From contig OY970386.1 in the NCBI GenBank assembly GCA_963719465.1, positions 789,789-853,788 on the forward strand: 64,000 nucleotides of DNA, read 5' to 3'. The notes under the pieces were generated by a model that made no database searches, was not told where the DNA came from, and saw only the letters and a program-made list of their open reading frames with translations. The position numbers and the translations under genes are program-made. This document shows, one piece after another, positions 1-64,000 of the stretch (positions are counted from its first letter, which is position 1; every line of letters starts with the position of its first letter). The stretch comes from an uncultured Chloroflexia bacterium. GTDB taxonomy: Bacteria; Chloroflexota; Dehalococcoidia; DSTF01; JALHUB01.

Positions 1-923
1 GTCACGTCACCGATGGCGTAGACGCCGGGGACGTTCGTCTTCATGCGATCGTCAACCTGCGCGAAGCCGCGCTCCGTCGCCACGCCCAGCGCTTCGATGC
101 CCATGCCGTCGCTCTTGCCGCCGAACCCGACCGCGATGAGCGCTTTCTCGGCGTTGACCTCTCGGTCGTCGCCGCCCGCGCTCACGGAAAGCCACGCTTT
201 TCCGCTCTCGACCCGCAGTTCCTTCACCTCCGCCCTCGTCATGAACTCAATGCCCTGTTGTTTGAACGACCGCTCGAGCTGGCGGGAGACATCCTCGTCC
301 TCGAGCGGCAGCAGGCGGTCCAGCAGCTCGACGATGGTGACTTTGGAGCCGTACGCCGCGTACAGATAGGCGAACTCGACTCCGACGGGGCCAGCGCCGA
401 CGATAGCGATGCTCTCCGGCGCCTGCCGCAGCTCCAGCGCCTCGCGGCTGGTCATGACGGTCGAGCCCTCGATTGCAATGCCGGGCAGCGTGCGGGCGAA
501 GCCGCCGCTGGCGATGATCACGTTCTTCGCCTGCACGACGGCGCCCGACGGCTCCACGGCGACTTCGCCGGCGCTCTTCAGCGCTCCCGCGCCTCTGATG
601 ATGTCGACGCCGTTCTTCTGGAGCAGGAACTCGACGCCGCTGACCATGCGGTCGACGACCTGGCGGCTGCGGTCGACGGCGGCGGCGAAGTCGAAGCGCG
701 GGTTATCGCAAGCCATGCCGAACTCCTGGCCGCGCCGGACGAGGCGGATAAGATCGGCGTTAGTCAGCAGGGCCTTGGAAGGGATGCAACCCCAGTTGAG
801 ACAGACGCCGCCGATGCGGTCCTTTTCGATAAGGGCGGTCTTGAGGTTGAGCTGTCCGGCCCGGATTGCGGCGACGTAGCCACCCGGCCCGCCCCCGATT
901 ATCGCTACATCGTACTCCGCCAT
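1..923 (-). CDS. lpd: dihydrolipoyl dehydrogenase (E3 component), N-terminal part; gene runs off the window start
   Basis: Reverse-strand translation from ATG at 923 gives MAEYDVAIIGGGPGGYVAAIRAG...GGVCLNWGCIPSKALL...VYAIGDVT. This shows the FAD GxGxxG fold and the redox-active CxxxxC disulfide. It is absent from the ORF track because there is no stop codon inside the window. Confidence 0.9.
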   Translation of the reverse strand, partial: MAEYDVAIIGGGPGGYVAAIRAGQLNLKTALIEKDRIGGVCLNWGCIPSKALLTNADLIRLVRRGQEFGMACDNPRFDFAAAVDRSRQVVDRMVSGVEFLLQKNGVDIIRGAGALKSAGEVAVEPSGAVVQAKNVIIASGGFARTLPGIAIEGSTVMTSREALELRQAPESIAIVGAGPVGVEFAYLYAAYGSKVTIVELLDRLLPLEDEDVSRQLERSFKQQGIEFMTRAEVKELRVESGKAWLSVSAGGDDREVNAEKALIAVGFGGKSDGMGIEALGVATERGFAQVDDRMKTNVPGVYAIGDV

Positions 924-1217
924 GAGGCTCCTTCCCCGCAGCGCCGGCGAAAGACGCTCGGCCTTGGGAACGACGTCGAGGTCTTGCGATCGCGGGCCTT
1001 ATCTTCATTGAACCATCGGCGGATCAGGTTGTCAACGCGACGTTCTGCGCATCAGGCTGACGGTGCTGCTAGCAGCGCTGCCGCTTCGGCAAAAGCTACG
1101 CTGATCTTCCCACCCACCCGCCTGCCTGCCGGCAGGCAGGCCCACACACGCGTTCCTGGAATCCGAAGATTCCCCGATCCGTCGGACAAGCGGAAGAGGA
1201 GCCTCGTTCCGACAGCT

Positions 1218-1551
1218 TCAGGGCTTGATCATGATGAGCAGCATCTTGAAGCGAGACGGCGCTTTCAAGGCGTGGGGCTCGTTGGCCAGGCATCAGGATC
1301 ATGTCGCCCGCGCGCAGTTGCGACAGCTTGTCGGAGATCGCGACCTCTGCGTCGCCGTCGAGAACGTAGACCAGGGCGTCGAACGGTGACGTATGCTCCG
1401 TCAGCCCTTCGCCTTCGTCGAAGGCGAACAGCGTCACGTTGCCGCCGCCTGCCTTGACCAGCTGGCGGCTCACAACCGAGCCCTCCTGATAGTCGACCAG
1501 CTCTGCCATTCGCTCGACCCGCGCTACCCGGCCTCCGTCGACTTGCCCCAT
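1218..1551 (-). CDS. cupin-domain protein (single-base frameshift near 1290)
   Basis: ORF 1096..1551 encodes ...NVTLFAFDEGEGLTEHTSPFDALVYVLDGDAEV...AGDMILMPG, then loses similarity. The adjacent frame continues NEPHALKAPSRFKMLLIMIKP*, the expected cupin C-terminus. One extra G in cctggccaacgag would explain it. Confidence 0.7.
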
Positions 1552-1568
1552 AATCCCGCTCCCCTCCG

Positions 1569-2930
1569 TCAGGGCGCCCTTTCGAGCTGGTAGACCATCT
1601 TGTCGAAGCTGAGCGCTACGAGCTCGCCGTCAGGCAGTACGCCAAAGGAGGTGATCGGATGACCGGAGTTCGTCAACAAGATCGGCGCGCCATACGACCT
1701 CGTATCCAGAGCCCACACCCGTCCGCTGCAGTAGTCGCCGTAGATGAAGCGGCCGTCGAGCTCCGGCATCTCAGAACCATAATAGACGAAGCCGCCGATG
1801 ATCGCGCAGCCAACGTCGTGGCCGTAGACCGCCCTGGGGAGCTTCAGCCCCGTCTTGTCGCAGTTCTGCGTCCCGTAGCAGTCGAAACCCTCCATGATGC
1901 TCCAGCCGTAGTTGCCACCGGGGTTGATCTCATCGACCTCCTCCCACTTGTCCTGGCCGACGTCGCCGACCCACAGCATCCCGGTCGACGGGTCGAAGCT
2001 GAAGCGCCAGGGATTACGCAGGCCGTAGGCGTACTTCTCCGGTCGGGCGCCGGGCACAGATACGAACGGGTTGTTGGGCGGGACCGTGTAGCCGTCGCCG
2101 GACACATCGAGGCGCAGAATGGACGAAAGAAGCGTGTCCAGCTTCTGGCCGTTTCCCTGCGGGTCACCCTCCGAGCCGCCGTCGCCGAGGCCCCAGTACA
2201 GGTAGCCGTCCGGCCCGAAGGCGATCTGACCGCCCTTGTGGTTATCGAACGGCTCCGGCACCTCCAGGATGACGCGCTCGCTCCCAGTGTCCATCACATC
2301 GTTGGTTGCGCTGAATCGCGCGAGCACGTCTCTCGTTGGATTGCCCGCGACGTAATCGACGAAGACGCGTTTGTCCGATTGGAAGTTCGGCGAGAAGGCG
2401 AGGCCGAGCAAGCCCTCCTCATTGCCCGGATTGGCGATGATCAATTTCGACAGGTCGCCAAAAACCGTCGGCGGTGCGCTGCCATCGAGCGGCACGTGGT
2501 AGATGACGCCGCCCTGCGTCAGTACGACTGCCGCGTTAGGGTTTTGCGGAATCGTCACGAAGCCGAGCATACGGTCGAAATTGGCCTGCGACAGTATCGG
2601 GACGAGCTGATAAGCCTCGGCGACAGGAGTATCGTCCTGAGAAGGCGTACCGACCGCGGGAGGTGGCGCCCCGGTGGGGACCGCCGTCGGCGTCGGCGTA
2701 GCCGAGCCGCCGCCGCTTCCACCACAGCCGGAAGCAAGCGCCGCCAGGCAGACCGCCGCGGCCACGGCCAATGGAAGCGTCAGCCCGACGCGGGGGAAAG
2801 GCCGTTTGCGACGGCTGCCAATGACTGGGGCATGAATTGGGCCGCACTTTCCGCCGGCAATCCATCTGCAGGCCAGGCCTTTCTCCAGCTTCACTATCCA
2901 TGTCCTTTTTCCCACAGTCCTTTCTCCCAA
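1569..2930 (-). CDS. PQQ-dependent sugar (glucose/sorbosone) dehydrogenase-like lipoprotein
   Basis: Six-bladed beta-propeller soluble aldose dehydrogenase motifs (GLLGLAFSP, DGYLYWGLGDGG, NYGWSIMEGF) follow a signal peptide with an LASGC lipobox. The true start may lie downstream of the annotated M. Confidence 0.8.
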   Translation of the reverse strand: MGERTVGKRTWIVKLEKGLACRWIAGGKCGPIHAPVIGSRRKRPFPRVGLTLPLAVAAAVCLAALASGCGGSGGGSATPTPTAVPTGAPPPAVGTPSQDDTPVAEAYQLVPILSQANFDRMLGFVTIPQNPNAAVVLTQGGVIYHVPLDGSAPPTVFGDLSKLIIANPGNEEGLLGLAFSPNFQSDKRVFVDYVAGNPTRDVLARFSATNDVMDTGSERVILEVPEPFDNHKGGQIAFGPDGYLYWGLGDGGSEGDPQGNGQKLDTLLSSILRLDVSGDGYTVPPNNPFVSVPGARPEKYAYGLRNPWRFSFDPSTGMLWVGDVGQDKWEEVDEINPGGNYGWSIMEGFDCYGTQNCDKTGLKLPRAVYGHDVGCAIIGGFVYYGSEMPELDGRFIYGDYCSGRVWALDTRSYGAPILLTNSGHPITSFGVLPDGELVALSFDKMVYQLERAP

Positions 2931-2936
2931 CTGACC

Positions 2937-3662
2937 TCACTGCTCGCTCGAGGCAGTCGTCCCAATCGCGACGAGCGAGATGTCGCCGAAAAGCTCCTCC
3001 TGCTGGCCCCAGACGCGGCCTTCCTTGATCAGCTCCAGAACCGCCAGGAAGGAAACGATGACCTCGACGCGCGAGCGGCAGGCCAGCACCAGCCGCCGAA
3101 AGCTCACCTGCCCCGACTCCCGCAGCGCCGACTCGATCTCCCGCACCTTCTCCTTCACCGAGACGATGTCGCGCGGGATCGCCGTCACCGGCTCCTGCGG
3201 CTGGCGCGTCATGGCGTCGCGGAAGAGCGCCATGAGCCTGTCCAGCGTCACCTTGTCGAGCCCGGCGGGAAGCGGCACGTCCGGTGGGGGCGCGTTGCGT
3301 CGATAGGCGCGCAGCCCTTCGTCTTCGATCTCACGCAGCGCCAGCGCCACGTCCTTGAAGCGCTTGTACTCCCGCAGCATCTCCGTCAGCTCGCGACCTA
3401 CGGCTTCCTCCTCCGCCTGCTCAGCCTCCGTCGGCGGACGCGGCAGCAGCGCGCGTGACTTCAGGTAGATGAGCTTCGCGCCGATGGAGACGAAATCAGC
3501 GAGGGCGTCCAGGTTGATCTGCTCCCAGGAGTGGAGCTGCGCCAGGTACTGGTCGGTCACCTGGACTAGGGAGACTGTCGTTATGTCGAGCTCATCCTTC
3601 TCGATCAGGTGGAGAAGAAGATCGAGCGGGCCTTCGAAATAGGGCAGCTTGAGCTCATACAT
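2937..3662 (-). CDS. scpA: segregation and condensation protein A
   Basis: MYELKLPYFEGPLDLLLHLIEKDELDI... is a typical ScpA N-terminus. The start is placed at the internal M of ORF 2937..3701. Confidence 0.85.
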   Translation of the reverse strand: MYELKLPYFEGPLDLLLHLIEKDELDITTVSLVQVTDQYLAQLHSWEQINLDALADFVSIGAKLIYLKSRALLPRPPTEAEQAEEEAVGRELTEMLREYKRFKDVALALREIEDEGLRAYRRNAPPPDVPLPAGLDKVTLDRLMALFRDAMTRQPQEPVTAIPRDIVSVKEKVREIESALRESGQVSFRRLVLACRSRVEVIVSFLAVLELIKEGRVWGQQEELFGDISLVAIGTTASSEQ

Positions 3663-3718
3663 AGCGATGAGGGCCTCGAACGGCTCTGCCGAGGCCCTCA
3701 TTCTCGCGCATTGCTCCG

Positions 3719-4744
3719 CTACACGCGAGCGAGCGGTCGCCGCACCGCGTCGCTCAGCGCTCGGACTCCATCCATGAGGTGTGCGAAGTTAGCGAAGGTC
3801 AGGCTTTGCGGCCCGTCCGAGAGGGCTCGGTCCGGGTCCGGATGGATCTCAATCATGAGGCCGTCCGCGCCCGCCGCGACGGCTGCCAGCGACATCGGCT
3901 CTACCAGGTACCAGCGGCCCGTCCCGTGGCTCGGATCGGCGATGACAGGGAGGTGGCTCAGCCGCTTGGCGAGCGGTATCGCCGCCACATCCAGAGTGAA
4001 GCGCGTGGCGGTCTCGAACGTGCGGATGCCGCGCTCGCAGAGGACGACCTGCGTGTTGCCGCGCGCCAGAACGTACTCCGCGGAAAGCAACCACTCCTCG
4101 ACCGAGCAGGCCATGCCGCGCTTCAGCAGCACCGGCTTGTTGCAGTCGCCCACCTCGTCCAGCAGGTAGTAGTTCTGGGCGTTCCGCGTGCCGATCTGCA
4201 GCATGTCAACGTGCTGTGCCACGGTCTCGACGTCGCGCGGGTCCATCACCTCGCTGACGGTGGGCAGGCCGACTTCACGACCGGCGTCCGCCAGTATGCG
4301 CAGCCCTTCTTCCACCAGCCCACGGAAGGTGTGCGGGCTGCTCCGCGGCTTGAAGGCGCCGCCGCGCAGGATGTGCCCACCGGCTGCTTTCACCGCCTGC
4401 GCCGTCTGCAGCATTTGCTCCGGCGTATCGACGGAGCACTGCCCGGCGATGACGACGGTCTCGCCGTTGCCGATCTCGACGTTGCCTACCTTGACGATCG
4501 TGTCCTGCGGCTTCAGCTCGCGGCTCGCCAGCTTGTACGGCTTCGATATGGGCACCGTCTGGTCGACACCCGGCATGGCGTGAAGCTCGTCCGCCAGCTC
4601 GGGGTAGATATGCCCGATAACGCCGACAACGGTCCGCTCGACCCCTACGCTCATGTGCGCGGAAAGCCCGCGTTCTCGCAGGTGGTCGAGCACCGCTTCA
4701 AGGTCTTGCTTGCTATGTTCTTTTTTCATCACGACCATCATCAC
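3719..4744 (-). CDS. aroF: 3-deoxy-7-phosphoheptulonate (DAHP) synthase, type I-beta with N-terminal regulatory domain
   Basis: The KDSA/AroG-like core (GAFKPRSSPHTFRGL, KRGMACSVEEW, IADPSHGTG) carries an approximately 70-aa N-terminal extension of the kind seen in Thermotoga/Bacillus-type DAHP synthases. Confidence 0.85.
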   Translation of the reverse strand: MMMVVMKKEHSKQDLEAVLDHLRERGLSAHMSVGVERTVVGVIGHIYPELADELHAMPGVDQTVPISKPYKLASRELKPQDTIVKVGNVEIGNGETVVIAGQCSVDTPEQMLQTAQAVKAAGGHILRGGAFKPRSSPHTFRGLVEEGLRILADAGREVGLPTVSEVMDPRDVETVAQHVDMLQIGTRNAQNYYLLDEVGDCNKPVLLKRGMACSVEEWLLSAEYVLARGNTQVVLCERGIRTFETATRFTLDVAAIPLAKRLSHLPVIADPSHGTGRWYLVEPMSLAAVAAGADGLMIEIHPDPDRALSDGPQSLTFANFAHLMDGVRALSDAVRRPLARV

Positions 4745-4760
4745 TTATCTGCTCCCTGCC

Positions 4761-5135
4761 TCATCCTTGCGGGTCGTATTCTCTATCGGGTCGGAGAACG
4801 CGGGCGTCCTTGAGGTAGACGTGAACGATCTCGTCGGCGCCCTTCTCCGTGTTGATGAGAAGGAGGATGCGAAGGCACTGTTGAACGCTTCCCGGGACCG
4901 CTATCTCGCTTGCGCAGATCAGCGGCGCATCCTTCCAGCCCATCTCGCGGGCGGCCCTGGCGGGGAACTCGGCGTTGAGGTCGCTTGTGGTGGTGAAGAG
5001 CGCTGCCGCGACGTCCTCAACGCGAACGTCATTCGCTGCGACCATATCTTCGAGAAGCTCTCGGCTGGCGGCCAGGATGCCGGGTGCGGTGTTGCTATCT
5101 ACGGTGATAGCGCCTCGGATACCTCGGCAGAGCAC
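4761..5135 (-). CDS. aroH: chorismate mutase, AroH class
   Basis: MLCRGIRGAITV...FTTTSDLNAEFPARAAREMGW...VYLKDARVLRPD matches the monofunctional AroH fold. It lies 16 nt downstream of the DAHP synthase. Confidence 0.8.
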   Translation of the reverse strand: MLCRGIRGAITVDSNTAPGILAASRELLEDMVAANDVRVEDVAAALFTTTSDLNAEFPARAAREMGWKDAPLICASEIAVPGSVQQCLRILLLINTEKGADEIVHVYLKDARVLRPDREYDPQG

Positions 5136-5437
5136 TGGAGTTACCAGCTCTCGAGCACGCCGGCTGCTCCCGTTTCAGAGAAGCCCTGCGTGAAGTGGGC
5201 CAAACAGGCCGGCCAGGAAGGCATACGGGCGGCTACGACGCGTTTCCGCCTCGACGCGGCTCGTCGTAGCCTTTGACCTTGTTCCTCCCATGGCCGGTGA
5301 GCACCTCGTAGTATGGTCTTGCGCTCTTCGCCTGATTATCGGACAAACGAAATCCCACAACAGCAAACGCTGCGGCGTGCTGATATTACCATAAACACCC
5401 GTCGCTGCACAGCCCCCGGCGAGTCGCGTTCGAAAAG

Positions 5438-6199
5438 CTAGCGATTCGCGAGCGTGGCGATGAAGCTGACGAGGTTGAAGAGGAAGTGGGCGGAGATCGT
5501 CGTCCAGATCGAGCCGGTGTAGGCGTAGCCGGCGGCGAACAGCATTCCGACGAAGGTGAAGGGGATAAGCGTCGTCGGCTGGCCGTGGGCGAGCGAAAAA
5601 AGGAAGCCGCTGATCAGCGCCGCCGTGAAAAAGGAGAACCGCTTCCGGAGGCCGCCGAAGACAAAGCCGCGGAAGAAGGTCTCCTCCATGAACGGCGCCA
5701 GGATGAGCGCGAGGACGCCCGCCAGCACGATGAACGCGGTCTGGTTCAGGACGTCCTCCTTGAGATTGCTCTGCGGCAGGAAGTTGCTGCCGCCTATCGC
5801 GTCGGCGATGACGGCGTACACTTCGACGGCGACGAAGGCACCGACGACAACCGCCGGCGTCACCCAGACGAGGTTCAGCGGCAATCGCCGGAATCCCAGC
5901 GAGCGCAGCTTCGCGCCCTTGGTGCCGACCGTCAGCCCCAGCGCGATGATGAGCAGCGTCACCTCGAACGGCAGGCTGGCCACCAGCGAGACCTGCTCCG
6001 CCGGCTCCGTCTCGGTCACGTCGATTCCGAAGATCGCGGCGATAACGAGCGCAATCGTCGGTATGACCAGGAGCGCCACAACGCCCAGGACAAGGCCGAT
6101 AATTATCTCGCGCGGTCCCCAGGTCACTTCTCGCCGCCAGTCTTCGCGAGGCGGCTCAGGCTCCAGATAGCTGTTCATCGTCGAGCTGTCTTCTTTCAA
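5438..6199 (-). CDS. CPBP (CAAX) family intramembrane metalloprotease
   Basis: Multi-TM protein with EETFFRGFVFGGLRK and FSLAHG...HFLFN motifs (Abi/CPBP family). Confidence 0.75.
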   Translation of the reverse strand: MKEDSSTMNSYLEPEPPREDWRREVTWGPREIIIGLVLGVVALLVIPTIALVIAAIFGIDVTETEPAEQVSLVASLPFEVTLLIIALGLTVGTKGAKLRSLGFRRLPLNLVWVTPAVVVGAFVAVEVYAVIADAIGGSNFLPQSNLKEDVLNQTAFIVLAGVLALILAPFMEETFFRGFVFGGLRKRFSFFTAALISGFLFSLAHGQPTTLIPFTFVGMLFAAGYAYTGSIWTTISAHFLFNLVSFIATLANR

Positions 6200-6281
6200 G
6201 AAACGACGACCTCAAGGCCGACACCTAATTATCGACGCATAGTGCCAGGGGAAGCAATCAAGGGGAGAACATCCCACTCGG

Positions 6282-7136
6282 TTAAACCATCAGCTCGCGC
6301 GCCTTGCGCTTCACGTCTCGGGCCAGAATCAGCTCTTCGCCGCAAAGGACAGCGTGGACGCCGCAGGCCGCCATCCGCTCGACTTCCGCCCGTTCGCCGA
6401 TGCCGTGCTCGCTTATGACGACGACGCTTCCGGGGATGAGCGGTCGCAGCCGCTCCGTCGTAGCCAGGTCCGACGCTTGCGTCCCATAATCCGTGTTCTC
6501 GATGCCGATCATCGTTGTCCCGGCGTCCAGCGCGCGCTGCACTTCGAACTCGTCGCGCACCTCCAACAGGCATTCCAGGTCGAGCTCCGCCGCCAGCGCC
6601 ATGAGCGACCGCAGCTCGCCGTCCGAAAGGATCGCCGGCAGCAGGGCGACGGCGTCGGCGCCGAAAGCGCGCGACTCCCAGATCTGGTACGGGTCGAACA
6701 GGAAGTCGCGCCTGAGGATCGCGGGCCGCCCGCCGGGGTAGTAGCCGTCGAGGATGTTGCGCGTCTGCAGCAGGTGGTCGATGTGCCCCATGTAGTGCTT
6801 CGCCTCAGTAACCACCGCGACACCGGTGACGCCGCTGTGAGTGTAGGCGCGCGGAAGCCCCTGTCGCTCCAGATCGTTGACCAGCCGGCCGCGGCCCGGC
6901 ACCGCCTTCTTGATCTCGCCGATCACCTGGACGCGCTTGCCGCCGTTCAGCGGGCCCCGCGGCCCTTCCAGGATCGCACGAATCAAGCTCCATTGCTCGG
7001 CGCGGCCTTCCTTCTGCTCGGTGAGTTGCTTGATCCGCCGCTTCAGCGATTCCAGCGGCTCCTTTTGCTGTCGATACGGCAGCTCTTCGCGCTTGGCGGC
7101 GACGACACCGTCGAGAAAGGCTTCTGCGGTCATCAT
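6282..7136 (-). CDS. trpC: indole-3-glycerol-phosphate synthase
   Basis: KKAVPGRGRL...FLFDPYQIWESRAFGADAVLL...LLEVRDEFE...IGIENTD are TrpC TIM-barrel motifs. No other trp biosynthesis genes are adjacent. Confidence 0.85.
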   Translation of the reverse strand: MMTAEAFLDGVVAAKREELPYRQQKEPLESLKRRIKQLTEQKEGRAEQWSLIRAILEGPRGPLNGGKRVQVIGEIKKAVPGRGRLVNDLERQGLPRAYTHSGVTGVAVVTEAKHYMGHIDHLLQTRNILDGYYPGGRPAILRRDFLFDPYQIWESRAFGADAVALLPAILSDGELRSLMALAAELDLECLLEVRDEFEVQRALDAGTTMIGIENTDYGTQASDLATTERLRPLIPGSVVVISEHGIGERAEVERMAACGVHAVLCGEELILARDVKRKARELMV

Positions 7137-7182
7137 GCGTCAGTATGGGGGAGAAGGGCGTTTCTGGTCGAGGGCGGCGGCG

Positions 7183-7449
7183 CTAGAGGTCGTACGTGTC
7201 TTCGGAACGGCGCCGGACGTTAAGAACGAGAACGAGCCGGGCGGCATCGGATACGGTGTAAAGCGCTCGAAATCGGCCGATGCGCAGCCGCCACGTGGCC
7301 ACCGACACGTTCTTCACCTTGAGAACGCCGCGCGGCCGCGGATCATCCCTCAGGGCGGCGAGAGCCCGCGCGATACGGGCGGCGTCTTTCTTCGGCAACC
7401 CGTCTAAGTTCCGCTGAGCCAGCTTTGTCAGGTCTACCCGGTACGGCAA
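7183..7449 (-). CDS. type II toxin, RelE/ParE family
   Basis: An 88-aa protein (MPYRVDLTKLAQRNLDGLPKKDAARIARALAAL...RIGRFRALYTV...LVLNVRRRSEDTY) with the classic RelE/ParE pattern, downstream of the antitoxin in the same orientation. Confidence 0.75.
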   Translation of the reverse strand: MPYRVDLTKLAQRNLDGLPKKDAARIARALAALRDDPRPRGVLKVKNVSVATWRLRIGRFRALYTVSDAARLVLVLNVRRRSEDTYDL

Positions 7450-7669
7450 TCCCGCGCCTCTGCATGTATTCCTCCAGCGTCACGGCCGCTTCGGGACTGG
7501 CGGCATACTCCGCCAGTGAGCGTTCGGCGATGACGCCGTCCAGTTCGTCTTCAAACGTCTTGTCGAGGGCCAGGCGGATCAGCGCGGCCATCGTCGTCCG
7601 CCGGCGGAACGCGAGGACGCGCAGCGCCTCATGAGTATCCTCGTCCAGGTAGATCATCAGCTTCTTCAT
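7343..7669 (-). CDS. RHH/Phd-like antitoxin paired with the RelE/ParE toxin
   Basis: MKKLMIYLDEDTHEALRVLAFRRRTTMAALIRLALDKTFE is a ribbon-helix-helix antitoxin N-terminus. The annotated 3' end overlaps the toxin by about 107 nt, so its C-terminus is probably mis-framed by another indel. Confidence 0.65.
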   Translation of the reverse strand: MKKLMIYLDEDTHEALRVLAFRRRTTMAALIRLALDKTFEDELDGVIAERSLAEYAASPEAAVTLEEYMQRRGIAVPGRPDKAGSAELRRVAEERRRPYRAGSRRPEG

Positions 7670-7685
7670 CGTTCTGCCAGCTTCT

Positions 7686-7745
7686 CTGCTATCTTTCTGC
7701 TATCTTTCTGCTATCTTTCTGCTATCTTCCTGCTATCTTCTCTGC
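7686..7745. repeat. 11-bp tandem direct repeat (ctgctatcttt x5, last copies degenerate) in the TA promoter region
   Basis: Read directly: ctgctatcttt ctgctatcttt ctgctatcttt ctgctatcttc ctgctatcttctctg. It is followed by an AT-rich stretch containing catatatatatg. Confidence 0.85.
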
Positions 7746-7823
7746 CAATGCCTCGATGACATCATGACATATATATATGTTGGTGTCAATATCCCAGTGT
7801 TTTTCTTAATCGTCCCACAGCTC

Positions 7824-7847
7824 GTAGGGGAGGTCTTTAGACCTCCC
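7824..7847. repeat. REP element copy (GTAGGGGAGGTCTTTAGACCTCCC, perfect 9-bp inverted repeat)
   Basis: An identical 24-mer recurs at 32361, 32425 and, inverted, at 32938, flanking the RAYT gene. Confidence 0.8.
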
Positions 7848-7926
7848 GTTGGGGACGGGAAGGGCGAAGACCGACGGCGGCCGGAATACGCCCGACCGCC
7901 GTCGTAGGTTCTGCCGTTCGATTCGA

Positions 7927-8931
7927 CTAGCCGAGGTAGTTCAGGCGCAGCGCCGCCCGCACCTCCGACATCGTCTGCTCGGCGACGCGCTTGCCAAAGC
8001 CGCTGCCCTCCGCGAGCGCCTCTCGAACAAGCTCCGGCCTGGCTTCGTAGCCGGCCCGGCGCTCCCGGATCGGCTCCAGCAGCGCGTTCAGCGCCCGCGC
8101 CAGCTTCTGCTTCACCTCGACGTTGCCTACTTTGCCGACGACGTAGCGCTCCTTGAGGTCCTGCACCTCTGGCTTATCGGGATTGAAGGCGTCGTGGTAC
8201 ATGAAGACCGGATTGCCCTCGACGTGGCCGGGGTCGTCGGCGTGGATGCGCGTCGGGTCGGTGAACATGCGCATCACTTTCTGCGTCACGGTCGCGGCGT
8301 CGTCCTTCAGGTAGATGGCGTTGTTCAGCGACTTGCTCATCTTCGCCTGACCGTCGATTCCGACCAGCCGTGGCACCCGTCCGACGAGCCCCTCCGGCTC
8401 CGGAAACACCTCGCCGAAAAGCCGGTTGAACCGCCGCGCGACCTCCCGCGTCATCTCCACGTGCGGCGCCTGGTCCTCGCCCGTCGGCACCAGGTTCGCC
8501 TTCGGCATCAGGATGTTCGCCACCTGCATGATGGGATAGGTGAAGAAGGCTACCGGCACCGCTTCCTTCGACCGCGACTCCAGCTCGTCCATCTCCGCCT
8601 TGAGCGTCGGATTGCGCTGCAGCCTGCCGAGCCCGACGTACCAGCTAAGCCAGACCGTCAGCTCGGCGTGCTCCGGTACCAGGCTCTCGATTACGAAGTG
8701 GCTGCGTTGCGGGTCCAGGCCGACCGCCAGCCAGTCCATCGCGATCTCGATGACGGACTGTCGCACGGTGTCGATGTCGTCGGCGTAGTCGGAGACCTGG
8801 TAGTCGGCGATCAGGAAGAAGCATTCGTACTCGTCCTGCAGCCGCACCCAGTTCTCGAGCGCGCCGGCGTAGTGCCCGAGGTGAAGCGGGCCGGTGGGCC
8901 GGATGCCGGTCAGAATGCGTTTCTTGGCCAT
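7927..8931 (-). CDS. trpS: tryptophan--tRNA ligase
   Basis: Class I aaRS motifs: TGIRPTGPLHLGHY (HIGH-like) and KMSKS. Confidence 0.9.
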   Translation of the reverse strand: MAKKRILTGIRPTGPLHLGHYAGALENWVRLQDEYECFFLIADYQVSDYADDIDTVRQSVIEIAMDWLAVGLDPQRSHFVIESLVPEHAELTVWLSWYVGLGRLQRNPTLKAEMDELESRSKEAVPVAFFTYPIMQVANILMPKANLVPTGEDQAPHVEMTREVARRFNRLFGEVFPEPEGLVGRVPRLVGIDGQAKMSKSLNNAIYLKDDAATVTQKVMRMFTDPTRIHADDPGHVEGNPVFMYHDAFNPDKPEVQDLKERYVVGKVGNVEVKQKLARALNALLEPIRERRAGYEARPELVREALAEGSGFGKRVAEQTMSEVRAALRLNYLG

Positions 8932-8956
8932 GCGTTGCTTACGATAGCATATCCTC

Positions 8957-10309
<1,353 letters not shown>

Positions 10310-10678
10310 GCTTTCTCCTTTCTCTTGGTCTAGCCCGTACGGGCTGCTTGGCATTTCCACCAAACAAAAAAGCCCCCGCCCGTAAGGGCGAGAGCGTTCT
10401 CGCGGTGCCACCTCACTTGCCCCGACGGACCGCGCGGGCGTCGAGACATCTCCTGTCAGGCACGGCCCGCCTAAGGCGGACGATACCCTGGGCTCTGCTA
10501 ACGGTGCCCTTCCGGCAAAGCCTACTTGAGTCGCCGAAGCGACCGGTTCGGTTTGCGGCTCCCAGGTCCATTTGGTCGCTGCGCTGGCGCCGGCTCTCAC
10601 CGCTTCCGGCTCTCTGCGGCCTCGCCTGCGACGTACTAGTCCTGCTCTCAGCCGTTCGCTATTCAGATGTGCGGCGAA
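10310..10678 (-). promoter_or_regulatory. T-box riboswitch leader (likely tRNA-Trp, candidate specifier UGG) for trpB2-trpS
   Basis: The minus strand carries the conserved T-box sequence GAGGUGGCACCGCG. It is followed by the terminator hairpin CGCCCUUACGGGCG plus GGGGCUUUUUUG, about 40 nt before the trpB2 RBS. An AGAGA box and AAAUGGA in a stem-I-like region lie upstream. Confidence 0.65.
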
Positions 10679-10685
10679 TATAGCA

Positions 10686-10714
10686 GCACGTCACTGCTAT
10701 GTCAAGCGGAGAAT
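10686..10714 (-). promoter_or_regulatory. sigma70-type promoter (TTGACA, 17-nt spacer, TATATT) driving the T-box leader
   Basis: Minus strand reads TTGACAtagcagtgacgtgctgcTATATT, consensus -35 with a near-consensus -10. Confidence 0.7.
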
Positions 10715-10747
10715 CGATGTTTGCGGCTCTCAGGTACGGGGCGAAGC

Positions 10748-11285
10748 TTACTTGCCCTTGGGACGCCGCTTCTCGAAGTCGTCCAGGTCCAGGCTCTCGA
10801 TGAAGTCGCGGAAGGCCGACATCTTCTCCAGCTCTTCCGGCTGCACCTCGCGAAGCTTCTCGCCGACGGCTTTCTCGCCGTCCTTGTCCAGCAAAACGCC
10901 CGCCTTCTCCAGCACCGACTCATCGGCGAAGATGGGGACGTTCGCGCGCACGGCAAGAGCGATCGCGTCGCTGGGGCGCGAGTCGATCTCCATGGAGTGC
11001 CCGTTCACGTAAAGGACGATGCGCGCGTAGAAGGTGTCGTTCGCCAGGTCGTTTACGATTATGCAGTTTATCTCGGCGCCGAGGGCATCGATGACGGAGC
11101 GCAGCAGGTCGTGGGTGAGCGGCCGAGCCACGGAGAACGTCCTGCAGCCGCACGGCTATGGCATCCGCCTCCGCTGGCCCGATCCAGATGGGGAGGTAGC
11201 GTTCCGCGTTCTTCTCTTTTAGTATTACCACCCGCTGGTAGTTCATAAGACTAACGCGGATGCTCTCTATGCTCATCTCGATCAT
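10748..11285 (-). CDS. bifunctional nuclease family protein (DUF151), frameshifted
   Basis: The N-terminal part is in ORF 10920..11285 (...[22 protein letters not shown]) and the C-terminal part in ORF 10748..11131 ([19 protein letters not shown]...). A one-nucleotide shift falls near 11120. Confidence 0.7.
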
Positions 11286-11326
11286 CCCACCACCTCCGGC
11301 TCCCGGCTCGGACTCGCGTAACCAGT

Positions 11327-12724
11327 CTAGCCGACCCCCTCTTCGGTGTCAATTGAAGCTGACACCGCTCCACCCGCTTCCGTCGCCCCGCTCGCTCTCG
11401 CCAAGGCTGCCTTCCGCTCGCGCTCCATCTCCCGCAGGCTGACCACTGCGAGCGCTGCCACGACGAGGGCGATGGCGAACAGGACGAAACTCACACCGTA
11501 TACGTCGGCCACGGCACCTACGAGCAGCAGTGGGACTATCGCAGCAAGGCTGGCCAGGGCGAGCTGCGCCCCGAAAACACGTCCCCGCATCTCCGGCGGC
11601 GCTCGCTCGTGTAAGACGGTCTGCGCCGGCGCGTTCACCATCGCGTACATCAGACCCAGCGGCCCGGCGAAGACCATCGTCAGCGCTACCAGCAGGGAAA
11701 GCCCGCCCAGGCGCTCGGGCCCGAAGGGGTTGAGGTCCTCCGTCTTCTGCAGGACATCCGCCAGGTTCTGTACGAGCCCCATCCCCACCAGGCAGACGGC
11801 CAGTCCGATCAGCCCGAAGGCGACGATCCGGTCCTTCCCGATCTTCTGCGCCAGGCGCGGCAGCATCCGCAGCCCCAGGATGGCACCGACGCCGGTAGGC
11901 GCGAAAACGTAGACGGCATCATCCGGGCGCACGGCAAGCACCTCCTGCATGAAGCGCGGCACCAGCACGGCGAAGAGGAGGACAAGCGAGCTGCTCATCG
12001 TTAGCTGCGCCATCGCCAGGCACGACGCCGGGTCCGAGCGGAGCAGGCGCAGCGCTTTCGCAAGCTCACGCGGCGCCGCCTGCGCCGGCCTGGGCTCGAC
12101 CGACTCCCCCGCCTTGTGCACCCCGACGTCCTTCGGCAGCCGCCGCGCCAGTAGCGACGCGGCGACGAACGACACAGCAGCCGCGAAGAACAGCACGTTC
12201 ACGCCGAACGTCTTGATGATGATCGGCGCGATAAAGACCATTCCGACGAACTGGGCGCCCGTCCAGGCCAGGCTGACCAGGCTGTTGGCGGCCATGAGCT
12301 GGTTCTTCGGCACCAGCGACGGCACTGTGGCCACCTCCGCCGTCGCGAAGAACTGGCCGACGGCGGAAAAAGCGATGTTGACGGCGAATATCGCCTCAAC
12401 GTAGTCCTTGCTCAGCAGGAAAGCCAGCGCAGCCAGCGAGCGGAACGCATTGGTGGCGATGAGGATATCGCGCTTTCGCCAGCGGTCGACCAGCACGCCG
12501 CCGACCATGCCGAACAGCAGCGACGGCACGACGTACGAGAGCACGAGAATGCTGGTGTCGGTCGTGGAGTTCGTCTTCGTGAGAACGACGATGAGGAGCG
12601 TGAAAAGGATGGCGTTCTGCGCCGTCTGCGACAAAAGCTGCGCCAGCCAGAGGCTGCGGAAGCGCCGGTTCGAGAGGACAGCCCGCTCCCGCTGCTGAAG
12701 CGACGCAGATTCGCTCTCACGCAT
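11327..12724 (-). CDS. MFS transporter (enterobactin-exporter EntS-like family)
   Basis: About 12 TM helices, with [16 protein letters not shown] and the conserved ...[12 protein letters not shown] loop. Confidence 0.8.
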
Positions 12725-14064
12725 TCGTGGCCTCCGGCGCGGCCGGAACGGAGCGGGCGCGCATCACTGCCCAGCCCACCAGCAGCGTTATGGTGACCGC
12801 CGTCCCTATCAGGACCGGCCGCACGCCCACCACCTCGGCGAACGCGCCTGCCACCAGTAGCGGCGCCACCGAGGCGACATTGATCAGCACGTTTTGCGCC
12901 GCAAACACGCGCCCCTGCATCTCCAAGGGTATACGTTCATTGATGATCGCGCGACTGGCGACGTTGAGCAGCGAGCTGCCGAATCCAGCCAGGATCGCCG
13001 CCACCATCGTTACGGCTATCCGAGCGCCCGTATTGTTCAGCGGCCCCGGGTGAGCAATCCCCAACGGATTCCAGCTCCGCAGGGTGTCCGCTTCATTGAC
13101 GACCAGGCCGAATACCAGCAGCGACACGACGAAAAACGCGAACCCCAGCGCCAGCGCCCAGCCCTTGCCTATAACGCGCGAAAGGGCGTTCACCAGTCGC
13201 AGCCCGAGGAAGATGCCGATGGCCCCGGGCGCGAAGATAAAGACGATGTTGTCGGGCGCGACGCCCAGCTCCTGCTTCGCATAGCGGGGAAGCACCGTAA
13301 TGCCGATGAGCAACGTCGTGGCGCCAACGACGCTGACGATCAGCGCCAGGTACGACTGCGGATCGCGTCGCAGCGTTTGCCAGGCCTGCGCAAATTGCAG
13401 TCGCACGCCCGACCGGACCGCCCGCTGCAACTGCTTTCCGGTCGCCCGCTCCGTCAGGCCGCGAATCGACGCCGCAAGGAACGCCGCCGCTCCGAACAGG
13501 CCGGCGAGCACCGCGAACAGCGGATAGCTGCCGACGGTCTTCAGCATCAGCGCCGCCAGGCCGACGATTCCCAGCGCCTCCGCCAGCAGCCCGCCCAGAT
13601 TGATGAGCGAATTAGCTGTCGTCAGCTGGTTCGGCTCCACAACGTGCGGCAGCGCGGCGCTGATAGCCCGGCGTGTTGAACTGCGACAGCGCCGAAAACG
13701 CCACCGCGAACAGATAGAGCGATCCAACGCTGTGCCCGGAGAGCACCAGGCCCAGGCAGAGGAGCATTCGCGCCGCGTTCGTCGCCGCCAGCACGAAGCC
13801 CCGCGACAGCCGGTCGACGATGACGCCCGATATGGGCCCGAGCGCGGCGGCAGGCAGCGTGTAGGCGATAATGAACAGCCCGGCGCGGATGCTCGACCCG
13901 CTGTTCCCGACAACCAGGATGAGCAGCGCGTAGTTGATCGCGTACTGGCCCATCTGGCCGAGAACGTGCTGCTCCAGCAGTCCCCGAAAGCGGTGCTCGT
14001 CGAGAAGCGTCCTGCCGCCGAGGAGCGTCCACCAGTCGAAACGCCGGGGCTGGGCCTCCGTCAT
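12717..14064 (-). CDS. second MFS transporter, paralog of the upstream one, frameshifted
   Basis: The N-terminal half is in ORF 13612..14643 from MTEAQPRRFDWW... and the C-terminal half in ORF 12717..13913 (...AALPHVVEPNQLTTANSLINLGG...). One extra G in ccggg near 13660 joins them. Confidence 0.7.
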
Positions 14065-14081
14065 GTGGGACGGGAGAAGCG

Positions 14082-14297
14082 CTAAGTCTCCTCCTCCTCC
14101 TCCCTGAACAGCAGTCGTTCCATGGCCGGGTCCAGCGGCTCGCCGCGCGACACGAACGACTTCAGCCGCTTCTCGAGCTCTCGCCGTTCGAGAAGCACGC
14201 GGCGATTGCACTTCAAGCAGCGCAGCCCGATGTCGGCGCCCAATCGCACGACACGCCAGTCGTAGCCGCCGCAGGGATGCACCTTGCGCAGCCGCAC
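14082..14297 (-). CDS. DUF951 family small zinc-ribbon-like protein
   Basis: A 71-aa protein (HPCGGYDWRVVRLGADIGLRCLKCNRRVLL) with the DUF951 signature. Confidence 0.65.
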   Translation of the reverse strand: MRLRKVHPCGGYDWRVVRLGADIGLRCLKCNRRVLLERRELEKRLKSFVSRGEPLDPAMERLLFREEEEET

Positions 14298-14329
14298 GAA
14301 CGTCGTTCATGCGCAGCTCTAGCGGCATC

Positions 14330-15161
14330 TCAGCCCTTCCTTCGCTCCAGGACGCGCTCCCGCTCGCCCGCGATCTCGTCTCGGAGCCGGCGCGCCGCTT
14401 CTCCAGCCGCCCTTGCGAAGTCGGAGCCGCGCGAGGCGTACAGAATCTGGCGAGAGGCGTTGATGACAAGGCCGCCGCCGTTCGCGTCCAGACCGTTTTC
14501 GAGCACCGCCAGCAACGTCGCCGCCCTGCGCCCCGACGCCCGGGACAAGAAGCGTCATCTCCGTGCATATCGAGCGTATGCGCCGAAGCTCGTCGGGGAA
14601 AGTAGCGCCGGCGACCAGGCCGACGTTGCCGCGGCTGTTCCACGTCCTCGCCTTCTCCGCGACGACCTCGAACAGCGGCCTCGAAGCCGCGCCGCTTGCA
14701 ATGGGCAGATCCTGCAGGTCCCGCGCGCCAGGATTCAACGTCCGGCAGAGGATGAAGACACCTTTGTCGTCCCGCGCCAGGAACGGCTCCAGGCTGTCAC
14801 CGCCCAGATAGGGGTTCACCGTGACGGCGTCGAAGCCGAGGTCGTCGAAGAGAGAGCGCGCGTACGCCTTCACCGTGTTACCGATGTCGCCGCGCTTGCC
14901 GTCGCCGATAACGGGAATTTCGCTCGGGACCGCTGCCAGCGTTTCGCGCAGGACGCGGTAACCTGCCTCACCCAGCGCCTCGTAGAAAGCCAGGTTCGGC
15001 TTGTAGGCGCAAACGAAGCCGGCCGTCGCCTCGATGACGGCGCGATTGAAGGCCGCAACGTCGGCGACGGGCAGGAGCGCGGGATCGGGGTCGAGCCCGA
15101 CGCAAAGAAGGCTGCCGCTCTTGCTGGCAGCCTGCTCGAGCTTCTCGAAAAAGCGCAACAT
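14330..15161 (-). CDS. pyrF: orotidine 5'-phosphate decarboxylase, frameshifted near 14540
   Basis: ORF 14319..15161 has the PyrF motifs (LLCVGLDP, KPNLAFYE, IGDGKRGDIGNT, LLVPGVGAQGGD). The C-terminus continues in ORF 14330..14548 (...ATLLAVLENGLDANGGGLVINASRQILYAS...). Confidence 0.8.
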
Positions 15162-15402
15162 CCACCTCGGCGAGAGACTCCACGAGGGTCAAGTCGATGG
15201 TATCGCCGCGAATGGGCCAAGTCAAGGAAGATGGCCCGGGATCGACGACGCGGCGTCGACGTGGCTTAGGGGCGCCGATGGTCGGGCGGCAGGCATTCCT
15301 GCTGCGCGGGGCCGCTCGGGGTTGCCGAGCGGCCCTCGTCGCCAAAGAACGTCGCATCTCCGCCGCTTGACAGCGTCTCGCCGCTGCCGTAAACGTGAAG
15401 GC

Positions 15403-16173
15403 GTGAGACTGGATGTCGCCCTCCTGCCGCGAGCGCTGCGCAAGCCCGATTCGACTGCCTGCCTGCTCATCGATGCCCTGCGGGCCAGCTCGTCGATTGT
15501 TACGCTCTTCGCCCAGGGGGCTGAGGAGGTCGTCGTTGCCGGCAGCATCGCGGCGGCAAGGCGCCTGGCCGCGAGCGAGCCACGCCGCTACCTCCTCTGC
15601 GGCGAGCGCTTCGGCCTGGCGCCGTCCGGCTTCGACTACGGCAACTCGCCCTCCGAGTTCGCCTCGCTCGACATGCGGGGCCGGCGAGTCATCCTCGCGA
15701 CCACCAACGGCACGAAAGCGCTCCTGACGCTAGCTATGTCCCCCGCCGTCATCGTCGGAGCGCTGCTGAACGCCACCGCCGCCGTTCGGGCGCTACTCGC
15801 GGATGCTCGCTCCCGCAACCTCGACGCCGCGCTCGTCTGCGCCGGCCTGGAAAGCGGCGCCGCCTTCAGCCTGGAAGACGCCTTCGTCGCCGGCGCGCTC
15901 GTCGAGATCGCCATCGAAGAGGCGCGAGGCCACGGCTCCGACCTGTCGCTAAGCGACCCCGCGTTGGCCGCCCGCCGCCTCTACCAGTCCTACTCCGGCG
16001 ACGCCCCCGCCTGCTTCCGCGAGGCGCAGCACGGCCGCTCCCTTGCCGGCATCGGCCTGGAGCGCGACCTCGAGTTCTGCGCCCAGACGGACCGCTTCCA
16101 CGTCGTCCCGCGACTCCGTCGCGACGCGTCGGGCCGGCTGTCACTCGTGGTTCCGACGAAAGGAGAGGCATGA
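15403..16173 (+). CDS. comB: 2-phosphosulfolactate phosphatase
   Basis: VRLDVALLPRAL...CLLIDALRASSSIV...ILATTNGTKALL matches the ComB family. The GTG start at 15403 is placed after the pyrF overlap; the earlier part of ORF 15034..16173 is out-of-frame shadow. Confidence 0.75.
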   Translation: MRLDVALLPRALRKPDSTACLLIDALRASSSIVTLFAQGAEEVVVAGSIAAARRLAASEPRRYLLCGERFGLAPSGFDYGNSPSEFASLDMRGRRVILATTNGTKALLTLAMSPAVIVGALLNATAAVRALLADARSRNLDAALVCAGLESGAAFSLEDAFVAGALVEIAIEEARGHGSDLSLSDPALAARRLYQSYSGDAPACFREAQHGRSLAGIGLERDLEFCAQTDRFHVVPRLRRDASGRLSLVVPTKGEA

Positions 16174-17408
16174 AGGCGGAGATTATCGCCGTCGGCACCG
16201 AGATCCTGCTCGGCGAGATCGTCGACACCGACTCCCAGTTCATTGCCTCTCGTCTGCCCTCCCTTGGCATCGACCTCCTCTGGGTGACGCAGGTCGGCGA
16301 CAACCTGGGCCGCGCCCGCGAGGCGCTTGACCGCGCCTGGCAGCGCAGCGACCTCATCATCACCTGCGGTGGCCTCGGCCCCACCGAGGACGACCTCACG
16401 CGCGAGGCCATCGCCGCCATGCTGGGCGAGGAGATGCGCGTCGATCCGTCGCTGGAAGAAGAGCTGCGCGCCTTCTTCGCCCGCCGCGGCCGCCCGATGC
16501 CGGAGCGCAACGTCAAGCAGGCCACCCTCATCCCGTCGGCAAGGGCCATTCGTAACGCCTACGGCACCGCCCCTGGTTGGTGGGTGGAGCGCGAAAGCCG
16601 CGTCATCATCGCCCTGCCCGGCCCGCCCGGCGAGCTGCGACGCATGTGGGAGGCAGAGGTCGAGCCGGAGCTGCGGCGCCGGTCCGTCGGCGTCGTGCTC
16701 GTCTCGCGGACGCTGAAGACGTCGGACCTGACAGAAGGCCTCGTCGACGAGCTGCTGGGTGACCTGAAGCACTCCGCCAACCCCAGCGTGAGCGTCTACT
16801 CCCGCGCCGACGGCATCCAGGTGAGAATCGCCGCCAAGGCCTCCGGCTCGCACGCCGCCGAATCGCTCATCGCGCCGGTCGAGGCGGAAGCGCGCCGGCG
16901 CCTGGGCCCTGAAGCCGTCTGGGGCGCCGACGACGACACGCTCGAAGCCGTCGTTGGCCGGCTGCTGCGAGAGCGCCGCCTGACGCTGGCAACCATGGAG
17001 TCGTGCACCGGCGGCCTGCTGGCAAGCACGATTACCAACGTCCCCGGCAGCTCCGACTACTTCAAGGGGGGCCTCGTGACCTACGCGACGGAGACGAAGC
17101 TGGCCTGGGGCGTCAGCCGCAACGTCGTAGAGAAACATGGCGTGATCAGCGCCGAATGCGCCCGCGAAATGGCGCGGGTCGCGCGCGAGCGCCTTTTGGC
17201 TGACATCGGCGTCGGCGTCACAGGCGTCGCCGGCCCCGACGAGCAGGAGGGCAAGCCGGTCGGAACCGTCCATATCGCACTCGACGACGGCTCCGCCAAG
17301 CCGCCGGTCGTCAGCTATCAGTTCGCTCAGAGCCGCGCCATGATTAAGCGTCGCGCCGTCACGACCGCCCTATCCCTCGTCCGCCGGGCGCTGCTTCGCA
17401 TCGAATAA
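16170..17408 (+). CDS. cinA: CinA family protein (MoCF-type domain plus nicotinamide-nucleotide amidohydrolase PncC domain)
   Basis: MKAEIIAVGTEILLGEIVDTDSQFIA...ITCGGLGPTEDDLTREA...ATMESCTGGLLAS... Confidence 0.85.
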   Translation: MKAEIIAVGTEILLGEIVDTDSQFIASRLPSLGIDLLWVTQVGDNLGRAREALDRAWQRSDLIITCGGLGPTEDDLTREAIAAMLGEEMRVDPSLEEELRAFFARRGRPMPERNVKQATLIPSARAIRNAYGTAPGWWVERESRVIIALPGPPGELRRMWEAEVEPELRRRSVGVVLVSRTLKTSDLTEGLVDELLGDLKHSANPSVSVYSRADGIQVRIAAKASGSHAAESLIAPVEAEARRRLGPEAVWGADDDTLEAVVGRLLRERRLTLATMESCTGGLLASTITNVPGSSDYFKGGLVTYATETKLAWGVSRNVVEKHGVISAECAREMARVARERLLADIGVGVTGVAGPDEQEGKPVGTVHIALDDGSAKPPVVSYQFAQSRAMIKRRAVTTALSLVRRALLRIE

Positions 17409-17478
17409 GCGCATCGACTTGACAGAACGCTTATAATCAAAACGCAAGTGTTCCCCCGCTTCTGAAAGCGACGCAGGA

Positions 17479-18867
17479 ATGAAGAGAGCGGCTTTCGCGT
17501 TCGCGCTGAGTCTGGCGACGGCATCATTCGCTCTGGCCGGTCCGCGTTACCCCGTCGCGGCCGCCGGTCCGTCCAGTTGCGGCGGCGACCAGCCCGGCAT
17601 GGCGAATCCCGCCGCCGTCTATTGCCGCGATCTAGGGTACAACTACGAAGTCGTGAACGGCGCCAGGGGAGAGCAAGGCGTCTGCGCCCTGCCGGATGGA
17701 AGCAGGTGCGACGAATGGGAGTTCCTCGAGGGCACGTGCGGCCAGGCCTACTCGTATTGCGCGAAGCAGGGCATGAACATGACAACCAGGACCGACGGCA
17801 ATGACCCGTTCACCCGGGAATACGGCGTTTGCGTCCGCGGCAAGCAGCAAGTCGGACCCGTAACCGGGCTGATGGGCTTGAGCCAGAAGGCCGCAGTGGG
17901 AACTCCACGACCGGCGCCAAGCGGCGCTGGCGCGGCTCCCCTTACCTCGACCGCTCCCCAGGCGGCTTCATCTGGTTCATTCGATTGGAGGAACGAGAAC
18001 GGGGAGGACTGGATGACCTCCGTCAAGAACCAGGGGATCTGCGGCGCCTGCTGGGCGTTCTCGGCCGTCGGCGTGGCGGAGGCGACAACGAAAATACGGC
18101 GGAGCGACCCGAACCTCTATATCGATCTGTCGGAAGAGTACCTGGTATCCGGCTGCTACGGGGGCCAGACCGGCTGTTGCGGCGGAGACCCCGCGGTGGC
18201 CCTGGATTCAATCGCCGCGTCAGGTATTCCGGACGAAGCCTGCCTTCCGTACGTCGACGGGGACGCCGACGGCTGCGCCTGCAACGGAGACGGCTCCTGC
18301 AACGCTTCCATGTGCACCTACGCCGTCGACGCCTGCAGCGACAAGACCTGCTCTGACAGATGCTCCAATTGGCAGTCGCGCATGGTGGGGACCGGCCCCG
18401 AAACGCTCGTCCCACCGGACGCGGACAGCATCAAGAATGTTCTCATCACCAACGGGCCGCTCTCAGCCGTTATGGGCATCGGTGGCGAAGTCGGCGGCCA
18501 CTTCGACGGCGATATCTACAGGTGCAGCGACGACTCGGATTCGAACCACGCGGTGGTTATCGTCGGCTTCGACGATGCCGGCGGCTACTGGATCGTGAAG
18601 AACAGCTGGGGCGCCACCTGGGGCCCCGAACTCGACGGCTACTTTAAGGTCGGCTACGGCGAGTGCGCCATCGAGAGCTACGTGCACGCCGTTTTGCCCG
18701 TTCCGGGGGTCGGCGGCCTCGCCGAAGCGCCGGACGTGATGGCCGCGACGCCGCAAACCGCCGGCCCGCCATGGACAGAAATCGCCGCTGTTCTCGCCGC
18801 AGGAGTCGTCGTCGTCGCGGCTGGCGGGTGGTACGCGCGGCGCCGCTACTCCGTCAGACGGCGGTAA
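17479..18867 (+). CDS. secreted papain-family (C1) cysteine protease with N-terminal DUF333 domain and C-terminal TM/GGWYARRR anchor
   Basis: Signal peptide; DUF333-like MANPAAVYCRDLGYNYEV...CALPDGSRCDEWEFLEGTCG; C1 catalytic motif QGICGACWAFSAV and a Cys-rich insert; C-terminal VGGLAEAPDV...hydrophobic helix...GGWYARRRYSVRRR. Confidence 0.8.
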   Translation: MKRAAFAFALSLATASFALAGPRYPVAAAGPSSCGGDQPGMANPAAVYCRDLGYNYEVVNGARGEQGVCALPDGSRCDEWEFLEGTCGQAYSYCAKQGMNMTTRTDGNDPFTREYGVCVRGKQQVGPVTGLMGLSQKAAVGTPRPAPSGAGAAPLTSTAPQAASSGSFDWRNENGEDWMTSVKNQGICGACWAFSAVGVAEATTKIRRSDPNLYIDLSEEYLVSGCYGGQTGCCGGDPAVALDSIAASGIPDEACLPYVDGDADGCACNGDGSCNASMCTYAVDACSDKTCSDRCSNWQSRMVGTGPETLVPPDADSIKNVLITNGPLSAVMGIGGEVGGHFDGDIYRCSDDSDSNHAVVIVGFDDAGGYWIVKNSWGATWGPELDGYFKVGYGECAIESYVHAVLPVPGVGGLAEAPDVMAATPQTAGPPWTEIAAVLAAGVVVVAAGGWYARRRYSVRRR

Positions 18868-21800
18868 AGCGTCGGCAGGCGGCCCGGCAGCGACTCGATG
18901 TCGCCCAGTATCTCGTAGCCGATGTCTTCGCACATCTGCCCCAGGTACTCGTGGCCCTCACGGTCGACCGTCAGGCAGAACGGCACGATCCCCTTCCGCT
19001 TCGCCTCCATCAGCGCCTCGTGCGTGTCGTGGATCGCATACTCGCGCTCCGTGCGGTCGCGACCATACCCGTGGTCCTGCGGCCGCCCGTCGGAAACGAG
19101 AAACAGGATGCGCACCTTGGCGTCGTGCTGCTCCAGCTTCGCCGTCGCGTGGCGGATCGCCGGCCCCATCCGCGTCGAGCGGATCGGCTCCGTCTTGTCA
19201 ATGCGCGCCTTCACCTCATCCGATAGCGGCTCGTCCAGGTCCTTCAGCACGTAGAACTCCACGTTGTCTCGACCGTAGCCGGAGAAGCCGTAGATGCCGT
19301 AGTCGTCGCCAATCGCCTCCAGCGCGCCGATGAGCAGCACCATGCTCTCCTTCTCCAGGTCGATGATGCGCTTCGGCGGACGCAGCGCCGCCTCCGCCTT
19401 CCGCTGGCTGAGCCACTCGTAGTAGCGGCGCGCGTCGTGGCCAAAGTCGGGACGTGTGTCGTCTTCGGCGTACTTCTGCTTGCGCTTTTCGATCTCCTCG
19501 TCCGTCGAGGCGCTCATGTCGAGCAGGAAAGCCACCGCCACCTGCCGCTCGACCTTGTTGCGCCGCCAGTAGACCTTGTCCGTGAAGTTGTAGCCGGCGC
19601 GCCTCTCCGTCAGGTACTCGATGACCAGGTCCAGGTCGAAGTCCTCGCCGTCGTGCAGGCGCTTGATCTTGCGAAATAGCTCCGGCCGGAGCTGCTCGAA
19701 CTGCTTGCGCGTCTGCGAAGCCAGCGTGCTGTAGCGACGCAGCGTCTCCTCGAAGAACTCGCGGTCGCCCTGCTCCAGCGGCCGCTGCACGACGCGACAC
19801 CAGCGCGGCTTGTAGTCGGCGGCGCGGAAGTCCCACTCGTCGTACCAGAACGACTGCGGCTCCGCGACGCTCTCCTTCTGCTCCTCCTCCACCTCCTGCA
19901 GGCGCTGCCCGTCCTGCAGCTCAATCGCCTGGTCCGGGATCGGCACGCCCGCTTCCTTCTCCAGGTTCGTCAGGAAGATTCCCATGGCGGAGGAAAGGTC
20001 GCCTTCGGCCATCCCGCCCACCACGATCTCGACGCTCTTCTCCATGAGCTCGCGCAGCTGTTCGGCCGTTAGCGGCGCCAGCCCCTCCGGCGCCTCGAGC
20101 CCCTCCTGGAGACGCAATCGCATGAGAAGCTGGACGAGCTCCGGCTTGAAATCGCCGCGAAAATCGACCGGCTGCGGGCTCTCGTAGGCCTGCTCCGACC
20201 CGCGCGGCAGCTCGCCGCCCTGCTGCGTTGCGGCACCGGTCTGCGGCTTCAGGTTCATCATGGCGAACAGCTCTTCGTCCAGCGGCTGCCAGTCCAGGAC
20301 GTCCAGGTCTTCCGGCGACACGTTGGGCAGCAACGTCGCCAGGTCGTAGAGGCGCAGCGCCGCTTCGGCAGCGTCCTCCACCGTCGCCTGCGACCGCTGG
20401 ACGGCGCGCAACAGTCGTAGCGCGGCCACCAGCGTGCCTCGCAGCTCCTGCGGCCACACGACGGCGTGCAGACCGTCCAGGCTGGCGCGGATGAGGTTCT
20501 CCAGGAAGGCCTCCCTTAGCGGCAGCCCGGGCAGACGCGGACGCCGCTCCAGCTCGCGGCCCTGGATCAGCCGCCAGGAGCGCCGGATTCCGCCGTACTC
20601 CCGCTTGACCAAAAAATCGACGCGGGCATCCTCGACGACCGTAAACAGGTCGGAGATAAGCTGGCGGTCGGCAAAAAGGTCGAAGAAGCGCTCCATGTCC
20701 GTCAGCGGCCCCTCGGCCTTGGCGGCCTGCCTCTTCAGCCGACGGCGTCGCGAGGCGAAGACGCGGCCGCGGCGCCCGAAGGCGAAGAGAAAGCTCCCGA
20801 ACTCCAGGTGGCCGGACTGATGCGTCGCGTAGACCTTGTAGACGGCAAAGTTGCGCGCCTTGTCGTCGAACTCCTCGGCAACGTCCGGCAGGTACACCGC
20901 CGTGCCCTCCGTCGAAGGCCGTCCGGCCGCCACCCAGCCGATGCCCTTCTCCGTCAGCGTGCTCGACGGATGGATTGAAACGTTTGCCCCTGTCAGCGCC
21001 TTGCAATAGAGGCGCAGGACCTCCGACACGCGCGAAAGCTCCACCCGCGGCGAAAGCTCCTCCAGCACCTGCTCGCCCTTGCCCGACTGCAGCCGGAAGA
21101 ACGCCTCCCCGCCCTCTGAGCTTTCCTTGAGGATGCGCCGGCCCGCTGCGTGCCAGCGCGACAGGTCGCGCAGCGACATTCGGGATAGCACTTCCGGCGC
21201 GCTCTTCAGGAACTCCATCGCCGCGGCGGGGGAGCCTATCGCGAGCTCCTCGGCGAGCGAAATCGAGATCCCCGTGACTGGCCGCCTCGACCTGCGCCAG
21301 AGCGCCCGCCGCCTCCGCGAAGAGCGAATAGGCTCGCGAACCGACGCGTCGAGAAATGCCGCTGGCGAGACGCAAGAAGCGCCCCCGCTCGGAAGGCTCC
21401 AGGCCGGCCAGTAAATCGGGGGCTTGCTCGAAGTAGAACCGCACCTCCGCCCAGCTCGCCGCCGCGATTCCCTCCGCCAGGTCGAGGAACGGGCCACGGT
21501 CATCCGGCTCCAGGCGGCCGAAGACGGCGGCGCCGGTCTCCAGGCAGTTGCTGGCAAGCTCGTAGGAGCGTTCCGCCAGCCGTTCCGCCAGGACCTCGAG
21601 CCGGCAGAGCTCCGCCGCGCCCAGGAGCGGCAGCAGCGTCGGGCTGACGACGAAGAACAGCGAGGCGAGGGAGATCGACTTCCAGTTGCCCTGGTAAAGC
21701 CGCTGGCCGGCGGCCGCCCACCGCTTCAACTCATCCGGCGACAGCAGGCCAACGCACTCGGGGCTGACGCGAAAGTAGGCCGCCGCGACTATCGACGACT

Positions 21801-22083
21801 GATCGGCGATGTCGCGCCCGAAGTGGCACCAGCGCAGCACATCGTCCAGAGGAAGGAGCTCGACTACCTGCGGGCTGGCGCGAAAGTACTCCGACGCCGC
21901 CTCCCACGACCGCAGCGACTGCCCGGCAAGCGCCACGCCCTCTTCCGCCCAGCTTCGCAGGCCGCTCGGTCCAAAGCGCGCGAGAACGGCCGGCGCGGCC
22001 CGGCGCAGCTCCGTCGAAACGCCCGGCGCCACGATGGCAAGGCGTCGGTCGTATTCTGAGAGATCTGAACTCTGCTTTGGCAC
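18846..22083 (-). CDS. NorD/CbbO-like von Willebrand factor A protein (about 1080 aa), frameshifted near 21275
   Basis: The N-terminal repeat region is in ORF 19921..22083 up to ...AGALAQVEAAS. The rest is in ORF 18846..21557 from ...ISISLAEELAIGSPAAAMEF..., with a C-terminal VWA/MIDAS (VAFLLDMSASTDEE...LVSDGRPQD). It is co-directional with the upstream CbbQ/NorQ ATPase. Confidence 0.75.
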
Positions 22084-22184
22084 GAATCCATTCTAAGCCA
22101 AAGCGATGATTGACGCCTTTCGACAGCGGCTGCCAACAGGATTTAGCAAGCGTCAGATGGGGAGCCGCCTCACTTCAACCGAGG

Positions 22185-22928
22185 CTAGTGCTCCTGGACA
22201 GTAATGCTCACGATCTTGTCGCCGGGCGTGGTTGCCGTACTGGGGTCGCGCGGCGTGATCTTGTTCAGCACGTCGAGGCCGTTGGTCACCTTCCCGAACA
22301 CGGTGTATCCGCCGCTCAGCTGCGGCTGCGGCGCCAGGGTGATGAAGAACTGGCTGCCGCCGGTATTGTGCTGGCCGGCGTTCGCCATCGCCACCGTGCC
22401 CGTGTCGAACGAAGAAGACGTGAACTCGTCTGGCAGATTATAGCCGGGCCCGCCATCTCCCTGACCCGTCGGATCACCTCCCTGCGCTACAAAGCCCGCG
22501 ATGACGCGGTGGAACGTGAGGCCATCGTAGAAGCCCCTGCAAGCAAGGAAGACGAAACTGTTGACCGTCACCGGCGCGAGGTTGGGCTCCAGCTCAATCG
22601 TGATGGCGCCGTTCGCCGTCGTCAGCGTCGCGGTGTACTGCTTGCTGGGGTCGATCACCGTCTCCGCCCCTGTGAAGCTCTTCTCCGCGCTCTTCGTGCA
22701 GAGCGACGCGAAGTCGCCCTGTCTCGGCGGCAGCTTGTTTGAAGGAACGGTCGCGGTGGCTCCGCTAATGGTTATCTGTCCTCCCTTCGCCACCATCGTT
22801 GGAACTCCGTTCGCCGACGATCCGGAGCTGTTGTTGCTGTTGCTGCCCCCGCCGCAGCTCGAAGCCACCAGAAGCAGCGCCGGCGCCATGGCAAGAACCA
22901 ACGACATCTTGAGTATAGACGATTTCAT
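22185..22928 (-). CDS. cyclophilin-type peptidyl-prolyl cis-trans isomerase lipoprotein
   Basis: Signal peptide with lipobox (LLVASSCGG), a Ser/Asn-rich linker, then the cyclophilin core: FHRVIAGFVAQGGDPTG, GGPGYNLPDEF, MANAGQHNTGGSQFFI. Confidence 0.85.
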   Translation of the reverse strand: MKSSILKMSLVLAMAPALLLVASSCGGGSNSNNSSGSSANGVPTMVAKGGQITISGATATVPSNKLPPRQGDFASLCTKSAEKSFTGAETVIDPSKQYTATLTTANGAITIELEPNLAPVTVNSFVFLACRGFYDGLTFHRVIAGFVAQGGDPTGQGDGGPGYNLPDEFTSSSFDTGTVAMANAGQHNTGGSQFFITLAPQPQLSGGYTVFGKVTNGLDVLNKITPRDPSTATTPGDKIVSITVQEH

Positions 22929-22941
22929 CTCTTCTCGCTCC

Positions 22942-23844
22942 TCACTCGAAAATGGACGATACGACCTCTTCGATGCTGCGCTGAAGCTCCGGGTCGTCCG
23001 TGAGGGACCAGACGACCGCGGACTGACAGGCCTGCCGCGGCGAAACGCCTTCGACGATAAGCTTGCCGGCGTAGATCAGCAACCGCGTGCTCACGCCTTC
23101 GGCAAGGCCGTGCTCTTTGAGGTTGCGGACCTTCTCGCCCAGCTTTGCCAGCTCCCCCGCGATCTCCAGCGCGACGCCCGACTCTCGCGCAATTATCTGC
23201 GCCTCCTGCTCACGATTCGGATAGCCAAACTCCATCGCCGCGAAGCGCTGGCGAGTGCTGTGCTTCAGGTCTTTCAGTGCGCTCTGGTAGCCGGGATTGT
23301 ACGAGATGACGAGCAGAAAGCCGGCCGCCGCCTCTAGGATCTGGCCGCGCTTTTCGATCGGCAGGATGCGCCGGTGGTCCGTCAGCGGATGAATCAACAC
23401 CGTCGTGTCCTTGCGCGCTTCCACCACCTCGTCCAGGTAGCAGATGGCGCCGGCCTTCACCGCTCGTGTTAGCGGTCCGTCGATCCAGCGTGTCGAGTCC
23501 CCCTCCAGCAGGTAGCGCCCGACGAGATCGCTTGCCGTCAGGTCTTCGTGGCAGGCGACGGTGACCAGCGGCAGGCCGTGCGTCTTCTCGCTGCCGCCAT
23601 CCGTGGCGTCCTTGATTATCGTGAGCGGCCGTCCCAGCTTCCAAGCCATGTACTCGATAAAGCGCGTCTTGCCGCAGCCGGTAGGGCCCTTGAGGAGGAC
23701 CGGTATCTGCTGGTCGAATGCGGCCGTAAAGAGCTCGACCTCGTCGCCGACAGGCAGATAGTAGGGCTCCTTCAGCGCGTAGTATTCTTCCACGGCGTAC
23801 TGCCGGAAATCGCCTTCGACCAGTCGAGCTCGTTTCGGCATCAC
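22942..23844 (-). CDS. MoxR-type AAA+ ATPase, CbbQ/NorQ/GvpN family
   Basis: Walker [19 protein letters not shown], Walker B ICYLDEV and the CbbQ-like C-terminal domain. Confidence 0.85.
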
Positions 23845-23874
23845 GATCTCATTAGGGGAAAACGACGTGGGGAA

Positions 23875-24492
23875 TCAATTGTTTCGTTGGACAATTCGAG
23901 CCTGGAGAGCCTCCCACAACGCCTGCACCCGCCCCTCTAGCTCTGCCAGCGTCCCGTTGTTCTCAATAACGACGTTGGACTGACGGCATCGCTCTTCATT
24001 GCTAAGCTGGGTCCGAATCCGCGCCTCCGTCTGCTCCCGCGGAATGCCCTTCGCCTCCAACCGCTGCGTGGCCACCTCTGCGCTGGCGACCACCACCCAT
24101 ATCTCGTCGACCAGCCACTGCCAGCCGGCCTCCAGCAAGACCGCCGCCTCCAGCACAGCCACCCGCTCGCTCTTACTGCGCAGCGTCTCCACGTCACGGG
24201 CCATGATCTCCGCCATGGCGGGCCAAACGATGTCATTCAGCCGCTGGCGGTCCGCCGGTTCCGCGAACACGCGCTTGCCCAGCGCCTGCCGGTCGACCTC
24301 GCCGTTGGCACCGACGATCTCCGGTCCGAACGCTTCCACGAGCCGGTCGTACGTCGGCGAGCCCCTCCGGTATGATCGGTGGCCGACGAGGTCGGCGTTT
24401 ACAAAGGCAGCCCCTCTGTCGAAGAGCATTCTCGCGACGGTCGACTTGCCGCTGCCGATGCCACCCGTAAGGCCGATAGTGATCATCGCCAC
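23875..24492 (-). CDS. coaE: dephospho-CoA kinase
   Basis: ITIGLTGGIGSGKST...NADLVGH... Confidence 0.85.
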   Translation of the reverse strand: MAMITIGLTGGIGSGKSTVARMLFDRGAAFVNADLVGHRSYRRGSPTYDRLVEAFGPEIVGANGEVDRQALGKRVFAEPADRQRLNDIVWPAMAEIMARDVETLRSKSERVAVLEAAVLLEAGWQWLVDEIWVVVASAEVATQRLEAKGIPREQTEARIRTQLSNEERCRQSNVVIENNGTLAELEGRVQALWEALQARIVQRNN

Positions 24493-24671
24493 GCCTGAGA
24501 GACGCGCCTGCCGCTCGCAGGCGGCGGGACGCGACCAAGTACAACCATTCTAAGAGCGGCCCACGGAGCGGTCAAGCGAAGTTGCCCATCGCTTCGAGGT
24601 TGCACGCCTCTCCCGTCGTTTCTTATTTCCGATAATCTCTAAGGAGAGGCTTATGCCTAGGATCACTAGGA

Positions 24672-25676
24672 ATGGCAGATTCTGCGCCCGAAAGCGCAGG
24701 GTCAACGGAGGCGGACCAGGGCGTCGCTTCCTGGGCGGTAGCGGAAGCTCTTCTCTCTCTGCACGCCGCCCAGGACCGCCAAGCGCTGGCGGAAGCGATC
24801 TCCTCGCTCACGACTGCCCTCGATGCTCAATCAGCTACCTGCGCTTTCCTCGACGACAACAGCGGCATGCTGGTGCCCTTCCTCAGCGAGCGAAGCGCTT
24901 CGGGCCAGGTCGTCGCAACCAAACTTCCTCTCGATGAGGGAGGACACCTGGCGCACGTGCTTGAAACCGGCGACGACCTCGTTCTCGACGACCTGCGGGA
25001 GCTGATGGGCGAGGAAGCGCCAGAGCTTCCGGTTCGTCGCGTCATCCTGGCACGGCTGCAGTGGCAGGAGGAACGGCTGGGCGTCGTCCTCTTCTTCGAC
25101 CAGGGGAGCACAGGTCTGGAGCTCTACCCGCGCCTGGCGGACCATATCGCCCTTGCGCTCGTCCGGCTGCGGGCGCTCGATCAGCACCTTCGCTTCGGCG
25201 GCATCGACCCATCGCGCTGGCTGTTCGACCGCGAGTGGCTGCTCCTGCGTCTCGAAGAGGAGGTGGAGCGGGCGCGGCGGTACCGGCATTCGCTCACGCT
25301 TCTGCTGTTCGTGTTCGACAACCTCGACGACATCGCTGGGAGCGCGGCAAGTCATCAAGCGCAAGTATTCCTCCGCAAGGCAGCCGCGGTCATTCGAAAC
25401 CAGGTGCGCGGTCCCGACGTCTTGGCCGGCTTTGGCGCGACGAGCATAGCGGTACTCATGACGGAGACGCCGAAAAGCAAGGCCTTCGACGTACAGCTCC
25501 GCATCGCCTCCCGCTTATCACAAATGCAGTTGACCGTCGATGGTCCACAGCCAGCGCTCCTCCTGGGCGCCGCGGGCTTCCCCGAGGACGGCGATTCGGC
25601 GGCAAGCCTCGTCGAAGCCGCGGAGGCGAGCCTAAGTCGGTACGAAGGCAGCGAGCGCCTGGAGCAGTCCGCGTAG
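24672..25676 (+). CDS. GAF-domain sensor with degenerate GGDEF-like domain
   Basis: N-terminal GAF-like region, then a GGDEF-fold region (RRYRHSLTLLLFVFDNLDDIAG...) in which the GGDEF motif is replaced by GFGAT. It is predicted to be non-catalytic. Confidence 0.6.
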   Translation: MADSAPESAGSTEADQGVASWAVAEALLSLHAAQDRQALAEAISSLTTALDAQSATCAFLDDNSGMLVPFLSERSASGQVVATKLPLDEGGHLAHVLETGDDLVLDDLRELMGEEAPELPVRRVILARLQWQEERLGVVLFFDQGSTGLELYPRLADHIALALVRLRALDQHLRFGGIDPSRWLFDREWLLLRLEEEVERARRYRHSLTLLLFVFDNLDDIAGSAASHQAQVFLRKAAAVIRNQVRGPDVLAGFGATSIAVLMTETPKSKAFDVQLRIASRLSQMQLTVDGPQPALLLGAAGFPEDGDSAASLVEAAEASLSRYEGSERLEQSA

Positions 25677-25798
25677 TTTCAGACGGTCTCTTGTCCTCCG
25701 GACAGCGCGTACGTCGCGCCACCCAACCCCTGCCTCCCAACCCTATCGACCGTTCCTTGCTATAATGCCCTTAGGGTCGGGGAAGCAATCCAGGGCTT

Positions 25799-27205
25799 TT
25801 GACGATGGAGCGACAGGCAAAGCGACTGCTCGTAATCGGTGGCGGAGCCGCCGGCATGAGCGCGGCAGCGGCGGCGCGCCGACGCCAGCCCGACGCCGAG
25901 ATCGTCGTCCTCGAACGTGGCCCGCGCGTCTCCTTCATGCTCTGCGGCCTGCCCTACTTCATCTCCAACGTCGTCGAGGACGAAAACAGCCTCGTCGTCT
26001 ACGAGCCCGACTACTTCCGCACCGAGCGCCAGATCGACGTCCGCACCAACTGCGAGGCAAAGTTCATCGACGCCCAGGAGCACACCGTCGAGTGCGTCGA
26101 CGTCGCAACGCGGCAACGGGACACCCTTGCCTACAAGAAGCTGGTCATCGCCGCGGGCGCGCAGCCCATCCTGCCCGGCATCCGCGGCCTCGAGCTTGGC
26201 GGCGTGTTCACCCTTCGGACGCTGGATAGCGCCATCGCCGTGAAGCAGTTCATCGCCGGACGAGAGGTCAAGCGGGCCGCCATCATCGGCGCCGGCTACA
26301 TCGGTCTGGAGATGGCGGAGGCCCTGACCACCGCCGGCGCGGCAACGACCATGATCGAGGCCAGCGACACCGTCCTGCCGATGAGCGAGCCCGAAATCGG
26401 CGAGCTAATCGAAGAAGAGCTTGGCGCCCGCGGCGTCGAGCTGCTCAAGCCCCGCCTGGCGCTCAGCTTCGAAGGCGCCTCCGCGACCGTCGAGCGCGTC
26501 GCAACCGACGGCGGCGACGTCGAGGCCGACATGGTGCTCCTCGCCGCCGGCGCCCGGCCCGACTCCGCCGTCGCCCGGGAGGCCGGCGTCGCGCTCGGTG
26601 AGCTCGGCGGCATCGCGACCGACGAGATGATGCGCACGAGCGTGCCGGACGTTTACGCCGCCGGCGATTGCGTCGAATCCCGCAACATCCTGACCGGCAG
26701 GGCCATCTTCCTGCCGCTCGGCACCACCGCGAACAAGCAGGGCCGCGTCGCCGGCGAGAACGCCATGGGCGGGCGCGCCACCTTCCCCGGCATAATGACG
26801 ACACTCGCCTTCAAAGTGTTCGACCTCGAGGTCGCCCGCACCGGCCTTTCCGTCGACCAGGCGCAGACGGCCGGCTTCATCCCCGTGAGCGCCGTCATCC
26901 GCTTTCCGTCGCGGTCACCGTTCTATCCCCGCGCCGAGACGCTCACGGTGAAGCTTATCGCCGACGAGCGCAGCGGCCGCCTGCTGGGGGCACAGATGGC
27001 CGGCCACGGCACCGTCGCCAAGCGGATCGATGTCGTTGCCGCCGCCCTCCACGCGAGGATGACTATCTCCGACCTGCTGCAGCTCAATCTCTCGCACGCG
27101 CCGCCCTTCGCCAACGAGTGGGAGGGGATCCAGCTCGCCGCCCAGGCCATCGCCCACCACAGGACACGCTCGCCTTCCACTGCTTCCGCCCGTCCTGTAA
27201 GATAG
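25799..27205 (+). CDS. CoA-disulfide reductase / NADH oxidase family FAD-dependent oxidoreductase
   Basis: LLVIGGGAAGMSAA (FAD); single redox-active Cys in SFMLCGLPY; second Rossmann AIIGAGYIGLEMAE. Confidence 0.85.
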   Translation: MTMERQAKRLLVIGGGAAGMSAAAAARRRQPDAEIVVLERGPRVSFMLCGLPYFISNVVEDENSLVVYEPDYFRTERQIDVRTNCEAKFIDAQEHTVECVDVATRQRDTLAYKKLVIAAGAQPILPGIRGLELGGVFTLRTLDSAIAVKQFIAGREVKRAAIIGAGYIGLEMAEALTTAGAATTMIEASDTVLPMSEPEIGELIEEELGARGVELLKPRLALSFEGASATVERVATDGGDVEADMVLLAAGARPDSAVAREAGVALGELGGIATDEMMRTSVPDVYAAGDCVESRNILTGRAIFLPLGTTANKQGRVAGENAMGGRATFPGIMTTLAFKVFDLEVARTGLSVDQAQTAGFIPVSAVIRFPSRSPFYPRAETLTVKLIADERSGRLLGAQMAGHGTVAKRIDVVAAALHARMTISDLLQLNLSHAPPFANEWEGIQLAAQAIAHHRTRSPSTASARPVR

Positions 27206-27209
27206 CTCT

Positions 27210-28352
27210 ATGACGTTCGCTCCCCGTCCGCGTCTGAGCTGGCTGGCGGGCCTTTTGTCCCTGGTGATAGCGGTCATCGTCGTCACGGCCGCCGGCGCCG
27301 CCTGCTCCCTGACCGCCGGCAGCTCCCCGAAGACGCCGACGCCGTCGCCGTCGCCCTCCCCGTCAATGACGCCTACGCTGACCGCTACGGCAACCGCCAC
27401 GCCTTCCCCCAGTCCGACGTCGACTCCCACCGCCACCTCGACGCCCGAGCCGACGACCGTTGTCTCGCCGCTTGAGGGCGAGCCGACGCAATCAGCCGTT
27501 GAGGCTCCTCCCGCCGATACGCCCACCCCCGAGCCTTCCGCGCCTCCCGCCCAGAGCGCGGATGTCCTCATGGTGCCGCCGGAGATCGCCCAGGGGCAGA
27601 TGTCGACGGTCGAGGTCGCCGGGAACGGCGCCGCCGGCGCGGTCGCCTTCGCCGACAACGTCCGCTACCCGCTCGTCTCGCACGGGTCCGATTTCTGGGG
27701 CGTCATCGCTGAGGCGGCAGACACGAACGTCGGCGTCCACTCGGTCACCGTCCAGCTGCTCGACGGCGGCGGCAACGTGATTTCGACCGCCTCGACCGAG
27801 CTGACCGTAGACGACGGCGACTACCCGTCGGAGAACGTCGACCTGCCTGCGGACGTCAACAACTCGCTCGACCCGGCTGCTGTTCAAGCGGAGGACGATG
27901 CCCGCGCGGCAACTTTTGCCGAGTTCACCAACGAGAAGCTTTGGTCGGGGCCGTTCATCTGGCCCGTGCCGCCGACCGTAATCACCGACCCCTTCGGCAT
28001 TCGGCGCGGCTATAACGGCGGCCCTGTGTCAAGCTTTCATCAGGGGATAGACATCGCCGCCGACGAAGGCACGCCCATAGTCGCCGGCAACAGCGGCCGC
28101 GTCGCCTACGTCGCCTTTGGCCCGACGCACGGCAACTGCGTGATCATCGACCACGGCGACGGCGTCTTCAGCGGCTACAGCCACATGTCCCGCTTCAACG
28201 TGCAGGTTGGGCAAATGGTGAACAAAGGCGACGTGATCGGCTGGGTTGGAAGCACCGGCATGGCCACCGGCCCCCACGTCCACTTCGAGATCGACGTTCG
28301 CGGTGTGCCGGTCGACCCATCGCTGTGGACGATGCAAACGATAGGCCCCTGA
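27210..28352 (+). CDS. secreted M23 (LytM-type) metallopeptidase with PT-rich linker
   Basis: Signal/TM anchor, a TPTPSPSPSPS linker, and an M23 catalytic core (HQGIDIAADEGTPIVA...GYSHMS...STGMATGPHVHFEI). Confidence 0.85.
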   Translation: MTFAPRPRLSWLAGLLSLVIAVIVVTAAGAACSLTAGSSPKTPTPSPSPSPSMTPTLTATATATPSPSPTSTPTATSTPEPTTVVSPLEGEPTQSAVEAPPADTPTPEPSAPPAQSADVLMVPPEIAQGQMSTVEVAGNGAAGAVAFADNVRYPLVSHGSDFWGVIAEAADTNVGVHSVTVQLLDGGGNVISTASTELTVDDGDYPSENVDLPADVNNSLDPAAVQAEDDARAATFAEFTNEKLWSGPFIWPVPPTVITDPFGIRRGYNGGPVSSFHQGIDIAADEGTPIVAGNSGRVAYVAFGPTHGNCVIIDHGDGVFSGYSHMSRFNVQVGQMVNKGDVIGWVGSTGMATGPHVHFEIDVRGVPVDPSLWTMQTIGP

Positions 28353-28355
28353 GGC

Positions 28356-29096
28356 CTAGGCTAGTCTCCCAGCTCGCCGAGCTCGTACATAAGCGCCGCC
28401 ACCGCTGCCATTCCCGCCGTCTCCGACCGCAGGATGCGCCGCCCCAGAGAGACGCGACGCGCTCCCGCCGCAACCGCTGCGTCCGCTTCTTCCTGCGTGA
28501 AGCCTCCCTCCGGCCCGACGAACAGCGACGCGACGTTCGAGCTGGCCTGCTTCGCCTGCTGCCTTCCGCAGCGTCTGCCGCAGCGACACCGCTTCTTCGC
28601 GCTCCCAGAGAAACAGCCGCAGTCCCGCCGCCGTCCCCAGCGCTTCCTCGAGCCGCGCCGGCGAATCGAGTTCCGGCAGCCGCGACCGTCCGCACTGCTC
28701 CGCCGCCTCGGTGACGATCCGGAGCCAACGCTCCCTTCGCTCTGAGCGCCCGGAACCGGGCCGCACGACGCGGCGGGCAGCCAGCAGCGGCACGAACCGC
28801 GCCACGCCCAGCTCCGTGCCCTTCTCCAGCAGCCAGTCGAACCGGTCGCCCTTGATGACCGCCTGGTAGAGGATCACCCGCGTCTTCGGCTCCGGCCTCC
28901 CCACGCGCCGTTCGACGACGGTCGCGCCCCGAGCGCCGTCCAGCGCCACCTCGTACTCGAAGCCGCTGCCGTCGAAAAGGATCACGCGGTCGCCGGCGCG
29001 CAGCCGCAGCACATGCCGCAGCCGGTGCGACAGCTCGTCGCCGAGCTCAACGTGCTCGCCCTGCACCGCCTCCGGAGCAACGTAAAACCTGTCCAT
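28356..29096 (-). CDS. rsmE: 16S rRNA (uracil1498-N3)-methyltransferase, frameshifted near 28560
   Basis: MDRFYVAPEAV...RVILFDGSGFEYEV...LYQAVIKGDRFDWLLEKGTELGV belongs to RsmE. The true C-terminus (SNVASLFVGPEGGFTQEEADAAVAAGARRVSLGRRILRSETAGMAAVAALMYELGELGD*) sits in a third frame ending at 28356. Confidence 0.8.
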   Translation of the reverse strand: MDRFYVAPEAVQGEHVELGDELSHRLRHVLRLRAGDRVILFDGSGFEYEVALDGARGATVVERRVGRPEPKTRVILYQAVIKGDRFDWLLEKGTELGVARFVPLLAARRVVRPGSGRSERRERWLRIVTEAAEQCGRSRLPELDSPARLEEALGTAAGLRLFLWEREEAVSLRQTLRKAAGEAGQLERRVAVRRAGGRLHAGRSGRSGCGGSASRLSGAAHPAVGDGGNGSGGGAYVRARRAGRLA

Positions 29097-29155
29097 CAAA
29101 TCCCTTCTGAGCGGCAGTGGTGCCCAACACGGAAACGCAATGCGAGCCCAAGGTA

Positions 29156-30000
29156 TCACGGGTCCGGGAGCAAGAACTCTATTCTTATCGGCTCGATCAC
29201 GCGATTCCGGACGTGATCCAAAATGGCGAATAGGATATCAGCCAATGGGCGATTCGTTGCTGATGGTCCTTCCTTCAAGACCACTTGCAAGGTAAAGACT
29301 GCATTCATGTTCGCTTTCGCAAAGTCTGCTGCGGCGGCGTTGTCAAATGTAGTATGGAGGATTTCTGTCCCGTCTTCCACAGGACCTGGTTCAATTTCCA
29401 AGGACAAAGGCCGGAGGACGGGATCAAGTGCGTACACCGCATCCCTGATGGTCGACTGGGTGATATGGAGCCGCCTGTGCTTGTCGATGTTCGTAAGCTC
29501 ATCGAGAATCCACAGGGGATGGCTGTGGGGGTCAAGGAGAGGATCTTCCTTCCGCATCTGATATGGTTGCAGCCCCTGGATCACCGCCTGCGCGTGAGGA
29601 TGAACTCCCCTCATTCTGTAAAGGCCGCTATGTGGAGCAGGGTCTCCCTTACGTTTTCCGTTACGTATCTTCTTAAGAAACTCGTCTTCGTCATCAAAAA
29701 TAGGGAAGGCCGTCTGCTTCAACTCCTTGCTGGAGTGCCTCACCGTCAGCGCCGTGATCAGATGGTCAAGGGCCAATCTAGTATTGTAGAGGAACTCACC
29801 GAGGATAACGTTCAGTCGAGGCGGCAGAGGTCGTCTAATCCTCGCTTGACAACTAGGTGCCCTACCTGCCCCACACCGTAGCTCTCGAATTCAATTGGGT
29901 TAGGGTTGTTGTCGCAGAAGGCGTTGATGGCCGCATCAGTCTCCGCCCAGTGCTCTTGCGCTCGATCGAGCTTGACGAGGTAGTCGGTCAAAATCGCCAT
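29156..30000 (-). CDS. hypothetical protein in a low-GC islet (possible HEPN-like Rx4H motif); probably one frameshifted gene
   Basis: ORF 29812..30000 (62 aa) and ORF 29156..29776 (206 aa) lie on the same strand. The latter frame stays open upstream to 29893 (...RLNVILGEFLYNTRLALDHLITAL...), so one indel probably splits one gene. GC here is about 50% versus about 66% in the flanks. I recognise no confident family. Confidence 0.45.
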
Positions 30001-30237
30001 GCGCTGTCCTCAGAACGTGAAGGACGCGGCAGTACAGGAAACCCCGAGGGGCACGAGATTCCTGCCGCCACGCGGGGAGACTTCATACGCCACCTGAAGA
30101 ATTCGGCGAAGCCCTCAACTCGGGCGCCCTCCCGGAGAGGCAGTTCCCCAGACTGGGCCCGCCCCTCCTTGAGGTGATTTTGGCGTTATGTGTAGCCTTC
30201 CTGGTAGCCCGCTGCCCGTCTAACGTCGCTTCCGCGA

Positions 30238-30266
30238 AGGCTGAGGGTTTCAACCCTCAGAACTGT
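30238..30266. repeat. palindromic element CAGTTCTGAGGGTTGAAACCCTCAG (inverted copy), downstream of prmA
   Basis: aaggCTGAGGGTTTCAACCCTCAGaactg is the reverse complement of the element at 59380 and a close relative of those at 59532 and 59682. Confidence 0.75.
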
Positions 30267-30283
30267 CTAATTATCCACATCGA

Positions 30284-31144
30284 TCAACCGGCCGCCTCGA
30301 AAACGACCGTCCGCCAATCTCCCTCAGCCATAACCTCGACGGCGCGGCCTCCGGCCCTTTCCAACGCCTCGCGGCAGTCCTCGACGCGCTCGCAGCCGAT
30401 GCCCGCCGCGATCCCGACGCCGCCGTGCTTCAAGACAGCGACGAGCTCGCCCGCCAGATCGATGACCGTCGTGCTGCTGATGTTGGCGACAACGCAATCG
30501 AAACGGGAACGCGGTACTACCGCCGGCCAGGCCTCACCCAGGCTTCCCTCCGCCACCGTCGCGCCTTCGACACCGTTGGCAACGACGTTCTCCGTCGCGA
30601 CCCCAACTGCCAGCGGGTCGTTGTCCAAAGCGACGACTTCGGCTCCCAAGAGCGCGCCGGCGATGGCGAGGATGCCCGAGCCGGTGCCAACGTCCAGCAA
30701 CCGCTGTCCCCACTTCAGGCGCTCAGCCAGCGCCAGTAGGCACATCCGCGTCGTTGCGTGCTGACCCGTTCCGAACGCCATGCCCGGGTCGAGCGTAATC
30801 ACCAGCTCGCCGGCTTTCCGTCGATGGTGCCGCCAGCGCGGCACGATCACGAACGGCCCGACCCGCTGCGCTCGAAAGTGCTTCTTCCAGGCGTTCGCCC
30901 AGTCCTCTTCGTGAACGGTGCGGCTCCGGACCGATGGCGCTCGCATGAGGGCAAGCCGCGACAGCTCGCGACGCAGGGCGCGGCGACGAGCAGGGAGACG
31001 GGAATCGCGCGGGAGATAAGCCTTGACGGTCGCCACGCCGTCGCTCGCTTCGATTGCGACGCCGCCGGCGCTGGCGCGCATCACGTCGCTTACGGCCTCT
31101 TCATCCTCCGGCGCGACGGCAACGGCGATCTCCAGCCAGTCCAA
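30284..31144 (-). CDS. prmA: ribosomal protein L11 methyltransferase
   Basis: LDVGTGSGILAIAGALLGA...VALDNDPLAV...VVANI are PrmA SAM-MTase motifs. It sits in conserved dnaJ-prmA-rsmE order. Confidence 0.85.
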   Translation of the reverse strand: MDWLEIAVAVAPEDEEAVSDVMRASAGGVAIEASDGVATVKAYLPRDSRLPARRRALRRELSRLALMRAPSVRSRTVHEEDWANAWKKHFRAQRVGPFVIVPRWRHHRRKAGELVITLDPGMAFGTGQHATTRMCLLALAERLKWGQRLLDVGTGSGILAIAGALLGAEVVALDNDPLAVGVATENVVANGVEGATVAEGSLGEAWPAVVPRSRFDCVVANISSTTVIDLAGELVAVLKHGGVGIAAGIGCERVEDCREALERAGGRAVEVMAEGDWRTVVFEAAG

Positions 31145-31157
31145 GTCGTGTCCTTCG

Positions 31158-32275
31158 CTAGCCGCCGAAGGTCTCTTTTACCTTGCCCATGAAGCCCTTG
31201 CCGTCGCGGTGCCCGCCGTCGTGCCCGCGCAGCGACTCGTCGAGCTCCTTCAGCAGCCGCTTCTGCTCTTCGCTCAAGTGCTTCGGCGTCACGACGTTCG
31301 CCGTAACGACCATGTCGCCGCGACCGCCGCCGCGCACGTGCGGCACGCCCTGCCGCTTCAGGACGAACTCGTGCCCCGACTGCGTGCCGGCGGGATCTTG
31401 AGCGGCTTGTCGCCGTCGAGCGTGGGAATCGTCTCTTCGTCGCCCAGAGTCGCCTGCGCGAAGCTCACATCCAGGTTCAGGAGAATGTCGTCGCCGTCGC
31501 GCTTGAACAGCGGGTGCTCCTGCACGGACAGCACGACGTAGAGGTTCCCGCGCCCGCCGCCGTACAGGCCCATCTCGCCCTCGCCGCTGATCCGTATCTG
31601 CGAGCCCTCGTCGACTCCGGCCGGTATCCGCACCTCCAGCTTGCGACTGCGCCGCTCCTGACCTGTACCCCGGCACTGCTCGCACGGCTTGTCGACGATC
31701 CGTCCCTCGCCGCCGCAGCGGTCGCAGGCCGTGACGTTGATGAACTGCCCGAAGATGCTGCGCTGCGTCCGCCGGATCTCCCCGCTGCCGTTGCAGACCG
31801 GGCACTTGCGCGGCTCGCTGCCCGGCTCGGCGCGCAGGCCGTTGCAGCGCGAGCAAGCCTCCTCGCGGCTGATTTCGACCTCTTTCGACGTGCCGAAGAC
31901 CGCCTCCTCGAACGTCAGGGTAAGGCGATAGCGCAGGTCGGAGCCTCGCTGCGGCTGGCGGCGTCTGGAGCGGGCGCCGCCGAAGAAAGCGTCGAAGATA
32001 TCGCCGAAGCCGCCAACGTCGAACCCCTCGAACGTGCGCGCGAAGGGGCTTTCGGCGCCGGCGTGCCCGAAGCGATCGTAAATAGCGCGACGCTCCGGGT
32101 CGGAGAGCACCTCGTAGGCCTCGTTTATCTCTTTGAAGCGCTCCTCCGCGCCGGGCTCCGGGTTGCGGTCCGGATGGAACTTCATCGCCAGGCGGCGGAA
32201 GGCGCGCTTTATATCGTCCTGGCTTGCGTTTCGCGGCACCCCCAGGACGTTGTAGTAATCGAGTTTAGTAGTCAT
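31158..32275 (-). CDS. dnaJ: chaperone DnaJ, frameshifted near 31375
   Basis: J-domain with HPD (KFHPDRNP), G/F region and four CxxCxGxG zinc-finger repeats in ORF 31358..32275. The C-terminal domain (...[38 protein letters not shown]) is in ORF 31158..31856. One G is missing in a ccggccggc run. Confidence 0.85.
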
Positions 32276-32360
32276 AGATAAGCATCGGTTGAATCGGCTT
32301 TCCCGCCGATCAACCTATGATAGCAGATTCGCGACGGTCTTTGGAGGTGCCACGGGAATG

Positions 32361-32384
32361 TAGGGGAGGTCTTTAGACCTCCCG
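32361..32384. repeat. REP element copy
   Basis: GTAGGGGAGGTCTTTAGACCTCCC, read directly. Confidence 0.8.
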
Positions 32385-32424
32385 CGTCTCTTTAGGCCTC
32401 CCACCCTAGGTGCGCCCCCAAATG

Positions 32425-32448
32425 TAGGGGAGGTCTTTAGACCTCCCG
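32425..32448. repeat. REP element copy overlapping the 3' end of the RAYT gene
   Basis: GTAGGGGAGGTCTTTAGACCTCCC. A degenerate half-site (ctctttaggcctccc) lies between this copy and the 32361 copy. Confidence 0.8.
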
Positions 32449-32988
32449 TGCATCCGCCGCATCCGACGCATCGTCGGCAAACGAACCAGAATATGGATAA
32501 GCGTCCGCCTCGTCCACCAGCCCAGCTCTAACTGGATTCTCTCTCACATACGTCCTCACATCCAGCAGGTCTTCTTCCCGTCGTAGCACGTGATCGTAGT
32601 AGCTCTTCTGCCAGAATGGACCGCTGCTGTCTAGCAACTGATTACAGAGGAATCCCGATCTCAGCTTGAAATGATGCACGAAACTCATCACGTCGACGCC
32701 CTCGGCAGCCATAACCACCAGATGCAGGTGGTCGGGCATGAAGCAATACTCCAGGACTTCAACGCCGGATCTCGTGGCACTGTCTGCCAAACAGCTAAGA
32801 CAGATTTCGACAGTTCCTGGGAATGAGAAGGCCCGTCGCCCGTCTTGCACGCGGGCGGTCAGGAAGAAGGCTCCGCCGCTTCGATATACTTCACGTGGCA
32901 GTCTGTTGGGCTTACGTCGACGGAATCCGCAAGAAGCGGGAGGTCTAAAGACCTCCCCTACATCACTCGGACCACCGCCGTCGCGCAT
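32437..32988 (-). CDS. REP-associated tyrosine transposase (RAYT, IS200/IS605-like TnpA_REP)
   Basis: ...GGAFFLTARV...EYCFMPDHLHLVVM (HuH motif) ...FWQKSYYDHVLRREEDL (catalytic Tyr region). The start codon is uncertain because a REP lies inside the 5' end. Its ORF-track start is 2 nt from the leuB stop. Confidence 0.75.
   Translation of the reverse strand: MRDGGGPSDVGEVFRPPASCGFRRRKPNRLPREVYRSGGAFFLTARVQDGRRAFSFPGTVEICLSCLADSATRSGVEVLEYCFMPDHLHLVVMAAEGVDVMSFVHHFKLRSGFLCNQLLDSSGPFWQKSYYDHVLRREEDLLDVRTYVRENPVRAGLVDEADAYPYSGSFADDASDAADAREV
32938..32961. repeat. REP element copy in inverted orientation inside the 5' end of the RAYT ORF
   Basis: GGGAGGTCTAAAGACCTCCCCTAC. Confidence 0.8.
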
Positions 32989-32989
32989 C

Positions 32990-34054
32990 TCAGACCAACG
33001 ACGCCACGAAATCGCCCATCTCCGACGTGCTCATCCCCATCCGGCCCGCGTTCAGCGACTTGATTCGCCCGCTGCCCAGCGCCTTCACCACCGCCTGCTC
33101 GATGCGGTCCGCCGCCTGCTCCTCGCCCAACTCGGCGACCAGCATCTGCACAGCGCCGATGGCCGCCAGCGGGCAGATGACGTCCTGGCCGGTGTACTTC
33201 GGCGCGCTGCCGCCGATCGGCTCGAACATCGATACGCCCTGCGGGTTGATGTTGCCGCCGGCCGCGATGCCCATGCCGCCCTGGATCATCGCCCCCAGGT
33301 CAGTGATGATGTCGCCGAACATGTTCTCGACGACGATGACATCGAACCACTCCGGGTTCTTCACGAACCACATGCACGTCGCGTCAACGTGCGCGTACTC
33401 GCGCCGGATGTCCGGGTAGTCCGCCTCGCCGACCTCGTTGAACGCGCGCCACCAGGTGTCGTGGACGAACGTCAGCACGTTCCTCTTGCCGACGAGGTGG
33501 AGCTGCTTCATCTTGTTGCGCTTTCGCGTCAGGTCGAAGGCGTAGCGGATCGCGCGCTCGGCCCCGAATCGCGTCGTCAGGTGCACCTGCGTCGACACCT
33601 CCTGCGGCGTCCCCTTGTACTGGAAGCCGCCCATGCCGCCGTACAGCCCCTCCGTGTTTTCGCGCACGACCACGAAGTCGATGTCCTCCGGCCCCTTGCC
33701 CTTCAGCGGGCAGTCGACGTTCGGATAAAGCTTGACCGGCCGCAGGTTGATGTACTGGTCGAGCTCGAAGCGCAGGCGAAGGAGGATGCCCTTCTCCAGA
33801 ATGCCGGGCGCGACGTCCGGGTGGCCGATGGCTCCCAGGAAGATCGTGTCGAAACGCCGCAGCTCATCGATGGCCCCATCGGGCAGCGTCTCGCCCGTGC
33901 GCATGTAGCGCTCGCCGCCGAAGTCGAAGGTTGTCGTCTCGTACTTGAAGCCGGTCGCCTGCGCTGCTGCCTCCAGCACCTTCAGCCCTTCCCGCACGAC
34001 TTCTGGGCCCGTCCCATCGCCTGGTATGACAGCTATTCGATGCAACTCCGTCAT
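32990..34054 (-). CDS. leuB: 3-isopropylmalate dehydrogenase
   Basis: IAVIPGDGTGPEV...NLRPV...VRENTEGLY...NMFGDIITD. These motifs and its position in the leu operon support the call. Confidence 0.85.
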   Translation of the reverse strand: MTELHRIAVIPGDGTGPEVVREGLKVLEAAAQATGFKYETTTFDFGGERYMRTGETLPDGAIDELRRFDTIFLGAIGHPDVAPGILEKGILLRLRFELDQYINLRPVKLYPNVDCPLKGKGPEDIDFVVVRENTEGLYGGMGGFQYKGTPQEVSTQVHLTTRFGAERAIRYAFDLTRKRNKMKQLHLVGKRNVLTFVHDTWWRAFNEVGEADYPDIRREYAHVDATCMWFVKNPEWFDVIVVENMFGDIITDLGAMIQGGMGIAAGGNINPQGVSMFEPIGGSAPKYTGQDVICPLAAIGAVQMLVAELGEEQAADRIEQAVVKALGSGRIKSLNAGRMGMSTSEMGDFVASLV

Positions 34055-34102
34055 TCCTCTCTAGTCGTCTCCTTCGCCCTCACGGGGCGACGGCGCCACC
34101 TG

Positions 34103-34270
34103 TCAGCAGCCGGGCTCGCCGAGGTGGCCGCAGCAGCCCTGGCGCGTCCGCAGCCTGATCCAGTAGTTGCGGAACGTCAGCGCCAGCTTCCGATGAACCG
34201 GCAGGTCCGATTCCCGCCAGTTGGTGAAAAAGGCCCCCAGGCTCGGTCGATTCCGCTGTCTCTCGTCCAT
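34103..34270 (-). CDS. small conserved-looking ORF (55 aa, Trp- and Cys-rich C-terminus) between leuD and leuB
   Basis: Translation: MDERQRNRPSLGAFFTNWRESDLPVHRKLALTFRNYWIRLRTRQGCCGHLGEPGC. It starts 7 nt after the leuD stop and third-codon-position GC is about 85%. It is not in the ORF track because it is under 60 aa. Confidence 0.4.
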   Translation of the reverse strand: MDERQRNRPSLGAFFTNWRESDLPVHRKLALTFRNYWIRLRTRQGCCGHLGEPGC

Positions 34271-34277
34271 CCGACCG

Positions 34278-34781
34278 TCACTTCGCTTTCCCGGCGAGTC
34301 GCTCCTTCGTGTACTGCACCAGCCCGCCGGCGCGCATCAGCTCCAGCATGAACGGCGGGTACGGCTTCGCCTGGAACGTCGTGCCCTTCGTCAGGTTGCG
34401 GATCGCCCCCGACTCCAGGTCGACCTCCAGCTCGTCGCCGGCGTTTGTTCCGTCGACAGCCTCGTCGCTCTCCAGGATCGGCAGCCCGATGTTGATGGCG
34501 TTGCGATAGAAGATCCGCGCGAAACTCTTCGCGATGACGCAGCTTACGCCCACCGCCTTGATGCAAAGGGGCGCGTGCTCCCGCGATGAGCCGCAGCCGA
34601 AGTTCGTCGTAGCGACGATCATATCGCCGGGCTGGACGCGCGTCACGAACTCGGGATCGATGTCCTCCATGCAGTGCTTCGCCAGCTCCTGCGGGTCGGT
34701 CAAGTTGAGATAGCGCGCGGGTATTATCGCATCAGTGTCGACGTTGGCGCCGTACTTGTGAACGTGTCCGCGTAGAGTCAT
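34278..34781 (-). CDS. leuD: 3-isopropylmalate dehydratase small subunit
   Basis: [20 protein letters not shown]... Confidence 0.85.
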
Positions 34782-35191
34782 GCCTGCGACTCCTTCTCCA
34801 GAAGCTCCCTGACTGCGGCAACGAATTCCCGTGCCCGCCTGAGTTGCTCGGCAGCCTCTTCGCGAGACACTTCATCCGATAGGGAATAATCGCCCCGCAG
34901 CCGTTCCTCAAAGCCTGCGGCGAGGTATTGCTGTAGCTGCGCGGGCAGAAGGTGATTCTTTACAAACTCATTACTGAAGCTCGCGATGACGGTGGCGTGC
35001 CGCTTAAAACGCATGCCCCGAGTCAGCAGGACGGCCGAAGCCATGTAGAACATGGCATAATAGGCTTGCGACACAGAAGCGGCAAGATACGAGTCCTCCA
35101 AGAGCCGCGCTGCTGCCCCCAGGCTCTGCTCGGCACGTCGAACCAGGATTGGAATCTCTGCCCTCAAGCGACCTTCCTGCCTTCTCTCCAA
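34778..35191 (-). CDS. HEPN-domain protein, partner of the upstream minimal nucleotidyltransferase
   Basis: A 137-aa protein with the motif [19 protein letters not shown] and an Rx4-6H-like signature. It overlaps the MNT gene by 28 nt and the leuD start by 4 nt. Confidence 0.7.
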
Positions 35192-35493
35192 ACCTCTTCA
35201 AGAAACAGCTCTTCACCCTTGCCGTAACGCTCTGAACTGATGGGCTGCGCCGAAACATAGACATTGTGCTTCAACGTTAGTTCGGACGATATCTCCACAA
35301 TCCGCCAGAGCTCCTTCGAGAAGCCTTCATAGCCGTCCAGCACGACGAGATAGTCGATATCCGACTCCGGGCCGGCGTCGCCGCGGGCCCACGAACCGTA
35401 CAGGATTAGCGATCGCAGCCGCGATCCGTAGACACGTCGCAGGCCGTCCGCCAGCTCCTTGCTGATCGCGTCTACGTCTTCTGCCGAGATCAC
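35164..35493 (-). CDS. minimal nucleotidyltransferase (MNT) of an MNT-HEPN module
   Basis: VISAEDVDAISKELADGLRRVYGSRLRSLILYGSWARGDAGPESDIDYLVVLD carries the GS...DxD nucleotidyltransferase motif. Its GTG start (35493..35491) overlaps the leuC TGA stop (GTGA). Confidence 0.7.
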   Translation of the reverse strand: MISAEDVDAISKELADGLRRVYGSRLRSLILYGSWARGDAGPESDIDYLVVLDGYEGFSKELWRIVEISSELTLKHNVYVSAQPISSERYGKGEELFLEEVWREGRKVA

Positions 35494-36752
35494 TTGATCA
35501 CCTCGTCCGGCCCGGCCAGCCGTCCGGCGACCGCGCTTGCCGCCGCAACCGCCGGATTCGCCAGATAGACTTCCGACCGCACGTGCCCCATCCGGCCCGG
35601 GAAGTTGCGATTGCTCGTGCTCACGCAGCGCTCGCCTTCCGCCAATATGCCCATATAGCCGCCCAGGCAGGGGCCGCAAGTGGTCGTCGAGACGGCGCAG
35701 CCCGCCTCCGCGAACGTCTCCAGCAGCCCTTCCCGCAGGGCGTCGAGGTAGACATCCGTCGAAGCGGGAACGACAATGCACCGCACGTTCTCGTGCACCC
35801 TTCGACCGCGCATTACCGACGCCGCCAGCCGCAGGTCCGCCAGGCGTCCGTTCGTGCAGCTGCCGATGAACACCTGGTCAATCTCCACGCGCGGCGCCTT
35901 GCTCAGCGGCACCGCGTTCGCCGGCGACGACGGCAGCGACACCATCGGCTCCAGCGCAGACACGTCGTACTCGTGAACGGCCTGATAGACGGCGTCGGCG
36001 TCAGGCTGGTACAGCTTCCATTCGCGCTTGGCCCGCGGCCGCACGTAGTCCAGCGTCACGTCGTCAGGCGTCATCAGACCGGCCTTGCCGCCGGCTTCGA
36101 TCGCCATGTTGGAGATCGTGAAGCGACCTTCCATGCCCAGCTCCGCCAGCGCCTCGCCGCCGAACTCCATCGCGCAGTAGAGCGCGCCGTCGACGCCGAT
36201 GTCGCCGATGGTGAACAGGATAACGTCCTTTCCTCCTACCCAGCGGCTCAGCTTGCCATAGTAGACGAACTTGATCGTCGGCGGGACGCGCATCCAGATG
36301 TCGCCGGTCGCCATCGCGCAGGCGATATCCGTGCTGCCCATCCCGGTCGCGAAGCAGCCGAGCGCGCCGTAAGTGCAGGTGTGCGAATCGGCGCCAACAA
36401 CAACGTCGCCGGGCAGCACCCAACCGTGATCGGGCAGGAGGACGTGGTCGACGCCGGCGCGCCCCTGCTCGTAGTAGACCGCGCCCTGGTCGAGGGCAAA
36501 GCGGCGCATGACCTTAGCGTTCTCGGCGCTCTGGATGTCCTTGTTCGGTATGAAGTGAGACGGTATGAAGGCCACCCGCTGCGGGTCGAAGACGCGCTCC
36601 ACACCAAGCTTGTGGAACTCCTGGATCGCCAGCGGCGCCGTCACGTCGTTCGCCATGACGAAGTCGACGCGCACGTTAACCAGCTCACCAGGCGAAACCG
36701 CGTCGCGGCCGCAGTGGGCAGCGATTATCTTTTCACCAAGCGTCATTCCCAT
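35490..36752 (-). CDS. leuC: 3-isopropylmalate dehydratase large subunit
   Basis: Aconitase-family motifs (VGADSHTCTYGALG, IGSCTNGR, CGPCLGG). Confidence 0.9.
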   Translation of the reverse strand: MGMTLGEKIIAAHCGRDAVSPGELVNVRVDFVMANDVTAPLAIQEFHKLGVERVFDPQRVAFIPSHFIPNKDIQSAENAKVMRRFALDQGAVYYEQGRAGVDHVLLPDHGWVLPGDVVVGADSHTCTYGALGCFATGMGSTDIACAMATGDIWMRVPPTIKFVYYGKLSRWVGGKDVILFTIGDIGVDGALYCAMEFGGEALAELGMEGRFTISNMAIEAGGKAGLMTPDDVTLDYVRPRAKREWKLYQPDADAVYQAVHEYDVSALEPMVSLPSSPANAVPLSKAPRVEIDQVFIGSCTNGRLADLRLAASVMRGRRVHENVRCIVVPASTDVYLDALREGLLETFAEAGCAVSTTTCGPCLGGYMGILAEGERCVSTSNRNFPGRMGHVRSEVYLANPAVAAASAVAGRLAGPDEVIK

Positions 36753-36767
36753 GTTCTTCCCCGTCCT

Positions 36768-37229
36768 CTAGCTCCCGACGTAGTCCTTCAGGCAGATGAC
36801 CCGCGGCATCGCCCTCGGCGTGCCGTCCCGAATGAGCGCGGGCCGTCGCCGCAACGCTTCAACGATGCGCTGCCAGTCGCCGTCGTTCGTGATCGTTGCG
36901 TCGCAGCCGGCCGCCGCGCCCGTCGCGACGATGAGCGCGTCCGGCACCGGTAACCCCTCCGCCCGGACCACTGCTGCCTGCAGGGCGACCGGGCGGGACA
37001 CTTCTAGCACCGCCAGGTTGGCCGTCTGCTCCAGGAACTCCATTATCTCATCAACCGCGTCGAGATCGTTTTCCCTGATCGGCTTGACCAGCAGCTCCAG
37101 CTGGCAGATTGACGATACGACCGCTTGCAGCTCTCCCTTGTCTATCAGCTCGAACGCCGCTTCCATGAGGTCCGCATACGGGCGGCGGTCCTCCAGGTAG
37201 TAGATGAGGGCGTTGGTGTCGAGGTTCAC
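36768..37229 (-). CDS. vapC: PIN-domain toxin (VapC-like)
   Basis: VNLDTNALIYYLE... is a PIN N-terminus, with acidic residues spaced as in VapC. The alternative upstream start at 37286 would overlap vapB. Confidence 0.65.
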   Translation of the reverse strand: MNLDTNALIYYLEDRRPYADLMEAAFELIDKGELQAVVSSICQLELLVKPIRENDLDAVDEIMEFLEQTANLAVLEVSRPVALQAAVVRAEGLPVPDALIVATGAAAGCDATITNDGDWQRIVEALRRRPALIRDGTPRAMPRVICLKDYVGS

Positions 37230-37252
37230 CCTCCCGCACCCTCTGAGAGCGT

Positions 37253-37597
37253 CTAGGAATTGAGCTTCCCCTCGCGGTCTTGCCAACTATCCCTCTCTTT
37301 ACGGACGTATTCGTCTATTTCTTCGACGTTTGCGCCGTAGACACCCCGCAGCCGCCCGCGGTAGTGCTGCACCCAGTTCCTGGGGCGCGGCTTCAGGACG
37401 ATCTTGCTGTCTTCGAGGCGCACAGTCAGCCTATCCCCGGGCCGCAGTCCGAGCTGGCGAACTGCCGCCACGGGCAGGGTGATCTGGTTCTTGCTGGATA
37501 TCTTTGTCACTGCCACTTCCGGCACCCCTTCAGCCGCCGTGGTCAGGTATTCCAGAACGGCCTCTCTTACTTTACTACCTCCGTGTTCCTTTGTCAA
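37253..37597 (-). CDS. vapB: AbrB/MazE/SpoVT-family antitoxin (VapB-like)
   Basis: [25 protein letters not shown] is a swapped-hairpin beta-barrel DNA-binding motif. It overlaps the leuA 3' end by 23 nt. Confidence 0.65.
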
Positions 37598-39188
37598 GGG
37601 GCCTTCTCCTTTGTTTCTTGCCAGATACCTTGGTTTTTCGCTCCATCGCCAATTGCGCCTGGCCCTGTACCTGTGGCATGCGGTTTAGGGCGTTCATCAG
37701 CGCCTTCGCCGCCGCCACGACGATGTCCGTGTCCGCGCCGCGCCCGACGTAGGTGTTGCCGTCCGCCTGGACCCGCACCAGCACCTCGCCCAGCGCGTCG
37801 ATCCCGGCCGTGATGCTCTTCACCGAGAACTCAAGCAGCTTGTTCGGCACGCCGACGACGCTGTCGATTGCCTTGAAAGCGGCGTCGACCGGTCCTGTGC
37901 CCGTCGACGTTCCGACGAGCTCGCGCTCGCCCGGCGCCTTGATGCGCACCGTCGCCGTCGCGACGAGCTGGTTGCCGCAGGAGACCTGCAGCAGGTCGAG
38001 GTGGTATGTCTCCTCGACCGTCCGCAGCTCGTCACCCATCAGCGCCTCGATGTCGCGGTCGTCGATCTCTGCCTTCTTGTCAGCCAGCTGCTTGAAGTCG
38101 GCGAAGGCGCGCGCCAGTTCCTCGCCGCTGACCTCGTAGCCGAGCGCCCGCAGCCGCTCCCGGAAAGCGTGCCGACCCGACAACTTTCCCAGGACGAGTT
38201 CCGCGCCGCCGGAGGGAAGGCCGATCTCCCGCGCGTCCATGATCTCGTACGTCTCGCGCATCTTCAGGACGCCGTCCTGGTGGATGCCCGACTGGTGCCG
38301 GAAGGCGTTGCCGCCGACGATGGCCTTGTTTGGCTGAATCACCATCCCGGTCAGGTCGGAGACGAGACGGCTCGTGCGGTAGAGCTCCTTGGTGTTGATG
38401 TTCGTCGTTACGCCGTAGGTGTCGCGGCGCGTCCTCAGCGCCATGACGATCTCCTCGAGCGATGCGTTGCCCGCCCGCTCGCCGATGCCGTTGACGCAGC
38501 ATTCGATCTGCCGGGCTCCGGCCCGAACCGCCGCCAGCGAGTTGGCCACCGCCATGCCCAGGTCGTCATGGCAGTGCACGGACACGACCGCCTTGCCGAT
38601 GTTCGGCACCCTCTCGAAGATGCTGCGGATGAATGCCGCAAACTCCTCCGGCGTGCTGTAGCCGACGGTATCGGGTATGTTCACCGTCGTCGCCCCCGCC
38701 TCGATAACCTGCTCGACCATCTGGTAGACGTACTCCGGGTCCGACCGGCTGGCGTCCATGGGGCTGAACTCCACGTCGGAGACGTACCCCTTCGCCCGCG
38801 CCACCTGGGTTCGCGCCATCTCCAGCACCTCGTCGCGGTTCTTGCGAAGCTGGTGCGCCATGTGGATGTCCGAGCTGGACAGGAATACGTGGACGCGCGG
38901 CTGCGCGGCGCCCTTGACCGCGTCCCAGGCGGCGTCGACGGCCGACGGCGTCGCGTGCGCCAGGCCGACGACGACCGAACGCTTTATCGCCCCCGCAATC
39001 GTGCTCACGCACTCGAAGTCGCCGGGCGACGCAATCGGAAACCCCGCTTCTATAACGTCTACCCGCAGCCGTTCGAGCTGGCGCGCTATCTCCAGCTTGT
39101 CGGCGATGTTCAGCGCCACGCCGGGCGACTGCTCGCCGTCGCGCAGCGTCGTATCGAAAATGATTACCTTGTCTGCCATTCTGCTCAA
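37575..39188 (-). CDS. leuA: 2-isopropylmalate synthase
   Basis: [16 protein letters not shown]...[17 protein letters not shown]... with a C-terminal regulatory domain. Confidence 0.9.
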
Positions 39189-39457
39189 CCTCCTTTATAT
39201 TCCTGCGATCTCGACAACTCGGCTCGGCCCTTCCCCTCGTTCAGAGGAAGGGCTATCGCAGGTTGAGCAAATACAGACTCCGTCTCACCATCTAAGTCCT
39301 CGTAGTCCCACTTTTCTCAACGCTCGCATCGCGCAACAACCGCTCCGCGTTCTGCCGCGAAGCCAACGTCTATCTTTCCCACCCGCCCGCCCGCAGCGGA
39401 TTTCTGCAATCCGGGGCACGGCCCCAGACCCCCAGCCGCCGAGCGGACAGGACGAAT

Positions 39458-40456
39458 CTATTTCTTCTTCTGGAGCCAGCTCATCATCCCACGAAGCTCC
39501 GCGCCCACCTCCTCGATGGGATGTTCCGCGTTCTGACGCTTCAGCGCCCGGTAGTGCGGCCGGCCCACCTGGTTCTCCAGCAGCCATTCGCGGGCGAAGC
39601 TGCCATCCTGTATCTCCGTCAGTATGTCCTCCATCGTCTCGCGCACGCAGTCGTCGATGACCCGCGGCCCGCGCGTGTAGTCGCCGTACTCCGCCGTGTC
39701 GCTGATCGAGTAGCGCATGTAGCCCATGCCGCCCTCGTACATCAGATCGACGATGAGCTTCAGCTCGTGCATGCACTCGAAGTAGGCGATCTCCGGCTGG
39801 TAGCCCGCCTCGACCAGCGTGTCGAAGCCGGCCTTCACCAGCTCCGTCACGCCGCCGCAGAGGACGCACTGCTCGCCGAAGAGGTCCGTCTCCGTCTCCT
39901 CTTCGAACGTCGTCTCCAGCACGCCGGCGCGCGTGCAACCGATGCCCTTGCCGTACGCCAGCGCCACCTCTTTCGCCTTGCCGCTGGCGTTCTGCTCGAC
40001 GGCGACGAGCGCCGGTGTGGCGCTGCCCTCCGTGTAGAGGCGGCGCACCAGGTGGCCCGGGCCTTTGGGCGCGATCATCGAAACGTCAACGTCCTTCGGC
40101 GCGACGATCTGACCGAAGTGGATGTTGAAGCCGTGCGCGAACATCAGCGTCTTGCCCGCCTTCATGCTCGGCGCTATCGCTTCGCGGTAGACGGCCGCCT
40201 GGTTCTGGTCCGGCACGAGCATCATGATAACGTCCGCGGCGGCAGCGACCTCGGCGGCCGTCTTGACCGTCATGCCTGCAGCTTCCGCCTGCTTCCACAT
40301 CTCGCTGCCCGGCAGCTCCGCGACCAGCACCTGGCAGCCGCTGTCACGCAGGTTCTGGGCATGGGCGTGCCCCTGGCTCCCGTAGCCGATAATGCCGATC
40401 ATCTTGCCCTGCAAAAGGCCGAGGTCCGCGTCCTTGTCGTAGTAGATTGTTGCCAT
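39458..40456 (-). CDS. ilvC: ketol-acid reductoisomerase
   Basis: From [12 protein letters not shown]...[18 protein letters not shown]. The ORF-track N-terminal extension of 34 aa was discarded. Confidence 0.9.
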
Positions 40457-40591
40457 TGAAGTTCCTTTCTTCAGTCGTTTGTCCAAATCACGTTCAGCGT
40501 TCTCGGCGGGCGGACCGAGGTCCTCCCTAACATTTGCTACATCCTTAGCAGATAACACATCAGCCTGTCGAGCGCGTACTGCTCGCGGTCA

Positions 40592-41008
40592 TCACTTTGC
40601 CGTCTTTTTCGCCCCTGCCTTTGCCTTCGCCTTCGCCTTCGCCAGATTGTAATCCACAGCGGAACGCACCAGATTCCTCAGTTCGATCTCCTTAATCTTT
40701 TCGTCTTTGACATAATCGATGGTCCGCCATTTTTTGCCCGCAAGCCCGTTGTTGTAGAGCTTGTCCGGGTCGGCGACACTCGCGCCTTCATAGAACGTCA
40801 ATTTCACTTTGTCTTTGAAAGCATTGGCGATACAGACTATTCCGCCGTGAGACCATACCGGCGTGCCCATCCATTTCCATTCCTCAACTATCTCTGGGTC
40901 AGCCTCACGGATAATCCGTCGAATGCCAGCGAACGTCTTGCCGCGCCAGTCGGTAAGTTCCGCCACCAGGCTGTCTATCAGTTCACTTGCACCCATGTTC
41001 TTCTCCAC
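40592..41008 (-). CDS. DUF1801 (YdhG-like) domain protein, low-GC insertion between ilvN and ilvC
   Basis: WKWMGTPVWSHGGIVCIANAFKDKVKLTFYEGASVADP matches DUF1801, with a KAKAKAKAGAKK tail. GC is about 50% against about 66% around it. Confidence 0.7.
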   Translation of the reverse strand: MEKNMGASELIDSLVAELTDWRGKTFAGIRRIIREADPEIVEEWKWMGTPVWSHGGIVCIANAFKDKVKLTFYEGASVADPDKLYNNGLAGKKWRTIDYVKDEKIKEIELRNLVRSAVDYNLAKAKAKAKAGAKKTAK

Positions 41009-41029
41009 TAGCGCGTTTCTTCTCCTTCC

Positions 41030-41598
41030 TCACATGAGGCTGCCGACACGCGGCTTCCCCTGCCCGGCCGGCCGGTAGCGACGCAATCCCGCGCCTTCCC
41101 CCTCGACGGTGATCGCGGCGCGACCCCGCGTTACGGCCACCCGTCCGGTGCGCGCCAGCTCGCGGATACCGTACGGCTTGAGCATCTCGAAAGCGGCGTC
41201 CACCTTATCCTCGGTGCCGGTGATCTCGACAACGACCGTGTCCGGCGAGGCGTCGATAATCTCGCCGTGGAAGATGTCGACGATCTCGATGATCGCGCCG
41301 CGGTTCTGGTCGTTCGCGTTCACCTTCATCAGCGCCAGCTCCCGCGTCACGATCTCGTCCTCCGCCAGGTCGCTGATCTTGACGATATCGACGACCTTGA
41401 AGAGCTGCTTCGTTACTTGCTCGACTTCGCTTGCCGCGCCGCCGAGCACGAACGTCATGCGCGACAGCCCCGCGATCTCGCTGTGCCCGACAGTCAGGCT
41501 CTCGATGTTGAAGCCGCGCTGCCGCCACTTGCTGACGATCCGATTCAGAACGCCGGGCTTGTTCTCGACGAGCGCGACTATCGTGTGTCGTTGGTCTT

Positions 41599-41602
<4 letters not shown>
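41030..41602 (-). CDS. ilvN: acetolactate synthase small (regulatory) subunit
   Basis: [39 protein letters not shown] is an ACT domain. The ATGA overlap with the ilvB stop sets the start; the upstream part of ORF 41030..42301 is shadow of ilvB. Confidence 0.85.
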
Positions 41603-43317
<1,715 letters not shown>

Positions 43318-43636
43318 AGTCGAAACCCCTTTAGCGTAATGCGTCCAAGGTGACGCGGTTCGAAACGAGTTGGGAGATTCTGGGTTTCCCGCCTGAGCGG
43401 TAGGGGCGCTGCCTACGATAGCGCGAGCAGCGCCGGCTCGCCGAGACCCAGGATCCCGCGGGCAAGCGAGCCTTCGCCCAGCGGAAGAGCGCGTAAGGGG
43501 AGCAATACGGCGCGGTCTCGCGCGACGAGATAGCCGACCACGCCGGCCCGCGTCGTCACCGAGACCGCTGACGCTCCTTGCAGAGGAAATGTCGCAGAGC
43601 TATGCATGCTTCTATTCTCGACTCTGAGTGGCTCTA

Positions 43637-43876
43637 AGAAAAGACCCGTCCCAAAGGGATCCCATGGGACGGGACCGTACCACCCTTCTTGTCGCCTGAG
43701 GCGACCGGTTTCAGCGCGTTAACGGTCGCTTTCCGGCCGGACCTGGCGAAATCGCTCAGTCCGGCGGCTCCGGGGCGAGTTCAGGCTCTTCGTGTCGCCG
43801 GCTCTCACCATTCCGCCGGCTCTCTGAGACAGGAAGCTGGCCTTACTACTCCCCATCACGGCCTTTGTCTTATGTG
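43637..43876 (-). promoter_or_regulatory. T-box riboswitch leader upstream of the ilv-leu operon (candidate Leu specifier CUC)
   Basis: Minus strand: a GA-motif start (GAUGGGGAGUAGUA), a CAGAGAG AG-box, GAACUCG in a specifier-like position, and the T-box sequence AAGGGUGGUACGG. It ends with the terminator CCCGUCCCA-UGGGAUCCCUU-UGGGACGGG plus UCUUUUCUU. About 330 nt remain before ilvB. Confidence 0.55.
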
Positions 43877-43882
43877 CGATCC

Positions 43883-43911
43883 AGTATACCGGCCGCGCAA
43901 CCCCTTGTCAA
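43883..43911 (-). promoter_or_regulatory. sigma70-type promoter (TTGACA, 17-nt spacer, TATACT) for the ilv-leu T-box leader
   Basis: Minus strand reads TTGACAaggggttgcgcggccggTATACT. Confidence 0.65.
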
Positions 43912-44132
43912 CGCGACGACGTGGGCCACCGTCCGGCGGCCTGCGCCTCAGCGGCGCTCGGGCGCGAGGATCATCGACTCGATGAGTTTCATGGCTTCCT
44001 GGCGCCCTCTCCTACCGCCGCAACCAACCCAATGACCGGCAGGATCGGGGCTCCGTACCCGACCAGCCCTCGCTCATCCCCTCCACTGCCCCCTCTGCTG
44101 GCATTCCAATAGCGCAACGTAGATGGTTACCG

Positions 44133-44441
44133 TCACGGGACCGTGGTAACCAGCAACTCACGGCTGCTCTCCCAGAAGCCAAACCCAAAACGTTCGAAGA
44201 TCTGCTCGCGTCCGAAGAGGCCGACGTAGAGAGGGTTGGATGGAAGCTGCTGGAGAATGACAGGGCAATCCACCACCACGCCCAGGAATTCGATTGTTGC
44301 CTGATACTTGTAACCCACGACGGGAGCTTTTCCTCCTGCCGTACCAAGCGAAACTGGCTGGCCCGAATCCCAGGACGTGAGGCCGAGAAGGGGGTAGAGA
44401 TCTTCTCTCAGGGTCAGATACGACGCACCCGTATCGAACAA
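44133..44441 (-). CDS. retropepsin-like (clan AA) aspartic protease domain protein
   Basis: MFDTGASYLTL... has the D-T-G-A-S catalytic motif. An in-frame stop lies only 16 codons upstream, so the N-terminus may be truncated or mis-framed. Confidence 0.55.
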   Translation of the reverse strand: MFDTGASYLTLREDLYPLLGLTSWDSGQPVSLGTAGGKAPVVGYKYQATIEFLGVVVDCPVILQQLPSNPLYVGLFGREQIFERFGFGFWESSRELLVTTVP

Positions 44442-44585
44442 GAGAGGAGTGAGACCTTGTTCCCACCCGACGCCAACAGGTTAATGGTTAGGAGGGGGAG
44501 CCATATAGGTTGACCGGAGACCTGAAAAAAACTGATAGCGCGTTCAAAGTCCTTCGAGGGCATATAACCCTTCTCGTGTAGACCT

Positions 44586-45035
44586 TTAGGGGTGGTCTCG
44601 GTTGGAGAACGCTGTGTGCCAAACGACAGGGTCTGCCGGAATCTGAGTAATGAAGGGAGTCACGCCCTCCAGATCTGCCGTTGCACAGATCAGGGTGACA
44701 ATATCGGGGGCCGAAGCAATAACCTGGTGATCGACGATCGCAACCCACTGGCCACTGTATCGAGCGCGAAGATCATCGAGGTTCGCGCTTAACCATTCCA
44801 GTACTCCCGCCGCAGCAGGTACAGATTGAGAGGCGCGTATATTCGCCACATGCTCCGGGGGGACCAGACCCTCAGCGCCAACCTGCCAGTATTTCACCAT
44901 CACATCGCCCTGCTCCGTCACGTACCATTCAACGCCGAACGACTCCAACTGTCGTAGGATATCTTTAACCGGTAGGCCGCTCGTGACTAGCGATTCGATG
45001 ATGTCTTGTGTGCTGGTGCTTGACGAGACGTTCAT
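44586..45035 (-). CDS. DUF5678-like domain protein
   Basis: C-terminal GQWVAIVDHQVIASAPDIVTLI resembles the DUF5678 core. It overlaps the upstream gene by 4 nt. Confidence 0.5.
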   Translation of the reverse strand: MNVSSSTSTQDIIESLVTSGLPVKDILRQLESFGVEWYVTEQGDVMVKYWQVGAEGLVPPEHVANIRASQSVPAAAGVLEWLSANLDDLRARYSGQWVAIVDHQVIASAPDIVTLICATADLEGVTPFITQIPADPVVWHTAFSNRDHP

Positions 45036-45376
45036 TTGGAGCCTTCCGGCCGAGCCTCAATAGCCCCCTGAGTGCGAGTCCTAAGAATCTCACCGATGTT
45101 AGCGGCGTGGGAGATGCTCACCGTGATGGTAGCCCGAAGGCGCGTTCGGACCAGAGTCATCGTCCCGGTTGGCCCCGGCGGGCCGGGGATGGTTTCGTAG
45201 AACTGGAGTACAATCTCGTTGCCAGTATTTAGGACTTGCGCAATGTCGGAATAAAGGGAGATGGCATCCGGCGGCTGTTCAAAGACCCGCTGAGCCTGGT
45301 GAAGCTCGGGCTGCTGGGTTTGAGCTGGCTGTTCACCCTGAGTCATGTGCTCCCTCCTCGGTGGAGAGCATAGCAT
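45032..45376 (-). CDS. DUF3467-like protein
   Basis: ...ISLYSDIAQVLNTGNEIVLQFYETIPGP... fits the DUF3467 pattern (YSN...EFxLDF). Confidence 0.5.
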   Translation of the reverse strand: MLCSPPRREHMTQGEQPAQTQQPELHQAQRVFEQPPDAISLYSDIAQVLNTGNEIVLQFYETIPGPPGPTGTMTLVRTRLRATITVSISHAANIGEILRTRTQGAIEARPEGSK

Positions 45377-45634
45377 CGATAATTAGGGCTAGCAAGTCCC
45401 ACTTAGACTTCAATCAGGCGTCATGAACACACAACGTCTCCCCAGGCCTCAATGATGTCAGATCTCTCCACCGGCGCACTGACCACACAAGTGTGCGCCA
45501 GCATAAATCGCCGCCGGTCCCTCCAGGACGTTTGGCTGTGATTCATTATCTCACCCCTGTCAACGCCGCATGACCCGCAACCCCCTCCTGCATTATGATG
45601 GGAGAGAACACCACTCTCGTCATCGGAGGGACCC

Positions 45635-46906
45635 ATGACCACCACCTGGCAGATCGACACCCTGGACAACGGACTCCGCGTCGTCACCACCCCCATGCCG
45701 ACCGCCCAGTCGGCCAACGTCTGCATCTTCGTCGGCGTCGGCTCCCGCATGGAGGACCGGCGCGTCAACGGCATCTGCCACTACCTGGAGCACATGCTCT
45801 TCAAGGGCAGCGCCAAACGGCCTACCGCCCAGGCCATCTCCGAGGCCATCGAAGGCGCCGGCGGCGCCCTCAACGCCTTCACCGACAAGGAGATGACCGG
45901 CTACTGGGCGCACGTCCCCTACGACCGCCTGGACCTCGCCATCGACGTCCTCGCCGACATGGTGCGCAACCCGCTGCTCGACAGCGCCGAGCTCGACCGC
46001 GAGCGCACCGTCGTCCAGCAGGAGATACGCCGCATCCACGACCAGCCCGCCGCCTGGACGTCCGAGCTCCTCTCCCGCGCCTGCTACGGCGACCAGCCCA
46101 TCGGCTGGCCCATCGCCGGCACCGAAGCGACGGTCGAAGGCATGCAGCGCGACGACTTCGTGCAGCACATGGGCCGCTGGTACCTGCCGGAGAACATCGT
46201 CGTCGCCGTCGCCGGCAACACGACGCCCGCGCAGGTGCTGGCGCTCATCCAGGAGCGGATGGCGACAATCGAGAGCCGCGCCCTGCCGCCCATCGCGCCG
46301 TCGAAGCCGGAGCTGCCGCCGGAGCGCGTCCAGGTCGAGTCCCGCGACACCGACCAGTCGAATCTCGCCTACGGCCTGCGCGCCCTCTCCCACACCGACC
46401 CCGATCGCTACGCCCTGACGGTCCTCAACACGCTGCTCGGCCGCGGCATGAGCTCCCGCCTGTTCAAGGAGGTGCGCGAGCGCCGCGGTCTCGCCTACTC
46501 CGTCGGCTCGTCCGTCAGCCGCCACCGCGACACGGGCTCCATGGCGGTCAGCGCCGGCGTCAGCCCGGAAAAGGCGGAGGAGGCCGGCAAGGTCATCCTG
46601 GAGCAGGTCTTCATTCTGGTCGACGAGCCGGTGCCGGAGGACGAGCTGACCCGCGCCCGCGACTTCACGATCGGCAACTTCCGCCTCGGCCTGGAGACGA
46701 CGATGGCGCTGACGCAGTGGACCGGCGAGAACCTGGTCTCCACCGGCGAGATCGATCAGATCGAGGACGCGGTGGCGAAGCTGCAGGCGATCACCAGCGA
46801 CGACGTTCAGCGGGTAGCGAAGCGCCTCTTCCGGCGCGACAACGTGGCAGTCGCGCTCGTCGGCCCCAACGCCGACCCGGGCTTGCTGGAAAAGACGTTG
46901 CCTTAG
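45635..46906 (+). CDS. M16-family (pitrilysin-like) zinc peptidase
   Basis: Inverted zincin motif HYLEHMLFKGS with the downstream E of the M16 family; about 420 aa. Confidence 0.85.
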   Translation: MTTTWQIDTLDNGLRVVTTPMPTAQSANVCIFVGVGSRMEDRRVNGICHYLEHMLFKGSAKRPTAQAISEAIEGAGGALNAFTDKEMTGYWAHVPYDRLDLAIDVLADMVRNPLLDSAELDRERTVVQQEIRRIHDQPAAWTSELLSRACYGDQPIGWPIAGTEATVEGMQRDDFVQHMGRWYLPENIVVAVAGNTTPAQVLALIQERMATIESRALPPIAPSKPELPPERVQVESRDTDQSNLAYGLRALSHTDPDRYALTVLNTLLGRGMSSRLFKEVRERRGLAYSVGSSVSRHRDTGSMAVSAGVSPEKAEEAGKVILEQVFILVDEPVPEDELTRARDFTIGNFRLGLETTMALTQWTGENLVSTGEIDQIEDAVAKLQAITSDDVQRVAKRLFRRDNVAVALVGPNADPGLLEKTLP

Positions 46907-46909
46907 CGG

Positions 46910-47677
46910 TCAGCGCTTGTCCGTCGCGACGTTGGCAAGCATCCACTGGTAGCGCTCCGGCGAGAGCTGCTGCAGCTTCTGCGGATCGTAGAAGAAGAGC
47001 GCGAAAGAATTGGCGTAGTCCTCCAGCGGGTCGTTGTTCGACATGTACTGCCACACCTGCGGCCCGTCGTAGGCGAATTTGAGCTGCGTCTGGTCGACGG
47101 CCGCCGCCACGTCGGCGTCGCTGCTCAGGAGACGCCAGCCGGTGGCGGCCATGAAGTCGCGCATCTCCTCCTGGAAGAAGACCCAGGCGTAGCGGCCCGG
47201 CGGCGTCATCCGGAGCTGATAGGCGTGACCGAGCTCGTGGAGGACGGTCAGCGTCCCCTGGTCGGGGTAGAGGACCAGCTCGTTGCGGCCGTCGTCGTTC
47301 GAGTAGAAGTTGGCGCCGCTCGAGTACACTTTGCTCCCCGACATGTCGCGCGAGTCGCTGTTCGACAGGATGTACAGCGGCCCGTAGATGCGGCTCCCCA
47401 GCTCGTTTACGACGTGCGTTGGCAGCTTCCCCAGCGCTTCAAGCACGGTGTTGAGGCTCAGATCGTCCCACGTCTGGCCGTCGGTAACGATTTCGACGCC
47501 GTAGGCATCGCGCGCCTGCTGAACCTGGCAAACCGGCTCCGCCGCCGTCAGCAGCGGCAGGAAGAGGAAGAGGGCAAAGGGAGCGAGGAAGCGCCGCCGC
47601 AGCGGAAGGCGCCGCACGAGCCGTCGCAAGTGCTGAATCGCAGCGCTGGGTCGTATCTCAGACATGAGAACCGGCAA
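46910..47677 (-). CDS. secreted HExxH zinc-metalloprotease-like protein
   Basis: Signal peptide (FALFLFLPLLTAA) and LTVLHELGHAY (HExxH), about 250 aa. The family is not recognised. Confidence 0.55.
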   Translation of the reverse strand: MPVLMSEIRPSAAIQHLRRLVRRLPLRRRFLAPFALFLFLPLLTAAEPVCQVQQARDAYGVEIVTDGQTWDDLSLNTVLEALGKLPTHVVNELGSRIYGPLYILSNSDSRDMSGSKVYSSGANFYSNDDGRNELVLYPDQGTLTVLHELGHAYQLRMTPPGRYAWVFFQEEMRDFMAATGWRLLSSDADVAAAVDQTQLKFAYDGPQVWQYMSNNDPLEDYANSFALFFYDPQKLQQLSPERYQWMLANVATDKR

Positions 47678-48026
47678 CCTCCGATCCGACTTCTCGAATC
47701 TGCCGTTGCCGGTTTCACCACTGGCTCGCCGAGGGCCTCGGTGACCATGCGACAGGCTCGAAGCCCATCGCCACGCCCCGCGGGGGGGACACGCCCTCGG
47801 TTCAACGCCTCAACAGACAGTAGCTTCTCTGGGAGACAATCTGCCTCCTCACACAGGAAAACGGCCGCCGCGAGCCGCCGTTACAGCCGCCGCGGCCGCC
47901 CGTCGAATCTACGGCAGCGTTTTTCACGCTTTCTTCACGTTCTTCGACTGCGATTCACGGCGACCGCACTTGGCGAACCTATGCTGAAGGGTCGGCGAGT
48001 CATCAAGAAACGAAGGAGTTAGAGAA

Positions 48027-48296
48027 ATGTCTGATTACCTGATAGAGTCCACCCATACGCCTGAGGAGTGCCTGCTCGAGCTAGACACGATAGTCCAGCA
48101 AGACCCGCAAGTGTTCGACACCCTCGAGTTTGGCTGTCTGGCCGGGGATCACCGCGCCGTGGCGATAGTGAAGGCGGAAAGCGAGTCGCAGGCGCTGGGC
48201 TTCGTGCCCGCCAGCCGGCGCAACCGGACGAAGGTCACGCCGCTGACGAGGTTCACCCCGGAGGACATCCGGAAGGCTCACGAACAGCACATGTAG
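48027..48296 (+). CDS. hypothetical small protein (89 aa)
   Basis: Good RBS (aaggagttagagaaATG) and high-GC codon usage. No family recognised. Confidence 0.45.
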   Translation: MSDYLIESTHTPEECLLELDTIVQQDPQVFDTLEFGCLAGDHRAVAIVKAESESQALGFVPASRRNRTKVTPLTRFTPEDIRKAHEQHM

Positions 48297-48371
48297 ATAC
48301 CGCGCCGGACGGCTGGTCGCTGCTCGTCGCGCTGACGCCGATTGCCGCTGGAAAGCTCCGGCGGCAATCGC

Positions 48372-50210
48372 CTACTTCTGCCGGCGCCTCTTCGCGTACC
48401 ACCCGCCGACGGCAACAGTCGCCAGAACCATCGCCACTATGGCCAAGCCGGTAAGCTGGGCGACCAGCCCCGGCACGTTGATTCCTAGGGGACCGATGCC
48501 TGAGGCGGCTGCCCCAAAGCCGGCAACGTCCGGCGCTTCCGCGATACCGCCGACGGCAGCCGGCCCCGGGGTGGGAGTGTCGGTCGGTGTAACCGTCGCA
48601 GTACTCGTACCCGTAGCCGTGGGGGTGGGCGTTGGGTTGGACGGGTCTTCAATCACCGATACGCTGTCATACCCCGAGTTCGTCACGTAGATGCGGTTCG
48701 TGTCGGGGTTGACGGCCACGCCCAAGGGGCCACCCCCGACCGCCACGGTGGCGACGACCGCGTTGCTGTCGCCGCCGATGACGGAGACGTTGTTGCCGTA
48801 GTAATTCGTCACATAGATGCGATTCGTGCTGGGGTTGACGGCCACGCCCCAGGGGTAACTGTAGCTCCCGACCGCCACAGCGGCCACGACCGTGCTACTG
48901 GCGCCGTCGATCACGGAGACGTTGTTGCTGGTGTAGTTCGCAACGTAGATTCGGTTCGTGTTGGGGTCGACGTCAACGCCGTCGGGGTAACTCCCAACCG
49001 CTACGGGGGTGGCGACGACCGTATTGCTGGCGCCGTCGATGACGCAGACGCTGTTCTCGTCATCGTTCGCCACGTAGATGAGGTTCGTGGTGGGGTTGAC
49101 AGCCATGCCCTGAACCGCCCCCCCAACCGCTACGTGGTCGACGACCGTGTTGTTGGTGCCGTCGATGACGGAGACGTTGCCACCGCCCGTCACGTAAATG
49201 CGGTTCGTGCTGGGGTTGACGGCCACGGCGCAGCCCCAGCCCGGTACGGTGGCGACGACGGTGTTCCTTGTGCCGTCGATGACGGAGACGTTGTTGTACG
49301 TCACGTAGATGAGGTTCGTGGTGGGGTTGACAGCCGCGCCGCAGGAGGCAGACCCCGCCTCTACGCTGGCGACGACGGTGTTGCTTGTGCCGTCGATGAC
49401 GGAGACGGTGCCGTCGCCCCAGTTCGTCACGTAGATGAGGTTCGTCTTGGGGTTCACGGCCACGCCCCAGGGCCAATGCCCGACCCCTACGGTGGCGACG
49501 ACCTTGTTGCTGGCGCCGTCGATGACGGAGACGTTGGGGCCGTTGGGGCTGTACCAGCACGGCACGTAGATGAGGTTCGTGTTGGGGTTAACGGTTACGA
49601 CCCCGGGGCCGCTCCCGACCGCTACAGTGGCGACGACCGCGTTGCTGGCGCCGTCGATGACGGAGACGTTGTTGTCGTTGAAGCTAGTGACGTAGATGCG
49701 GTCCGTGTTGGGGTTGACGGCCACGCCGTCGGGGTAACTCCCGACCGGTACGGTGGCAACGACCATGTCGCTGGCGCCGTCGATGACGGAGACGCTGTTG
49801 CCGCCATAGTTCGCCACGTAAATGCGGCCCGTGTCGGGGTTGACGGCTACAGCCCTGGGGCTACTCCCGACCGCCACGATGGCCACCACGGTGTTGCTGC
49901 CGCCGTCGATGACGGAGACGTTTCTGCTGCCCCAGTTCGCCACGTAGATGAGGCCGGTGTTGGGGTTGACGGCCACGCCCTCGGGACTGTGTCCGCCCGG
50001 GGCTGTTCCGATGGTGGCGATGACGGTTGGGTCGCCGGCGGCTGCGCGGGCGCCGGGTGCCGGCCCCCGCAGGGCAAGAGCGCCCACCACTATCGCAAGC
50101 GCCACTGCCCCGGCCAGTCCCGCAACCGCCAATCTGGGAACGATTTCAGAGCGCATCATGCACCTCCGGAGGATATGAGTGCCACCACCCTGGCGGGGAT
50201 GGCGCAACAT
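48372..50210 (-). CDS. YVTN-family beta-propeller repeat protein with PT-rich linker and C-terminal TM/GGWYAKRRRQK anchor
   Basis: About 11 tandem copies of the 40-residue unit (YV[AT]N.....VSVIDG.SNTVVATV.VG..P.GVAVNP.TNRIYV) follow a signal peptide. The C-terminus reads ...VGGIAEAPDV...TM helix...GGWYAKRRRQK. Confidence 0.85.
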   Translation of the reverse strand: MLRHPRQGGGTHILRRCMMRSEIVPRLAVAGLAGAVALAIVVGALALRGPAPGARAAAGDPTVIATIGTAPGGHSPEGVAVNPNTGLIYVANWGSRNVSVIDGGSNTVVAIVAVGSSPRAVAVNPDTGRIYVANYGGNSVSVIDGASDMVVATVPVGSYPDGVAVNPNTDRIYVTSFNDNNVSVIDGASNAVVATVAVGSGPGVVTVNPNTNLIYVPCWYSPNGPNVSVIDGASNKVVATVGVGHWPWGVAVNPKTNLIYVTNWGDGTVSVIDGTSNTVVASVEAGSASCGAAVNPTTNLIYVTYNNVSVIDGTRNTVVATVPGWGCAVAVNPSTNRIYVTGGGNVSVIDGTNNTVVDHVAVGGAVQGMAVNPTTNLIYVANDDENSVCVIDGASNTVVATPVAVGSYPDGVDVDPNTNRIYVANYTSNNVSVIDGASSTVVAAVAVGSYSYPWGVAVNPSTNRIYVTNYYGNNVSVIGGDSNAVVATVAVGGGPLGVAVNPDTNRIYVTNSGYDSVSVIEDPSNPTPTPTATGTSTATVTPTDTPTPGPAAVGGIAEAPDVAGFGAAASGIGPLGINVPGLVAQLTGLAIVAMVLATVAVGGWYAKRRRQK

Positions 50211-50675
50211 TACGCCGGCATCGAAGGTTTGTCAAGGGGCCAGCGACCCGCCGTTCGTTACTATCCTAGTTGCTCTGCCGCCTGCGCCGTCTCTCACCGT
50301 TCGGGGTGCCACCAGCCGCTTCCAATTCCCCCACTCCTCTGCTATCCTCACCTCCGCCTGCCCGTTTACCCGTCTGGACGTGCCCGTCTGGGACAGCTCC
50401 CGAAAGACCCCCGATGCCATGCTTTCGCCCATCTTTCGCCGACGCCGCCTGCCCGCCGTCGACCCGGTCTACCGCCCCTCCGAAAATCAATTCACAAAAC
50501 GCGCCCTTAACAGATTCGCCGGATCAATCTTTTTCAAAAACAACTCAATCAAAGCCTCCAGCCCGCACGACGCCCCCCGAATCGGCTCGCCTCGACACCT
50601 TGAAGTGCGTCTGCTATCATCGATGATGCCGCTGGCCTTCCGCCCAAGCGGCAAAGTGACGATGCTTCTCGAGAA

Positions 50676-50753
50676 CGGGGTGTAGCTCAGTTAGGCTAGA
50701 GCGCACGGTTCGGGACCGTGAGGTCGGCAGTTCAAATCTGCCCACCCCGACCA
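50676..50753 (+). tRNA. tRNA-Pro (anticodon CGG), CCA encoded
   Basis: CGGGGTG-TA-GCTC-AGTTAGGCTA-GAGC-G-CACGG-TTCGGGA-CCGTG-AGGTC-GGCAG-TTCAAAT-CTGCC-CACCCCG-A-CCA. The cloverleaf pairs cleanly; anticodon loop UUCGGGA. Confidence 0.85.
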
Positions 50754-50940
50754 GTCTCCTTACCATCACCTATGCTGCGCCCCCCGCTTGACACATCGCC
50801 TGAATTCCGGTATTTCTCGCTCTTGAATTGCTGTGTGGCGCAAAGGCGGCGAATACGACTCCTTTTTCTCACGGTTCTTGCAGAAACCCTCAAGTTCGGC
50901 GCCGCGCAGCCGAGCTAGAATAGGTAGATGAGATGAAGCG

Positions 50941-51780
50941 ATGGCTATGAACTACCAGACCGGCGAAACCACTCGCCTTCGGCGGCAACGCGTCGAGCAG
51001 GCGATTCAGCTGGCGCTGGAGAGTCGATGGAAAGAGGCGGCGGCGCTAAACCGCTCGCTCATCAGCATGTTTCCTTCGGATGTCGACGCTTACAACCGTC
51101 TCGGCAAGGCGCTCATGGAGATGGGCGAATACGACGATGCCCGGATGGCCTACGAGCGAGCGCTGGAACTGGAGCCTCTGAACAGCATAGCCCGCAAGAA
51201 TCTCGATAGGCTCGATGTGCGGGCGAAGGCGGCAGCGGCGCAGGGCGACATCCCTCACAAGATCGATCCCGCGCTGTTCATCGCCGAGACCGGCAAGACG
51301 GGCATCGCGAACCTTCGAGCGGTGGCCTCCGAAGCGATGGGGCGGCTCACGGCAGGCGACGCACTGGAGTTGAAGCCGCAAGACAACACGCTGGCGGTAG
51401 TGACGCCGGATGGCGACTACGTTGGGCAACTGGAGCCGAAGCTTGGCCTCCGGCTATTGCGTCTGATGGACGGCGGCAATCGCTATACGGTTGCCGTTGC
51501 CAGCCTGTCCGAGCAGCGAGTCATCATACGAGAGATATATCAGCATCCCAGCCAGCAGGGGCGCCCATCCTTCCCGGCGGTTGGCGGCGAGACGGTCCGT
51601 CCGTACGTTAAGGACCGCCTCGTGCGCCGAGAGCTGGAAGAAGAGGTCGCGCCGGAGGAGCCGGAGGAAGGCGAGGAGTGGGAATCCGAGGCCGTCGCAA
51701 CCGAAGGCGACATCACGCTGCAAGACTACCAGGACGCCACCGAGGGCGAGGACGACGTTGAGGAGGGATTTGAGGAGTAG
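50941..51780 (+). CDS. TPR-repeat protein with acidic C-terminal tail
   Basis: N-terminal TPR-like helices (AYNRLGKALMEMGEYDDARMAYERALELEP), a central unknown domain, and an EE-rich tail. Confidence 0.6.
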   Translation: MAMNYQTGETTRLRRQRVEQAIQLALESRWKEAAALNRSLISMFPSDVDAYNRLGKALMEMGEYDDARMAYERALELEPLNSIARKNLDRLDVRAKAAAAQGDIPHKIDPALFIAETGKTGIANLRAVASEAMGRLTAGDALELKPQDNTLAVVTPDGDYVGQLEPKLGLRLLRLMDGGNRYTVAVASLSEQRVIIREIYQHPSQQGRPSFPAVGGETVRPYVKDRLVRRELEEEVAPEEPEEGEEWESEAVATEGDITLQDYQDATEGEDDVEEGFEE

Positions 51781-51887
51781 CAAGCGACGAGAGTGCGGCC
51801 ATCGTGTGAACTTGCAGGGCCTGGAGTTGTCCAGGTTCTATGTTGCCGGAAAGCCCCCTTGATTTCAGCCATTAACCCAAAAAACAC

Positions 51888-51916
51888 TTGACAAATCTGA
51901 TCTCGGAGCCTATACT
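51888..51916 (+). promoter_or_regulatory. sigma70-type promoter (TTGACA, 17-nt spacer, TATACT) with about 150-nt 5' UTR for the large secreted protein gene
   Basis: TTGACAaatctgatctcggagccTATACT, read directly. Confidence 0.65.
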
Positions 51917-52069
51917 CGCGGCACTGGTGGTTCAGTTCTAGTTCCCCGCCTTGTTGCGAGAAGATCGGCAGGCCGGGCAGGTGTGTCCCGGCGTGGATTC
52001 TTGTATTTGCCAACGTATTGCTCGGGCCCCCGCACACTTGGCTGTTAGACGTTGCCGGAGGTGAGCGAA

Positions 52070-55000
52070 ATGAAGCGTTCGTTAATAGTGATAACCGCCC
52101 TGGCGGTCGTGGGCCTGGTCCTCGGTGGATACTCGCTCCTCGGCCACAGCGGCACAGCCAAAGCTGCCGGGCCCATCACGATCACGATGGCGTCCATCCC
52201 CGGCGCTGCGAACAGCGGCGTCAGTGGCTCCGTGACGATCATGGATTTGGGCGGCGCCGGCAGCCCCGTCATCGGCCAGGAAAACGTGAACGGCCTGCTG
52301 CCGTTTGAGGCCAATTTCCCGACCGTGTTCTACTTCACGAACTCGGACTGTTTGCAGAACCCTGACGGCTCCGGACTGGCCGGTATCGGCATCTACGACG
52401 CGGGATACCCGGACCAGAACGCGTTCCTGATCGAGGGTGAGGGTTTGGCGGGCGTGACCGGCTCCGGCGGCAACCTCCAGCTTGGTGACCTGGCTGGCGG
52501 TCACCCCATTGCCGTAATCGACACCGTCACGAGGGGCGCCTACACCGGTGGAGTGGCCGGCATCAAGAGCGTTGGCGTCTCCACGCTGCCCGGCTACCTG
52601 GACTACGTGAACGCAGGCGCGAATGGACAGGGCAACTACAACACCCTGGCGCGAGTCCAGCACCTGGCCTGTGGCGACGTGACCGGCTCAGTTTCGTCCT
52701 GGGGCGGCGCCCTCGACAGCACGTGGCGGATTCCGACCGCGCCCTGTGACCTGAACCAGGACTACGTCTGCAACGCCGGTGACGTCCACCTGGAACTCGA
52801 CATGGACGTTAGCGACGGCAACCCCTGCAACCCGGTCGACGCCTCAGCCACCCACATGGTGGGTGACACCTACAAAGTGGCTGTCTGTCTTACCAGCGCC
52901 GGCGTGAGCGATAATGGCAAGAACGGTCCGCCGGCGTCGTTCCAGTTCGACCTGGACTACGACAAGACGCTGAACCAGTGCATTGACCCGGCGGTTCTAT
53001 GCACTGACGACGCCTCTACCGACGCGCACTGCTTGGATGGTGACCCGGACATCAACGCCGGTACAACGACTTTCGGCGGGACGAGCCTGGGCGCGGGCTG
53101 GGACTGCACCGCATCGCAGACCACCCGACCCTACTGTGACACCGGGAACGGCACCGGAAACGAAGCTATCGCTCAGGCGGTCTGCTACACTACCAAGACT
53201 CCGACCCTGGCGACTGGCGACACCGTTTCCTCGGCTATAGCGGAAGTCACCTTCAAGGCTCTCAAAGTGGGCACCGACACCCTGGCCCTGAACAACGTAA
53301 CCGAGGGCGACGCGGCCGGGCTCGAGCCGATTATCTGCCCGCCGTCCAACCAGGGCGACTGGGTACGCTGCCTCAACGGCACCGACATCAAGGCAGTGCC
53401 AACGGCAACGTTCACGCCCACCAGCACGGCTACGCCGACGGTAACTAACACGCCAGTACCGGCGACCGCAACCTTCACGCCCACGGCAACCTTCACGTCT
53501 ACGCCAGTTCCGGCCGGCGTCAGGATGCAGAAGCTGATCAGCCCTGCTGACACGACCAACAACGGCGTTCTGTGGGTAACCAAGGCTGGCTGCTGGAAGA
53601 TAGATCCCGCCACCGGCAAGCCTGCCACCGACCCGATCACGAACCAGCCGATAATCGACCCGACCATAGCGGCTGCGAACAACGGCAAGGGTTGCCTGGT
53701 GATCGATGAGAAGATCTTCGGCATCCACGACCTCTGCAACCCGAACAACGTGAACGCGCAAGGGACCCCCGAAGCGCCGGGCTGCAGCACTCCGGAAGGT
53801 CTGGGCGCCTGGGAGCACCTGCTCACCTTCGACCACAACTTCGTGTACGTGCAAACGTCTCCGGAACGTCGGGCCCCACGACTGGCTCACCAGCGGTGGC
53901 CGCCTCGTCAACTCCAACGCTGCCGGTGGCTGCTTCGTCACCATCCAGAACGAGAACTCGATTCTCGAGGGCTGCGTGACCAAGGACGACCCGAACAACC
54001 CGGGCCGACTTGGACCTGAGGGCGACGGCGTGGTCGAGCAGATCTACATCGGGCTGAACATGACCAACATCATGACCACGGCCAACTTCCGCCCGACCAA
54101 GGACAACGGCATCCAGACGGTGATTGACGACCACAACTGCGAAGTCACGGACACCCAGGGCGAGCAGATTCCGGGCACTCTCCCCGGCCAGCTCACCACA
54201 GTCTGTGCCCCGGCCTACGTGACCATCCGCATGTTGGAGGGCGACCTGAACCTCGACTGCAAGGTCGACGTGCAGGACGACCAGGCAATCGCCTTCCTGT
54301 ACGGTGCCACCCAGGGCATGGCGATGTACCAGTCGTGGTACGACCTGGAGCCCAAGTGGACCGATGGCGACATCGACATCAAGGACCTCCAGTTCGTCTT
54401 CGGCCGCAACTACAGCAGTTGCGCCAACCCATCGCCCAACGACCAGGCTATCCCTATTGGGTCAACGCAGGCCCCGCCGACGCCGGGACCGCAAGGTACT
54501 TCGACCTCCACGTCGACTCCGCGTCCGCCGACGGCGACAGCAACCGCCACAGCCACACTATCGCCGACGGCGACTCCCACGGCCACGCCGACAAAGACAG
54601 CGACGCCCACGCCAACATCCACTTCAACTCCGGTTCCCTGGAACGAGAACTGGTTGTGCCTTCCCAGCATGACTGACGATCCCTGCAGGACCGACCAAAC
54701 GACCACCGCGATCTACGCGGACGGCTCGACCGCGGTTGAGCCGACACCGGCGCCGACGCCGGACCCGCCGATCGACTGCTTCTTCATCTACCCGACGGTA
54801 AGCAGCCAGTGGTCCGCCAATGCCAACCTGAACGTTGATCCAGAGGAGAAGGCGATCGCCTTTGAGTTCTCGCGCTTCTCCAGCGTGTGCAAGATGTACG
54901 CCCCCGTCTACCGGCAGTTCACTCTCGTCGCGATCAACACCGCCGGAATGCTTACGCCGGCGGTCTTCGACCTGGCGTACAGCAACGTCCTTGCGGCGTG

Positions 55001-55685
55001 GCAGAGCTACATGGCCAACTACAACCACGGACGCGGAGTCGTCATCATCGGCCACTCACAAGGGTCGTTCATGTTGAGGCGGCTGCTGGCCGAGCAAATC
55101 GACCCCAACCAGACGGTGCGCGCCAAGCTTGTCTCGGCAATAATCCCGGGAGCGAATGTCCTGATCCACACCGGCCAGGATGCCGGCGGCGACTTCCAGA
55201 ACATCCCCGCCTGCCGATCCAACAGTCAGACAGGCTGCGTGGTGGCTTTCTCCAGCTTCTACGACGAGCCGCCGCTTGATAGCTCGTTTGGGAGGGCGGA
55301 GGGCGGCCTCACGCCCTCGACGGACCCGAACATGGAGGTGCTGTGCAACAACCCGGCGTCGATTTCAGGAGGAAGCGGCACGCTGGTTCCCTACTTCGCA
55401 ACCCAGCCTTTTCCCGGGCTGCTTAGCTCCTACCTGCCAACTCCGACACCGGTAGAGACGACGCCGTGGGTAACGTTCCCCAATCGCTACACAGCCGAAT
55501 GCATGAGTGATGGCACCGCCCACTGGCTGCAGGTGAACCCTGCCCCTGCCCCGGGCGATACCAGGTGGACGGCACCCGAGACATTACCTCCCGAGTGGGG
55601 GATGCACCTCTATGACATCCCCTTCACGTTGGGCAACCTTGTCCAGCTTGTCGCCGACGAGTCGGCCGCCTACACGTCCCCGTAA
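52070..55685 (+). CDS. large secreted multidomain protein (about 1200 aa): N-terminal unknown domain, dockerin-like Ca-binding repeats, PT linkers, C-terminal DUF3089-type alpha/beta-hydrolase; frameshifted near 53873
   Basis: ORF 52052..54019 and ORF 53976..55685 join across ...FVYVQTSPE | VGPHDWLTSGG.... Its parts are a signal peptide (MKRSLIVITALAVVGLVLG), D-rich dockerin-like loops (CDLNQDYVCNAGDVH; GDLNLDCKVDVQDDQAIAFLYG), TPTATPT linkers and a C-terminal GVVIIGHSQGSFMLRRLL nucleophile-elbow domain. Confidence 0.7.
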
Positions 55686-55758
55686 GAGCCGACAATAACA
55701 AGTTAGAGCAAAGGGCGTCGCTTTCCAGCGGCGCCCTTTCTAGTGGCTGAAGTCTGTT

Positions 55759-56640
55759 CTATTCGAAATGCCCTTCGGCGGCAAGGACGGTGTTGTAAAG
55801 CAGCATGGTCACCGTCATGGGGCCGACGCCGCCGGGAACAGGCGTTATCGCCGCCGCCTTCTTGGCCACAGCGTCGTAGTCAACGTCCCCCACGAGCCGG
55901 TAGCCGCTCTTGCGCGAGGGGTCTTCGATCCTGTTGTTGCCCACGTCGATAACGACCGCGCCCGGGCTCACCATGTCGGCGGTAATGGCGCGGGCGGCGC
56001 CCATCGCGGCGATCAGGATGTCCGCCCGCCGCGTCACCTCCGGCAGATTGGGCGTGCGGGTATGGCAGACGGTGACGGTAGCGTTGGCACCGGGCGCCTT
56101 CTGCATGAGGATGGCCGCCAGCGGCTTCCCAACGATGTTGGACCGTCCGCAGATCATGACGTGCTTGCCTGCCGGGTCATAGCCGGAACGAAGGAGAAGT
56201 TGCTGCACGCCGGCTGGGGTCGCGGGCTTGAAGGTGGGCTCGCCGCGCAGCAGGCGGCCGATGTTGGCCGGATGACTGCCGTCAACGTCTTTGTCGACGG
56301 CGATGGCGTTGATGACGGCGTTTTCGCTCAGGCGCGACGGCAGCGGGAGCTGCACGAGGATGCCGTGCCATATCGGGTCGGCGTTGAGGCTTCGCACGAG
56401 GTCGACCACCTGGTCCTGGGGAGTGTCGGCGGAAATCTGGAACGTCGTCGAGTTGATGCCGACTTCGGCCGCGCCCTGATTCTTGGAAGCGACGTAGGCG
56501 AGAGAAGCGGGGTTGTCGCCAACGAGCACGAAGGCGAGCCCGGGCGTGACGCCGCGTCGTTTGAGGGCGTCGACGCGCTCCCGCAGTTCGGCCCGAATCT
56601 CCTGTGAGATGGCCCTTCCATCGATGATCTTTGCCGTCAT
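55759..56640 (-). CDS. folD: bifunctional methylenetetrahydrofolate dehydrogenase / methenyl-THF cyclohydrolase
   Basis: FVLVGDNPASLAYV...VQLPLP...GRSNIVGKP...PVPGGVGPMT. Confidence 0.9.
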   Translation of the reverse strand: MTAKIIDGRAISQEIRAELRERVDALKRRGVTPGLAFVLVGDNPASLAYVASKNQGAAEVGINSTTFQISADTPQDQVVDLVRSLNADPIWHGILVQLPLPSRLSENAVINAIAVDKDVDGSHPANIGRLLRGEPTFKPATPAGVQQLLLRSGYDPAGKHVMICGRSNIVGKPLAAILMQKAPGANATVTVCHTRTPNLPEVTRRADILIAAMGAARAITADMVSPGAVVIDVGNNRIEDPSRKSGYRLVGDVDYDAVAKKAAAITPVPGGVGPMTVTMLLYNTVLAAEGHFE

Positions 56641-56751
56641 GAGGCCTCCCTCGGCAGGAGTATAGCATCACTGCGGCGGATGCTGTCGAGAGACCGTTAG
56701 ATTCGATTGTGATATAATACTGCTGCCGAAAACCCACGTTAAGGAAGGAAA

Positions 56752-59352
56752 ATGACGACCGACAGCGGCATTGGCAACGTGCGCCCAATCAAGATTGAAG
56801 ACGAGATGCGCGCGTCTTACCTGGACTACGCGATGAGCGTTATCGTGTCGCGGGCGCTGCCAGACGTACGCGACGGACTGAAGCCCGTTCAGCGCCGCAT
56901 TCTCTACGGGATGTCGGAGCTGAACCTGCGTTCGAACGCAGCCTATCGCAAGTGCGCCACGACCGTCGGCGATGTCATGGGCAAGTATCACCCGCACGGC
57001 GACGCCGCCATCTACGAAACGCTCGTGCGGATGGCGCAGGATTTCTCATTGCGGTACCCGCTTGTCGATGGGCAGGGGAACTTCGGCAGCATGGACGGCG
57101 ACTCAGCGGCGGCGATGCGCTACACGGAGGCGCGACTGGCTGCCGTGGCCGAGGAGATGCTCGCCGACATCGACAAAGACACGGTCGATTTCGTCCCCAA
57201 CTTCGATGACAAGAACAAGGAGCCGGTTGTCCTGCCCTCCCGTCTGCCGAACATTCTCGCCAATGGCGCCTACGGTATCGCCGTCGGCATGGCGACGAAT
57301 ATCCCACCGCACAATCTCGGAGAGGTCTGCGACGCCATCTGCCAGCTGATAGACAAGCCGGATGCGACGACGGATGAGCTGGCCGAGATCATCAAGGGGC
57401 CAGACTTCCCAACCGGCGGCTTCATCTTCCGCTACGAGCAGGTGCGCAGGGACGGCACGGAAGCGCGAGAGGACTCTATTAGAGAGGCGTATCGTGACGG
57501 CCGCGGGCGGGTCATGATGCGGGCCTGCACCCACATCGAAGAATCAACCCGCGGCGGACGGCAGCATATCGTGGTGACGGAGCTGCCTTACATGACGAAC
57601 AAGGCTGCGCTGATCGAGCGGATCGCAGAGCTGGCGCGCACGAAGCGTGTCGAGGGCATAAGCGACCTGCGTGACGAGTCGGACCGGCACGGGATGCGCA
57701 TCGTGGTCGAGCTGAGCCGGGCCGGGCAGGCGCAGGAGGTGCTAAACCAGCTCTACCGCTTCACCAGCATGCAATCGTCATTCCCGATCAACATGCTGGC
57801 CCTTGTCGACGGGCAGCCGCGGACGCTGAGCCTGAAGCGAATACTGGAGCACTACGTCGCCTTCCGGCGAGAGGTCATCCGGCGGCGTTCGCAGTTCGAC
57901 CTGGACCGGGCTCGGGAGCGTGAGCACATCCTGCAGGGGCTGATGAAGGCGCTTCAGAACGTGGACGAGGTGATTCAGACGATCCGCAAGGCGCAGTCGG
58001 CGGAGAACGCCAAGGAACGGCTGATGAAGGCGCCGTTCAAGATGAGCGAGCGGCAGGCGCAGGCGGTGCTGGACATGCAGCTTCGTCGTCTGGCGCGGCT
58101 GGAGCGACAGAAGATCGAAGAGGAGTACAACGGCGTCATCCAGCAGATCGCCTACCTGGAGGACCTGCTGGGCAATCCGCGGAAGATCGACTTCCTCATC
58201 AAGGAGGAGGCGCAGGACATCAAGAAGCGTTTCGGCGACCCGCGCCGGACGCGGATCATCGACCAAGAGCTCGTGGAGCTGACGACGGAAGACCTGGTGC
58301 CACACCAGGAGACCGTCGTCACGCTGAGCAATCGTGGCTACATCAAACGCATCCCGCTGGACACGTACCGACTGCAGCGACGCGGCGGTCGCGGCATCAC
58401 GGGCATGACGACACGCGAGGCGGACGCCGTGCGGCGCCTGCTGGTCGCGGACACGCACGACAGCATGCTTTTCTTCACCGGCCGGGGCTGCGTCTTCCAG
58501 CTGCGGGCGTATGAGCTGCCGGACGCCAAGCGCCAGGCAAAAGGCGACGCGCTGGTGAACCTGATCGACATGCCGCAGGGTGACACGGTGACGGCTCTTG
58601 TCGGCGTGCGGAGTTTCGAGAAGGACTACCTGGTGCAGGCGACCCGGCGGGGCGAGGTGAAGAAGACGGCGCTCTCCGAGTTCGAGTCGGTGCGGCGCGC
58701 CGGGCTGATCTGCATGGACCTGGAGTCGGGCGACGAGCTGGTAACGGCGAAGCAGGTGGCGGAGGACGACGACGTGGTTCTCATCAGCAACCGGGGCAAG
58801 GCGGTGCGATTCTCGGTCAAGGAGCTGCGGGCGGCGTCGCGGGCGAGCGGCGGCGTGCGCGGGATACAGCTCGGGAAGGACGAGAAGGTGGTCGGGATGG
58901 AAGTGGTAACGCACAACACGCAGCTGCTGACGGTGACGGCCAACGGCTTCGGCAAACGGACGCCTTTCGAGGACTACCCGCGGCACCATCGCGGCGGCGG
59001 CGGCGTGGTGACGCATCAGATAACGGACAAGACAGGCCTCGTCGTGGCGGCGCGAACGGTGGACGAGATGCAGGAGCTGATGATCATCTCCTCCTCCGGC
59101 ATCATCCTGCGGACGCGGATCGACTCGATATCGATGGTGGGACGCGGGACGCAGGGCGTGCATCTGATGGGCGTCGGGCCGGGCGATGCGGTGGCGTCGA
59201 TATCGGTGTTCGAGGTCGGGCAGGCGCACAACAAGGCCGGGCCGGCCGAGGCGAAGAAGAAGGCGGCCGAGACGTCGAAGGGCGGCGACGGGAAGAGCCC
59301 AACGGTGGCGAAGGCGTCGAAGAAGCCGTCGTCGAAGGGCAAGAAGAGCTAG
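56752..59352 (+). CDS. gyrA: DNA gyrase subunit A
   Basis: [28 protein letters not shown]...[20 protein letters not shown], the active-site Tyr region, and a C-terminal beta-pinwheel with a KK-rich tail. A TGaTATAAT extended -10 lies about 25 nt upstream. Confidence 0.95.
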
Positions 59353-59379
59353 CTCATCTCACCGCGCGGGCCTGACAAG

Positions 59380-59408
59380 GCAGTTCTGAGGGTTGAAACC
59401 CTCAGCTT
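59380..59408 (+). terminator. intrinsic terminator-like hairpin after gyrA (palindromic element family 2)
   Basis: CAGTTCTGAGGGTTGAAACCCTCAGCTTTA, a 7-bp GC-rich stem followed by a T-tract on the plus strand. Confidence 0.6.
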
Positions 59409-59531
59409 TACGTGAAAGGCGTCAGCGCCAACAGCAACGCCTCGCTCCATCGTCGCAGCCCCGATCCCGCCACTCCTCGCTACTCTCCCAGACTAGGTTT
59501 TCGCGGGCTGCTGGGCGGCCTGCTGAAGGAC

Positions 59532-59560
59532 GGTTCTGAGGGATGAATCCCTCAGCTTTT
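59532..59560 (+). terminator. second copy of the terminator-like hairpin (inside tandem repeat copy 1)
   Basis: GGTTCTGAGGGATGAATCCCTCAGCTTTT. Confidence 0.55.
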
Positions 59561-59681
59561 CGTGAAGGACGCCCCTGCAGTTCTTTAGCATCTCGCCCCA
59601 AGAATCGAGCCGCCCCACGCCTCACCAGCGTTCCGAGACGGCCTACGTCGTCGCGGGCTGCTCAGCGGCCTGCTGAAGGAC

Positions 59682-59710
59682 GGTTCTGAGGGATGAATCC
59701 CTCAGCTTTT
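59682..59710 (+). terminator. third copy of the terminator-like hairpin (inside tandem repeat copy 2)
   Basis: GGTTCTGAGGGATGAATCCCTCAGCTTTT. Confidence 0.55.
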
Positions 59711-59793
59711 CGTGAAGGACGCTGGCGCGGTTGCTCCGGCATTTCGCCGCAAGAATCGAGCCACCCCACCCCTCACCAGCGTTCCGAGCTGGC

Positions 59794-60675
59794 CTACGTC
59801 GTCGCGGGCTGCTCAGCGGCCTGCTGGGCCTCGAGGGTTTTCTGGCGCTGGCGGAAGTCCTTGATGAAGCGGGCGCTATACTCGTCGAGGCCGTGGAGCA
59901 TGTCGGCGGCAAGGACGAGCGGGCGGGCTTTGGCGACGTCGATGATGGGGCAGTTGACGCCGGCGCCGATGAGCAGGGCGAGGAAGGTCGAGTTTATCAG
60001 GTCGCGGTCGGGCAGGCCGAAGGAGACGTTGCTGACGCCGGCGGTGACGTTCTGGCCGATCTCGGCGCGGACGCGGCGGACGGCTTCGAGGGTCTGAGCG
60101 GCGGCAGTGTGGTCGGTGCCGACGGTCATGACGAGGCAGTCGATGATGACGTCTTCCTGGGGGATGCCCATCTGGACGGCGCGGTCGACGATCTTGTGGG
60201 CGATGGCGACGCGCTTGTCGGCGGAGGTCGGGATGCCTTCGTCGTCCATGCAGAGGCCGATGAAGGCGGTGCCGTACTCTTTGACGAGGGGCATGAGGGC
60301 GGCCATGGCCTTCTCTTCGCCGGTGATGGAGTTGATGATGGGCTTGCCCTTGTAGACGGCGAGGGCAGCCCTCAAGGCCTCCGGGATGTTGCTGTCGATG
60401 CTGAGGGGGATGTCGACAGCGTCCATGACGGTCTGGAGGGCGATGGGGAGCGTCTTGACCTGGTCGAGGCCGGCGACGCCGATGTTGACGTCGAGGATGT
60501 CGGCGCCGGCCTGGACCTGGGCGATGGCGGAGGCGCGGACGAGGTCCATGTCGCCTTCGAGGAGGGCAGCGGCGAGCTTCTTCTTACCGGTGGGGTTTAT
60601 GCGCTCGCCGATGAGGACGGTTGCCTGAAGGCCGATGACGACTTCTCTGGTGGCGGATGACAGCCTTGTCAGCAT
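59794..60675 (-). CDS. pterin-binding domain methyltransferase (MtrH/AcsE/MetH-pterin-like; methyl-THF:corrinoid methyltransferase family)
   Basis: GERINPTGKKK, a DHPS-like TIM barrel (DILDVNIGVAG...IDSNIPEAL...VSNVSFGLP), about 293 aa. Confidence 0.75.
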   Translation of the reverse strand: MLTRLSSATREVVIGLQATVLIGERINPTGKKKLAAALLEGDMDLVRASAIAQVQAGADILDVNIGVAGLDQVKTLPIALQTVMDAVDIPLSIDSNIPEALRAALAVYKGKPIINSITGEEKAMAALMPLVKEYGTAFIGLCMDDEGIPTSADKRVAIAHKIVDRAVQMGIPQEDVIIDCLVMTVGTDHTAAAQTLEAVRRVRAEIGQNVTAGVSNVSFGLPDRDLINSTFLALLIGAGVNCPIIDVAKARPLVLAADMLHGLDEYSARFIKDFRQRQKTLEAQQAAEQPATT

Positions 60676-61006
60676 GGGTGCGGCCTCCTGTCGCTGGGGT
60701 GATGCCGCCGGAGCGGATAGGTTCAGTATAGGGCGGCGAGAGGCGGGATGGGAAGGCGGCGTTGATTGAATTGTTTTTAAAAAAGATCGAGCTAATGAAT
60801 CTGTTAAGGGCGCTTTTTGTGGATTGATTTTCGGACGGCCGGGTCGGCGAGTCGCCGGCGCAAGGCGGGTGGTTCGGGGTAAGCGGCGTCGATGGGCGAG
60901 AACACGGTGTCGGGAGCCTTTCGGGGGTTGTTGAACCGAGGATAGCAGAGGGGCGGGGGATTTGGAAGCGGCTGGTGACGCAGACTTGTTCTGCAGGCTT
61001 GAAAGG

Positions 61007-61633
61007 TTATTGCGGGTAGGGGCGCAGGTTCTGCATGACTTGGACGAGGAGGTCCGGGTTATTGATGAAGACGTTGAGTTGCGCGTCGAGGGCGCGGTCG
61101 GAAGTTACGATGTCGTCAACCTCAGCACGAACAACAACGGAGTCGAACGTTAAGACGACGTTTATGCGGTGAGCGGGCAGATCTCCTGCGGGATGCGTGA
61201 TTAGTTGTGCCTGCTGACCCTGAATATTCACCTCGCGCTTGGTGACCTTGTAGCGGCTCGGAACTCCGGGCAGCGGGAGGTTTAGGATTCCCTGCTTTAC
61301 CCGTTCCCAAGCAGCGGGGCTATAAACGGTTATGTCCAGTGACGGGTTTGAGCCCGCGAAGGGAGTCGCGAGCCACGCCGAATACCCTACTTGAGCTCCC
61401 CCACCCTCAACCTCGTCGCCACTGCCGTACGGGCCCTGAAATGCCAGCCCATTCGCAGTGAACCCATTTCCTAGCCAGTACACGGGCAGCTCCATGTCCT
61501 GCATCGTCTTCACGTCTCGGAGGAAGTATCCATAGAATTGGCGGTTCAGTTCCTGCTGGCTCAGGCACGAAGCAGCAAAAAGGCCGGCGGCCAAGACAAT
61601 TGAGAGGACCAGGAGTCTACGCAGTAACGTCAT
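61007..61633 (-). CDS. hypothetical lipoprotein
   Basis: MTLLRRLLVLSIVLAAGLFAASC is a lipobox signal peptide. No family recognised. Confidence 0.5.
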   Translation of the reverse strand: MTLLRRLLVLSIVLAAGLFAASCLSQQELNRQFYGYFLRDVKTMQDMELPVYWLGNGFTANGLAFQGPYGSGDEVEGGGAQVGYSAWLATPFAGSNPSLDITVYSPAAWERVKQGILNLPLPGVPSRYKVTKREVNIQGQQAQLITHPAGDLPAHRINVVLTFDSVVVRAEVDDIVTSDRALDAQLNVFINNPDLLVQVMQNLRPYPQ

Positions 61634-61731
61634 AGCAGCCTCCCTCTTGACACTCCGTATGTTCCGAGCATCATACGTCTGTTCCAAAGACTCGGCAAGA
61701 GCCGCCGTTCCCTAACGTCAAGGAGGACGCT

Positions 61732-63993
61732 ATGAAAGCGATCAGCCTCGGGTCGCGTGTCACCCTTTCTTTCGTGGTCCTCGCGGTGGCTTTGTTCATC
61801 AAGACGCCCGGCTCCCTTCCATCGCAAGCCGCAGAGGAGGGTTACTTAAAACCCTTCTCCGTACCAGCGCAACAGTATGGCCCTCCCTGGCTTGGTCACA
61901 TTGATTGGGGAGGGTTTGTCCGGTCCCCTTGCTGCGACTTGCCGGTGACGTTTCCGGATGACGAGATAGCGTTCAGAAGTGACCTGGCGGCCGGCGTTGC
62001 CATCCAGATAGACGGCGCCCAGGTCCACAATCGGTGGATTTGGCGCTATTACGAGCCGGACGGAACCCTCTATTCAGATGTCTGCTTCATGGACATACGG
62101 CAACCTGGAGAACCCGGGAATAACACCTCGTATGTCGCATTGGTGACGAACTGTGGTTGGTATAGCGGATGGCAGGTGCTGGAAACGTTCCCTGGAGGGT
62201 GCCCCTGCTCCCCTTCCAATGCCTGGATGCTGGCCCCGATCATTTCCGGTGGCCCTCTCTGGTCGATGCGTGGCATATGGGATTTTGATGTTGACTACAC
62301 CGATGATTACACGAATCCGAGCGGAGACACTATTCCCGTGACCTGGGGTGAAATGAACTTGATGTCCACACCGGCGGTCTTGCTGGTGCACGGCTGGGAG
62401 AGCGATTGCAGCAGCGTCAGTACTTTGCAGCAGAATCTCGCTTCCATTCTCGCCATCCCTTCGGATAATCTCAAGTGCTACGACTACGATTCCCGAGAGG
62501 GGGTCGAGGCGGGGGCGCAGCATCTCAAGCAGAACATCGAGGATTTCCGGCAGAGACTCGCGCTGCTTCCGGATGAAGAGATCGACATAGTTGCCCACAG
62601 CATGGGCGGATTGGTGGCTCGTTACTACCGGGAGAGCCGCGACGAGAATGGCAATTTACTTTTGTATAATCCGGCGACCGACGGGCCCATTGGCAGCATC
62701 ACCATGCTAGGCACACCCAACAATGGCGTATGGGCTGCCGATCTTGCCGATTGGATATGCGATTACAAGCATTTCGGTTTTCTAACTTGTCCCGTATTTG
62801 ATTGGGCGACCGCCAAGTACTTTGGCGTAGATCTCACTTCCCAAGCTGTGGTTGACATGGCCCCCATGTCTTGGGTTCTGCGGGAGTTGAACCAAGGCTT
62901 CACTCTCCCCCAGTGGCCGGATCTGCCACTGTATGCAGCGCACGCTGGCACTAATCATGGTCCCGTTGGGGACGTTGTCAGCAAAAGTCGGAACAACGAC
63001 TGCTTGGTCGCTGTAAGTAGCGTTGGTGGACCAAACAACATCTTCGACCCCCTACAGTACCAGGTAAGCCACAGCGAATACCTTCCCTTCCCAGGATGTG
63101 GTTCCCCGTCCCTCGTCGATGATATGGATGTCGCAGACCACGTGGCAGAAACCATCAAGGGGGAATCCATATTGCCGGATATGCCTGCCACCGCAGCGCC
63201 GCAGTCTCAGACGACGGGGCTGCTTGCCGGCGCTGGGCCGATGATCGGAAGTGCAGTCGACTACGTGACGCCTAACGCCTCGAAGACATATACGTTCACC
63301 GTCCCCAGCGGTCTCGGAGAAGCATCTTTTGTAGTGTATTGGCTAGACTCCAATACGCAGGAAGCTAATCTGGGAGTCACCCTCCGTCGGCCCAGTGGCC
63401 AGCTCGTCAACCCGACCGATCCCGACCTGGCCGAACAACCCCAAGTAACAAGCAACGGCCCGTTCTATGTGTTGTTCAGCGGGTATGTCATGAACGCGCC
63501 TGTCGCGGGTGATTGGCAGGTTACAGTGAACGGCGTGTCGGTCCCCGATCAAGGACAAGCGTTTGTTGTGGCCCTGATGCCTTTGGACAGCCAGGTTGCC
63601 CTTGGCGCTTCCGCTTCTGCCCCACGAGTGTTGCAAGATCAGGCGGAGGTCATCACGGGGGCGGTGTTCGATGGCAGCAGCGCGATAGCCCCAACTTCTA
63701 TTTCGGCGGTGGTAACGACGCCCTCCGGGGACCAGGAGCCAGTCACTTTGCAGGACGACGGGACCGGAGGAGACCAGGTAGCCGGGGATCAAGTCTACTC
63801 AGGCACCTTCACGTCTACAACTCAATGTGGCGGATATGCCGTAACGGTGAACGCCACGGCGAGCAGCAGCTCGGAGGGAACCGTAACGCGGCAACAGTTC
63901 GTTACCTTTCAATCACAGGTGATTGGCGATGCCGTAGAGATCCATGCAACCCGGACGAAGATGGTGATGGTCTTCCTGATGCGACTGAGCTGA
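61732..63993 (+). CDS. secreted alpha/beta-hydrolase (PGAP1/lipase-class-2-like triacylglycerol lipase) with C-terminal pre-peptidase/Ig-like domains
   Basis: Signal peptide; LLVHGWESDCSSV...DIVAHSMGGLVARYY (GxSxG nucleophile elbow) ...MLGTPNNGVWAAD; a C-terminal beta-rich region of about 300 aa. Local GC is about 55%. Confidence 0.7.
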   Translation: MKAISLGSRVTLSFVVLAVALFIKTPGSLPSQAAEEGYLKPFSVPAQQYGPPWLGHIDWGGFVRSPCCDLPVTFPDDEIAFRSDLAAGVAIQIDGAQVHNRWIWRYYEPDGTLYSDVCFMDIRQPGEPGNNTSYVALVTNCGWYSGWQVLETFPGGCPCSPSNAWMLAPIISGGPLWSMRGIWDFDVDYTDDYTNPSGDTIPVTWGEMNLMSTPAVLLVHGWESDCSSVSTLQQNLASILAIPSDNLKCYDYDSREGVEAGAQHLKQNIEDFRQRLALLPDEEIDIVAHSMGGLVARYYRESRDENGNLLLYNPATDGPIGSITMLGTPNNGVWAADLADWICDYKHFGFLTCPVFDWATAKYFGVDLTSQAVVDMAPMSWVLRELNQGFTLPQWPDLPLYAAHAGTNHGPVGDVVSKSRNNDCLVAVSSVGGPNNIFDPLQYQVSHSEYLPFPGCGSPSLVDDMDVADHVAETIKGESILPDMPATAAPQSQTTGLLAGAGPMIGSAVDYVTPNASKTYTFTVPSGLGEASFVVYWLDSNTQEANLGVTLRRPSGQLVNPTDPDLAEQPQVTSNGPFYVLFSGYVMNAPVAGDWQVTVNGVSVPDQGQAFVVALMPLDSQVALGASASAPRVLQDQAEVITGAVFDGSSAIAPTSISAVVTTPSGDQEPVTLQDDGTGGDQVAGDQVYSGTFTSTTQCGGYAVTVNATASSSSEGTVTRQQFVTFQSQVIGDAVEIHATRTKMVMVFLMRLS

Positions 63994-64000
63994 CCATCGG

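Follow-up and report, generated by a model that had tools for sequence, protein, structure and literature searches.

A Dehalococcoidia-specific variant of the MoxR–VWA pair with an unusually long adaptor N-terminus

The locus described here encodes an uncharacterised, Dehalococcoidia-specific variant of the known pairing between a MoxR ATPase and a VWA protein, in which the N-terminus of the adaptor is unusually long. In our preferred reading, to which we assign a probability of about 0.72, an orphan ATPase of the CbbQ/NorQ clade and its cognate VWA adaptor constitute a machine of the NorQD/CbbQO kind, the cyclophilin encoded between them is a passenger, and the adaptor gene is split in this sequence by a probable error. 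Coordinates refer to the window, i.e., the whole 64,000-nt stretch of DNA that was analysed:

24547..24575 (-): sigma-70-like promoter match upstream of coaE, TTGACC-17-TAGAAT, 10/12 (consensus match only)
23875..24492 (-): coaE, dephospho-CoA kinase, conserved neighbour upstream of cbbQ (Pfam CoaE 9.7e-46)
22942..23844 (-): MoxR AAA+ ATPase of the CbbQ/NorQ clade, 299-300 aa (Pfam and PDB sequence matches)
22185..22928 (-): PPIase of the cyclophilin type, carrying a lipoprotein signal peptide (Pro_isomerase 1.1e-43, PROSITE-type lipobox match)
22084..22184 (-): spacer between cyclophilin and VWA gene, 101 nt (sequence)
21265..22083 (-): 5' part of the VWA-adaptor gene, frame A, residues 1-273 (tblastn of residues 1-273 of related locus L001, matching 22083-21265)
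21264 (-): extra G (C on the plus strand) that shifts the frame, probably an assembly error (comparison with a relative)
18846..21263 (-): 3' part of the VWA-adaptor gene, frame B, residues 274-1078 and stop (ORFs, tblastn)
21048..21951 (-): alpha-solenoid at the N-terminus, built from helical repeats of ~38 aa, residues ~45-345, cut by the frameshift (repeat analysis, AlphaFold2)
20253..21047 (-): middle domain of alpha/beta type, residues 346-~610 (AlphaFold2, pLDDT ~85-95)
19848..20252 (-): low-confidence acidic linker, residues ~611-745 (pLDDT <50 from about residue 660; variable alignment columns)
19533..19685 (-): region aligned with the NorD 'finger', residues ~800-850, PELFRKIKRLHDGEDFDLD...YWRRNKVER (sequence alignment)
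18849..19532 (-): VWA domain (NorD 9qhd_G E=7e-43, Foldseek, conservation)

The original prediction had placed three co-directional genes here, and we find them so arranged on the minus strand, with spacers of 13 nt (CbbQ to cyclophilin) and 101 nt (cyclophilin to adaptor). No terminator-like site was found in the longer spacer; the three genes are probably co-transcribed behind coaE, and the sigma-70-like match is a possible operon promoter.

The ATPase and the architecture of its adaptor

By domains and motifs alike, the ATPase belongs to the CbbQ/NorQ (CGN) clade of MoxR proteins, in agreement with its initial assignment. Specifically, both AAA_5 (1.1e-29) and CbbQ_C (9.6e-31) score over their Pfam cut-offs, and the closest solved structures are CsoCbbQ (5c3c, E=3e-103, aligned over the full length), CbbQ (2e-100) and NorQ (9qhd_A, 1.7e-93). 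Walker A (GPTGCGKT) begins at residue 53 and Walker B (YLDEV) lies at residue 136, while the helix-2 (H2) insert at residue 109 fits the motif GRxLL/IxxxxT, which touches the VWA finger in the known system (PMC13036017). The likely start codon is the ATG at 23841. Neither the ATPase nor the VWA protein has a lipoprotein signal, and both appear to be cytoplasmic.

The first 345 residues of the adaptor are all-helical in the AlphaFold2 model. Three strong units of ~38 aa (residues 45-82, 84-119 and 121-157) are followed by weaker ones up to residue ~330, against a background of at most 1.2 bits for shuffled sequences. The internal repeats that had been proposed for the N-terminal 700 residues thus exist, but they are confined to residues ~45-345. 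When the N-terminus was searched with phmmer against 1.84 billion representatives, only 337 matches were returned, almost every one being a fragment or the N-terminus of a ~1000-1130-aa protein, and the module has so far been found only in Chloroflexota/Dehalococcoidia (513 species genomes). Judged by these searches the module is family-specific, which bears out the earlier view that so long an N-terminus is non-canonical. In MoxR-associated VWA proteins, the N-terminal domains have been reported to lack conservation and to differ in length, and they are a proposed source of target specificity (PMC9976466); the variability seen here fits this known biology.

The middle domain, in which Q422, E484, R487 and D489 are invariant, resembles the NorD N-terminal domain weakly and not significantly (query 346-425 vs NorD 36-124). 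Further downstream, residues 739-868 align with PdNorD 340-466, spanning the PdNorD finger (residues 403-448). This finger-aligned region is strongly conserved in the family, and because the finger/VWA part is of low confidence in two AlphaFold2 models (pLDDT 30-60), the finger is a putative assignment made from the sequence alignment.

A PDB profile search with the adaptor returned NorD only (9qhd_G, 6.9e-43; 9qh6_G, 2.7e-37), the match running from the finger region through the VWA domain to the C-terminus (i.e., the C-terminal ~330 residues), and Foldseek retrieved the same chains with probability 1.0. The C-terminal VWA/MIDAS domain expected from the first inspection is confirmed by DMSAS (D855-x-S857-x-S859; 19506-19520), which together with T970 and D998 makes up the MIDAS residues; a 35-aa insertion follows the motif. 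Of 48 deep family members, 45-47 retain each of these five residues, and likewise Y1073 of the C-terminal LYRRL motif. The conserved C-terminus LPTLYRRLTE, with L1072, Y1073 and L1076 near-invariant, aligns with ...LPQIYRQL of NorD.

Gene order and the place of the cyclophilin

We compared gene order across 76 non-redundant related loci, all from one bacterial class. CbbQ lies upstream of the VWA gene on the same strand in 49 and on the opposite strand in one more, and CoaE is immediately upstream of CbbQ in 45; about 20 loci have a VWA gene with no CbbQ within 6 kb. Throughout clades 1 and 3 (~20 of the 76 loci) the VWA gene comes next after CbbQ, which upholds the predicted MoxR(CbbQ/NorQ)–VWA pairing: approximately half of these (~10 of ~20) have a gap of 2 nt or an overlap of 13 nt, and the others mostly 32-154 nt, with two at 422 and 1025 nt. 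Elsewhere, the slot between the two holds one or two cyclophilins, a YfcE-like metallophosphoesterase (Metallophos, MP), both, or extra genes, or else the pair is separated.

The cyclophilin in the window is, as predicted, a secreted lipoprotein by its domain and lipobox matches (APALLLVASSC); it has a G/S/N-rich linker and, 9 nt upstream, a GGAG Shine-Dalgarno sequence. Long cyclophilins in eight related loci also carry a lipobox (LIAAC, LVAC or FVAC). As a lipoprotein it would therefore reside across the membrane from the ATPase. The original prediction had entertained the cyclophilin as part of the system and had named its absence from relatives as evidence to the contrary; it is missing in clades 1, 2, 3 and 6, and the ~20 orthologous loci of clades 1 and 3 do not have it. 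We conclude that it is probably a co-transcribed, lineage-specific passenger rather than a subunit. Nevertheless, CbbQ and the cyclophilin stay adjacent even where the VWA gene has relocated (e.g., L023, L025, L028 and L033), and since this adjacency survives the departure of the VWA gene, some room is left for a real link between the two.

An alternative is that CbbQ, the VWA adaptor, the cyclophilin(s) and, in relatives, the metallophosphoesterase form a genuine multi-part maturation module. The client in such a module could be, for instance, the phosphoesterase or else some exported or membrane protein, and the PPIases could be co-chaperones. Cyclophilins and Metallophos genes (26 of the 76 loci each) fall almost always inside the CbbQ–VWA slot, on one strand and in the fixed order CbbQ-Cyp-MP-VWA; L069 alone departs from this, with CoaE-CbbQ-Cyp-Cyp present as an inverted block upstream of the VWA gene. 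The tight, Shine-Dalgarno-bearing CbbQ–Cyp junction also speaks for a module, as does the continued linkage of CbbQ-Cyp-MP where the VWA gene has drifted off, and that of MP-VWA both in L076, which has no CbbQ within ~5 kb upstream, and in L036, for which just ~290 nt of upstream sequence is available. Metal insertion is what known MoxR–VWA systems do, and Metallophos enzymes belong to the dimetal type. We nonetheless consider this alternative unlikely. Both genes are missing from clades 1 and 3, this 64-kb window contains no Metallophos gene, and the long cyclophilin would be separated from the ATPase by the membrane. Moreover, because all loci come from a single class in which unrelated housekeeping genes (etfBA-coaE ... 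cinA) keep their long-range synteny equally well, one ancestral insertion followed by inheritance explains the slot pattern. A more specific version seems improbable to us: the pair would drive a metalloenzyme maturation pathway specific to the lineage, the wedged genes (the YfcE-like dimetal phosphoesterase and the cytosolic and lipoprotein cyclophilins) would supply client and co-chaperones, and in the middle domain of the adaptor the conserved residues HQxxHxE...ExxRxD would be a metal-handling site.

The interrupted adaptor reading frame

At 3238 nt, the span of the adaptor gene (18846-22083) is not divisible by 3, and it holds two ORFs that overlap but differ in frame (19921-22083, 720 aa; 18846-21557, 903 aa). 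The frame switches where the window reads GATCTC-G-ATTTCG and a 90%-identical relative reads GACCTC-ATTTCT; with one base removed, the result is a 1078-aa protein that aligns colinearly with over 100 full-length homologues, none of which needs a frameshift. Relatives encode the protein intact, in a single gene, at 1075-1090 aa. The ~1080-aa protein first proposed is therefore right for relatives, but the window itself has two ORFs, and the proposal had silently read through the frameshift. The concern raised with it, that two unrelated genes had been joined, is dispelled by the single gene in relatives.

Relative to the 90%-identical relative, 1-nt insertions occur in four conserved genes within ~11 kb, namely the VWA gene and three neighbours, including pyrF. 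Because these neighbours carry similar one-base insertions, the comparison points to a sequencing or assembly error as the most likely origin of the extra base, and the organism therefore probably makes the intact 1078-aa protein.

The frameshift could also be a genuine recent pseudogenisation. We think it improbable that the gene is a real pseudogene of a decaying system or, alternatively, is expressed through programmed +1 frameshifting, even though the given sequence interrupts the reading frame and the insertion at 21264 lies outside any long homopolymer. Against both stand the coding-type GC3 retained in the two halves (0.88 for the 3' ORF) and the persisting protein identity to L001 (81% over residues 1-273, 93% over residues 274-1078), in addition to the uninterrupted homologues and the neighbouring insertions of the same type, which argue for a technical cause.

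A proposed machine and its known relatives

Under the preferred reading, that of an ATPase–adaptor pair with a passenger cyclophilin, we infer a two-component, ATP-driven machine for protein remodelling or cofactor insertion. By homology, CbbQ would assemble into a hexameric ring on which the VWA domain of the adaptor docks, so that its finger lies within the pore and meets the H2-insert loops, while the adaptor C-terminus would bind the ring's post-sensor-1 loop. The MIDAS site and the large N-terminal region (the 300-aa helical solenoid and the alpha/beta domain) might together grip a client, onto which ATP hydrolysis would exert strain via the linker, and client specificity is expected to come from the N-terminal module, which is family-specific. 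The cyclophilin gene would have come to lie between the two core genes through insertion in one sub-lineage, its product being an extracytoplasmic lipoprotein.

A search of the 64-kb window for a client enzyme found none, with no Rubisco, NOR, norCB, cbbLS or carboxysome genes, and no norCB, cbbLS or carboxysome genes were found among recurrent neighbours in the 76 loci. A role in anti-phage defence was also considered and rejected: PADLOC gave only P-loop-local IetA/mad8 matches (~40 residues, E no better than 7e-5), none of its models matched the VWA protein, and the locus lies in conserved housekeeping synteny rather than in a variable defence island.

Among the closest known systems is NorQ/NorD, the cNOR FeB-insertion chaperone (PDB 9qh4-9qhg; PMC13036017, PMC9976466), with which the pair shares the ATPase clade, a homologous region spanning the putative finger and the VWA domain, a homologous C-terminal motif, the MIDAS pattern DxSxS-T-D, the H2-insert GRxLLxxxxT, and a gene order in which the ATPase comes first and the adaptor downstream. 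By contrast, the adaptor here has 1078 aa vs ~640 aa in NorD, with an extra ~345-aa N-terminal helical-repeat solenoid, a middle domain only weakly NorD-like and the post-MIDAS insertion, and the family is limited to Chloroflexota/Dehalococcoidia, with no norCB nearby. The CbbQ/CbbO Rubisco activase (PDB 5c3c, 6l1q; PMC4660213) provides the best-scoring solved relative of the ATPase, with a highly conserved core, and follows the same logic of a hexameric MoxR protein and a C-terminal-VWA adaptor, the adaptor C-terminus and the ATPase H2 insert being important in both; it differs in that Dehalococcoidia CbbQ proteins have a 10-26-aa insertion behind the Walker-A helix (in the present ATPase a lineage-specific insertion at residues ~73-91) and no Rubisco genes are nearby.

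It is very unlikely that this is a true NorQ/NorD or CbbQ/CbbO system (for nitric oxide reductase maturation or Rubisco activation) with its client genes elsewhere in the genome: JGI labels many homologues 'nitric oxide reductase NorD/activation protein' and the nearest solved relatives are NorD and CbbQ/NorQ, but the NorD match is confined to the C-terminal part, the adaptor matches no NCBIfam or Pfam family of NorD/CbbO type, and the N-terminal ~740 residues, presumed to confer specificity, have no significant NorD match (i-E >1e2), so that with the missing NOR linkage NorQD sensu stricto is rejected and CbbQO sensu stricto fails on linkage to Rubisco or carboxysome genes in the window and related loci. 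RavA/ViaA and other orphan MoxR–VWA pairs likewise combine a MoxR ATPase with a VWA partner whose client is not encoded alongside; the MoxR subfamily here is the CbbQ/GvpN/NorQ clade, not RavA, and the adaptor architecture differs.

Slot contents and the status of the cyclophilin

ORF and domain calls located the three genes of the original prediction, namely a CbbQ/NorQ-clade MoxR AAA+ ATPase (cbbQ), a cyclophilin (cyp) and a large NorD-like VWA protein (vwa, henceforth the adaptor), in the proposed order and all on the minus strand, downstream of coaE:

23875-24492 (-), coaE
22942-23844 (-), cbbQ, AAA_5+CbbQ_C ATPase, 300 aa
22185-22928 (-), cyclophilin, 247 aa
18846-22083 (-), large VWA-type gene, ending at 18846

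The ATPase stop codon is followed after 13 nt by the cyclophilin ATG (with a GGAG 9 nt 5' of it), and the cyclophilin stop lies 101 nt from the start of the VWA gene. Given that no terminator-like site was seen in this 101-nt spacer and that the sole good promoter-like match is upstream of coaE, these sequence features make a single coaE-cbbQ-cyp-vwa transcription unit plausible.

Gene content was compared across 76 non-redundant related loci by placing CbbQ, CoaE, the cyclophilin and further recurrent genes on each, and the adaptor proteins were clustered into clades. The space between cbbQ and vwa (here called the slot) differed between clades, and in some of them it held a gene for a YfcE-like Metallophos_2 phosphoesterase (MP).

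Gene arrangement by adaptor clade
Clades 1 and 3 (~20 loci): coaE-cbbQ-vwa, cyclophilin-free
Clades 2 and 6: coaE-cbbQ-MP-vwa, with the YfcE-like Metallophos_2 gene in the slot
Clade 4: two cyclophilins in the slot
Clade 5 (including the window): cbbQ-cyp(-cyp)(-MP)(-further genes)-vwa, or vwa alone with cbbQ not within 6 kb

The cyclophilin had been proposed as part of the system; its absence from the slot in clades 1 and 3 (~20 of 76 loci) means that it is not a conserved component. In these clades cbbQ and vwa are separated by 2 nt or overlap by 13 nt in ~10 loci, and the remaining gaps are mostly 32-154 nt, with two of 422 and 1025 nt. Lipoboxes were present in all long cyclophilins read (the window and 8 related loci), and the second cyclophilin of some loci is a 168-178-aa protein without a signal peptide. 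In 26 of 76 loci (e.g., L016:2337-3005, L025:3361-4032 and L087:5301-5906) the Metallophos_2 gene (~200-230 aa) occupies the slot, behind CbbQ or the cyclophilin and ahead of the VWA gene, and its product could be a client or partner of the CbbQ-adaptor pair. Members of the window's own sub-clade have one lipoprotein cyclophilin and lack the Metallophos gene, which was found nowhere in the 64-kb window.

One could read these arrangements as a genuine maturation module of several genes, with the PPIase(s) and the phosphoesterase among its parts. Such a reading draws on the observation that the cyclophilin and Metallophos genes nearly always lie between the two core genes (the one exception being L069, where an inverted CoaE-CbbQ-Cyp-Cyp block lies upstream of the VWA gene), and that CbbQ, Cyp and MP remain linked at loci from which the VWA gene has drifted away. 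However, housekeeping synteny is also kept (etfBA upstream of coaE in 16 loci, convergent cinA downstream in 23), meaning that conserved adjacency in Dehalococcoidia is weak evidence of function; the attractive three-gene reading thus calls for caution, as it depends on synteny inside one class, and we consider such a module unlikely. We found nothing in the literature on CbbQ/VWA clusters that contain a cyclophilin, nor on CbbQ of Dehalococcoidia. The core system, we conclude, is the CbbQ-adaptor pair; the cyclophilin is probably an operon passenger gained in one lineage.

The ATPase and the restored adaptor

The MoxR-VWA pairing was borne out for both partners. Specifically, the ATPase aligns end to end with CsoCbbQ (5c3c; E=3e-103), CbbQ (6l1q; 2e-100) and NorQ (9qhd_A; 1.7e-93), and it has Walker A, Walker B and a helix-2-insert motif of the form GRxLL/IxxxxT, as reported for the NorQ-finger contact (PMC13036017). 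No signal peptide was detected in CbbQ. Dehalococcoidia CbbQ orthologues carry a variable 10-26-aa insertion that separates the Walker-A helix from the strand after it and is absent from the solved CsoCbbQ. In the window it is found at:

23572-23628 (-), Walker-A-proximal insertion, CbbQ residues ~73-91 (19 aa)

The adaptor gene, by contrast with the single ~1080-aa ORF originally described, is broken in this assembly. Its interval of 3238 nt leaves a remainder of 1 after division by 3, the ORF listing gives two overlapping ORFs in different frames, and the sensible protein sequence changes frame near 21264. When its DNA is aligned with that of the closest relatives, the window has one additional G (minus strand) at 21264 (GATCTC-G-ATTTCG in the window vs. 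GACCTC-ATTTCT in L001, the 90% identical relative). With one base removed, the gene encodes a 1078-aa protein that is gap-free and colinear with a 90% identical 1078-aa Dehalococcoidia MAG protein and also colinear with more than 100 homologues of ~1075-1090 aa among the matches listed. Relatives thus encode one intact protein, which argues against two unrelated genes. A tblastn search with the relative's proteins revealed three further conserved genes broken alike at 10.7-15.2 kb, each by a single-base insertion in the window.

Single-base insertions relative to a ~90% identical relative
~11135, BFN-domain gene (nuclease)
~13668, MFS transporter gene
~14510, pyrF
21264, VWA adaptor gene

None of the four lies within a long homopolymer. 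Four such insertions in ~11 kb, with pyrF among the genes hit, favour a technical origin, and the break in the adaptor gene is probably a sequencing or assembly error. This suggests that the assembly is prone to systematic insertion error, so caution is due wherever else in the window a gene looks split; gene callers would report the adaptor as two fragments. A real pseudogene, or a gene read via programmed frameshift, would also show a broken frame, but we judged both unlikely considering the like insertions in three neighbouring genes and the intact homologues, none of which needs a frameshift.

The restored protein opens with an all-helical solenoid (residues 1-345; AlphaFold2 pLDDT ~90) of ~38-aa units, three strong and several degenerate (shuffled controls scored at most 1.2 bits). 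The internal repeats originally noted are therefore present, although they end at ~345 and do not span 700 residues. Residues 346 to ~610 form a confident alpha/beta domain, whose similarity to the NorD N-terminal domain is sub-threshold, and residues ~611-745 an acidic linker of low model confidence. The first ~740 residues matched no Pfam or NCBIfam family. No signal peptide was detected in the adaptor, and its most hydrophobic 19-mer (KD 1.92) sits within a confident solenoid helix.

The middle domain contains a motif, T-H-Q-x-x-H-x-E-F ... E484-D-x-R487-x-D489 (residues 420-489, window ~20600-20830, minus strand), in which Q422, E484, R487 and D489 are each kept by 47-48 of the 48 deep homologues, against 45 for H421 and 36 for H425. 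The spacing recalls a zincin-like metal site; we leave this as a remark, since H421 and H425 are not invariant and a search for homology detected none. A 129-aa ORF 5' of the full VWA gene in one related locus (L025:4898-5287) resembles the adaptor N-terminus (MSFDAFVADAERRLANHN...) and may be a partial duplicate.

In a comparison of the family profile with the PDB, the only matches were NorD chains (6.9e-43 and 2.7e-37), limited to query residues ~740-1075 aligned with NorD ~340-643. This span takes in the VWA domain, a C-terminal motif and the equivalent of the PdNorD finger (i.e., the extension that enters the ATPase pore; residues 403-448; PMC13036017). The putative finger equivalent is placed by alignment alone; AlphaFold2 models were poor across the finger/VWA part, both in the full model and in a separate model of the C-terminal 379 residues (mean pLDDT 50, unusable). 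Apart from the NorD VWA domain, Foldseek matched the full model to nothing in the PDB but designed helical repeats, and to those without significance. The MIDAS residues (D855, S857, S859, T970 and D998) and a C-terminal LYRRL are near-invariant even at 30-45% overall identity. Right after the MIDAS DxSxS, the family conserves a 35-residue, partly acidic insertion (residues 868-903, window ~19375-19480, minus strand) that is absent in NorD. The 'NorD' label that JGI gives to homologues is an over-annotation from the VWA part.

Family distribution, mechanism and client

The long, non-canonical N-terminus proposed at the outset proved to be a family hallmark: a filter-free phmmer search with residues 1-273 against 1.84 billion representatives matched 337 proteins, essentially all of them N-termini of ~1000-1130-aa proteins or their fragments. 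Adaptor relatives were found at 513 loci (one genome per GTDB species), the best 80 of which all came from Chloroflexota/Dehalococcoidia MAGs. All named members seen were Chloroflexota, mostly Dehalococcoidia, including the most divergent one. The adaptor thus represents an uncharacterised family, known so far from Chloroflexota/Dehalococcoidia only, with a distinct 1078-aa architecture and present in more than 500 species-level genomes. Dehalococcoidia are abundant in soil and marine environments and poorly cultured.

By homology, the CbbQ-adaptor pair most likely works like NorQD (PMC13036017, PMC9976466) and CbbQO. The CbbQ hexamer would bind the adaptor through a finger/H2-insert contact and a C-terminus/post-sensor-1 contact, the adaptor would hold its client via the MIDAS site and N-terminal domains, and ATP-driven rotation would put strain on the linker. 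Among VWA proteins associated with MoxR ATPases, the N-terminal domains differ in both length and sequence, and they probably determine which target is recognised (PMC9976466); a new N-terminal module would accordingly imply that the client is new and the mechanism is not.

A nearby client enzyme, for which the original prediction suggested looking, was found neither in the 64-kb window nor among the recurrent neighbours at the 76 related loci; the 64 kb carry housekeeping genes throughout (aromatic and branched-chain amino-acid biosynthesis, gyrA, dnaJ, folD and others). That the pair is NorQD or CbbQO proper, with its client encoded far off, we regard as highly improbable. An anti-phage defence system was rejected, as PADLOC gave P-loop-local matches only. 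MoxR-VWA pairs are widespread but, to our knowledge, clients have been established for only a few (Rubisco, cNOR, CO dehydrogenase and the chelatases); the adaptor family is a concrete target for client discovery.

The flanks of the cluster differ between close relatives. A secreted papain-family protease gene (17479-18867, plus strand; Peptidase_C1 and DUF333 with a C-terminal hydrophobic anchor) is convergent with the VWA gene, their 3' ends overlapping by 22 nt; none of the 88 related loci has it, so it represents an insertion particular to the window, placed between cinA and the VWA gene. In the closest relatives a Peptidase_M16 block (L001:418-3095) lies directly 5' of arsenic-resistance genes and coaE, whereas in the window this block lies ~21 kb away (45635-48296) and coaE is flanked instead by GGDEF and pyridine-nucleotide-disulphide oxidoreductase genes, indicating rearrangement.

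Follow-up and report, generated by a model that had tools for sequence, protein, structure and literature searches.

What is the low-GC islet that separates rsmE from prmA in the 64,000-nt stretch of DNA analyzed here (the window), and how did it come to lie there? The segment at 29156-30000 had a GC content of 0.535, with 200-nt minima of 0.495-0.50, and the neighboring rsmE and prmA had 0.71 and 0.68. It was the lowest-GC stretch of 845 nt in the 64-kb window (mean 0.643, sd 0.033, z = -3.2). A fall to about 50% had been noticed in the sequence-only reading; the fall is real, but this figure was too low for a mean of 53.5%. The two flanking genes had been named correctly, as Pfam showed. The product of rsmE (28361-29097, minus strand), once its single frame break was repaired, matched Methyltrans_RNA and PUA_4, and a protein identical to the product of the intact prmA (30284-31144, minus strand) matched PF06325. 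Logan accession ERR10755942 contains a prmA and a spacer identical to those of the window.

A scan with PrmA over one genome per species gave 80 loci, mostly from Chloroflexota. The closest relative was a Dehalococcoidia MAG (L001), with 78% identity. In the six closest relatives, prmA and rsmE lay -1 to 146 nt apart, and in most other relatives of the scan less than 50 nt, compared to 1186 nt in the window. The near-contiguity of the two genes in relatives, where the islet was absent from the junction, bore out the earlier view of the islet as an insertion. In a blastn comparison with L001, the homology running from the prmA stop ended at 30208 and resumed only at the start codon of rsmE (29097). 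We therefore assigned the foreign DNA to 29099-30207, an insert of 1109 nt that stands in for about 38 nt of spacer present in L001. The islet had been drawn as far as 30280, which cannot be upheld, since the foreign DNA stops at 30207 and positions 30208-30283 matched the L001 spacer (84% over 76 nt).

This ancestral spacer contains a perfect palindrome, CTGAGGGTTTCAACCCTCAG, at 30241-30260, with a 9-bp stem and a 2-nt loop, which had been taken for the edge of the islet. Because the islet-free L001 carries the same hairpin at the matching place in its 146-nt spacer, the hairpin is ancestral and not an islet border, and a role as attachment site was ruled out on the same ground. A second hairpin of L001, CTGCGGGATTCATCCCGCAG, lies exactly where its homology to the window stops, and the insertion may have hit this second hairpin.

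The islet is thus a 1.1-kb horizontally acquired insert, and nearly all of it is a two-gene head-to-head cassette. The larger gene (29156-30000, minus strand) runs from an ATG at 30000-29998 to a stop at 29158-29156 and encodes 281 aa after one frame repair. It appears in the window as two ORFs on the minus strand, 29812-30000 and 29156-29776, which had been suspected to be one gene and are indeed two frames of the same gene. One frame was translated as MAILTDYLVKLDRAQEH...HLVVK and a second one, which reaches the stop, as ...RRPLPPRLNVILGEFLYNTRLALDHL..., with the break near 29845-29875. Homologues of 248-281 aa spanned both parts in alignment, and the family HMM matched both frames (profile positions 4-42 and 50-253), with E-values on the window of 6e-6 for the N-terminal part and 8e-59 for the C-terminal part.

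The earlier inventory of the islet contained the large gene but overlooked a second one. Upstream of the large gene, a weak match at the DNA level led to a small divergent ORF at 30017-30177 (plus strand), with a GTG at 30017 and a stop at 30175-30177, which encodes about 53 aa after repair in the G-run at 30048-30051. The repaired product reads VKDAAVQETPRG up to the junction and HEIPAATRGDFIRHLKNSAKPSTRAPSRRGSSPDWARPSLR from there to the stop, and was 52-63% identical to family members across the junction. Its HMM matched the window at 30049-30174 with E=2.8e-13. Searches with jackhmmer and HMM located the ORF in the window and, with matching place and orientation, at no fewer than 14 other loci. 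Members of the family are basic, 41-55 aa long, and share the motif KQKTxKGxEIPVPxRxDFxRxLKKVAKP and a tail rich in K, R, and P; a public collection holds 1904 called proteins (clusters) of it under no name, and no Pfam match was obtained. In the window copy, an Ala replaces the invariant Pro (EIPAA versus EIPVP), and from this substitution the copy may be decaying.

The two start codons are separated by 16 nt (30001-30016), in which an AGGA at 30010-30007, on the minus strand, is the likely ribosome-binding site of the large gene. Spacers of 16-20 nt with AGGAT or AGGTT at the matching offset occurred at eight other loci (L102, L115, L119, L155, L160, L191, L195, and L197), and the spacer was exactly 16 nt, as in the window, in L119, L155, L191, L195, and L197. 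The small ORF accompanied about 12 of 90 large-family loci (about 13%), most of them linked to an insertion sequence (IS); a positional filter gave 10, missing the window and L119.

Both cassette genes carry a frame break, that of the small ORF inside the G4 run at 30048-30051. The proteins of six intact relatives, used in tblastn, showed that the window dnaJ is split between two frames at 31391-31394 and that rsmE is split between frames -3 and -1 at about 28531-28560. These two genes lie 1.3 kb to either side and have one break each, so that 4 kb of a source contig longer than 1 Mb contain four frame breaks of a single base, half of them in housekeeping genes. Since the neighboring dnaJ and rsmE are broken in the same manner, both cassette genes most likely owe their breaks to indels of the assembly. 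The frameshift split proposed earlier is therefore present in the sequence, but it is probably not biological.

The breaks could also be read as signs of a relic, in which case the cassette would be a pseudogenised leftover that no longer functions in this genome. Such a reading would agree with a break in each cassette gene, with the missing transposase and inverted repeats described below, and with the replaced Pro of the small protein. It is opposed by the single breaks in adjacent dnaJ and rsmE, which point to assembly error, by the position of the small-ORF break in a homopolymer, and by the intact ribosome-binding site, spacer, and conserved residues of the large protein. Every near-invariant family residue is kept in the window copy, and the conserved residues retained are K10, R13, H17, N73, R75, D79, H80, F99-P100-I101, Q145-P146-Y147, and D173-K174-H175-R176. 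Because these residues are intact and the breaks are probably assembly indels, we did not take the large gene as a demonstrated pseudogene, and we consider the relic unlikely.

The merged large protein had no match in Pfam, NCBIfam, PADLOC, or PHROGs. Pfam-A was silent for the protein itself (E<=10), for 102 family members (E<=1), and for the family consensus with three of its sub-regions (E<=10), and the other libraries gave nothing consistent for the consensus either. When the 102 relatives were searched one by one against Pfam, PADLOC, and NCBIfam, only scattered chance matches appeared, with nothing consistent among them. A sequence-profile search of the PDB returned a single chance match to a HAD hydrolase (E=0.08). 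The clusters of the family in the source data were all named "hypothetical protein".

A word-indexed search found only five relatives, with 29-35% identity. A profile built from these five, run against 1.84 billion cluster representatives, retrieved 18,974 of them at E<=1e-3, of which 14,056 passed E<=1e-10; almost every one was 240-290 aa long. Apparent domain fusions in longer members were mostly mis-called N-termini. The large protein is a member of a very large and diverse family without a curated model, which comprises about 19,000 clusters at 50% identity. The earlier statement that it belongs to no nameable family holds for the curated libraries, but not for the uncurated sequence space.

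Column statistics were computed from 102 family members. P146 was invariant (102/102), and R75 and H175 (101/102 each), G68 and F99 (100/102 each), and D79, P100, and D173 (99/102 each) were nearly so. A14 was kept in 98/102, K174 in 97/102, R13 in 96/102, K10 in 95/102, and H17 in 90/102. H80 was present in 80/102, with Y in 13, N in 4, L in 2, and Q in 2. The conserved blocks cover residues 1-20, 61-100, and 161-180, and residues 181-281 are variable.

An AlphaFold2 model from the 102-sequence alignment reached a pLDDT of 89.3 and a pTM of 0.87, compared to a pLDDT of 64 for an earlier, poor model from 6 sequences. The predicted fold begins with a long helix (residues 2-30) and a beta-hairpin (36-53), followed by a second long helix (62-90) that carries N73-x-R75-x3-D79-H80. 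After several short helices comes a helix at 162-175 ending in D173-K174-H175-R176, then a four-stranded sheet (180-242) and a C-terminal helix (253-277). Foldseek with this model found nothing better than E=0.5 in the PDB. In BFVD it found one unnamed phage protein, A0A514TZW7 (E=9e-12), which carries no functional information.

The sequence-only reading had proposed a HEPN-like nuclease of the defence type on the strength of two peptide motifs, Rx4H and NIDKHRRLH. The window protein does contain both motifs. An RNase of the HEPN type (Rx4-6H), working alone as a toxin in abortive infection or defence, would account for a near-invariant Arg (R75, 99%) four residues before a mostly conserved His (H80, 78%; Tyr in 13%) in a helical region. 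It would also suit a mobile stand-alone gene that evolves fast and turns up in the lysogeny regions of prophages, at some loci beside R-M, CBASS, or RT genes. However, neither the protein, nor the 102 relatives, nor the consensus matched any HEPN model of Pfam. PADLOC-DB v2 gave nothing for the window protein, and the 102 relatives had only four single matches at chance level (E>0.02). The PDB holds many HEPN structures, and Foldseek with the pLDDT-89 model retrieved none of them. Moreover, 22% of members have another residue in place of the His. D173-K174-H175 is retained by 95-99%, which makes D-K-H-R the best conserved motif. The canonical HEPN domain is reportedly a four-helix up-down bundle whose motif opens the last core helix (Anantharaman et al. 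2013); in the model, the motif lies in the middle of the second long helix, after only one helix and a hairpin. We therefore regard a HEPN RNase as improbable. The islet is neither an artefact, nor a housekeeping gene, nor a recognizable HEPN or defence gene. Further resemblances noted by eye, to tyrosine recombinases (HxxR...Y), to a ParB-like DGHHR motif, and to PD-(D/E)xK and HD motifs, were each rejected for misfitting spacing and predicted secondary structure and for the lack of profile support.

The surroundings of family genes were then compared at 80 metagenome loci, 16 loci from IMG/VR, and further loci taken from records of phages and plasmids or looked up by identity. Clustering of the neighbors yielded a single recurrent one, an IS1595-family transposase (PF12762, DDE_Tnp_IS1595). 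Of 97 distinct loci, 17 had it within 2.5 kb of the large gene; among the 32 loci with at least 1.5 kb on either side, the figure was 6. Transposase and window-type cassette stood side by side in L102, L115, L119, L149, L155, L160, L173, L197, and L198.

Inverted repeats of the form GGnnAnTATCCCTTGA (GGnnAnTATCCC...) enclosed the transposase and the large gene, and 8-9-bp direct repeats stood outside them. The target duplications were TTCCTGAA in L097, AATCTCGA in L142, CCCGATGT in L173, TTATCCTAA in L155, and TTTTTCAAA in L197. Because inverted repeats and duplications bracket the transposase and the large gene together, the large gene at these loci is true cargo of a transporter IS of about 2 kb. 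In its three-gene form, this IS consists of the transposase, the small ORF, and the large gene; elements of the L097/L142 type have the large gene and no small ORF. Two intact elements sat exactly in hairpin loops, with the loop as the duplication. In ISfinder, the ISNwi1 group has ends of the form ggnnatTAT and 8-bp duplications, and from this end consensus the cassette-bearing elements may belong to that subgroup.

The same association appeared when loci were sampled from the small ORF. Six of seven distinct loci had an IS1595 transposase or fragments of it; the transposase was convergent with the small ORF, which overlapped its 3' end by about 27 nt. The large gene was adjacent in five of the seven, lost in L189, and cut off by the contig end in L199. 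The state of the transposase formed a series: L197, L198, and L199 were complete three-gene elements, L195/196 kept a 119-aa stump, L189 and L190 kept fragments, and L191-194, like the window, had none.

Both marks of the cargo cassette were found in the window, a full-length match to the large-gene profile and a divergent small ORF with the AGGA spacer. The same geometry at other loci was that of the cargo of the ~2-kb three-gene IS1595 elements. The window locus is very probably an inserted cargo cassette of this IS1595 type. A six-frame translation of the window gave no transposase HMM match anywhere, and pattern, PWM, and nhmmer scans of the islet borders gave no inverted repeats or target duplication. 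A 7-nt match, ATCCCTT, beside the rsmE start was considered as an IS end and dropped, since it fell below background in the PWM and nhmmer scans. The window copy would thus be cargo stranded apart from transposase and repeats. Given the series of decaying transposases, the most economical origin that we infer is cargo left by a decayed element, with the truncated-transposase loci as intermediates; transfer of the cassette by recombination could have led to the same arrangement. The route of arrival stays a matter of inference because no transposase fragment, inverted repeat, or target duplication is left at the locus.

The three genes of the element diverge at different rates. Among nine three-gene elements, mean pairwise identity was 55% for the transposase (46-75%), 49% for the small ORF (34-76%), and 30% for the large protein (22-38%). 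Between L155 and L197, the transposases were 75% and the small ORFs 69% identical, the large proteins only 30%. L097 and L142 have near-identical ends and transposases with 79% identity; their DNA identity was 56-85% in the transposase half and 36-51% in the cargo half. On these sequence comparisons, the hypervariability of the large protein fits either diversifying selection or allele swapping, and it argues against a co-evolving transposition cofactor.

This last point bears on whether the cassette is instead part of the transposition machinery, serving as a regulator or as a factor in target choice, for example of hairpin loops, rather than as independent cargo. The fixed geometry of the elements, with the ~27-nt overlap of small ORF and transposase, would be expected of such a role, as would the repeated carriage of the family by one IS lineage. 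The two intact elements that sit exactly in hairpin loops, with the loop as duplication, and the window insert abutting spacer hairpins could likewise reflect target choice. On the other hand, an IS is lacking in the vicinity of about 80% of family genes, some of which are carried by phages and plasmids. The sequence of the large protein also changes much more quickly than that of the transposase, unlike a co-evolving partner, and elements of the L097/L142 type carry the large gene but do without the small ORF. In addition, IS1595-family elements normally need a single ORF (ISfinder). A part in transposition is accordingly not likely, and independent cargo remains our preferred reading.

Elements of this kind resemble the transporter ISs of the IS1595 family, a concept that PMC3129680, in the passage citing them, credits to Siguier, Gagnevin & Chandler (2009). 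The relatives of the cassette lie inside elements with a PF12762 transposase, inverted repeats, and 8-9-bp duplications, and these elements carry genes unrelated to transposition. The window copy differs in having no transposase, repeats, or duplication. In the literature on passenger genes of ISNwi1 and IS1595 elements, we found no three-gene layout, small convergent ORF, or hypervariable cargo. The window pair matches the cargo of a compact three-gene IS1595 element, of which no earlier description was found in the literature.

The large gene also travels by other means. Relatives were found in chromosomes, on plasmids of actinobacteria, and in temperate actinophages, each standing by itself in reverse orientation. 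In prophiGD13-2, the family gene (gp34) lies between HNH and terminase, in Gordonia phage ZiggyZoo (gp32) beside the serine-integrase region, and in a metagenomic prophage (carrying P0005) between integrase/resolvase and terminase; Gordonia phage Samba has a member as well. The family is rare in sequenced phages, with 3 of 50,697 records in two queries. Genes at such actinophage positions are often expressed in lysogeny (PMC8092301). In their reverse orientation and solitary placement, by the integrase/immunity region or between early and late genes, the family genes resemble actinophage morons and prophage-mediated defence genes (PMC8092301). They differ in that the window copy lies outside any prophage and that a defence role of the family would be a reading from context.

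The neighbors were otherwise heterogeneous. Among 136 neighbor proteins there were a few type IIG or type I R-M proteins, one CBASS, and one RT, together with housekeeping genes, and no clear defence-island signal emerged. No fixed protein partner was found among them besides the IS1595 transposase and the small ORF. The large protein is not obligately borne by an IS, since some 80% of its family loci lack one in the vicinity and the small ORF accompanies only about 13%.

The most likely function of the islet, judged from this context, is that of a fast-evolving, self-contained module of the conflict type. The large protein would be a self-contained effector. Its conserved N-terminal helical core combines basic with His and Asp residues (K10, R13, H17, R75, D79, H80, D173, K174, H175, and R176), and this cluster, going by residue types, would likely act on a substrate with phosphates, for instance nucleic acid, by binding or cleaving it. 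Specificity could then come from the C-terminal half, which is hypervariable. The small basic protein, divergent from an overlapping control region, might regulate or neutralise the large one, and the carrier could gain through exclusion of competing elements or phages, or through addiction. This mechanism of effector and regulator, drawn from context, is tentative; for the explanation as a whole, in which identity and origin of the islet are blended with the mechanism, we consider the chances somewhat better than even.

Addiction would be the whole purpose of the pair if it were a toxin-antitoxin system, with the large protein as toxin and the small basic protein as antitoxin. Two-gene modules on mobile elements have this form, the small partner is the better conserved one, and Phd/YefM antitoxins occurred in two neighboring loci, as would suit a TA-rich setting. 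However, the genes are divergent and not co-transcribed as in a type II pair, the small gene is absent from most family members, and neither protein matched Pfam, NCBIfam, or PADLOC or any TA family. Such a pair seems very improbable to us, and we retain the conflict-type module with a regulator or neutraliser.

The broadest form of the conflict reading goes further: the large and small proteins would constitute an unrecognized and very widespread conflict system of about 19,000 clusters at 50% identity, most of which come from Actinobacteria and Chloroflexota of soil. Its fold class would be new, with specificity assigned to a hypervariable half and catalysis or phosphate binding to a conserved core, and one lineage of IS1595 elements would have it as dedicated cargo and bring it into hairpin loops. 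We consider this doubtful as a complete statement; if it were true, it would describe an IS that brings its own weapon of exclusion or addiction.

If the cargo reading is correct, a family of tens of thousands of proteins is missing from Pfam, NCBIfam, PADLOC, and PHROGs, and its fast-diverging members are habitually carried as cargo by a compact insertion sequence of three genes. The ~2-kb element, together with the phage genes prophiGD13-2 gp34 and ZiggyZoo gp32, would make an easily cloned test system, which bears on why some ISs carry genes unrelated to transposition and on the role of this cargo. For annotation, a low-GC "hypothetical" islet in a conserved operon would become recognizable as stranded IS cargo even where no transposase is present.

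The hairpin at 30241-30260 is in itself a member of a small dispersed family of palindromes, and in this it resembles REP elements. Its relatives at 59386, 59536, and 59686 each lie inside 150-nt tandem units, with none expected by chance. The hairpin differs from the REPs that flank a RAYT gene in being unrelated to them in sequence, as well as ancestral and outside the islet. A true REPtron, with a RAYT and its REPs, is present 2 kb away from the hairpin region.

The targets of related IS1595-family elements were compared at loci where these elements carry a large cargo gene. Two complete three-gene elements, L197:2574-4640 and L155:3703-6499, were inserted exactly within the loop of a hairpin with a G/C stem, which read TCCCCC-TTTTTCAAA-GGGGGA in L197 and TCCCCCC-TTATCCTAA-GGGGGGA in L155, and the loop was in both cases the target duplication. 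Moreover, the targets of the elements at L097:3051-5038 and L142:3296-5334 were short palindromes. These results suggest that the elements prefer hairpin or terminator targets. When the elements were compared in pairs (L097 with L142, and L155 with L197), the transposases were 75-79% identical and the ends almost the same, while the cargo alleles, which belong to the same family, were only about 30% identical. Extra passenger genes were also found, encoding a DUF6338 protein in L173 (4169-4795) and a 300-aa ORF without a match in L155 (5534-6436).

In more distant Chloroflexota, the prmA-rsmE junction was occupied by other, unrelated genes, which were named from sequence reading: a putative mannose-6-phosphate-isomerase-like cupin (L031/L041:6954-8092), a 365-aa ORF (L077:5081-6600) and a putative GNAT-like ORF (L079:6032-6781). 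The junction seems to tolerate insertions.

Compared with six intact relatives, dnaJ and rsmE each contained one frame break, at window positions 31391-31394 and 28531-28560, respectively. These single breaks suggest that indel errors are common in the assembly of the window, and other apparent pseudogenes in it should thus be treated with caution.

A REPtron was also present near dnaJ, in a low-GC patch at 32358-32988. Its Y1_Tnp (IS200-like/RAYT) ORF (32437-32988, minus strand) was flanked by copies of the REP palindrome GGGAGGTCTTTAGACCTCCC, two of which lay at 32364 and 32428 and a third, in inverted orientation, at 32938; a solo copy was located at 7828. The closest relative, L001, lacked this patch, and about 110 nt separated dnaJ from the neighbouring gene there. 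Downstream of an 866-aa ORF ending at 59352, the intergenic region 59377-59830 consisted of three tandem units of about 150 nt, each of which had a variant of the prmA-spacer palindrome (CTGAGGGWTGAAWCCCTCAG).

Other low-GC stretches of the window contained a DUF1801 gene with an ilvC-like gene on one side and an acetolactate-synthase-like gene on the other (40592-41008), overlapping genes for a DUF5678 protein and a 114-aa partner (44586-45376), and a block encoding putative secreted proteins of 226 and 753 aa (61007-63993). In addition, a T-box leader (43662-43868) and a c-di-GMP-II riboswitch (47698-47821) were matched in Rfam with scores above the gathering score.

Follow-up and report, generated by a model that had tools for sequence, protein, structure and literature searches.

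Toxin-antitoxin-type genes are normally mobile, and the locus described here raises the question of how genes of this type came to lie between the genes of an ilv-leu operon. The preliminary description had read the operon as a landing pad for several selfish or accessory elements. The window (the whole stretch of DNA that was analysed, 64,000 nt, from an uncultured, GC-rich Dehalococcoidia bacterium) was compared with about 180 related loci (181 fetched), which were mostly MAG or metagenome contigs and were not phylogenetically independent. The operon observation itself was confirmed. We consider it probable that this is a T-box-gated ilvBNC-leuACDB operon with two long-resident two-gene modules. 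VapBC and MNT-HEPN would then have resided for a long time at specific junctions instead of having landed at random, an unusual situation for genes of this type.

Organization of the operon

The gene order on the minus strand was ilvB-ilvN-(DUF1801)-ilvC-leuA-(vapB-vapC)-leuC-(MNT-HEPN)-leuD-(orf55)-leuB-(RAYT with REPs), with a Leu (CUC) T-box leader and its terminator at the front (Table 1). All seven core genes scored above the NCBIfam equivalog cut-offs, and the profile assignments proposed earlier for the other genes (PIN, AbrB/MazE, NTP_transf_2, HEPN, DUF1801, and Y1_Tnp) were all above threshold. The leuA gene most likely starts at ATG 39179, which was preferred to the upstream TTG given previously. 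Compared with L002, L011, and L056, LeuA had ~15 aa more in its C-terminal tail. The GC3 values were 0.59-0.82 in the inserts versus 0.85-0.91 in the core genes, and orf55 was exceptional at 0.86. The spacer between ilvC and leuA was highly structured, and no Rfam match was found for it; in relatives, this junction held Y1-transposase, ferritin-like or GyrI-like genes.

Table 1. Features of the ilv-leu operon, in the direction of transcription (positions are those of the window).
Feature	Coordinates	Strand	Evidence and remarks
Sigma-70-like operon promoter, TTGACA-17-TATACT	43883..43911	-	Consensus matches 11/12; 15 nt upstream of T-box leader
T-box leader, Leu specifier CUC	43662..43868	-	RF00230, 98.2 bits vs gathering score 93
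T-box intrinsic terminator	43636..43673	-	CCCGTCCCA...TGGGACGGG then TCTTTTCTT
ilvB, acetolactate synthase large subunit	41599..43317	-	TIGR00118, 751 bits
ilvN, acetolactate synthase small subunit	41030..41602	-	NCBIfam equivalog; ATGA overlap with ilvB stop
DUF1801 gene	40592..41008	-	PF08818, 2.8e-16; cassette about 40563-41015
ilvC, ketol-acid reductoisomerase	39458..40456	-	NF004017, 557 bits
Structured ilvC-leuA spacer	39180..39457	-	MFE -125 kcal/mol, z = -4.0
leuA, 2-isopropylmalate synthase	37575..39179	-	NCBIfam equivalog
Promoter-like motif TTGACA-17-TAAAGT	37569..37597	-	Consensus matches 10/12; at vapB 5' end
vapB, AbrB/MazE-type antitoxin	37253..37597	-	PF04014, 2.6e-12; TIGR01439
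vapC, PIN-domain toxin	36768..37286	-	PF01850, 2.7e-13; overlaps vapB by 34 nt
leuC, isopropylmalate isomerase large subunit	35490..36752	-	TIGR02083, 633 bits
MNT, minimal nucleotidyltransferase, GSX10DXD	35164..35493	-	PF01909, 1.1e-9; PADLOC PDC-S09, 1.7e-29
HEPN, Class II (R..DY)	34778..35167 (ORF to 35191)	-	PF05168, 2.6e-17
leuD, isopropylmalate isomerase small subunit	34278..34781	-	TIGR02084, 258 bits
orf55, small conserved protein, …CCG..GEPGC-COOH	34103..34270	-	Without family match
leuB, 3-isopropylmalate dehydrogenase	32990..34054	-	NF002898, 497 bits
RAYT, REP-associated tyrosine transposase	32437..32988	-	NF047646, 98 bits vs cut-off 80
5' REP (GTAGGGGAGGTCTTTAGACCTCCC)	32931..32963	-	Inside RAYT reading frame (corrected here)
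Two 3' REP copies, inverse orientation	32357..32448	-	First includes RAYT TAA stop

DUF1801, orf55 and RAYT

The DUF1801 gene between ilvN and ilvC was of low GC, as described (GC 0.525, GC3 0.64). None of the 181 fetched loci carried it, and L081 lacked it in the orthologous ilvN-ilvC spacer. Because it was private to one genome, it was regarded as a recent gain, and it would be an addition of similar habit to the two modules.

The earlier claim of an insert at almost every junction was an overstatement, and two genes had to be removed from the list. The orf55 gene, taken for a Cys-rich insert, encoded only three Cys and was a conserved native gene: its homologues comprised more than 600 small proteins, their usual position in Chloroflexota was after leuD, and its dN/dS was 0.11. 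The RAYT gene was syntenic in L081 and L082, and comparison with the closest relative showed purifying selection (dN/dS 0.19, with dS similar to the flanks), which indicated that RAYT is vertically inherited together with the operon. It did abut leuB, since its sole canonical start (ATG 32988) lay 1 nt past the leuB TGA. The RAYT frame directly after leuB and through the 5' REP was kept in L081 with a GTG start. With its frame beginning 1 nt after the leuB stop, RAYT would be expressed as the last cistron, and the REP-RAYT would be a domesticated element read from the operon end. The REP occurred in four copies in the window versus 0 expected; three flanked or overlapped RAYT, and the other lay elsewhere in the window. 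As in known REP-RAYT systems, a single-copy Y1 transposase-like gene was flanked by inverted REP hairpins; the differences were the start next to the leuB stop and the crossing of the 5' REP by the frame.

VapBC between leuA and leuC

The overlap of vapB with the 3' end of leuA held at 23 nt for the longest ORF (TTG 37597) and depended on the start codon chosen, as GTG 37516 would give an alternative form of 87 aa. The catalytic tetrad of the PIN domain (D23, E64, D116, and D135) was invariant across 21 VapC homologues, and the dN/dS of vapC was 0.22-0.48. VapC would thus be a PIN RNase with an intact active site. The arrangement resembled type II VapBC systems in the AbrB/MazE-fold antitoxin gene upstream, the overlapping PIN gene with four acidic residues and the promoter-like motif just upstream. 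It differed from them in the N-terminal extensions of VapB (~29 aa, conserved) and VapC (~19 aa), and in that this subfamily was not scattered or mobile, being placed between leuA and leuC wherever the context was readable.

The genome scan found the subfamily between leuA and leuC in L002, L011, and L056, and look-ups found the same placement in L081/L082, L085, and L093-L099. In the metagenome scan, all 19 loci with a VapC at least 44% identical were flanked by leuA and/or leuC, as were seven more distant VapC loci, some of them in genomes whose LeuC is of another type. Thus, more than 30 loci adjoined leuA and/or leuC, that is, every copy that was looked up or had at least 44% VapC identity, and the VapC context was read for part of the 26 VapC clusters. 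The relatives L005, L012, and L103 had no VapBC, and L001, with a LeuC 92% identical, carried a different gene upstream of leuC.

The exact motif TTGACA-N17-TAAAGT at the vapB 5' end was found in 26 loci (13 loci plus 13 metagenome loci), and just one other match occurred in 2.37 Mb. Diverged lineages retained TTGACx-17-TAnAnT, i.e., the -35/-10 architecture. Because the VapB N-terminal extension, a conserved reading frame, spans the motif, some of the conservation could come from coding. The conserved motif positions used synonymous codons that were rare in the core genes (3-12% of their families). These patterns suggested that vapBC probably has a promoter of its own.

MNT-HEPN between leuC and leuD

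The start/stop overlaps reported at this junction were read directly: the MNT GTG start and the leuC TGA stop shared GTGA, and the HEPN stop and the leuD start shared ATGA. The MNT stop and the HEPN start also shared TTGA, provided that HEPN starts at 35167. These overlaps fit the translational coupling proposed earlier. Only five clusters of this subfamily were found at E <= 1e-10 among 5.8e9 proteins. The contexts of four of the five, and of the cluster member P0126, were read; all adjoined leuD with 4-nt overlaps, and leuC also adjoined the pair wherever the contig extended that far. Additional leuC-leuD examples were found in L115 and L121. Close relatives varied in the presence of the pair, which was absent in L081, L002, L093, and L094.

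The MNT and HEPN domain assignments stood, and as a toxin-antitoxin system the pair is unproven. HEPN belonged to Class II, the RX4HXY RNase motif was absent from it, and Class II HEPN proteins have no published toxicity (PMC7641770). Class II HEPN/MNT modules combine PF05168 and PF01909 (Yao et al., 2020, PMC7641770), and the pair shared with them the order of MNT (GSX10DXD), then a PF05168 HEPN whose Tyr is conserved (R..DY). The two chains of the solved complex PDB 9xbd were the nearest solved relatives of MNT (9xbd_E) and HEPN (9xbd_A, 1e-16). Unlike other Class II modules, the leu pair was embedded by 4-nt overlaps between the genes for two subunits of a single enzyme and was restricted to that junction. 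Type VII HepT-MntA (Class I; PMC7641770, PMC11586414) is similar in the MNT-then-HEPN order, the nucleotidyltransferase motif and a conserved Tyr that possibly accepts AMP, whereas the leu HEPN lacked RX4HXY and matched PF05168, not PF01934 or PF08780. Membership of MNT in MntA was rejected (28 bits versus an equivalog cut-off of 60).

Transcription of the operon

The T-box leader reported for the operon was recovered above the gathering score, and the specifier loop in the T-box alignment read GAA, then CUC; the hairpin and U-tract of the terminator were read from the sequence. A T-box upstream of ilvB was also present in the relatives L005 and L056. All inserts had the same direction as the operon, and no minus-strand terminator-like sites were seen between the operon genes by the consensus scans from which the promoter and terminator calls were made. 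Among cargo ORFs of 100 aa or more, those in the orientation of the operon outnumbered the opposite ones by 77:17. The leader, the co-orientation and the lack of intergenic terminators favored the suggested T-box control of the modules; however, the conserved promoter-like motif made it probable that this control is not exclusive for vapBC. Of the promoters and terminators that could insulate the inserts from the operon, a promoter was predicted for vapBC, and no terminators were seen.

We propose that a T-box acting by transcription termination gates the operon in response to uncharged tRNA-Leu (specifier CUC), and that the vapB 5' end supplies vapBC with a conserved sigma-70-type promoter of its own. 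Transcription of vapBC would then be dual, by T-box read-through and from the internal promoter, which is presumably autoregulated by VapB, and the downstream genes leuC to leuB would probably share both sources. MNT-HEPN, joined to its neighbors by the three 4-nt overlaps, would have no space for its own promoter; thus, its expression would have to rely on the leu mRNA, with its translation coupled to that of leuC and leuD.

In Bacillus subtilis, the ilv-leu operon ilvBHC-leuABCD is under a tRNA-Leu T-box. The two operons were alike in the single 5' T-box leader, the CUC Leu specifier and the intrinsic terminator, and the gene set and order were similar, but leuB was last in the Dehalococcoidia operon. 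The latter also added DUF1801, VapBC, and MNT-HEPN at three junctions, a small gene after leuD, a terminal REP-RAYT and an inner promoter-like motif.

Evolution of the modules

The comparison with relatives gave a divided result: DUF1801 was genome-private, VapBC and MNT-HEPN recurred at their own junctions, and orf55 and RAYT were not recent inserts. In L081 and L082, whose LeuC and LeuB shared 95% and 97% identity with those of the window, the leuC-leuD site was empty, with a direct overlap of the two genes (AAATGACC); these relatives also lacked DUF1801 and the insert at prmA|rsmE, a second operon whose insert was recent too. VapC was only 39-40% identical beside the LeuC that was 95% identical, and nucleotide identity was 53-63% across vapC, with a sharp recovery to 89% in leuC. 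The flanks had a dS of 0.45-0.77, compared with 1.15-1.2 in vapBC and saturation in MNT-HEPN; the dN/dS of HEPN, vapB, and vapC was within 0.1-0.5, and the dN of MNT was 0.18, its dS being saturated. These values indicated that the two modules diverge much more rapidly than the flanking genes while remaining under purifying selection. The cassette GC3 was low in relatives as well (0.55-0.76), which is odd for a long residence and may reflect repeated import from an outside pool. Since some relatives had no MNT-HEPN or no VapBC, the modules are dispensable.

A passive landing pad, in which independent, recent and tolerated selfish or accessory inserts are expressed by T-box read-through only, would account for the genome-private, low-GC DUF1801, the low cassette GC3, the lack of MNT-HEPN in the closest relative L081 and the recent insert in the second operon. 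It would also fit the Dehalococcoidia-wide pattern, as the leuA|leuC and leuC|leuD junctions commonly held variable and very diverse cargo (MgtC, HicAB, DarTG, GIY-YIG, Mrr, GNAT, DsrE, MBL, and SppA). However, random landing would scatter the subfamilies, and in the searched collections the relatives of VapBC and of MNT-HEPN were each confined to their own junction in many lineages. Moreover, orf55 and RAYT were not recent, no target-site duplications, terminal repeats or recombinase genes flanked the cassettes, and the conserved promoter-like motif spoke against T-box-only control. We regard a landing pad as unlikely for the two modules; it suits just DUF1801 and the variable cargo of other Dehalococcoidia. 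An artefact, either an assembly chimera or chance ORFs, is hardly credible: the comparison loci were mostly MAG or metagenome contigs and GC-rich DNA holds many spurious ORFs, but the profile E-values were 1e-9 to 1e-17, purifying selection acted at the codon level, and P0121 (HEPN as a 129-aa gene call), 99% identical to the window HEPN over the shared length, was recorded on a 2.31-Mb contig. The recurrence of the arrangement in many independent assemblies (NCBI, JGI, ENA, and Logan) refuted the assembly explanation.

The modules might instead be domesticated regulators of leucine supply, with VapC or HEPN acting on ilv-leu mRNA or tRNA-Leu, a VapB-controlled promoter setting basal leuCDB expression, and T-box induction at starvation raising the module dosage and slowing growth. 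The long-fixed position, the purifying selection, the intact PIN site, the motif conserved immediately upstream of vapBC-leuCDB, the codon overlaps that tie MNT-HEPN to leuC and leuD, and the Leu-specific T-box kept in relatives are all consistent with such a role. It seems doubtful nonetheless, as one or both modules were missing in many close relatives and the hyper-divergent alleles look more like conflict or addiction dynamics. Under the preferred reading of long-term residents, module loss would have to be codon-precise, or else leuCD expression would fail, and loss of VapBC would be further penalized by toxin-antitoxin addiction. Homologous recombination via the conserved flanking leu genes could swap, add or remove alleles, thus producing both the hyper-divergent alleles and the patchy presence of the modules in close relatives.

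Links of chromosomal toxin-antitoxin modules to starvation or to the stabilisation of gene arrays are known from relA-mazEF and the Vibrio superintegron cassettes. The leu modules were similar to these in lying among host genes, with which they would share transcripts, and a connection with amino-acid starvation or with protection against deletion is possible. They differed in lacking integron features and in their clade-wide location at fixed junctions of a T-box biosynthetic operon.

Operon architecture and its leader

Each of the core genes ilvB, ilvN, ilvC, leuA, leuC, leuD and leuB passed its NCBIfam equivalog cut-off. The preliminary description had placed the operon behind an amino-acid-sensing T-box leader, and this was borne out by the RF00230 match. 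The specifier triplet CUC, a Leu codon, lay directly after the specifier-loop GAA of Stem I in the T-box alignment, and, as read from the sequence, a hairpin CCCGTCCCA/TGGGACGGG and then TCTTTTCTT closed the leader. Because of the Leu specifier and of this terminal hairpin with TCTTTTCTT, the T-box is predicted to be a tRNA-Leu-sensing, transcription-attenuating leader. No second leader or riboswitch was detected in the whole operon with Rfam at permissive thresholds. A consensus scan found no minus-strand terminator-like sites between the operon genes, and therefore read-through from the T-box promoter would still be expected.

Profile searches agreed with the domain assignments first proposed for DUF1801, AbrB/MazE, PIN, MNT, HEPN and RAYT, the REP-associated tyrosine transposase (E-values from 1.1e-9 to 2.6e-17; 98 bits for RAYT). 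The reported leuC/MNT overlap, the 4-nt HEPN/leuD overlap and the abutment of RAYT on the leuB stop also read as claimed.

Several other features were observed around the leader and the proximal genes. The stretch of ~320 nt between the T-box terminator and ilvB held a 64-aa Leu/Val/Ala-rich ORF that could be a chance ORF or a leader peptide. Just upstream of the operon promoter were three co-oriented low-GC3 genes. The 269-nt ilvC-leuA spacer had an unusually stable predicted fold (-125 kcal/mol, z = -4.0) and matched no Rfam family. In related loci, this junction carried an IS200-like Y1 transposase (L081, at 1670-1996, L085 and L043), ferritin-like genes (L043, L091, L094) or GyrI-like genes (L085, L091).

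Features of the ilv-leu operon and its surroundings (all on the minus strand unless left empty)
Feature	Position	Strand	Evidence
Three low-GC3 genes	44133-45376	-	
x114, 114-aa gene, function unassigned	within 44133-45376	-	no match in Pfam, NCBIfam, PADLOC
DUF5678 protein, 4-nt overlap with x114	within 44133-45376	-	PF18929, 7e-6
Retropepsin-like aspartyl protease	within 44133-45376	-	PF13650, 2.5e-5
Sigma-70-like promoter, upstream of T-box leader	43911-43883	-	consensus scan
T-box leader, full-length (model positions 1-219)	43662-43868	-	RF00230, 98.2 bits (gathering score 93)
64-aa ORF	43413-43607	-	no family match
DUF1801 gene	ilvN/ilvC junction	-	PF08818, 2.8e-16
ilvC-leuA spacer	39180-39460	-	
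Promoter-like motif TTGACA-17-TAAAGT	37597-37569	-	consensus scan
vapB, AbrB/MazE antitoxin	between leuA and leuC	-	PF04014, 2.6e-12; TIGR01439
vapC, PIN protein	between leuA and leuC	-	PF01850, 2.7e-13
MNT, nucleotidyltransferase	between leuC and leuD	-	PF01909, 1.1e-9
HEPN protein	between MNT and leuD	-	PF05168, 2.6e-17
orf55	34103-34270	-	
RAYT	frame from 1 nt after leuB stop (ATG)	-	NF047646, 98.3 bits (cut-off 80)
prmA/rsmE insert	29156-30268	-	
c-di-GMP-II-GAG riboswitch aptamer	47698-47821	-	RF03169, 48 bits (gathering score 40)
612-aa repeat ORF	48372-50210	-	
Tandem 150-nt units	59383-59826		

Gene turnover at the junctions

In the collection of species-representative genomes, LeuC relatives came from Dehalococcoidia or other Chloroflexota MAGs. 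The closest loci were L081 (GCA_936421135.1) and L082, with LeuC 95% and LeuB 97% identical to the window, and both were arranged in the order ilvN-ilvC-leuA-vapB-vapC-leuC-leuD-orf55-leuB-RAYT-dnaJ-prmA-rsmE. Compared with them, the window had three extra low-GC3 blocks: DUF1801 (~453 nt), MNT-HEPN (712 nt) and genes without family assignment between prmA and rsmE (~1.2 kb). The GC3 of the inserts was 0.59-0.82, vs. 0.85-0.91 in the core genes, with the exception of orf55 (the 55-aa ORF between leuD and leuB; 0.86).

The 80 genome loci were scored for gaps of 150 nt or more separating tblastn matches. Such gaps occurred at leuA/leuC in 28 of 51 loci, at leuC/leuD in 28 of 50 and at leuD/leuB in 11 of 40, and at ilvN/ilvC and ilvB/ilvN in 4 of 29 and 2 of 33, respectively (leuC/leuD vs. 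ilvB/ilvN, Fisher p = 1.7e-6, the loci not being independent). The cargo at other loci included HicAB, DarT-Macro, GIY-YIG, Mrr-like, GNAT, DsrE, PNPOx-like, MGMT-like, metallo-beta-lactamase-fold, SppA and acyl-CoA dehydrogenase genes. Among cargo ORFs of at least 100 aa, 77 were co-oriented with the operon vs. 17 that were not, and the cargo differed even among neighbours in the LeuC tree. The frequent gaps and this diverse cargo, differing between tree neighbours, therefore indicate that genes turn over at the ilv-leu junctions throughout the class.

The third extra block lay within the conserved dnaJ-prmA-rsmE cluster and was absent from L081 and L082; therefore, the insertion habit was not confined to the ilv-leu operon. 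It held ORFs of 62 aa (x62) and 206 aa (x206), the latter overlapping the rsmE start by 4 nt, and neither had a match in Pfam, NCBIfam or PADLOC. A palindrome, CTGAGGGTTTCAACCCTCAG (30237-30268), was found at its edge. This copy and the palindromes CTGAGGG(T/A)TGAA(A/T)CCCTCAG, one in each of the three tandem 150-nt units, belonged to one family. The window thus has two REP-like families, this one and the REP associated with RAYT.

VapBC between leuA and leuC

The two genes between leuA and leuC had the layout of a type II VapBC, in which a small antitoxin gene with a DNA-binding domain lies upstream of the toxin gene and overlaps it. The 34-nt vapB/vapC overlap was also kept in L081, L085, L093 and L097. 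In an alignment of 21 sequences, the acidic PIN residues D23, E64, D116 and D135 were invariant and the N-terminal extension of VapC was conserved.

VapC had only 26 clusters of relatives at E <= 1e-8 among 5.8 billion proteins. The neighbourhood was looked up for three of the 26, and all three (78, 68, and 53% identity) were located between leuA and leuC. VapBC occupied the same junction in L002, L011, L056, L081, L082 and L085. A VapC-profile scan of metagenomes gave 78 loci: leuA and/or leuC flanked all 19 loci whose VapC was at least 44% identical, seven further, more distant loci were also leu-flanked, some with a different type of LeuC (only ~35% identical), and the weaker remaining matches among the 78 had no leu genes nearby. 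Between the window and L081, VapC was 39-40% identical, yet LeuC was 95% identical. The nucleotide identity was 53-63% across vapC and rose abruptly to 89% at the leuC start. The dS of vapBC was 1.15-1.2 vs. 0.45-0.77 in the flanks, and its dN/dS was about 0.23-0.48 by a hand-written NG86 calculation. This divergence pattern fits old VapBC alleles that would have been exchanged through the flanking genes by recombination with function retained. VapBC is best regarded as a long-term resident of this junction. In the LeuC neighbour-joining tree, which is too weak in its deep branches to show them as sisters or not, the loci with VapBC formed two clades.

L001 (LeuC 92% identical) had an 89-aa ORF (39-308) without a Pfam match in place of vapC immediately upstream of leuC. 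Therefore, the occupant of leuA/leuC has changed even in a close relative. In Dehalococcoidales, an MgtC-family gene of ~133 aa (PF02308, E-value 1e-40 at best) lay at this junction in 17 loci (L006, L009, L017, L020, L021, L026, L030, L040 and L044, L046, L049, L058, L059, L063, L066, L070 among them), and this gene, unrelated to VapBC, has likewise resided at leuA/leuC for a long time.

A promoter-like motif was present at the 5′ end of vapB. The exact motif recurred at this position in 13 loci from genomes or assemblies and in another 13 from metagenomes, and elsewhere there was one unrelated match in 2.37 Mb scanned. The sequence of its 17-nt spacer was free to vary, and more distant lineages had TTGACx-17-TAnAnT, with other bases differing. 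Coding constraint alone is unlikely to be the cause of this conservation, because the core genes seldom use the codons in which the invariant bases lie (ACA 7%, AAA 12%, TTG 7%, GTA 5%, and AGT 3% of their families). The upstream open frame, on the N-terminal side of VapB, was conserved as protein too, and so the promoter reading and the coding reading are both possible. It seems that vapBC has its own, predicted promoter. If this promoter is used, transcripts would start near 37562 and VapB at GTG 37516 (87 aa), and the vapB/leuA overlap reported earlier would be irrelevant. The T-box control first claimed for vapBC agrees with the lack of an intervening terminator-like site, and vapBC is probably driven jointly by the T-box and by its own predicted promoter.

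MNT-HEPN between leuC and leuD

The MNT and HEPN genes were joined to their neighbours and to each other by start/stop overlaps (GTGA leuC/MNT, TTGA MNT/HEPN, and ATGA HEPN/leuD). The HEPN protein had only five clusters of relatives at E <= 1e-10 among 5.8 billion proteins. Four of the five and the cluster member P0126 were looked up; all adjoined leuD with 4-nt junction overlaps, and also leuC wherever the contig extended that far. The HEPN homologue P0121 (129 aa), recorded on a contig of 2.31 Mb, was 99% identical to that of the window over the shared length. From one close relative to the next, the site switched between occupied and empty: further alleles were found in L001, L115 and L121 (MNT 61-62%, HEPN 46-49% identical), and it was empty in L081, L082, L002, L093, L094, L097 and L106.

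The empty site read ...CTGAAATGACC... and the occupied site ...ATCAAGTGATCTCGG...GCAGGCATGACT..., and therefore the cassette begins exactly at its own GTG, which provides the new leuC stop. HEPN terminates on the old ATGA of the empty site, and the xTGA start/stop overlaps were the only bases common to both borders. This leaves no space for a promoter, and therefore expression of the pair must, as predicted from this layout, come from the leu transcript. The dS of MNT-HEPN against L085 was saturated, with 0.63-0.65 in the flanks; dN/dS was 0.19 for HEPN and dN was 0.18 for MNT. On this comparative evidence, the pair can be taken to belong to the leuC/leuD junction.

For HEPN/MNT pairs, two classes were weighed. 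HEPN of Class I HepT belongs to PF01934 or PF08780 and carries RX4HXY (as defined in PMC7641770, PMC11586414), whereas the HEPN of the window belongs to PF05168 and reads ...RLRGDY..., with no His, so that RX4HXY is absent. MNT scored 28.2 bits with the type VII MntA model NF047752, vs. a cut-off of 60. Type VII HepT-MntA was thus ruled out. As in Class II, a PF01909 MNT with GSX10DXD (GS-WARGDAGPES-DID) adjoins a PF05168 HEPN with a conserved Tyr and no RX4H. The nearest solved relatives of HEPN and MNT were the two chains of PDB 9xbd, on which no paper was found in the literature, and the R..DY of HEPN aligned with the same motif in 9xbd_A. The pair is assigned by its motifs to the Class II HEPN/MNT of Yao et al. 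(2020), with a putative toxin-antitoxin role. According to these authors, Class II had no biochemical study as of 2020 and had yet to be tested for a toxin-antitoxin function (PMC7641770; compare PMC11586414), and no later paper was found in the literature. Annotation of Class II MNT-HEPN pairs as toxin-antitoxin systems should await evidence. Of the two modules first described as toxin-antitoxin, VapBC has the PIN tetrad and an antitoxin; MNT-HEPN, a Class II pair without RX4HXY, is a putative toxin-antitoxin system.

A reading of leuC/leuD as a defence island was dropped, since PADLOC gave few defence matches among 139 junction ORFs (DarTG twice and a few candidates).

Native and inherited genes of the operon

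Inserts had been described at nearly every junction. This stood for DUF1801, VapBC and MNT-HEPN and failed for orf55 and RAYT. orf55 lay directly after leuD in many Chloroflexota loci, including the otherwise clean operon L103, and is a native gene with a dN/dS of 0.11 (window, L002, L011, L043, L071, L081-L083, L086, L093, L097, L103). Its family had more than 600 hits of ~55 aa and no Pfam model, with RPSL..NW..SDLP...CCG..GEPGC at the C-terminus; the aligned homologues ended in CCG..GEPGC. This points to an unannotated protein family of ~55 aa linked to leuD. In an Actinomycetota MAG (L100), a member was located ahead of an aldehyde dehydrogenase.

RAYT contained HLH in ...PDHLHLVV... (HUH) and the Tyr in YYDH. 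The REP GTAGGGGAGGTCTTTAGACCTCCC had four copies in the window vs. 0 expected, and inverted copies bracketed RAYT, with arms (32422-32448 and 32937-32963) 100% complementary. Both the model score and these inverted flanking REPs identify a REP-RAYT. RAYT was syntenic in L081 and L082, where its frame also opens right after the leuB stop and traverses the 5′ REP, and its dS (0.66) was similar to that of its neighbours (dN/dS 0.19). It has, as judged from these comparisons, been inherited together with the operon. Most relatives (e.g., L002, L005, L095, L103) carried a citramalate-synthase-like leuA paralogue after leuB; the window (32250-32990) and L081/L082 had REP-RAYT and then dnaJ instead. 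RAYT-like genes (30% identical) were also found near the operon end in L043 and L056.

DUF1801 was absent from all 181 fetched loci and is regarded as private to the genome of the window. A degenerate REP-like sequence lay beside it. Neither terminal nor direct repeats bracketed the VapBC, MNT-HEPN or DUF1801 cassettes in repeat searches, and no target-site duplication, attC-like site or linked recombinase accompanied them; a transposon, IS or integron vehicle was rejected for all three, since no repeat family flanks them. The comparison with related genomes proposed at first showed DUF1801 and MNT-HEPN absent from L081/L082, and VapBC, orf55 and RAYT common to them. The operon as a landing pad agrees with the diverse cargo and with DUF1801, but VapBC and MNT-HEPN are junction-specific and not random landings.

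Possible mechanism and significance

A working model was built around the anatomy of the operon, the fixed positions of both modules, the promoter-like motif, the catalytic residues, the purifying selection and the trough of divergence at vapC. The T-box-gated transcript would read through all cistrons, vapBC would supply an internal, probably autoregulated promoter feeding leuC to leuB too, and translation of MNT-HEPN would be coupled to that of LeuC and LeuD. Both modules would persist if leuCD stays working only after codon-precise loss and if VapBC is addictive, and the alleles would move via the leu genes by homologous recombination. Some points speak against this model: the GC3 of the cassettes is low even in relatives, which suggests continuing import, one or both modules are absent from many relatives, and the Class II HEPN is a putative toxin.

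A further reading, which we consider rather unlikely, is that this Chloroflexota clade has co-opted VapBC and the Class II MNT-HEPN as working parts of its circuit for leucine starvation. The VapB-controlled promoter may set a T-box-independent expression of leuCDB, and tRNA-Leu shortage may lead through T-box read-through to a higher toxin dosage. The operon mRNA or tRNA-Leu may be the target of the PIN and HEPN proteins, by which growth would be matched to leucine supply. If true, this would be a natural example of chromosomal toxin-antitoxin modules whose physiological role is linked to a single, defined metabolic signal.

The usual view of chromosomal toxin-antitoxin modules is that they are mobile and patchy and that their function is uncertain. 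In the loci compared here, two subfamilies were each tied, throughout a whole clade, to a single junction of the same amino-acid operon, one with its own conserved predicted promoter and the other joined by codon overlaps to the subunit genes of one enzyme, and both behind a riboswitch of known signal, uncharged tRNA-Leu. No prior description of this arrangement was found in the literature on toxin-antitoxin genes at leuC/leuD, behind T-boxes and in Dehalococcoidia. The setting offers a defined, testable case of what toxin-antitoxin-like modules do and how they persist in essential operons, and it also bears on how operon junctions turn into cargo hot spots in streamlined genomes.

Outside the operon, the window also contained a c-di-GMP-II-GAG riboswitch aptamer and a 612-aa ORF made of about nine or more diverged repeat units of 126 nt (42 aa).

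Follow-up and report, generated by a model that had tools for sequence, protein, structure and literature searches.

A putative REP-associated tyrosine transposase and its cognate REP elements at the leuB-dnaJ locus of an uncultured Chloroflexota bacterium

A 24-nt palindrome recurs four times in the 64,000 nucleotides of an uncultured Chloroflexota (Dehalococcoidia-like) genome analyzed here (hereafter the window), and three of its copies crowd around one small gene between leuB and dnaJ. What are these palindromes, and what ties them to the gene? An initial annotation, made from the DNA alone, had interpreted the palindrome as a REP family and the gene as its REP-associated tyrosine transposase (RAYT). 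The analyses below support that interpretation: the locus is very probably a REPtron, that is, a RAYT, present once in the window, flanked by inverted cognate REPs and accompanied by at least one dispersed REP copy.

The palindrome and its copies in the window

An exact search of the 64-kb window for the 24-mer GTAGGGGAGGTCTTTAGACCTCCC returned four sites, at 7824-7847 (+), 32360-32383 (+), 32424-32447 (+) and 32938-32961 (-). All four were perfect, no fifth site was found in the window when up to three mismatches were allowed, and 100 dinucleotide-preserving shuffles gave 0 matches, so that none is expected by chance. This bears out the annotated 24-nt repeat with four sites, one of them inverted, and the 9-bp inverted-repeat arms given for it are real. 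The annotated starts at 7824 and 32938 were right, and the other two (32361 and 32425) were each one base too high.

Written as a single-stranded oligonucleotide (TGTAGGGGAGGTCTTTAGACCTCCCG), the unit runs from a YGTAG head through a GC-rich 8-bp stem with arms GGGAGGTC/GACCTCCC and a TTTA loop to a 3' G. The predicted single-stranded DNA fold, an 8-bp stem closed by the 4-nt TTTA loop (-8.2 kcal/mol, z = -4.3), leaves the GTAG head unpaired. The element is thus a palindromic stem-loop in the 20-40 nt range with a 5' GTAG tag, as expected of a REP, and the GTAG head was present in 30/30 copies from the window and from Chloroflexota MAGs. Scanning the window for GTAG-headed hairpins gave seven matches against about three in shuffled sequence; four of the seven are the REP described here and none of the others was convincing. 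No Rfam family matched at the REPs at the gathering threshold. Elsewhere in the window, gathering-level matches were obtained for a T-box leader at 43662-43868 (-) (98.2 bits), a c-di-GMP-II-GAG riboswitch aptamer at 47698-47821 (-) (48.2 bits) and a tRNA at 50676-50750 (+).

Only the copy at 7824-7847 lies away from the RAYT cluster within the 64 kb. This solo REP is intergenic, outside every open stretch of at least 150 codons, and occupies the spacer between a small ORF (7343-7669, minus strand) and the 3' end of a 334-aa minus-strand ORF (7927-8931), whose stop is about 80 nt away. The 334-aa ORF was read by eye as trpS from its HLGH and KMSKS motifs, and the isolated copy does therefore sit near the 3' end of a putative trpS, as had been annotated. 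The same spacer holds a short tandem repeat, CTGCTATCTTT, in about six copies (7670-7745), about 80 nt from the solo REP and directly upstream of the start of the small ORF, the product of which appeared ribbon-helix-helix-like by eye.

The other three copies flank the RAYT gene. A distal and a proximal 3' REP (32360-32383 and 32424-32447) form a direct pair, 64 nt from start to start, and both are inverted relative to the 5' REP (32938-32961), which is in sense orientation with respect to the gene. The direct pair is the only REP doublet in the window, and a 3' doublet with 62-63 nt spacing is also found at two related loci (L109 and L033). Between the two 3' copies lies what reads as a decayed REP-like remnant, gcgtctctttaggcctccc (32384-32402, +), which by hand alignment matches the REP at 14/20 positions; its right arm and loop are kept, the left arm has degenerated and the GTAG head is missing. 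Another perfect palindrome, CTGAGGGTTTCAACCCTCAG, closely follows prmA at 30234-30262; it lacks a GTAG head and may be a terminator or belong to another repeat family.

The protein encoded between the REPs

The minus-strand ORF at 32437-32988 would encode a protein of 183 aa. Its translation passed the NCBIfam equivalog model REP_Tyr_transpos (NF047646; 98.3 bits, cutoff 80), failed the transpos_IS200 model (NF033573; 29.1 bits, cutoff 55) and matched Pfam Y1_Tnp with 44.7 bits (cutoff 23). The closest solved structure was that of E. coli TnpAREP (PDB 4ER8; phmmer E = 7.7e-07, 32 bits), and weak matches (E ~0.006) were obtained to the IS200/IS605 TnpA structures 2XM3 and 2XO6. Only one copy of the gene is present in the 64-kb window.

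The active site of TnpAREP comprises H59-M60-H61 and Y115 (PMC3479197). In the window protein, the predicted metal ligands of the HuH motif, H87-L88-H89 (codons at 32722-32730, minus strand), align with the HMH of 4ER8, and the predicted catalytic Tyr147 (codon at 32548-32550, minus strand) aligns with Y115; the TnpAREP metal ligand H123 corresponds to Ala155. An alignment of the window protein with 15 homologs (16 sequences) showed H87, H89, Y147, T44, N151 and P152 to be invariant. RAYTs are marked by a conserved N-terminal Thr and by NP(L/V)(R/K)xG after the catalytic Tyr (Nunvar et al. 2010, PMC2817692), and both marks are present: Thr44 near the N-terminus and the RAYT-specific motif NPVRAG (N151-P152-V153-R154-A155-G156, codons 151-156) next to Tyr147. 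On these grounds the ORF is predicted to be a REP-associated tyrosine transposase. The annotation as an HuH tyrosine transposase agrees with the model scores, and the Y1_Tnp alignment that had been proposed as a check shows the HuH and Tyr147 in place.

The public gene call for the window RAYT is a 100-aa fragment starting at Met84 (P0003; 32437-32736, minus strand), and that for the L109 ortholog is 97 aa long (L109 5307-5600). Both shortened calls drop the N-terminal half of the domain, and the RAYT system is invisible in current annotation as a result.

Gene order and overlap of the REPs with the reading frame

Read along the minus strand, leuB (32990-34054) is followed by the RAYT gene and then by dnaJ, all three being co-oriented. 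The GC content of the RAYT gene is about 0.55-0.58, against about 0.65-0.70 in the neighboring genes. Its ATG (32988-32986) is found one base past the leuB stop, which suggests that its expression is coupled to that of leuB. At the other end, the proximal 3' REP supplies the TAA stop (32437-32439) from its loop; the 5' REP occupies codons 10-17 (VGEVFRPP). The three clustered copies had been described as bracketing the transposase; they do surround the ORF, but they overlap its ends instead of merely bracketing it.

Translation of the 5' REP depends on where the protein starts. No in-frame ATG, GTG or TTG was found between the 5' REP and the RRKPNRLP motif common to all aligned homologs, so that the N-terminal start probably lies upstream of the REP. 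Conservation between the window and L109 is poor over the nine codons ahead of the REP; in L109 the start is a GTG at the position equivalent to the window ATG. The 5' REP has the same frame and arrangement at six loci (L023, L025, L026, L105, L106 and L109). Translation of the 5' REP as a family-wide trait was considered and rejected, the frame of the REP relative to the RAYT core being uniformly distributed (17/21/19) over 57 related loci. A translated 5' REP is retained here as a probable property of the window's subclade only, because there no start codon is available downstream of the REP. The stop codon in the 3' REP loop was likewise dismissed as a special feature: it was found at 14/49 related loci, as expected for an ORF entering CTAAAG/CTGAAG in one of three frames.

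Two observations were made on the neighboring genes. The dnaJ gene of the window (31158-32275, minus strand) seems frameshifted, with the J domain and zinc finger in a 305-aa ORF (31358-32275) and the C-terminus in an overlapping ORF of another frame that ends at 31158. Its orthologs in L108 and L109 are intact (370 aa), and the frameshift is either a homopolymer error of long-read assembly or a real pseudogene. In L108, L109 and L110 (around 740-1990), leuA and leuC of the leucine gene string are separated by a MazE-PIN toxin-antitoxin pair.

REPs at related RAYT loci

A metagenome scan with the RAYT alignment yielded 80 loci, and a hairpin detector was applied to 82 related loci. A 5' GTAG hairpin in sense orientation was detected at 57/82 and an inverted 3' hairpin at 49/82. 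The longest inverted repeat shared exactly by both RAYT flanks, sought with no hairpin required, was mostly a GTAG-headed palindrome (GTAGGGGCGACCTTCAGGTCGCCC and GTAGCTGCAGGCCTTTAGGCCTGC are examples). The hallmark REP-RAYT arrangement claimed for the window, with inverted flanking REPs, thus recurs in the orthologs and at most related loci.

Across the 82 loci the hairpin center CTTYAG is conserved and the stems are lineage-specific. One stem position is T:A in the window and L109, G:C in L023/L025/L026 and A:T in L106, and L105 carries a one-sided G/A intermediate at this position on both flanks. The REP stems thus covary between RAYT lineages, which is the kind of co-evolution of RAYT and REP that Nunvar et al. 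described (PMC2817692).

Many of the contigs with a RAYT terminate at REPs and measure about 1 kb. The contig of L024/L025 begins (positions 1-26) with a REP copy joined to the 3' coding sequence of leuB; this copy and the next seven bases (31 nt, GTAG...CCC + GAGCTGC) are identical to the 5' REP of the RAYT that the contig carries farther on, and an assembly artifact at the repeat is therefore more likely than a REP inside leuB. Recognition of the REP/RAYT system explains both the short-contig breaks and the gene-end palindromes in these MAGs.

Dispersal of the REP in other genomes

The exact 20-nt palindrome was searched for in the GTDB representative genomes, a set of which the source genome is not a member, and 22 stretches were found (L001-L022). 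Nine Chloroflexota/Dehalococcoidia MAGs hold 26 copies, and 26/26 carry the YGTAG head and the 3' G. Three further matches, in a gammaproteobacterium, a Bacteriovoracaceae MAG and a Vulcanimicrobiota MAG, have no such head (0/3); these are chance matches in unrelated phyla and serve as an internal control. Viral contigs gave 0 matches. The family is accordingly not restricted to the four sites of the window; such a restriction would have spoken against a REP.

The family looks low-copy, including in the source genome: related MAGs hold at most seven exact copies, and only 4/9 hold more than one, the MAGs being incomplete and the search limited to exact matches. Classical REPs exceed 100 copies per genome. 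A tblastn search found no RAYT beside the dispersed REPs at any of the 22 loci in other genomes, so that the hairpin travels without the gene. Open stretches of at least 150 codons cover 12/24 REP copies as against 94% of random positions, and the 12 covered copies lie near the ends of their open stretches. REP copies therefore avoid coding sequence and are found mostly at gene ends.

Pairs of the BIME type, which had been proposed as something to look for, are present in related genomes. Inverted REP pairs 50-70 nt apart occur in six stretches (L002, L003, L005, L011, L018 and L022) and often combine two stem families, and direct clusters occur in three (L001, L012 and L021). The 22 loci also hold other GTAG-headed families with different stems. 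Four REP insertions were found at orthologous sites of different MAGs, with flanks 86-96% identical, and such shared insertions are old. Their conservation was rejected as evidence of selection, as the copies were ascertained by exact match.

Two other regions of the window were compared with these stretches. At 29156-30280, between an rsmE-like gene and prmA, the GC content is lower (0.51-0.56) over about 1.1 kb, and this block includes an uncharacterized 206-aa ORF (29156-29776, minus strand). In a relative (L016/L108) the equivalent spot is about 75 nt long and carries a copy of the window REP in its place; the block may have entered a REP site by insertion or replacement. The region at 48646-49985 is internally repetitive with a period of about 126 nt, as seen from staggered BLAST matches. 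It resembles repetitive regions of a related MAG (L016, L006 and L012) at 70-80% identity and is probably a gene for a repeat-domain protein.

Inheritance and selection at the locus

How long has the RAYT gene been at this site? In L109 (GCA_936421135.1) the order leuB-RAYT-dnaJ is the same, with LeuB 97% and RAYT 83% identical to the window, and its REPs belong to the window family, differing by a single arm mismatch and a single ATAG head. L108 (MFD03726.bin.1.230), with a LeuB 96% identical, has a 113-nt leuB-dnaJ spacer that contains neither RAYT nor REP. Six exact REP copies are found elsewhere in the L108 genome; because the family is kept there without a RAYT at this site, REP persistence may not need the leuB-dnaJ RAYT. 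L110 has a different neighbor. RAYT directly follows leuB also in L023, L025, L026 and L107, in which LeuB is 84-95% and RAYT 48-65% identical. No clean excision footprint could be recognized between the occupied sites (window, L109) and the empty site (L108), and about 50 nt downstream of leuB also differ between them.

Between the window and L109, the RAYT gene has a dS of 0.64 and an omega of 0.16-0.19, and leuB a dS of 0.45 and an omega of 0.044. These values indicate that the RAYT is under purifying selection, yet its protein evolves several times faster than LeuB. As the dS values are similar, the RAYT is about as old at the site as its neighbor leuB. Together with the gene order in relatives, this shows that the cassette has been vertically inherited at leuB-dnaJ in a group of Dehalococcoidia-like genomes, and it is lost or absent in some of them. 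The lack of a close ortholog in a protein search was rejected as a sign of loss, since the L109 ortholog itself was absent among the 120 matches listed.

Proposed mechanism and alternative explanations

By homology to E. coli TnpAREP, the RAYT of this very probable REPtron would bind its REP folded into a single-stranded DNA hairpin and would read the 5' GTAG base-specifically, and the HuH-bound metal and Tyr147 would cut and rejoin DNA beside the hairpin. Occasional activity of this kind could seed new REP copies and doublets in extragenic DNA and keep the REP family homogeneous. It is conceivable, if only tentatively, that in this Dehalococcoidia-like clade the RAYT now rides as a fixed passenger, inherited vertically, in the leu-dnaJ gene string, with a frame that opens at the leuB stop, crosses its own 5' REP (translated as VGE-F-PP) and closes in the loop of its 3' REP; the DNA substrate of the enzyme would then also form an mRNA hairpin just past the start codon. 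More speculatively, this in-ORF hairpin might throttle or autoregulate translation of the RAYT. If true, the picture of domesticated, co-evolving REPIN-RAYT systems would extend beyond Proteobacteria.

One could instead see a fossil REPtron, in which the RAYT mobilizes nothing, the gene is a passenger of the leuB-dnaJ transcript and the REPs are relics or are used by the host, mRNA 3'-end stabilization and protein binding being possible uses. The low REP copy numbers would suit a fossil, as would the signs of decay, both in L109 (arm mismatch, ATAG head) and in the window remnant at 32384-32402. So would the missing cassette in L108, which has the same REP family, and the age of several REP insertions common to MAGs with 86-96% identical flanks. 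We nevertheless regard this as unlikely. Over a dS of about 0.64 the RAYT has kept an omega of 0.16-0.19 and all its catalytic and RAYT-specific residues, and the four window REPs are identical over 24 nt. In addition, the stems covary with the RAYT lineage, which argues for continued RAYT-REP interaction on evolutionary time scales.

An autonomous IS200/IS605 element with subterminal hairpins that resemble REPs by chance is a very improbable explanation. The IS200 model scores far below its cutoff (29.1 against 55) where the RAYT model passes, there is a single copy in the window, and the hairpins on either side share one sequence, inverted with respect to each other, which also occurs alone, without the gene, at many places. 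A dS similar to leuB's and a chromosomal site conserved across genomes do not suit such an element either, even if the Pfam Y1_Tnp match, the compact unit of about 630 nt with a hairpin at either end, the GC below that of neighboring genes and the variable presence among close relatives are what one would expect of it.

It is hardly credible that the palindromes serve simply as intrinsic terminators or operators and have no relation to the neighboring gene: REP copies do lie at gene ends and the one at 32364-32383 (+) appeared terminator-like in a simple scan, but that call is on the strand opposite the local genes, the others have no T-run, the single-stranded YGTAG head found in 30/30 copies has no role in termination, and inverted hairpins flank RAYT homologs systematically across 82 loci.

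Read as a REPtron, the locus is of value chiefly for annotation and natural history, and it opens no new mechanism. It provides a well-resolved case from uncultured Chloroflexota that combines stem covariation, vertical inheritance at one site and presence/absence among close relatives, features of RAYT-REP systems so far documented mostly in Proteobacteria.

Comparison with known systems

The REPtron of E. coli K-12 (TnpAREP = YafM, PDB 4ER8; PMC3479197) likewise has a nuclease of the HuH, single-Tyr fold family, a 5' GTAG at the foot of a GC-rich hairpin, a gene lying between inverted REPs and REPs dispersed in extragenic DNA, and the inverted pairs that join two stem families in relatives of the window are as in E. 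coli BIMEs. The two systems also differ. Sequence similarity between the proteins is only distant, the H123 metal ligand of TnpAREP is an Ala in the window RAYT, and the latter is extended at its N-terminus by 31 aa, within which the REP lies. In E. coli the REPs are imperfect and have a bulge that matters for binding (PMC3479197), whereas the stem of the window REP is perfect and has no bulge; the copy number of the window REP is apparently far below that of E. coli REPs.

The TnpA proteins of IS200/IS605 elements (IS608, ISDra2; 2XM3, 2XO6) belong to the same Y1 HuH superfamily and recognize hairpins in single-stranded DNA, as is proposed for the window RAYT. The ends of these elements carry different left and right hairpins on one strand (PMC3479197). 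The window RAYT departs from them in failing the IS200 model, in its inverted identical ends, in its single copy in the window and in a hairpin that is dispersed without the gene.

Its closest counterparts are in the RAYT literature. RAYT families are described with inverted flanking REPs, RAYT-REP co-evolution, faster evolution than neighboring genes and housekeeping-like inheritance as a single copy (PMC2817692, PMC5581495). The window RAYT matches the traits given by Nunvar et al. and Bertels et al., from the Thr and NP(L/V)(R/K)xG to the inverted REPs, the co-evolution and the fast evolution. In the classification of Bertels et al. (2017), Group 4 RAYTs are common in Cyanobacteria, Chlorobia and Caldilineae and have flanking 16-mer counts of about 14 (PMC5581495); membership of Group 4 would fit the low REP copy number here. 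The survey by Di Nocera et al. (2013) reports GTAG REPs in Chloroflexi, REPs that overlap the 5' or 3' ends of the tyrosine-transposase ORF ("5'ov/3'ov") or supply its stop codon, genomes in which several REP families each have a REPtron, and location downstream of genes (PMC3733652), and all of these features were seen here. That survey, as far as consulted, names neither the stem family GGGAGGTC/GACCTCCC nor the uncultured host lineage. The window locus is an ordinary example of the known REP/RAYT system in an uncultured Chloroflexota genome, and all of the REP/RAYT behavior observed agrees with the published accounts (PMC3733652, PMC2817692, PMC5581495).
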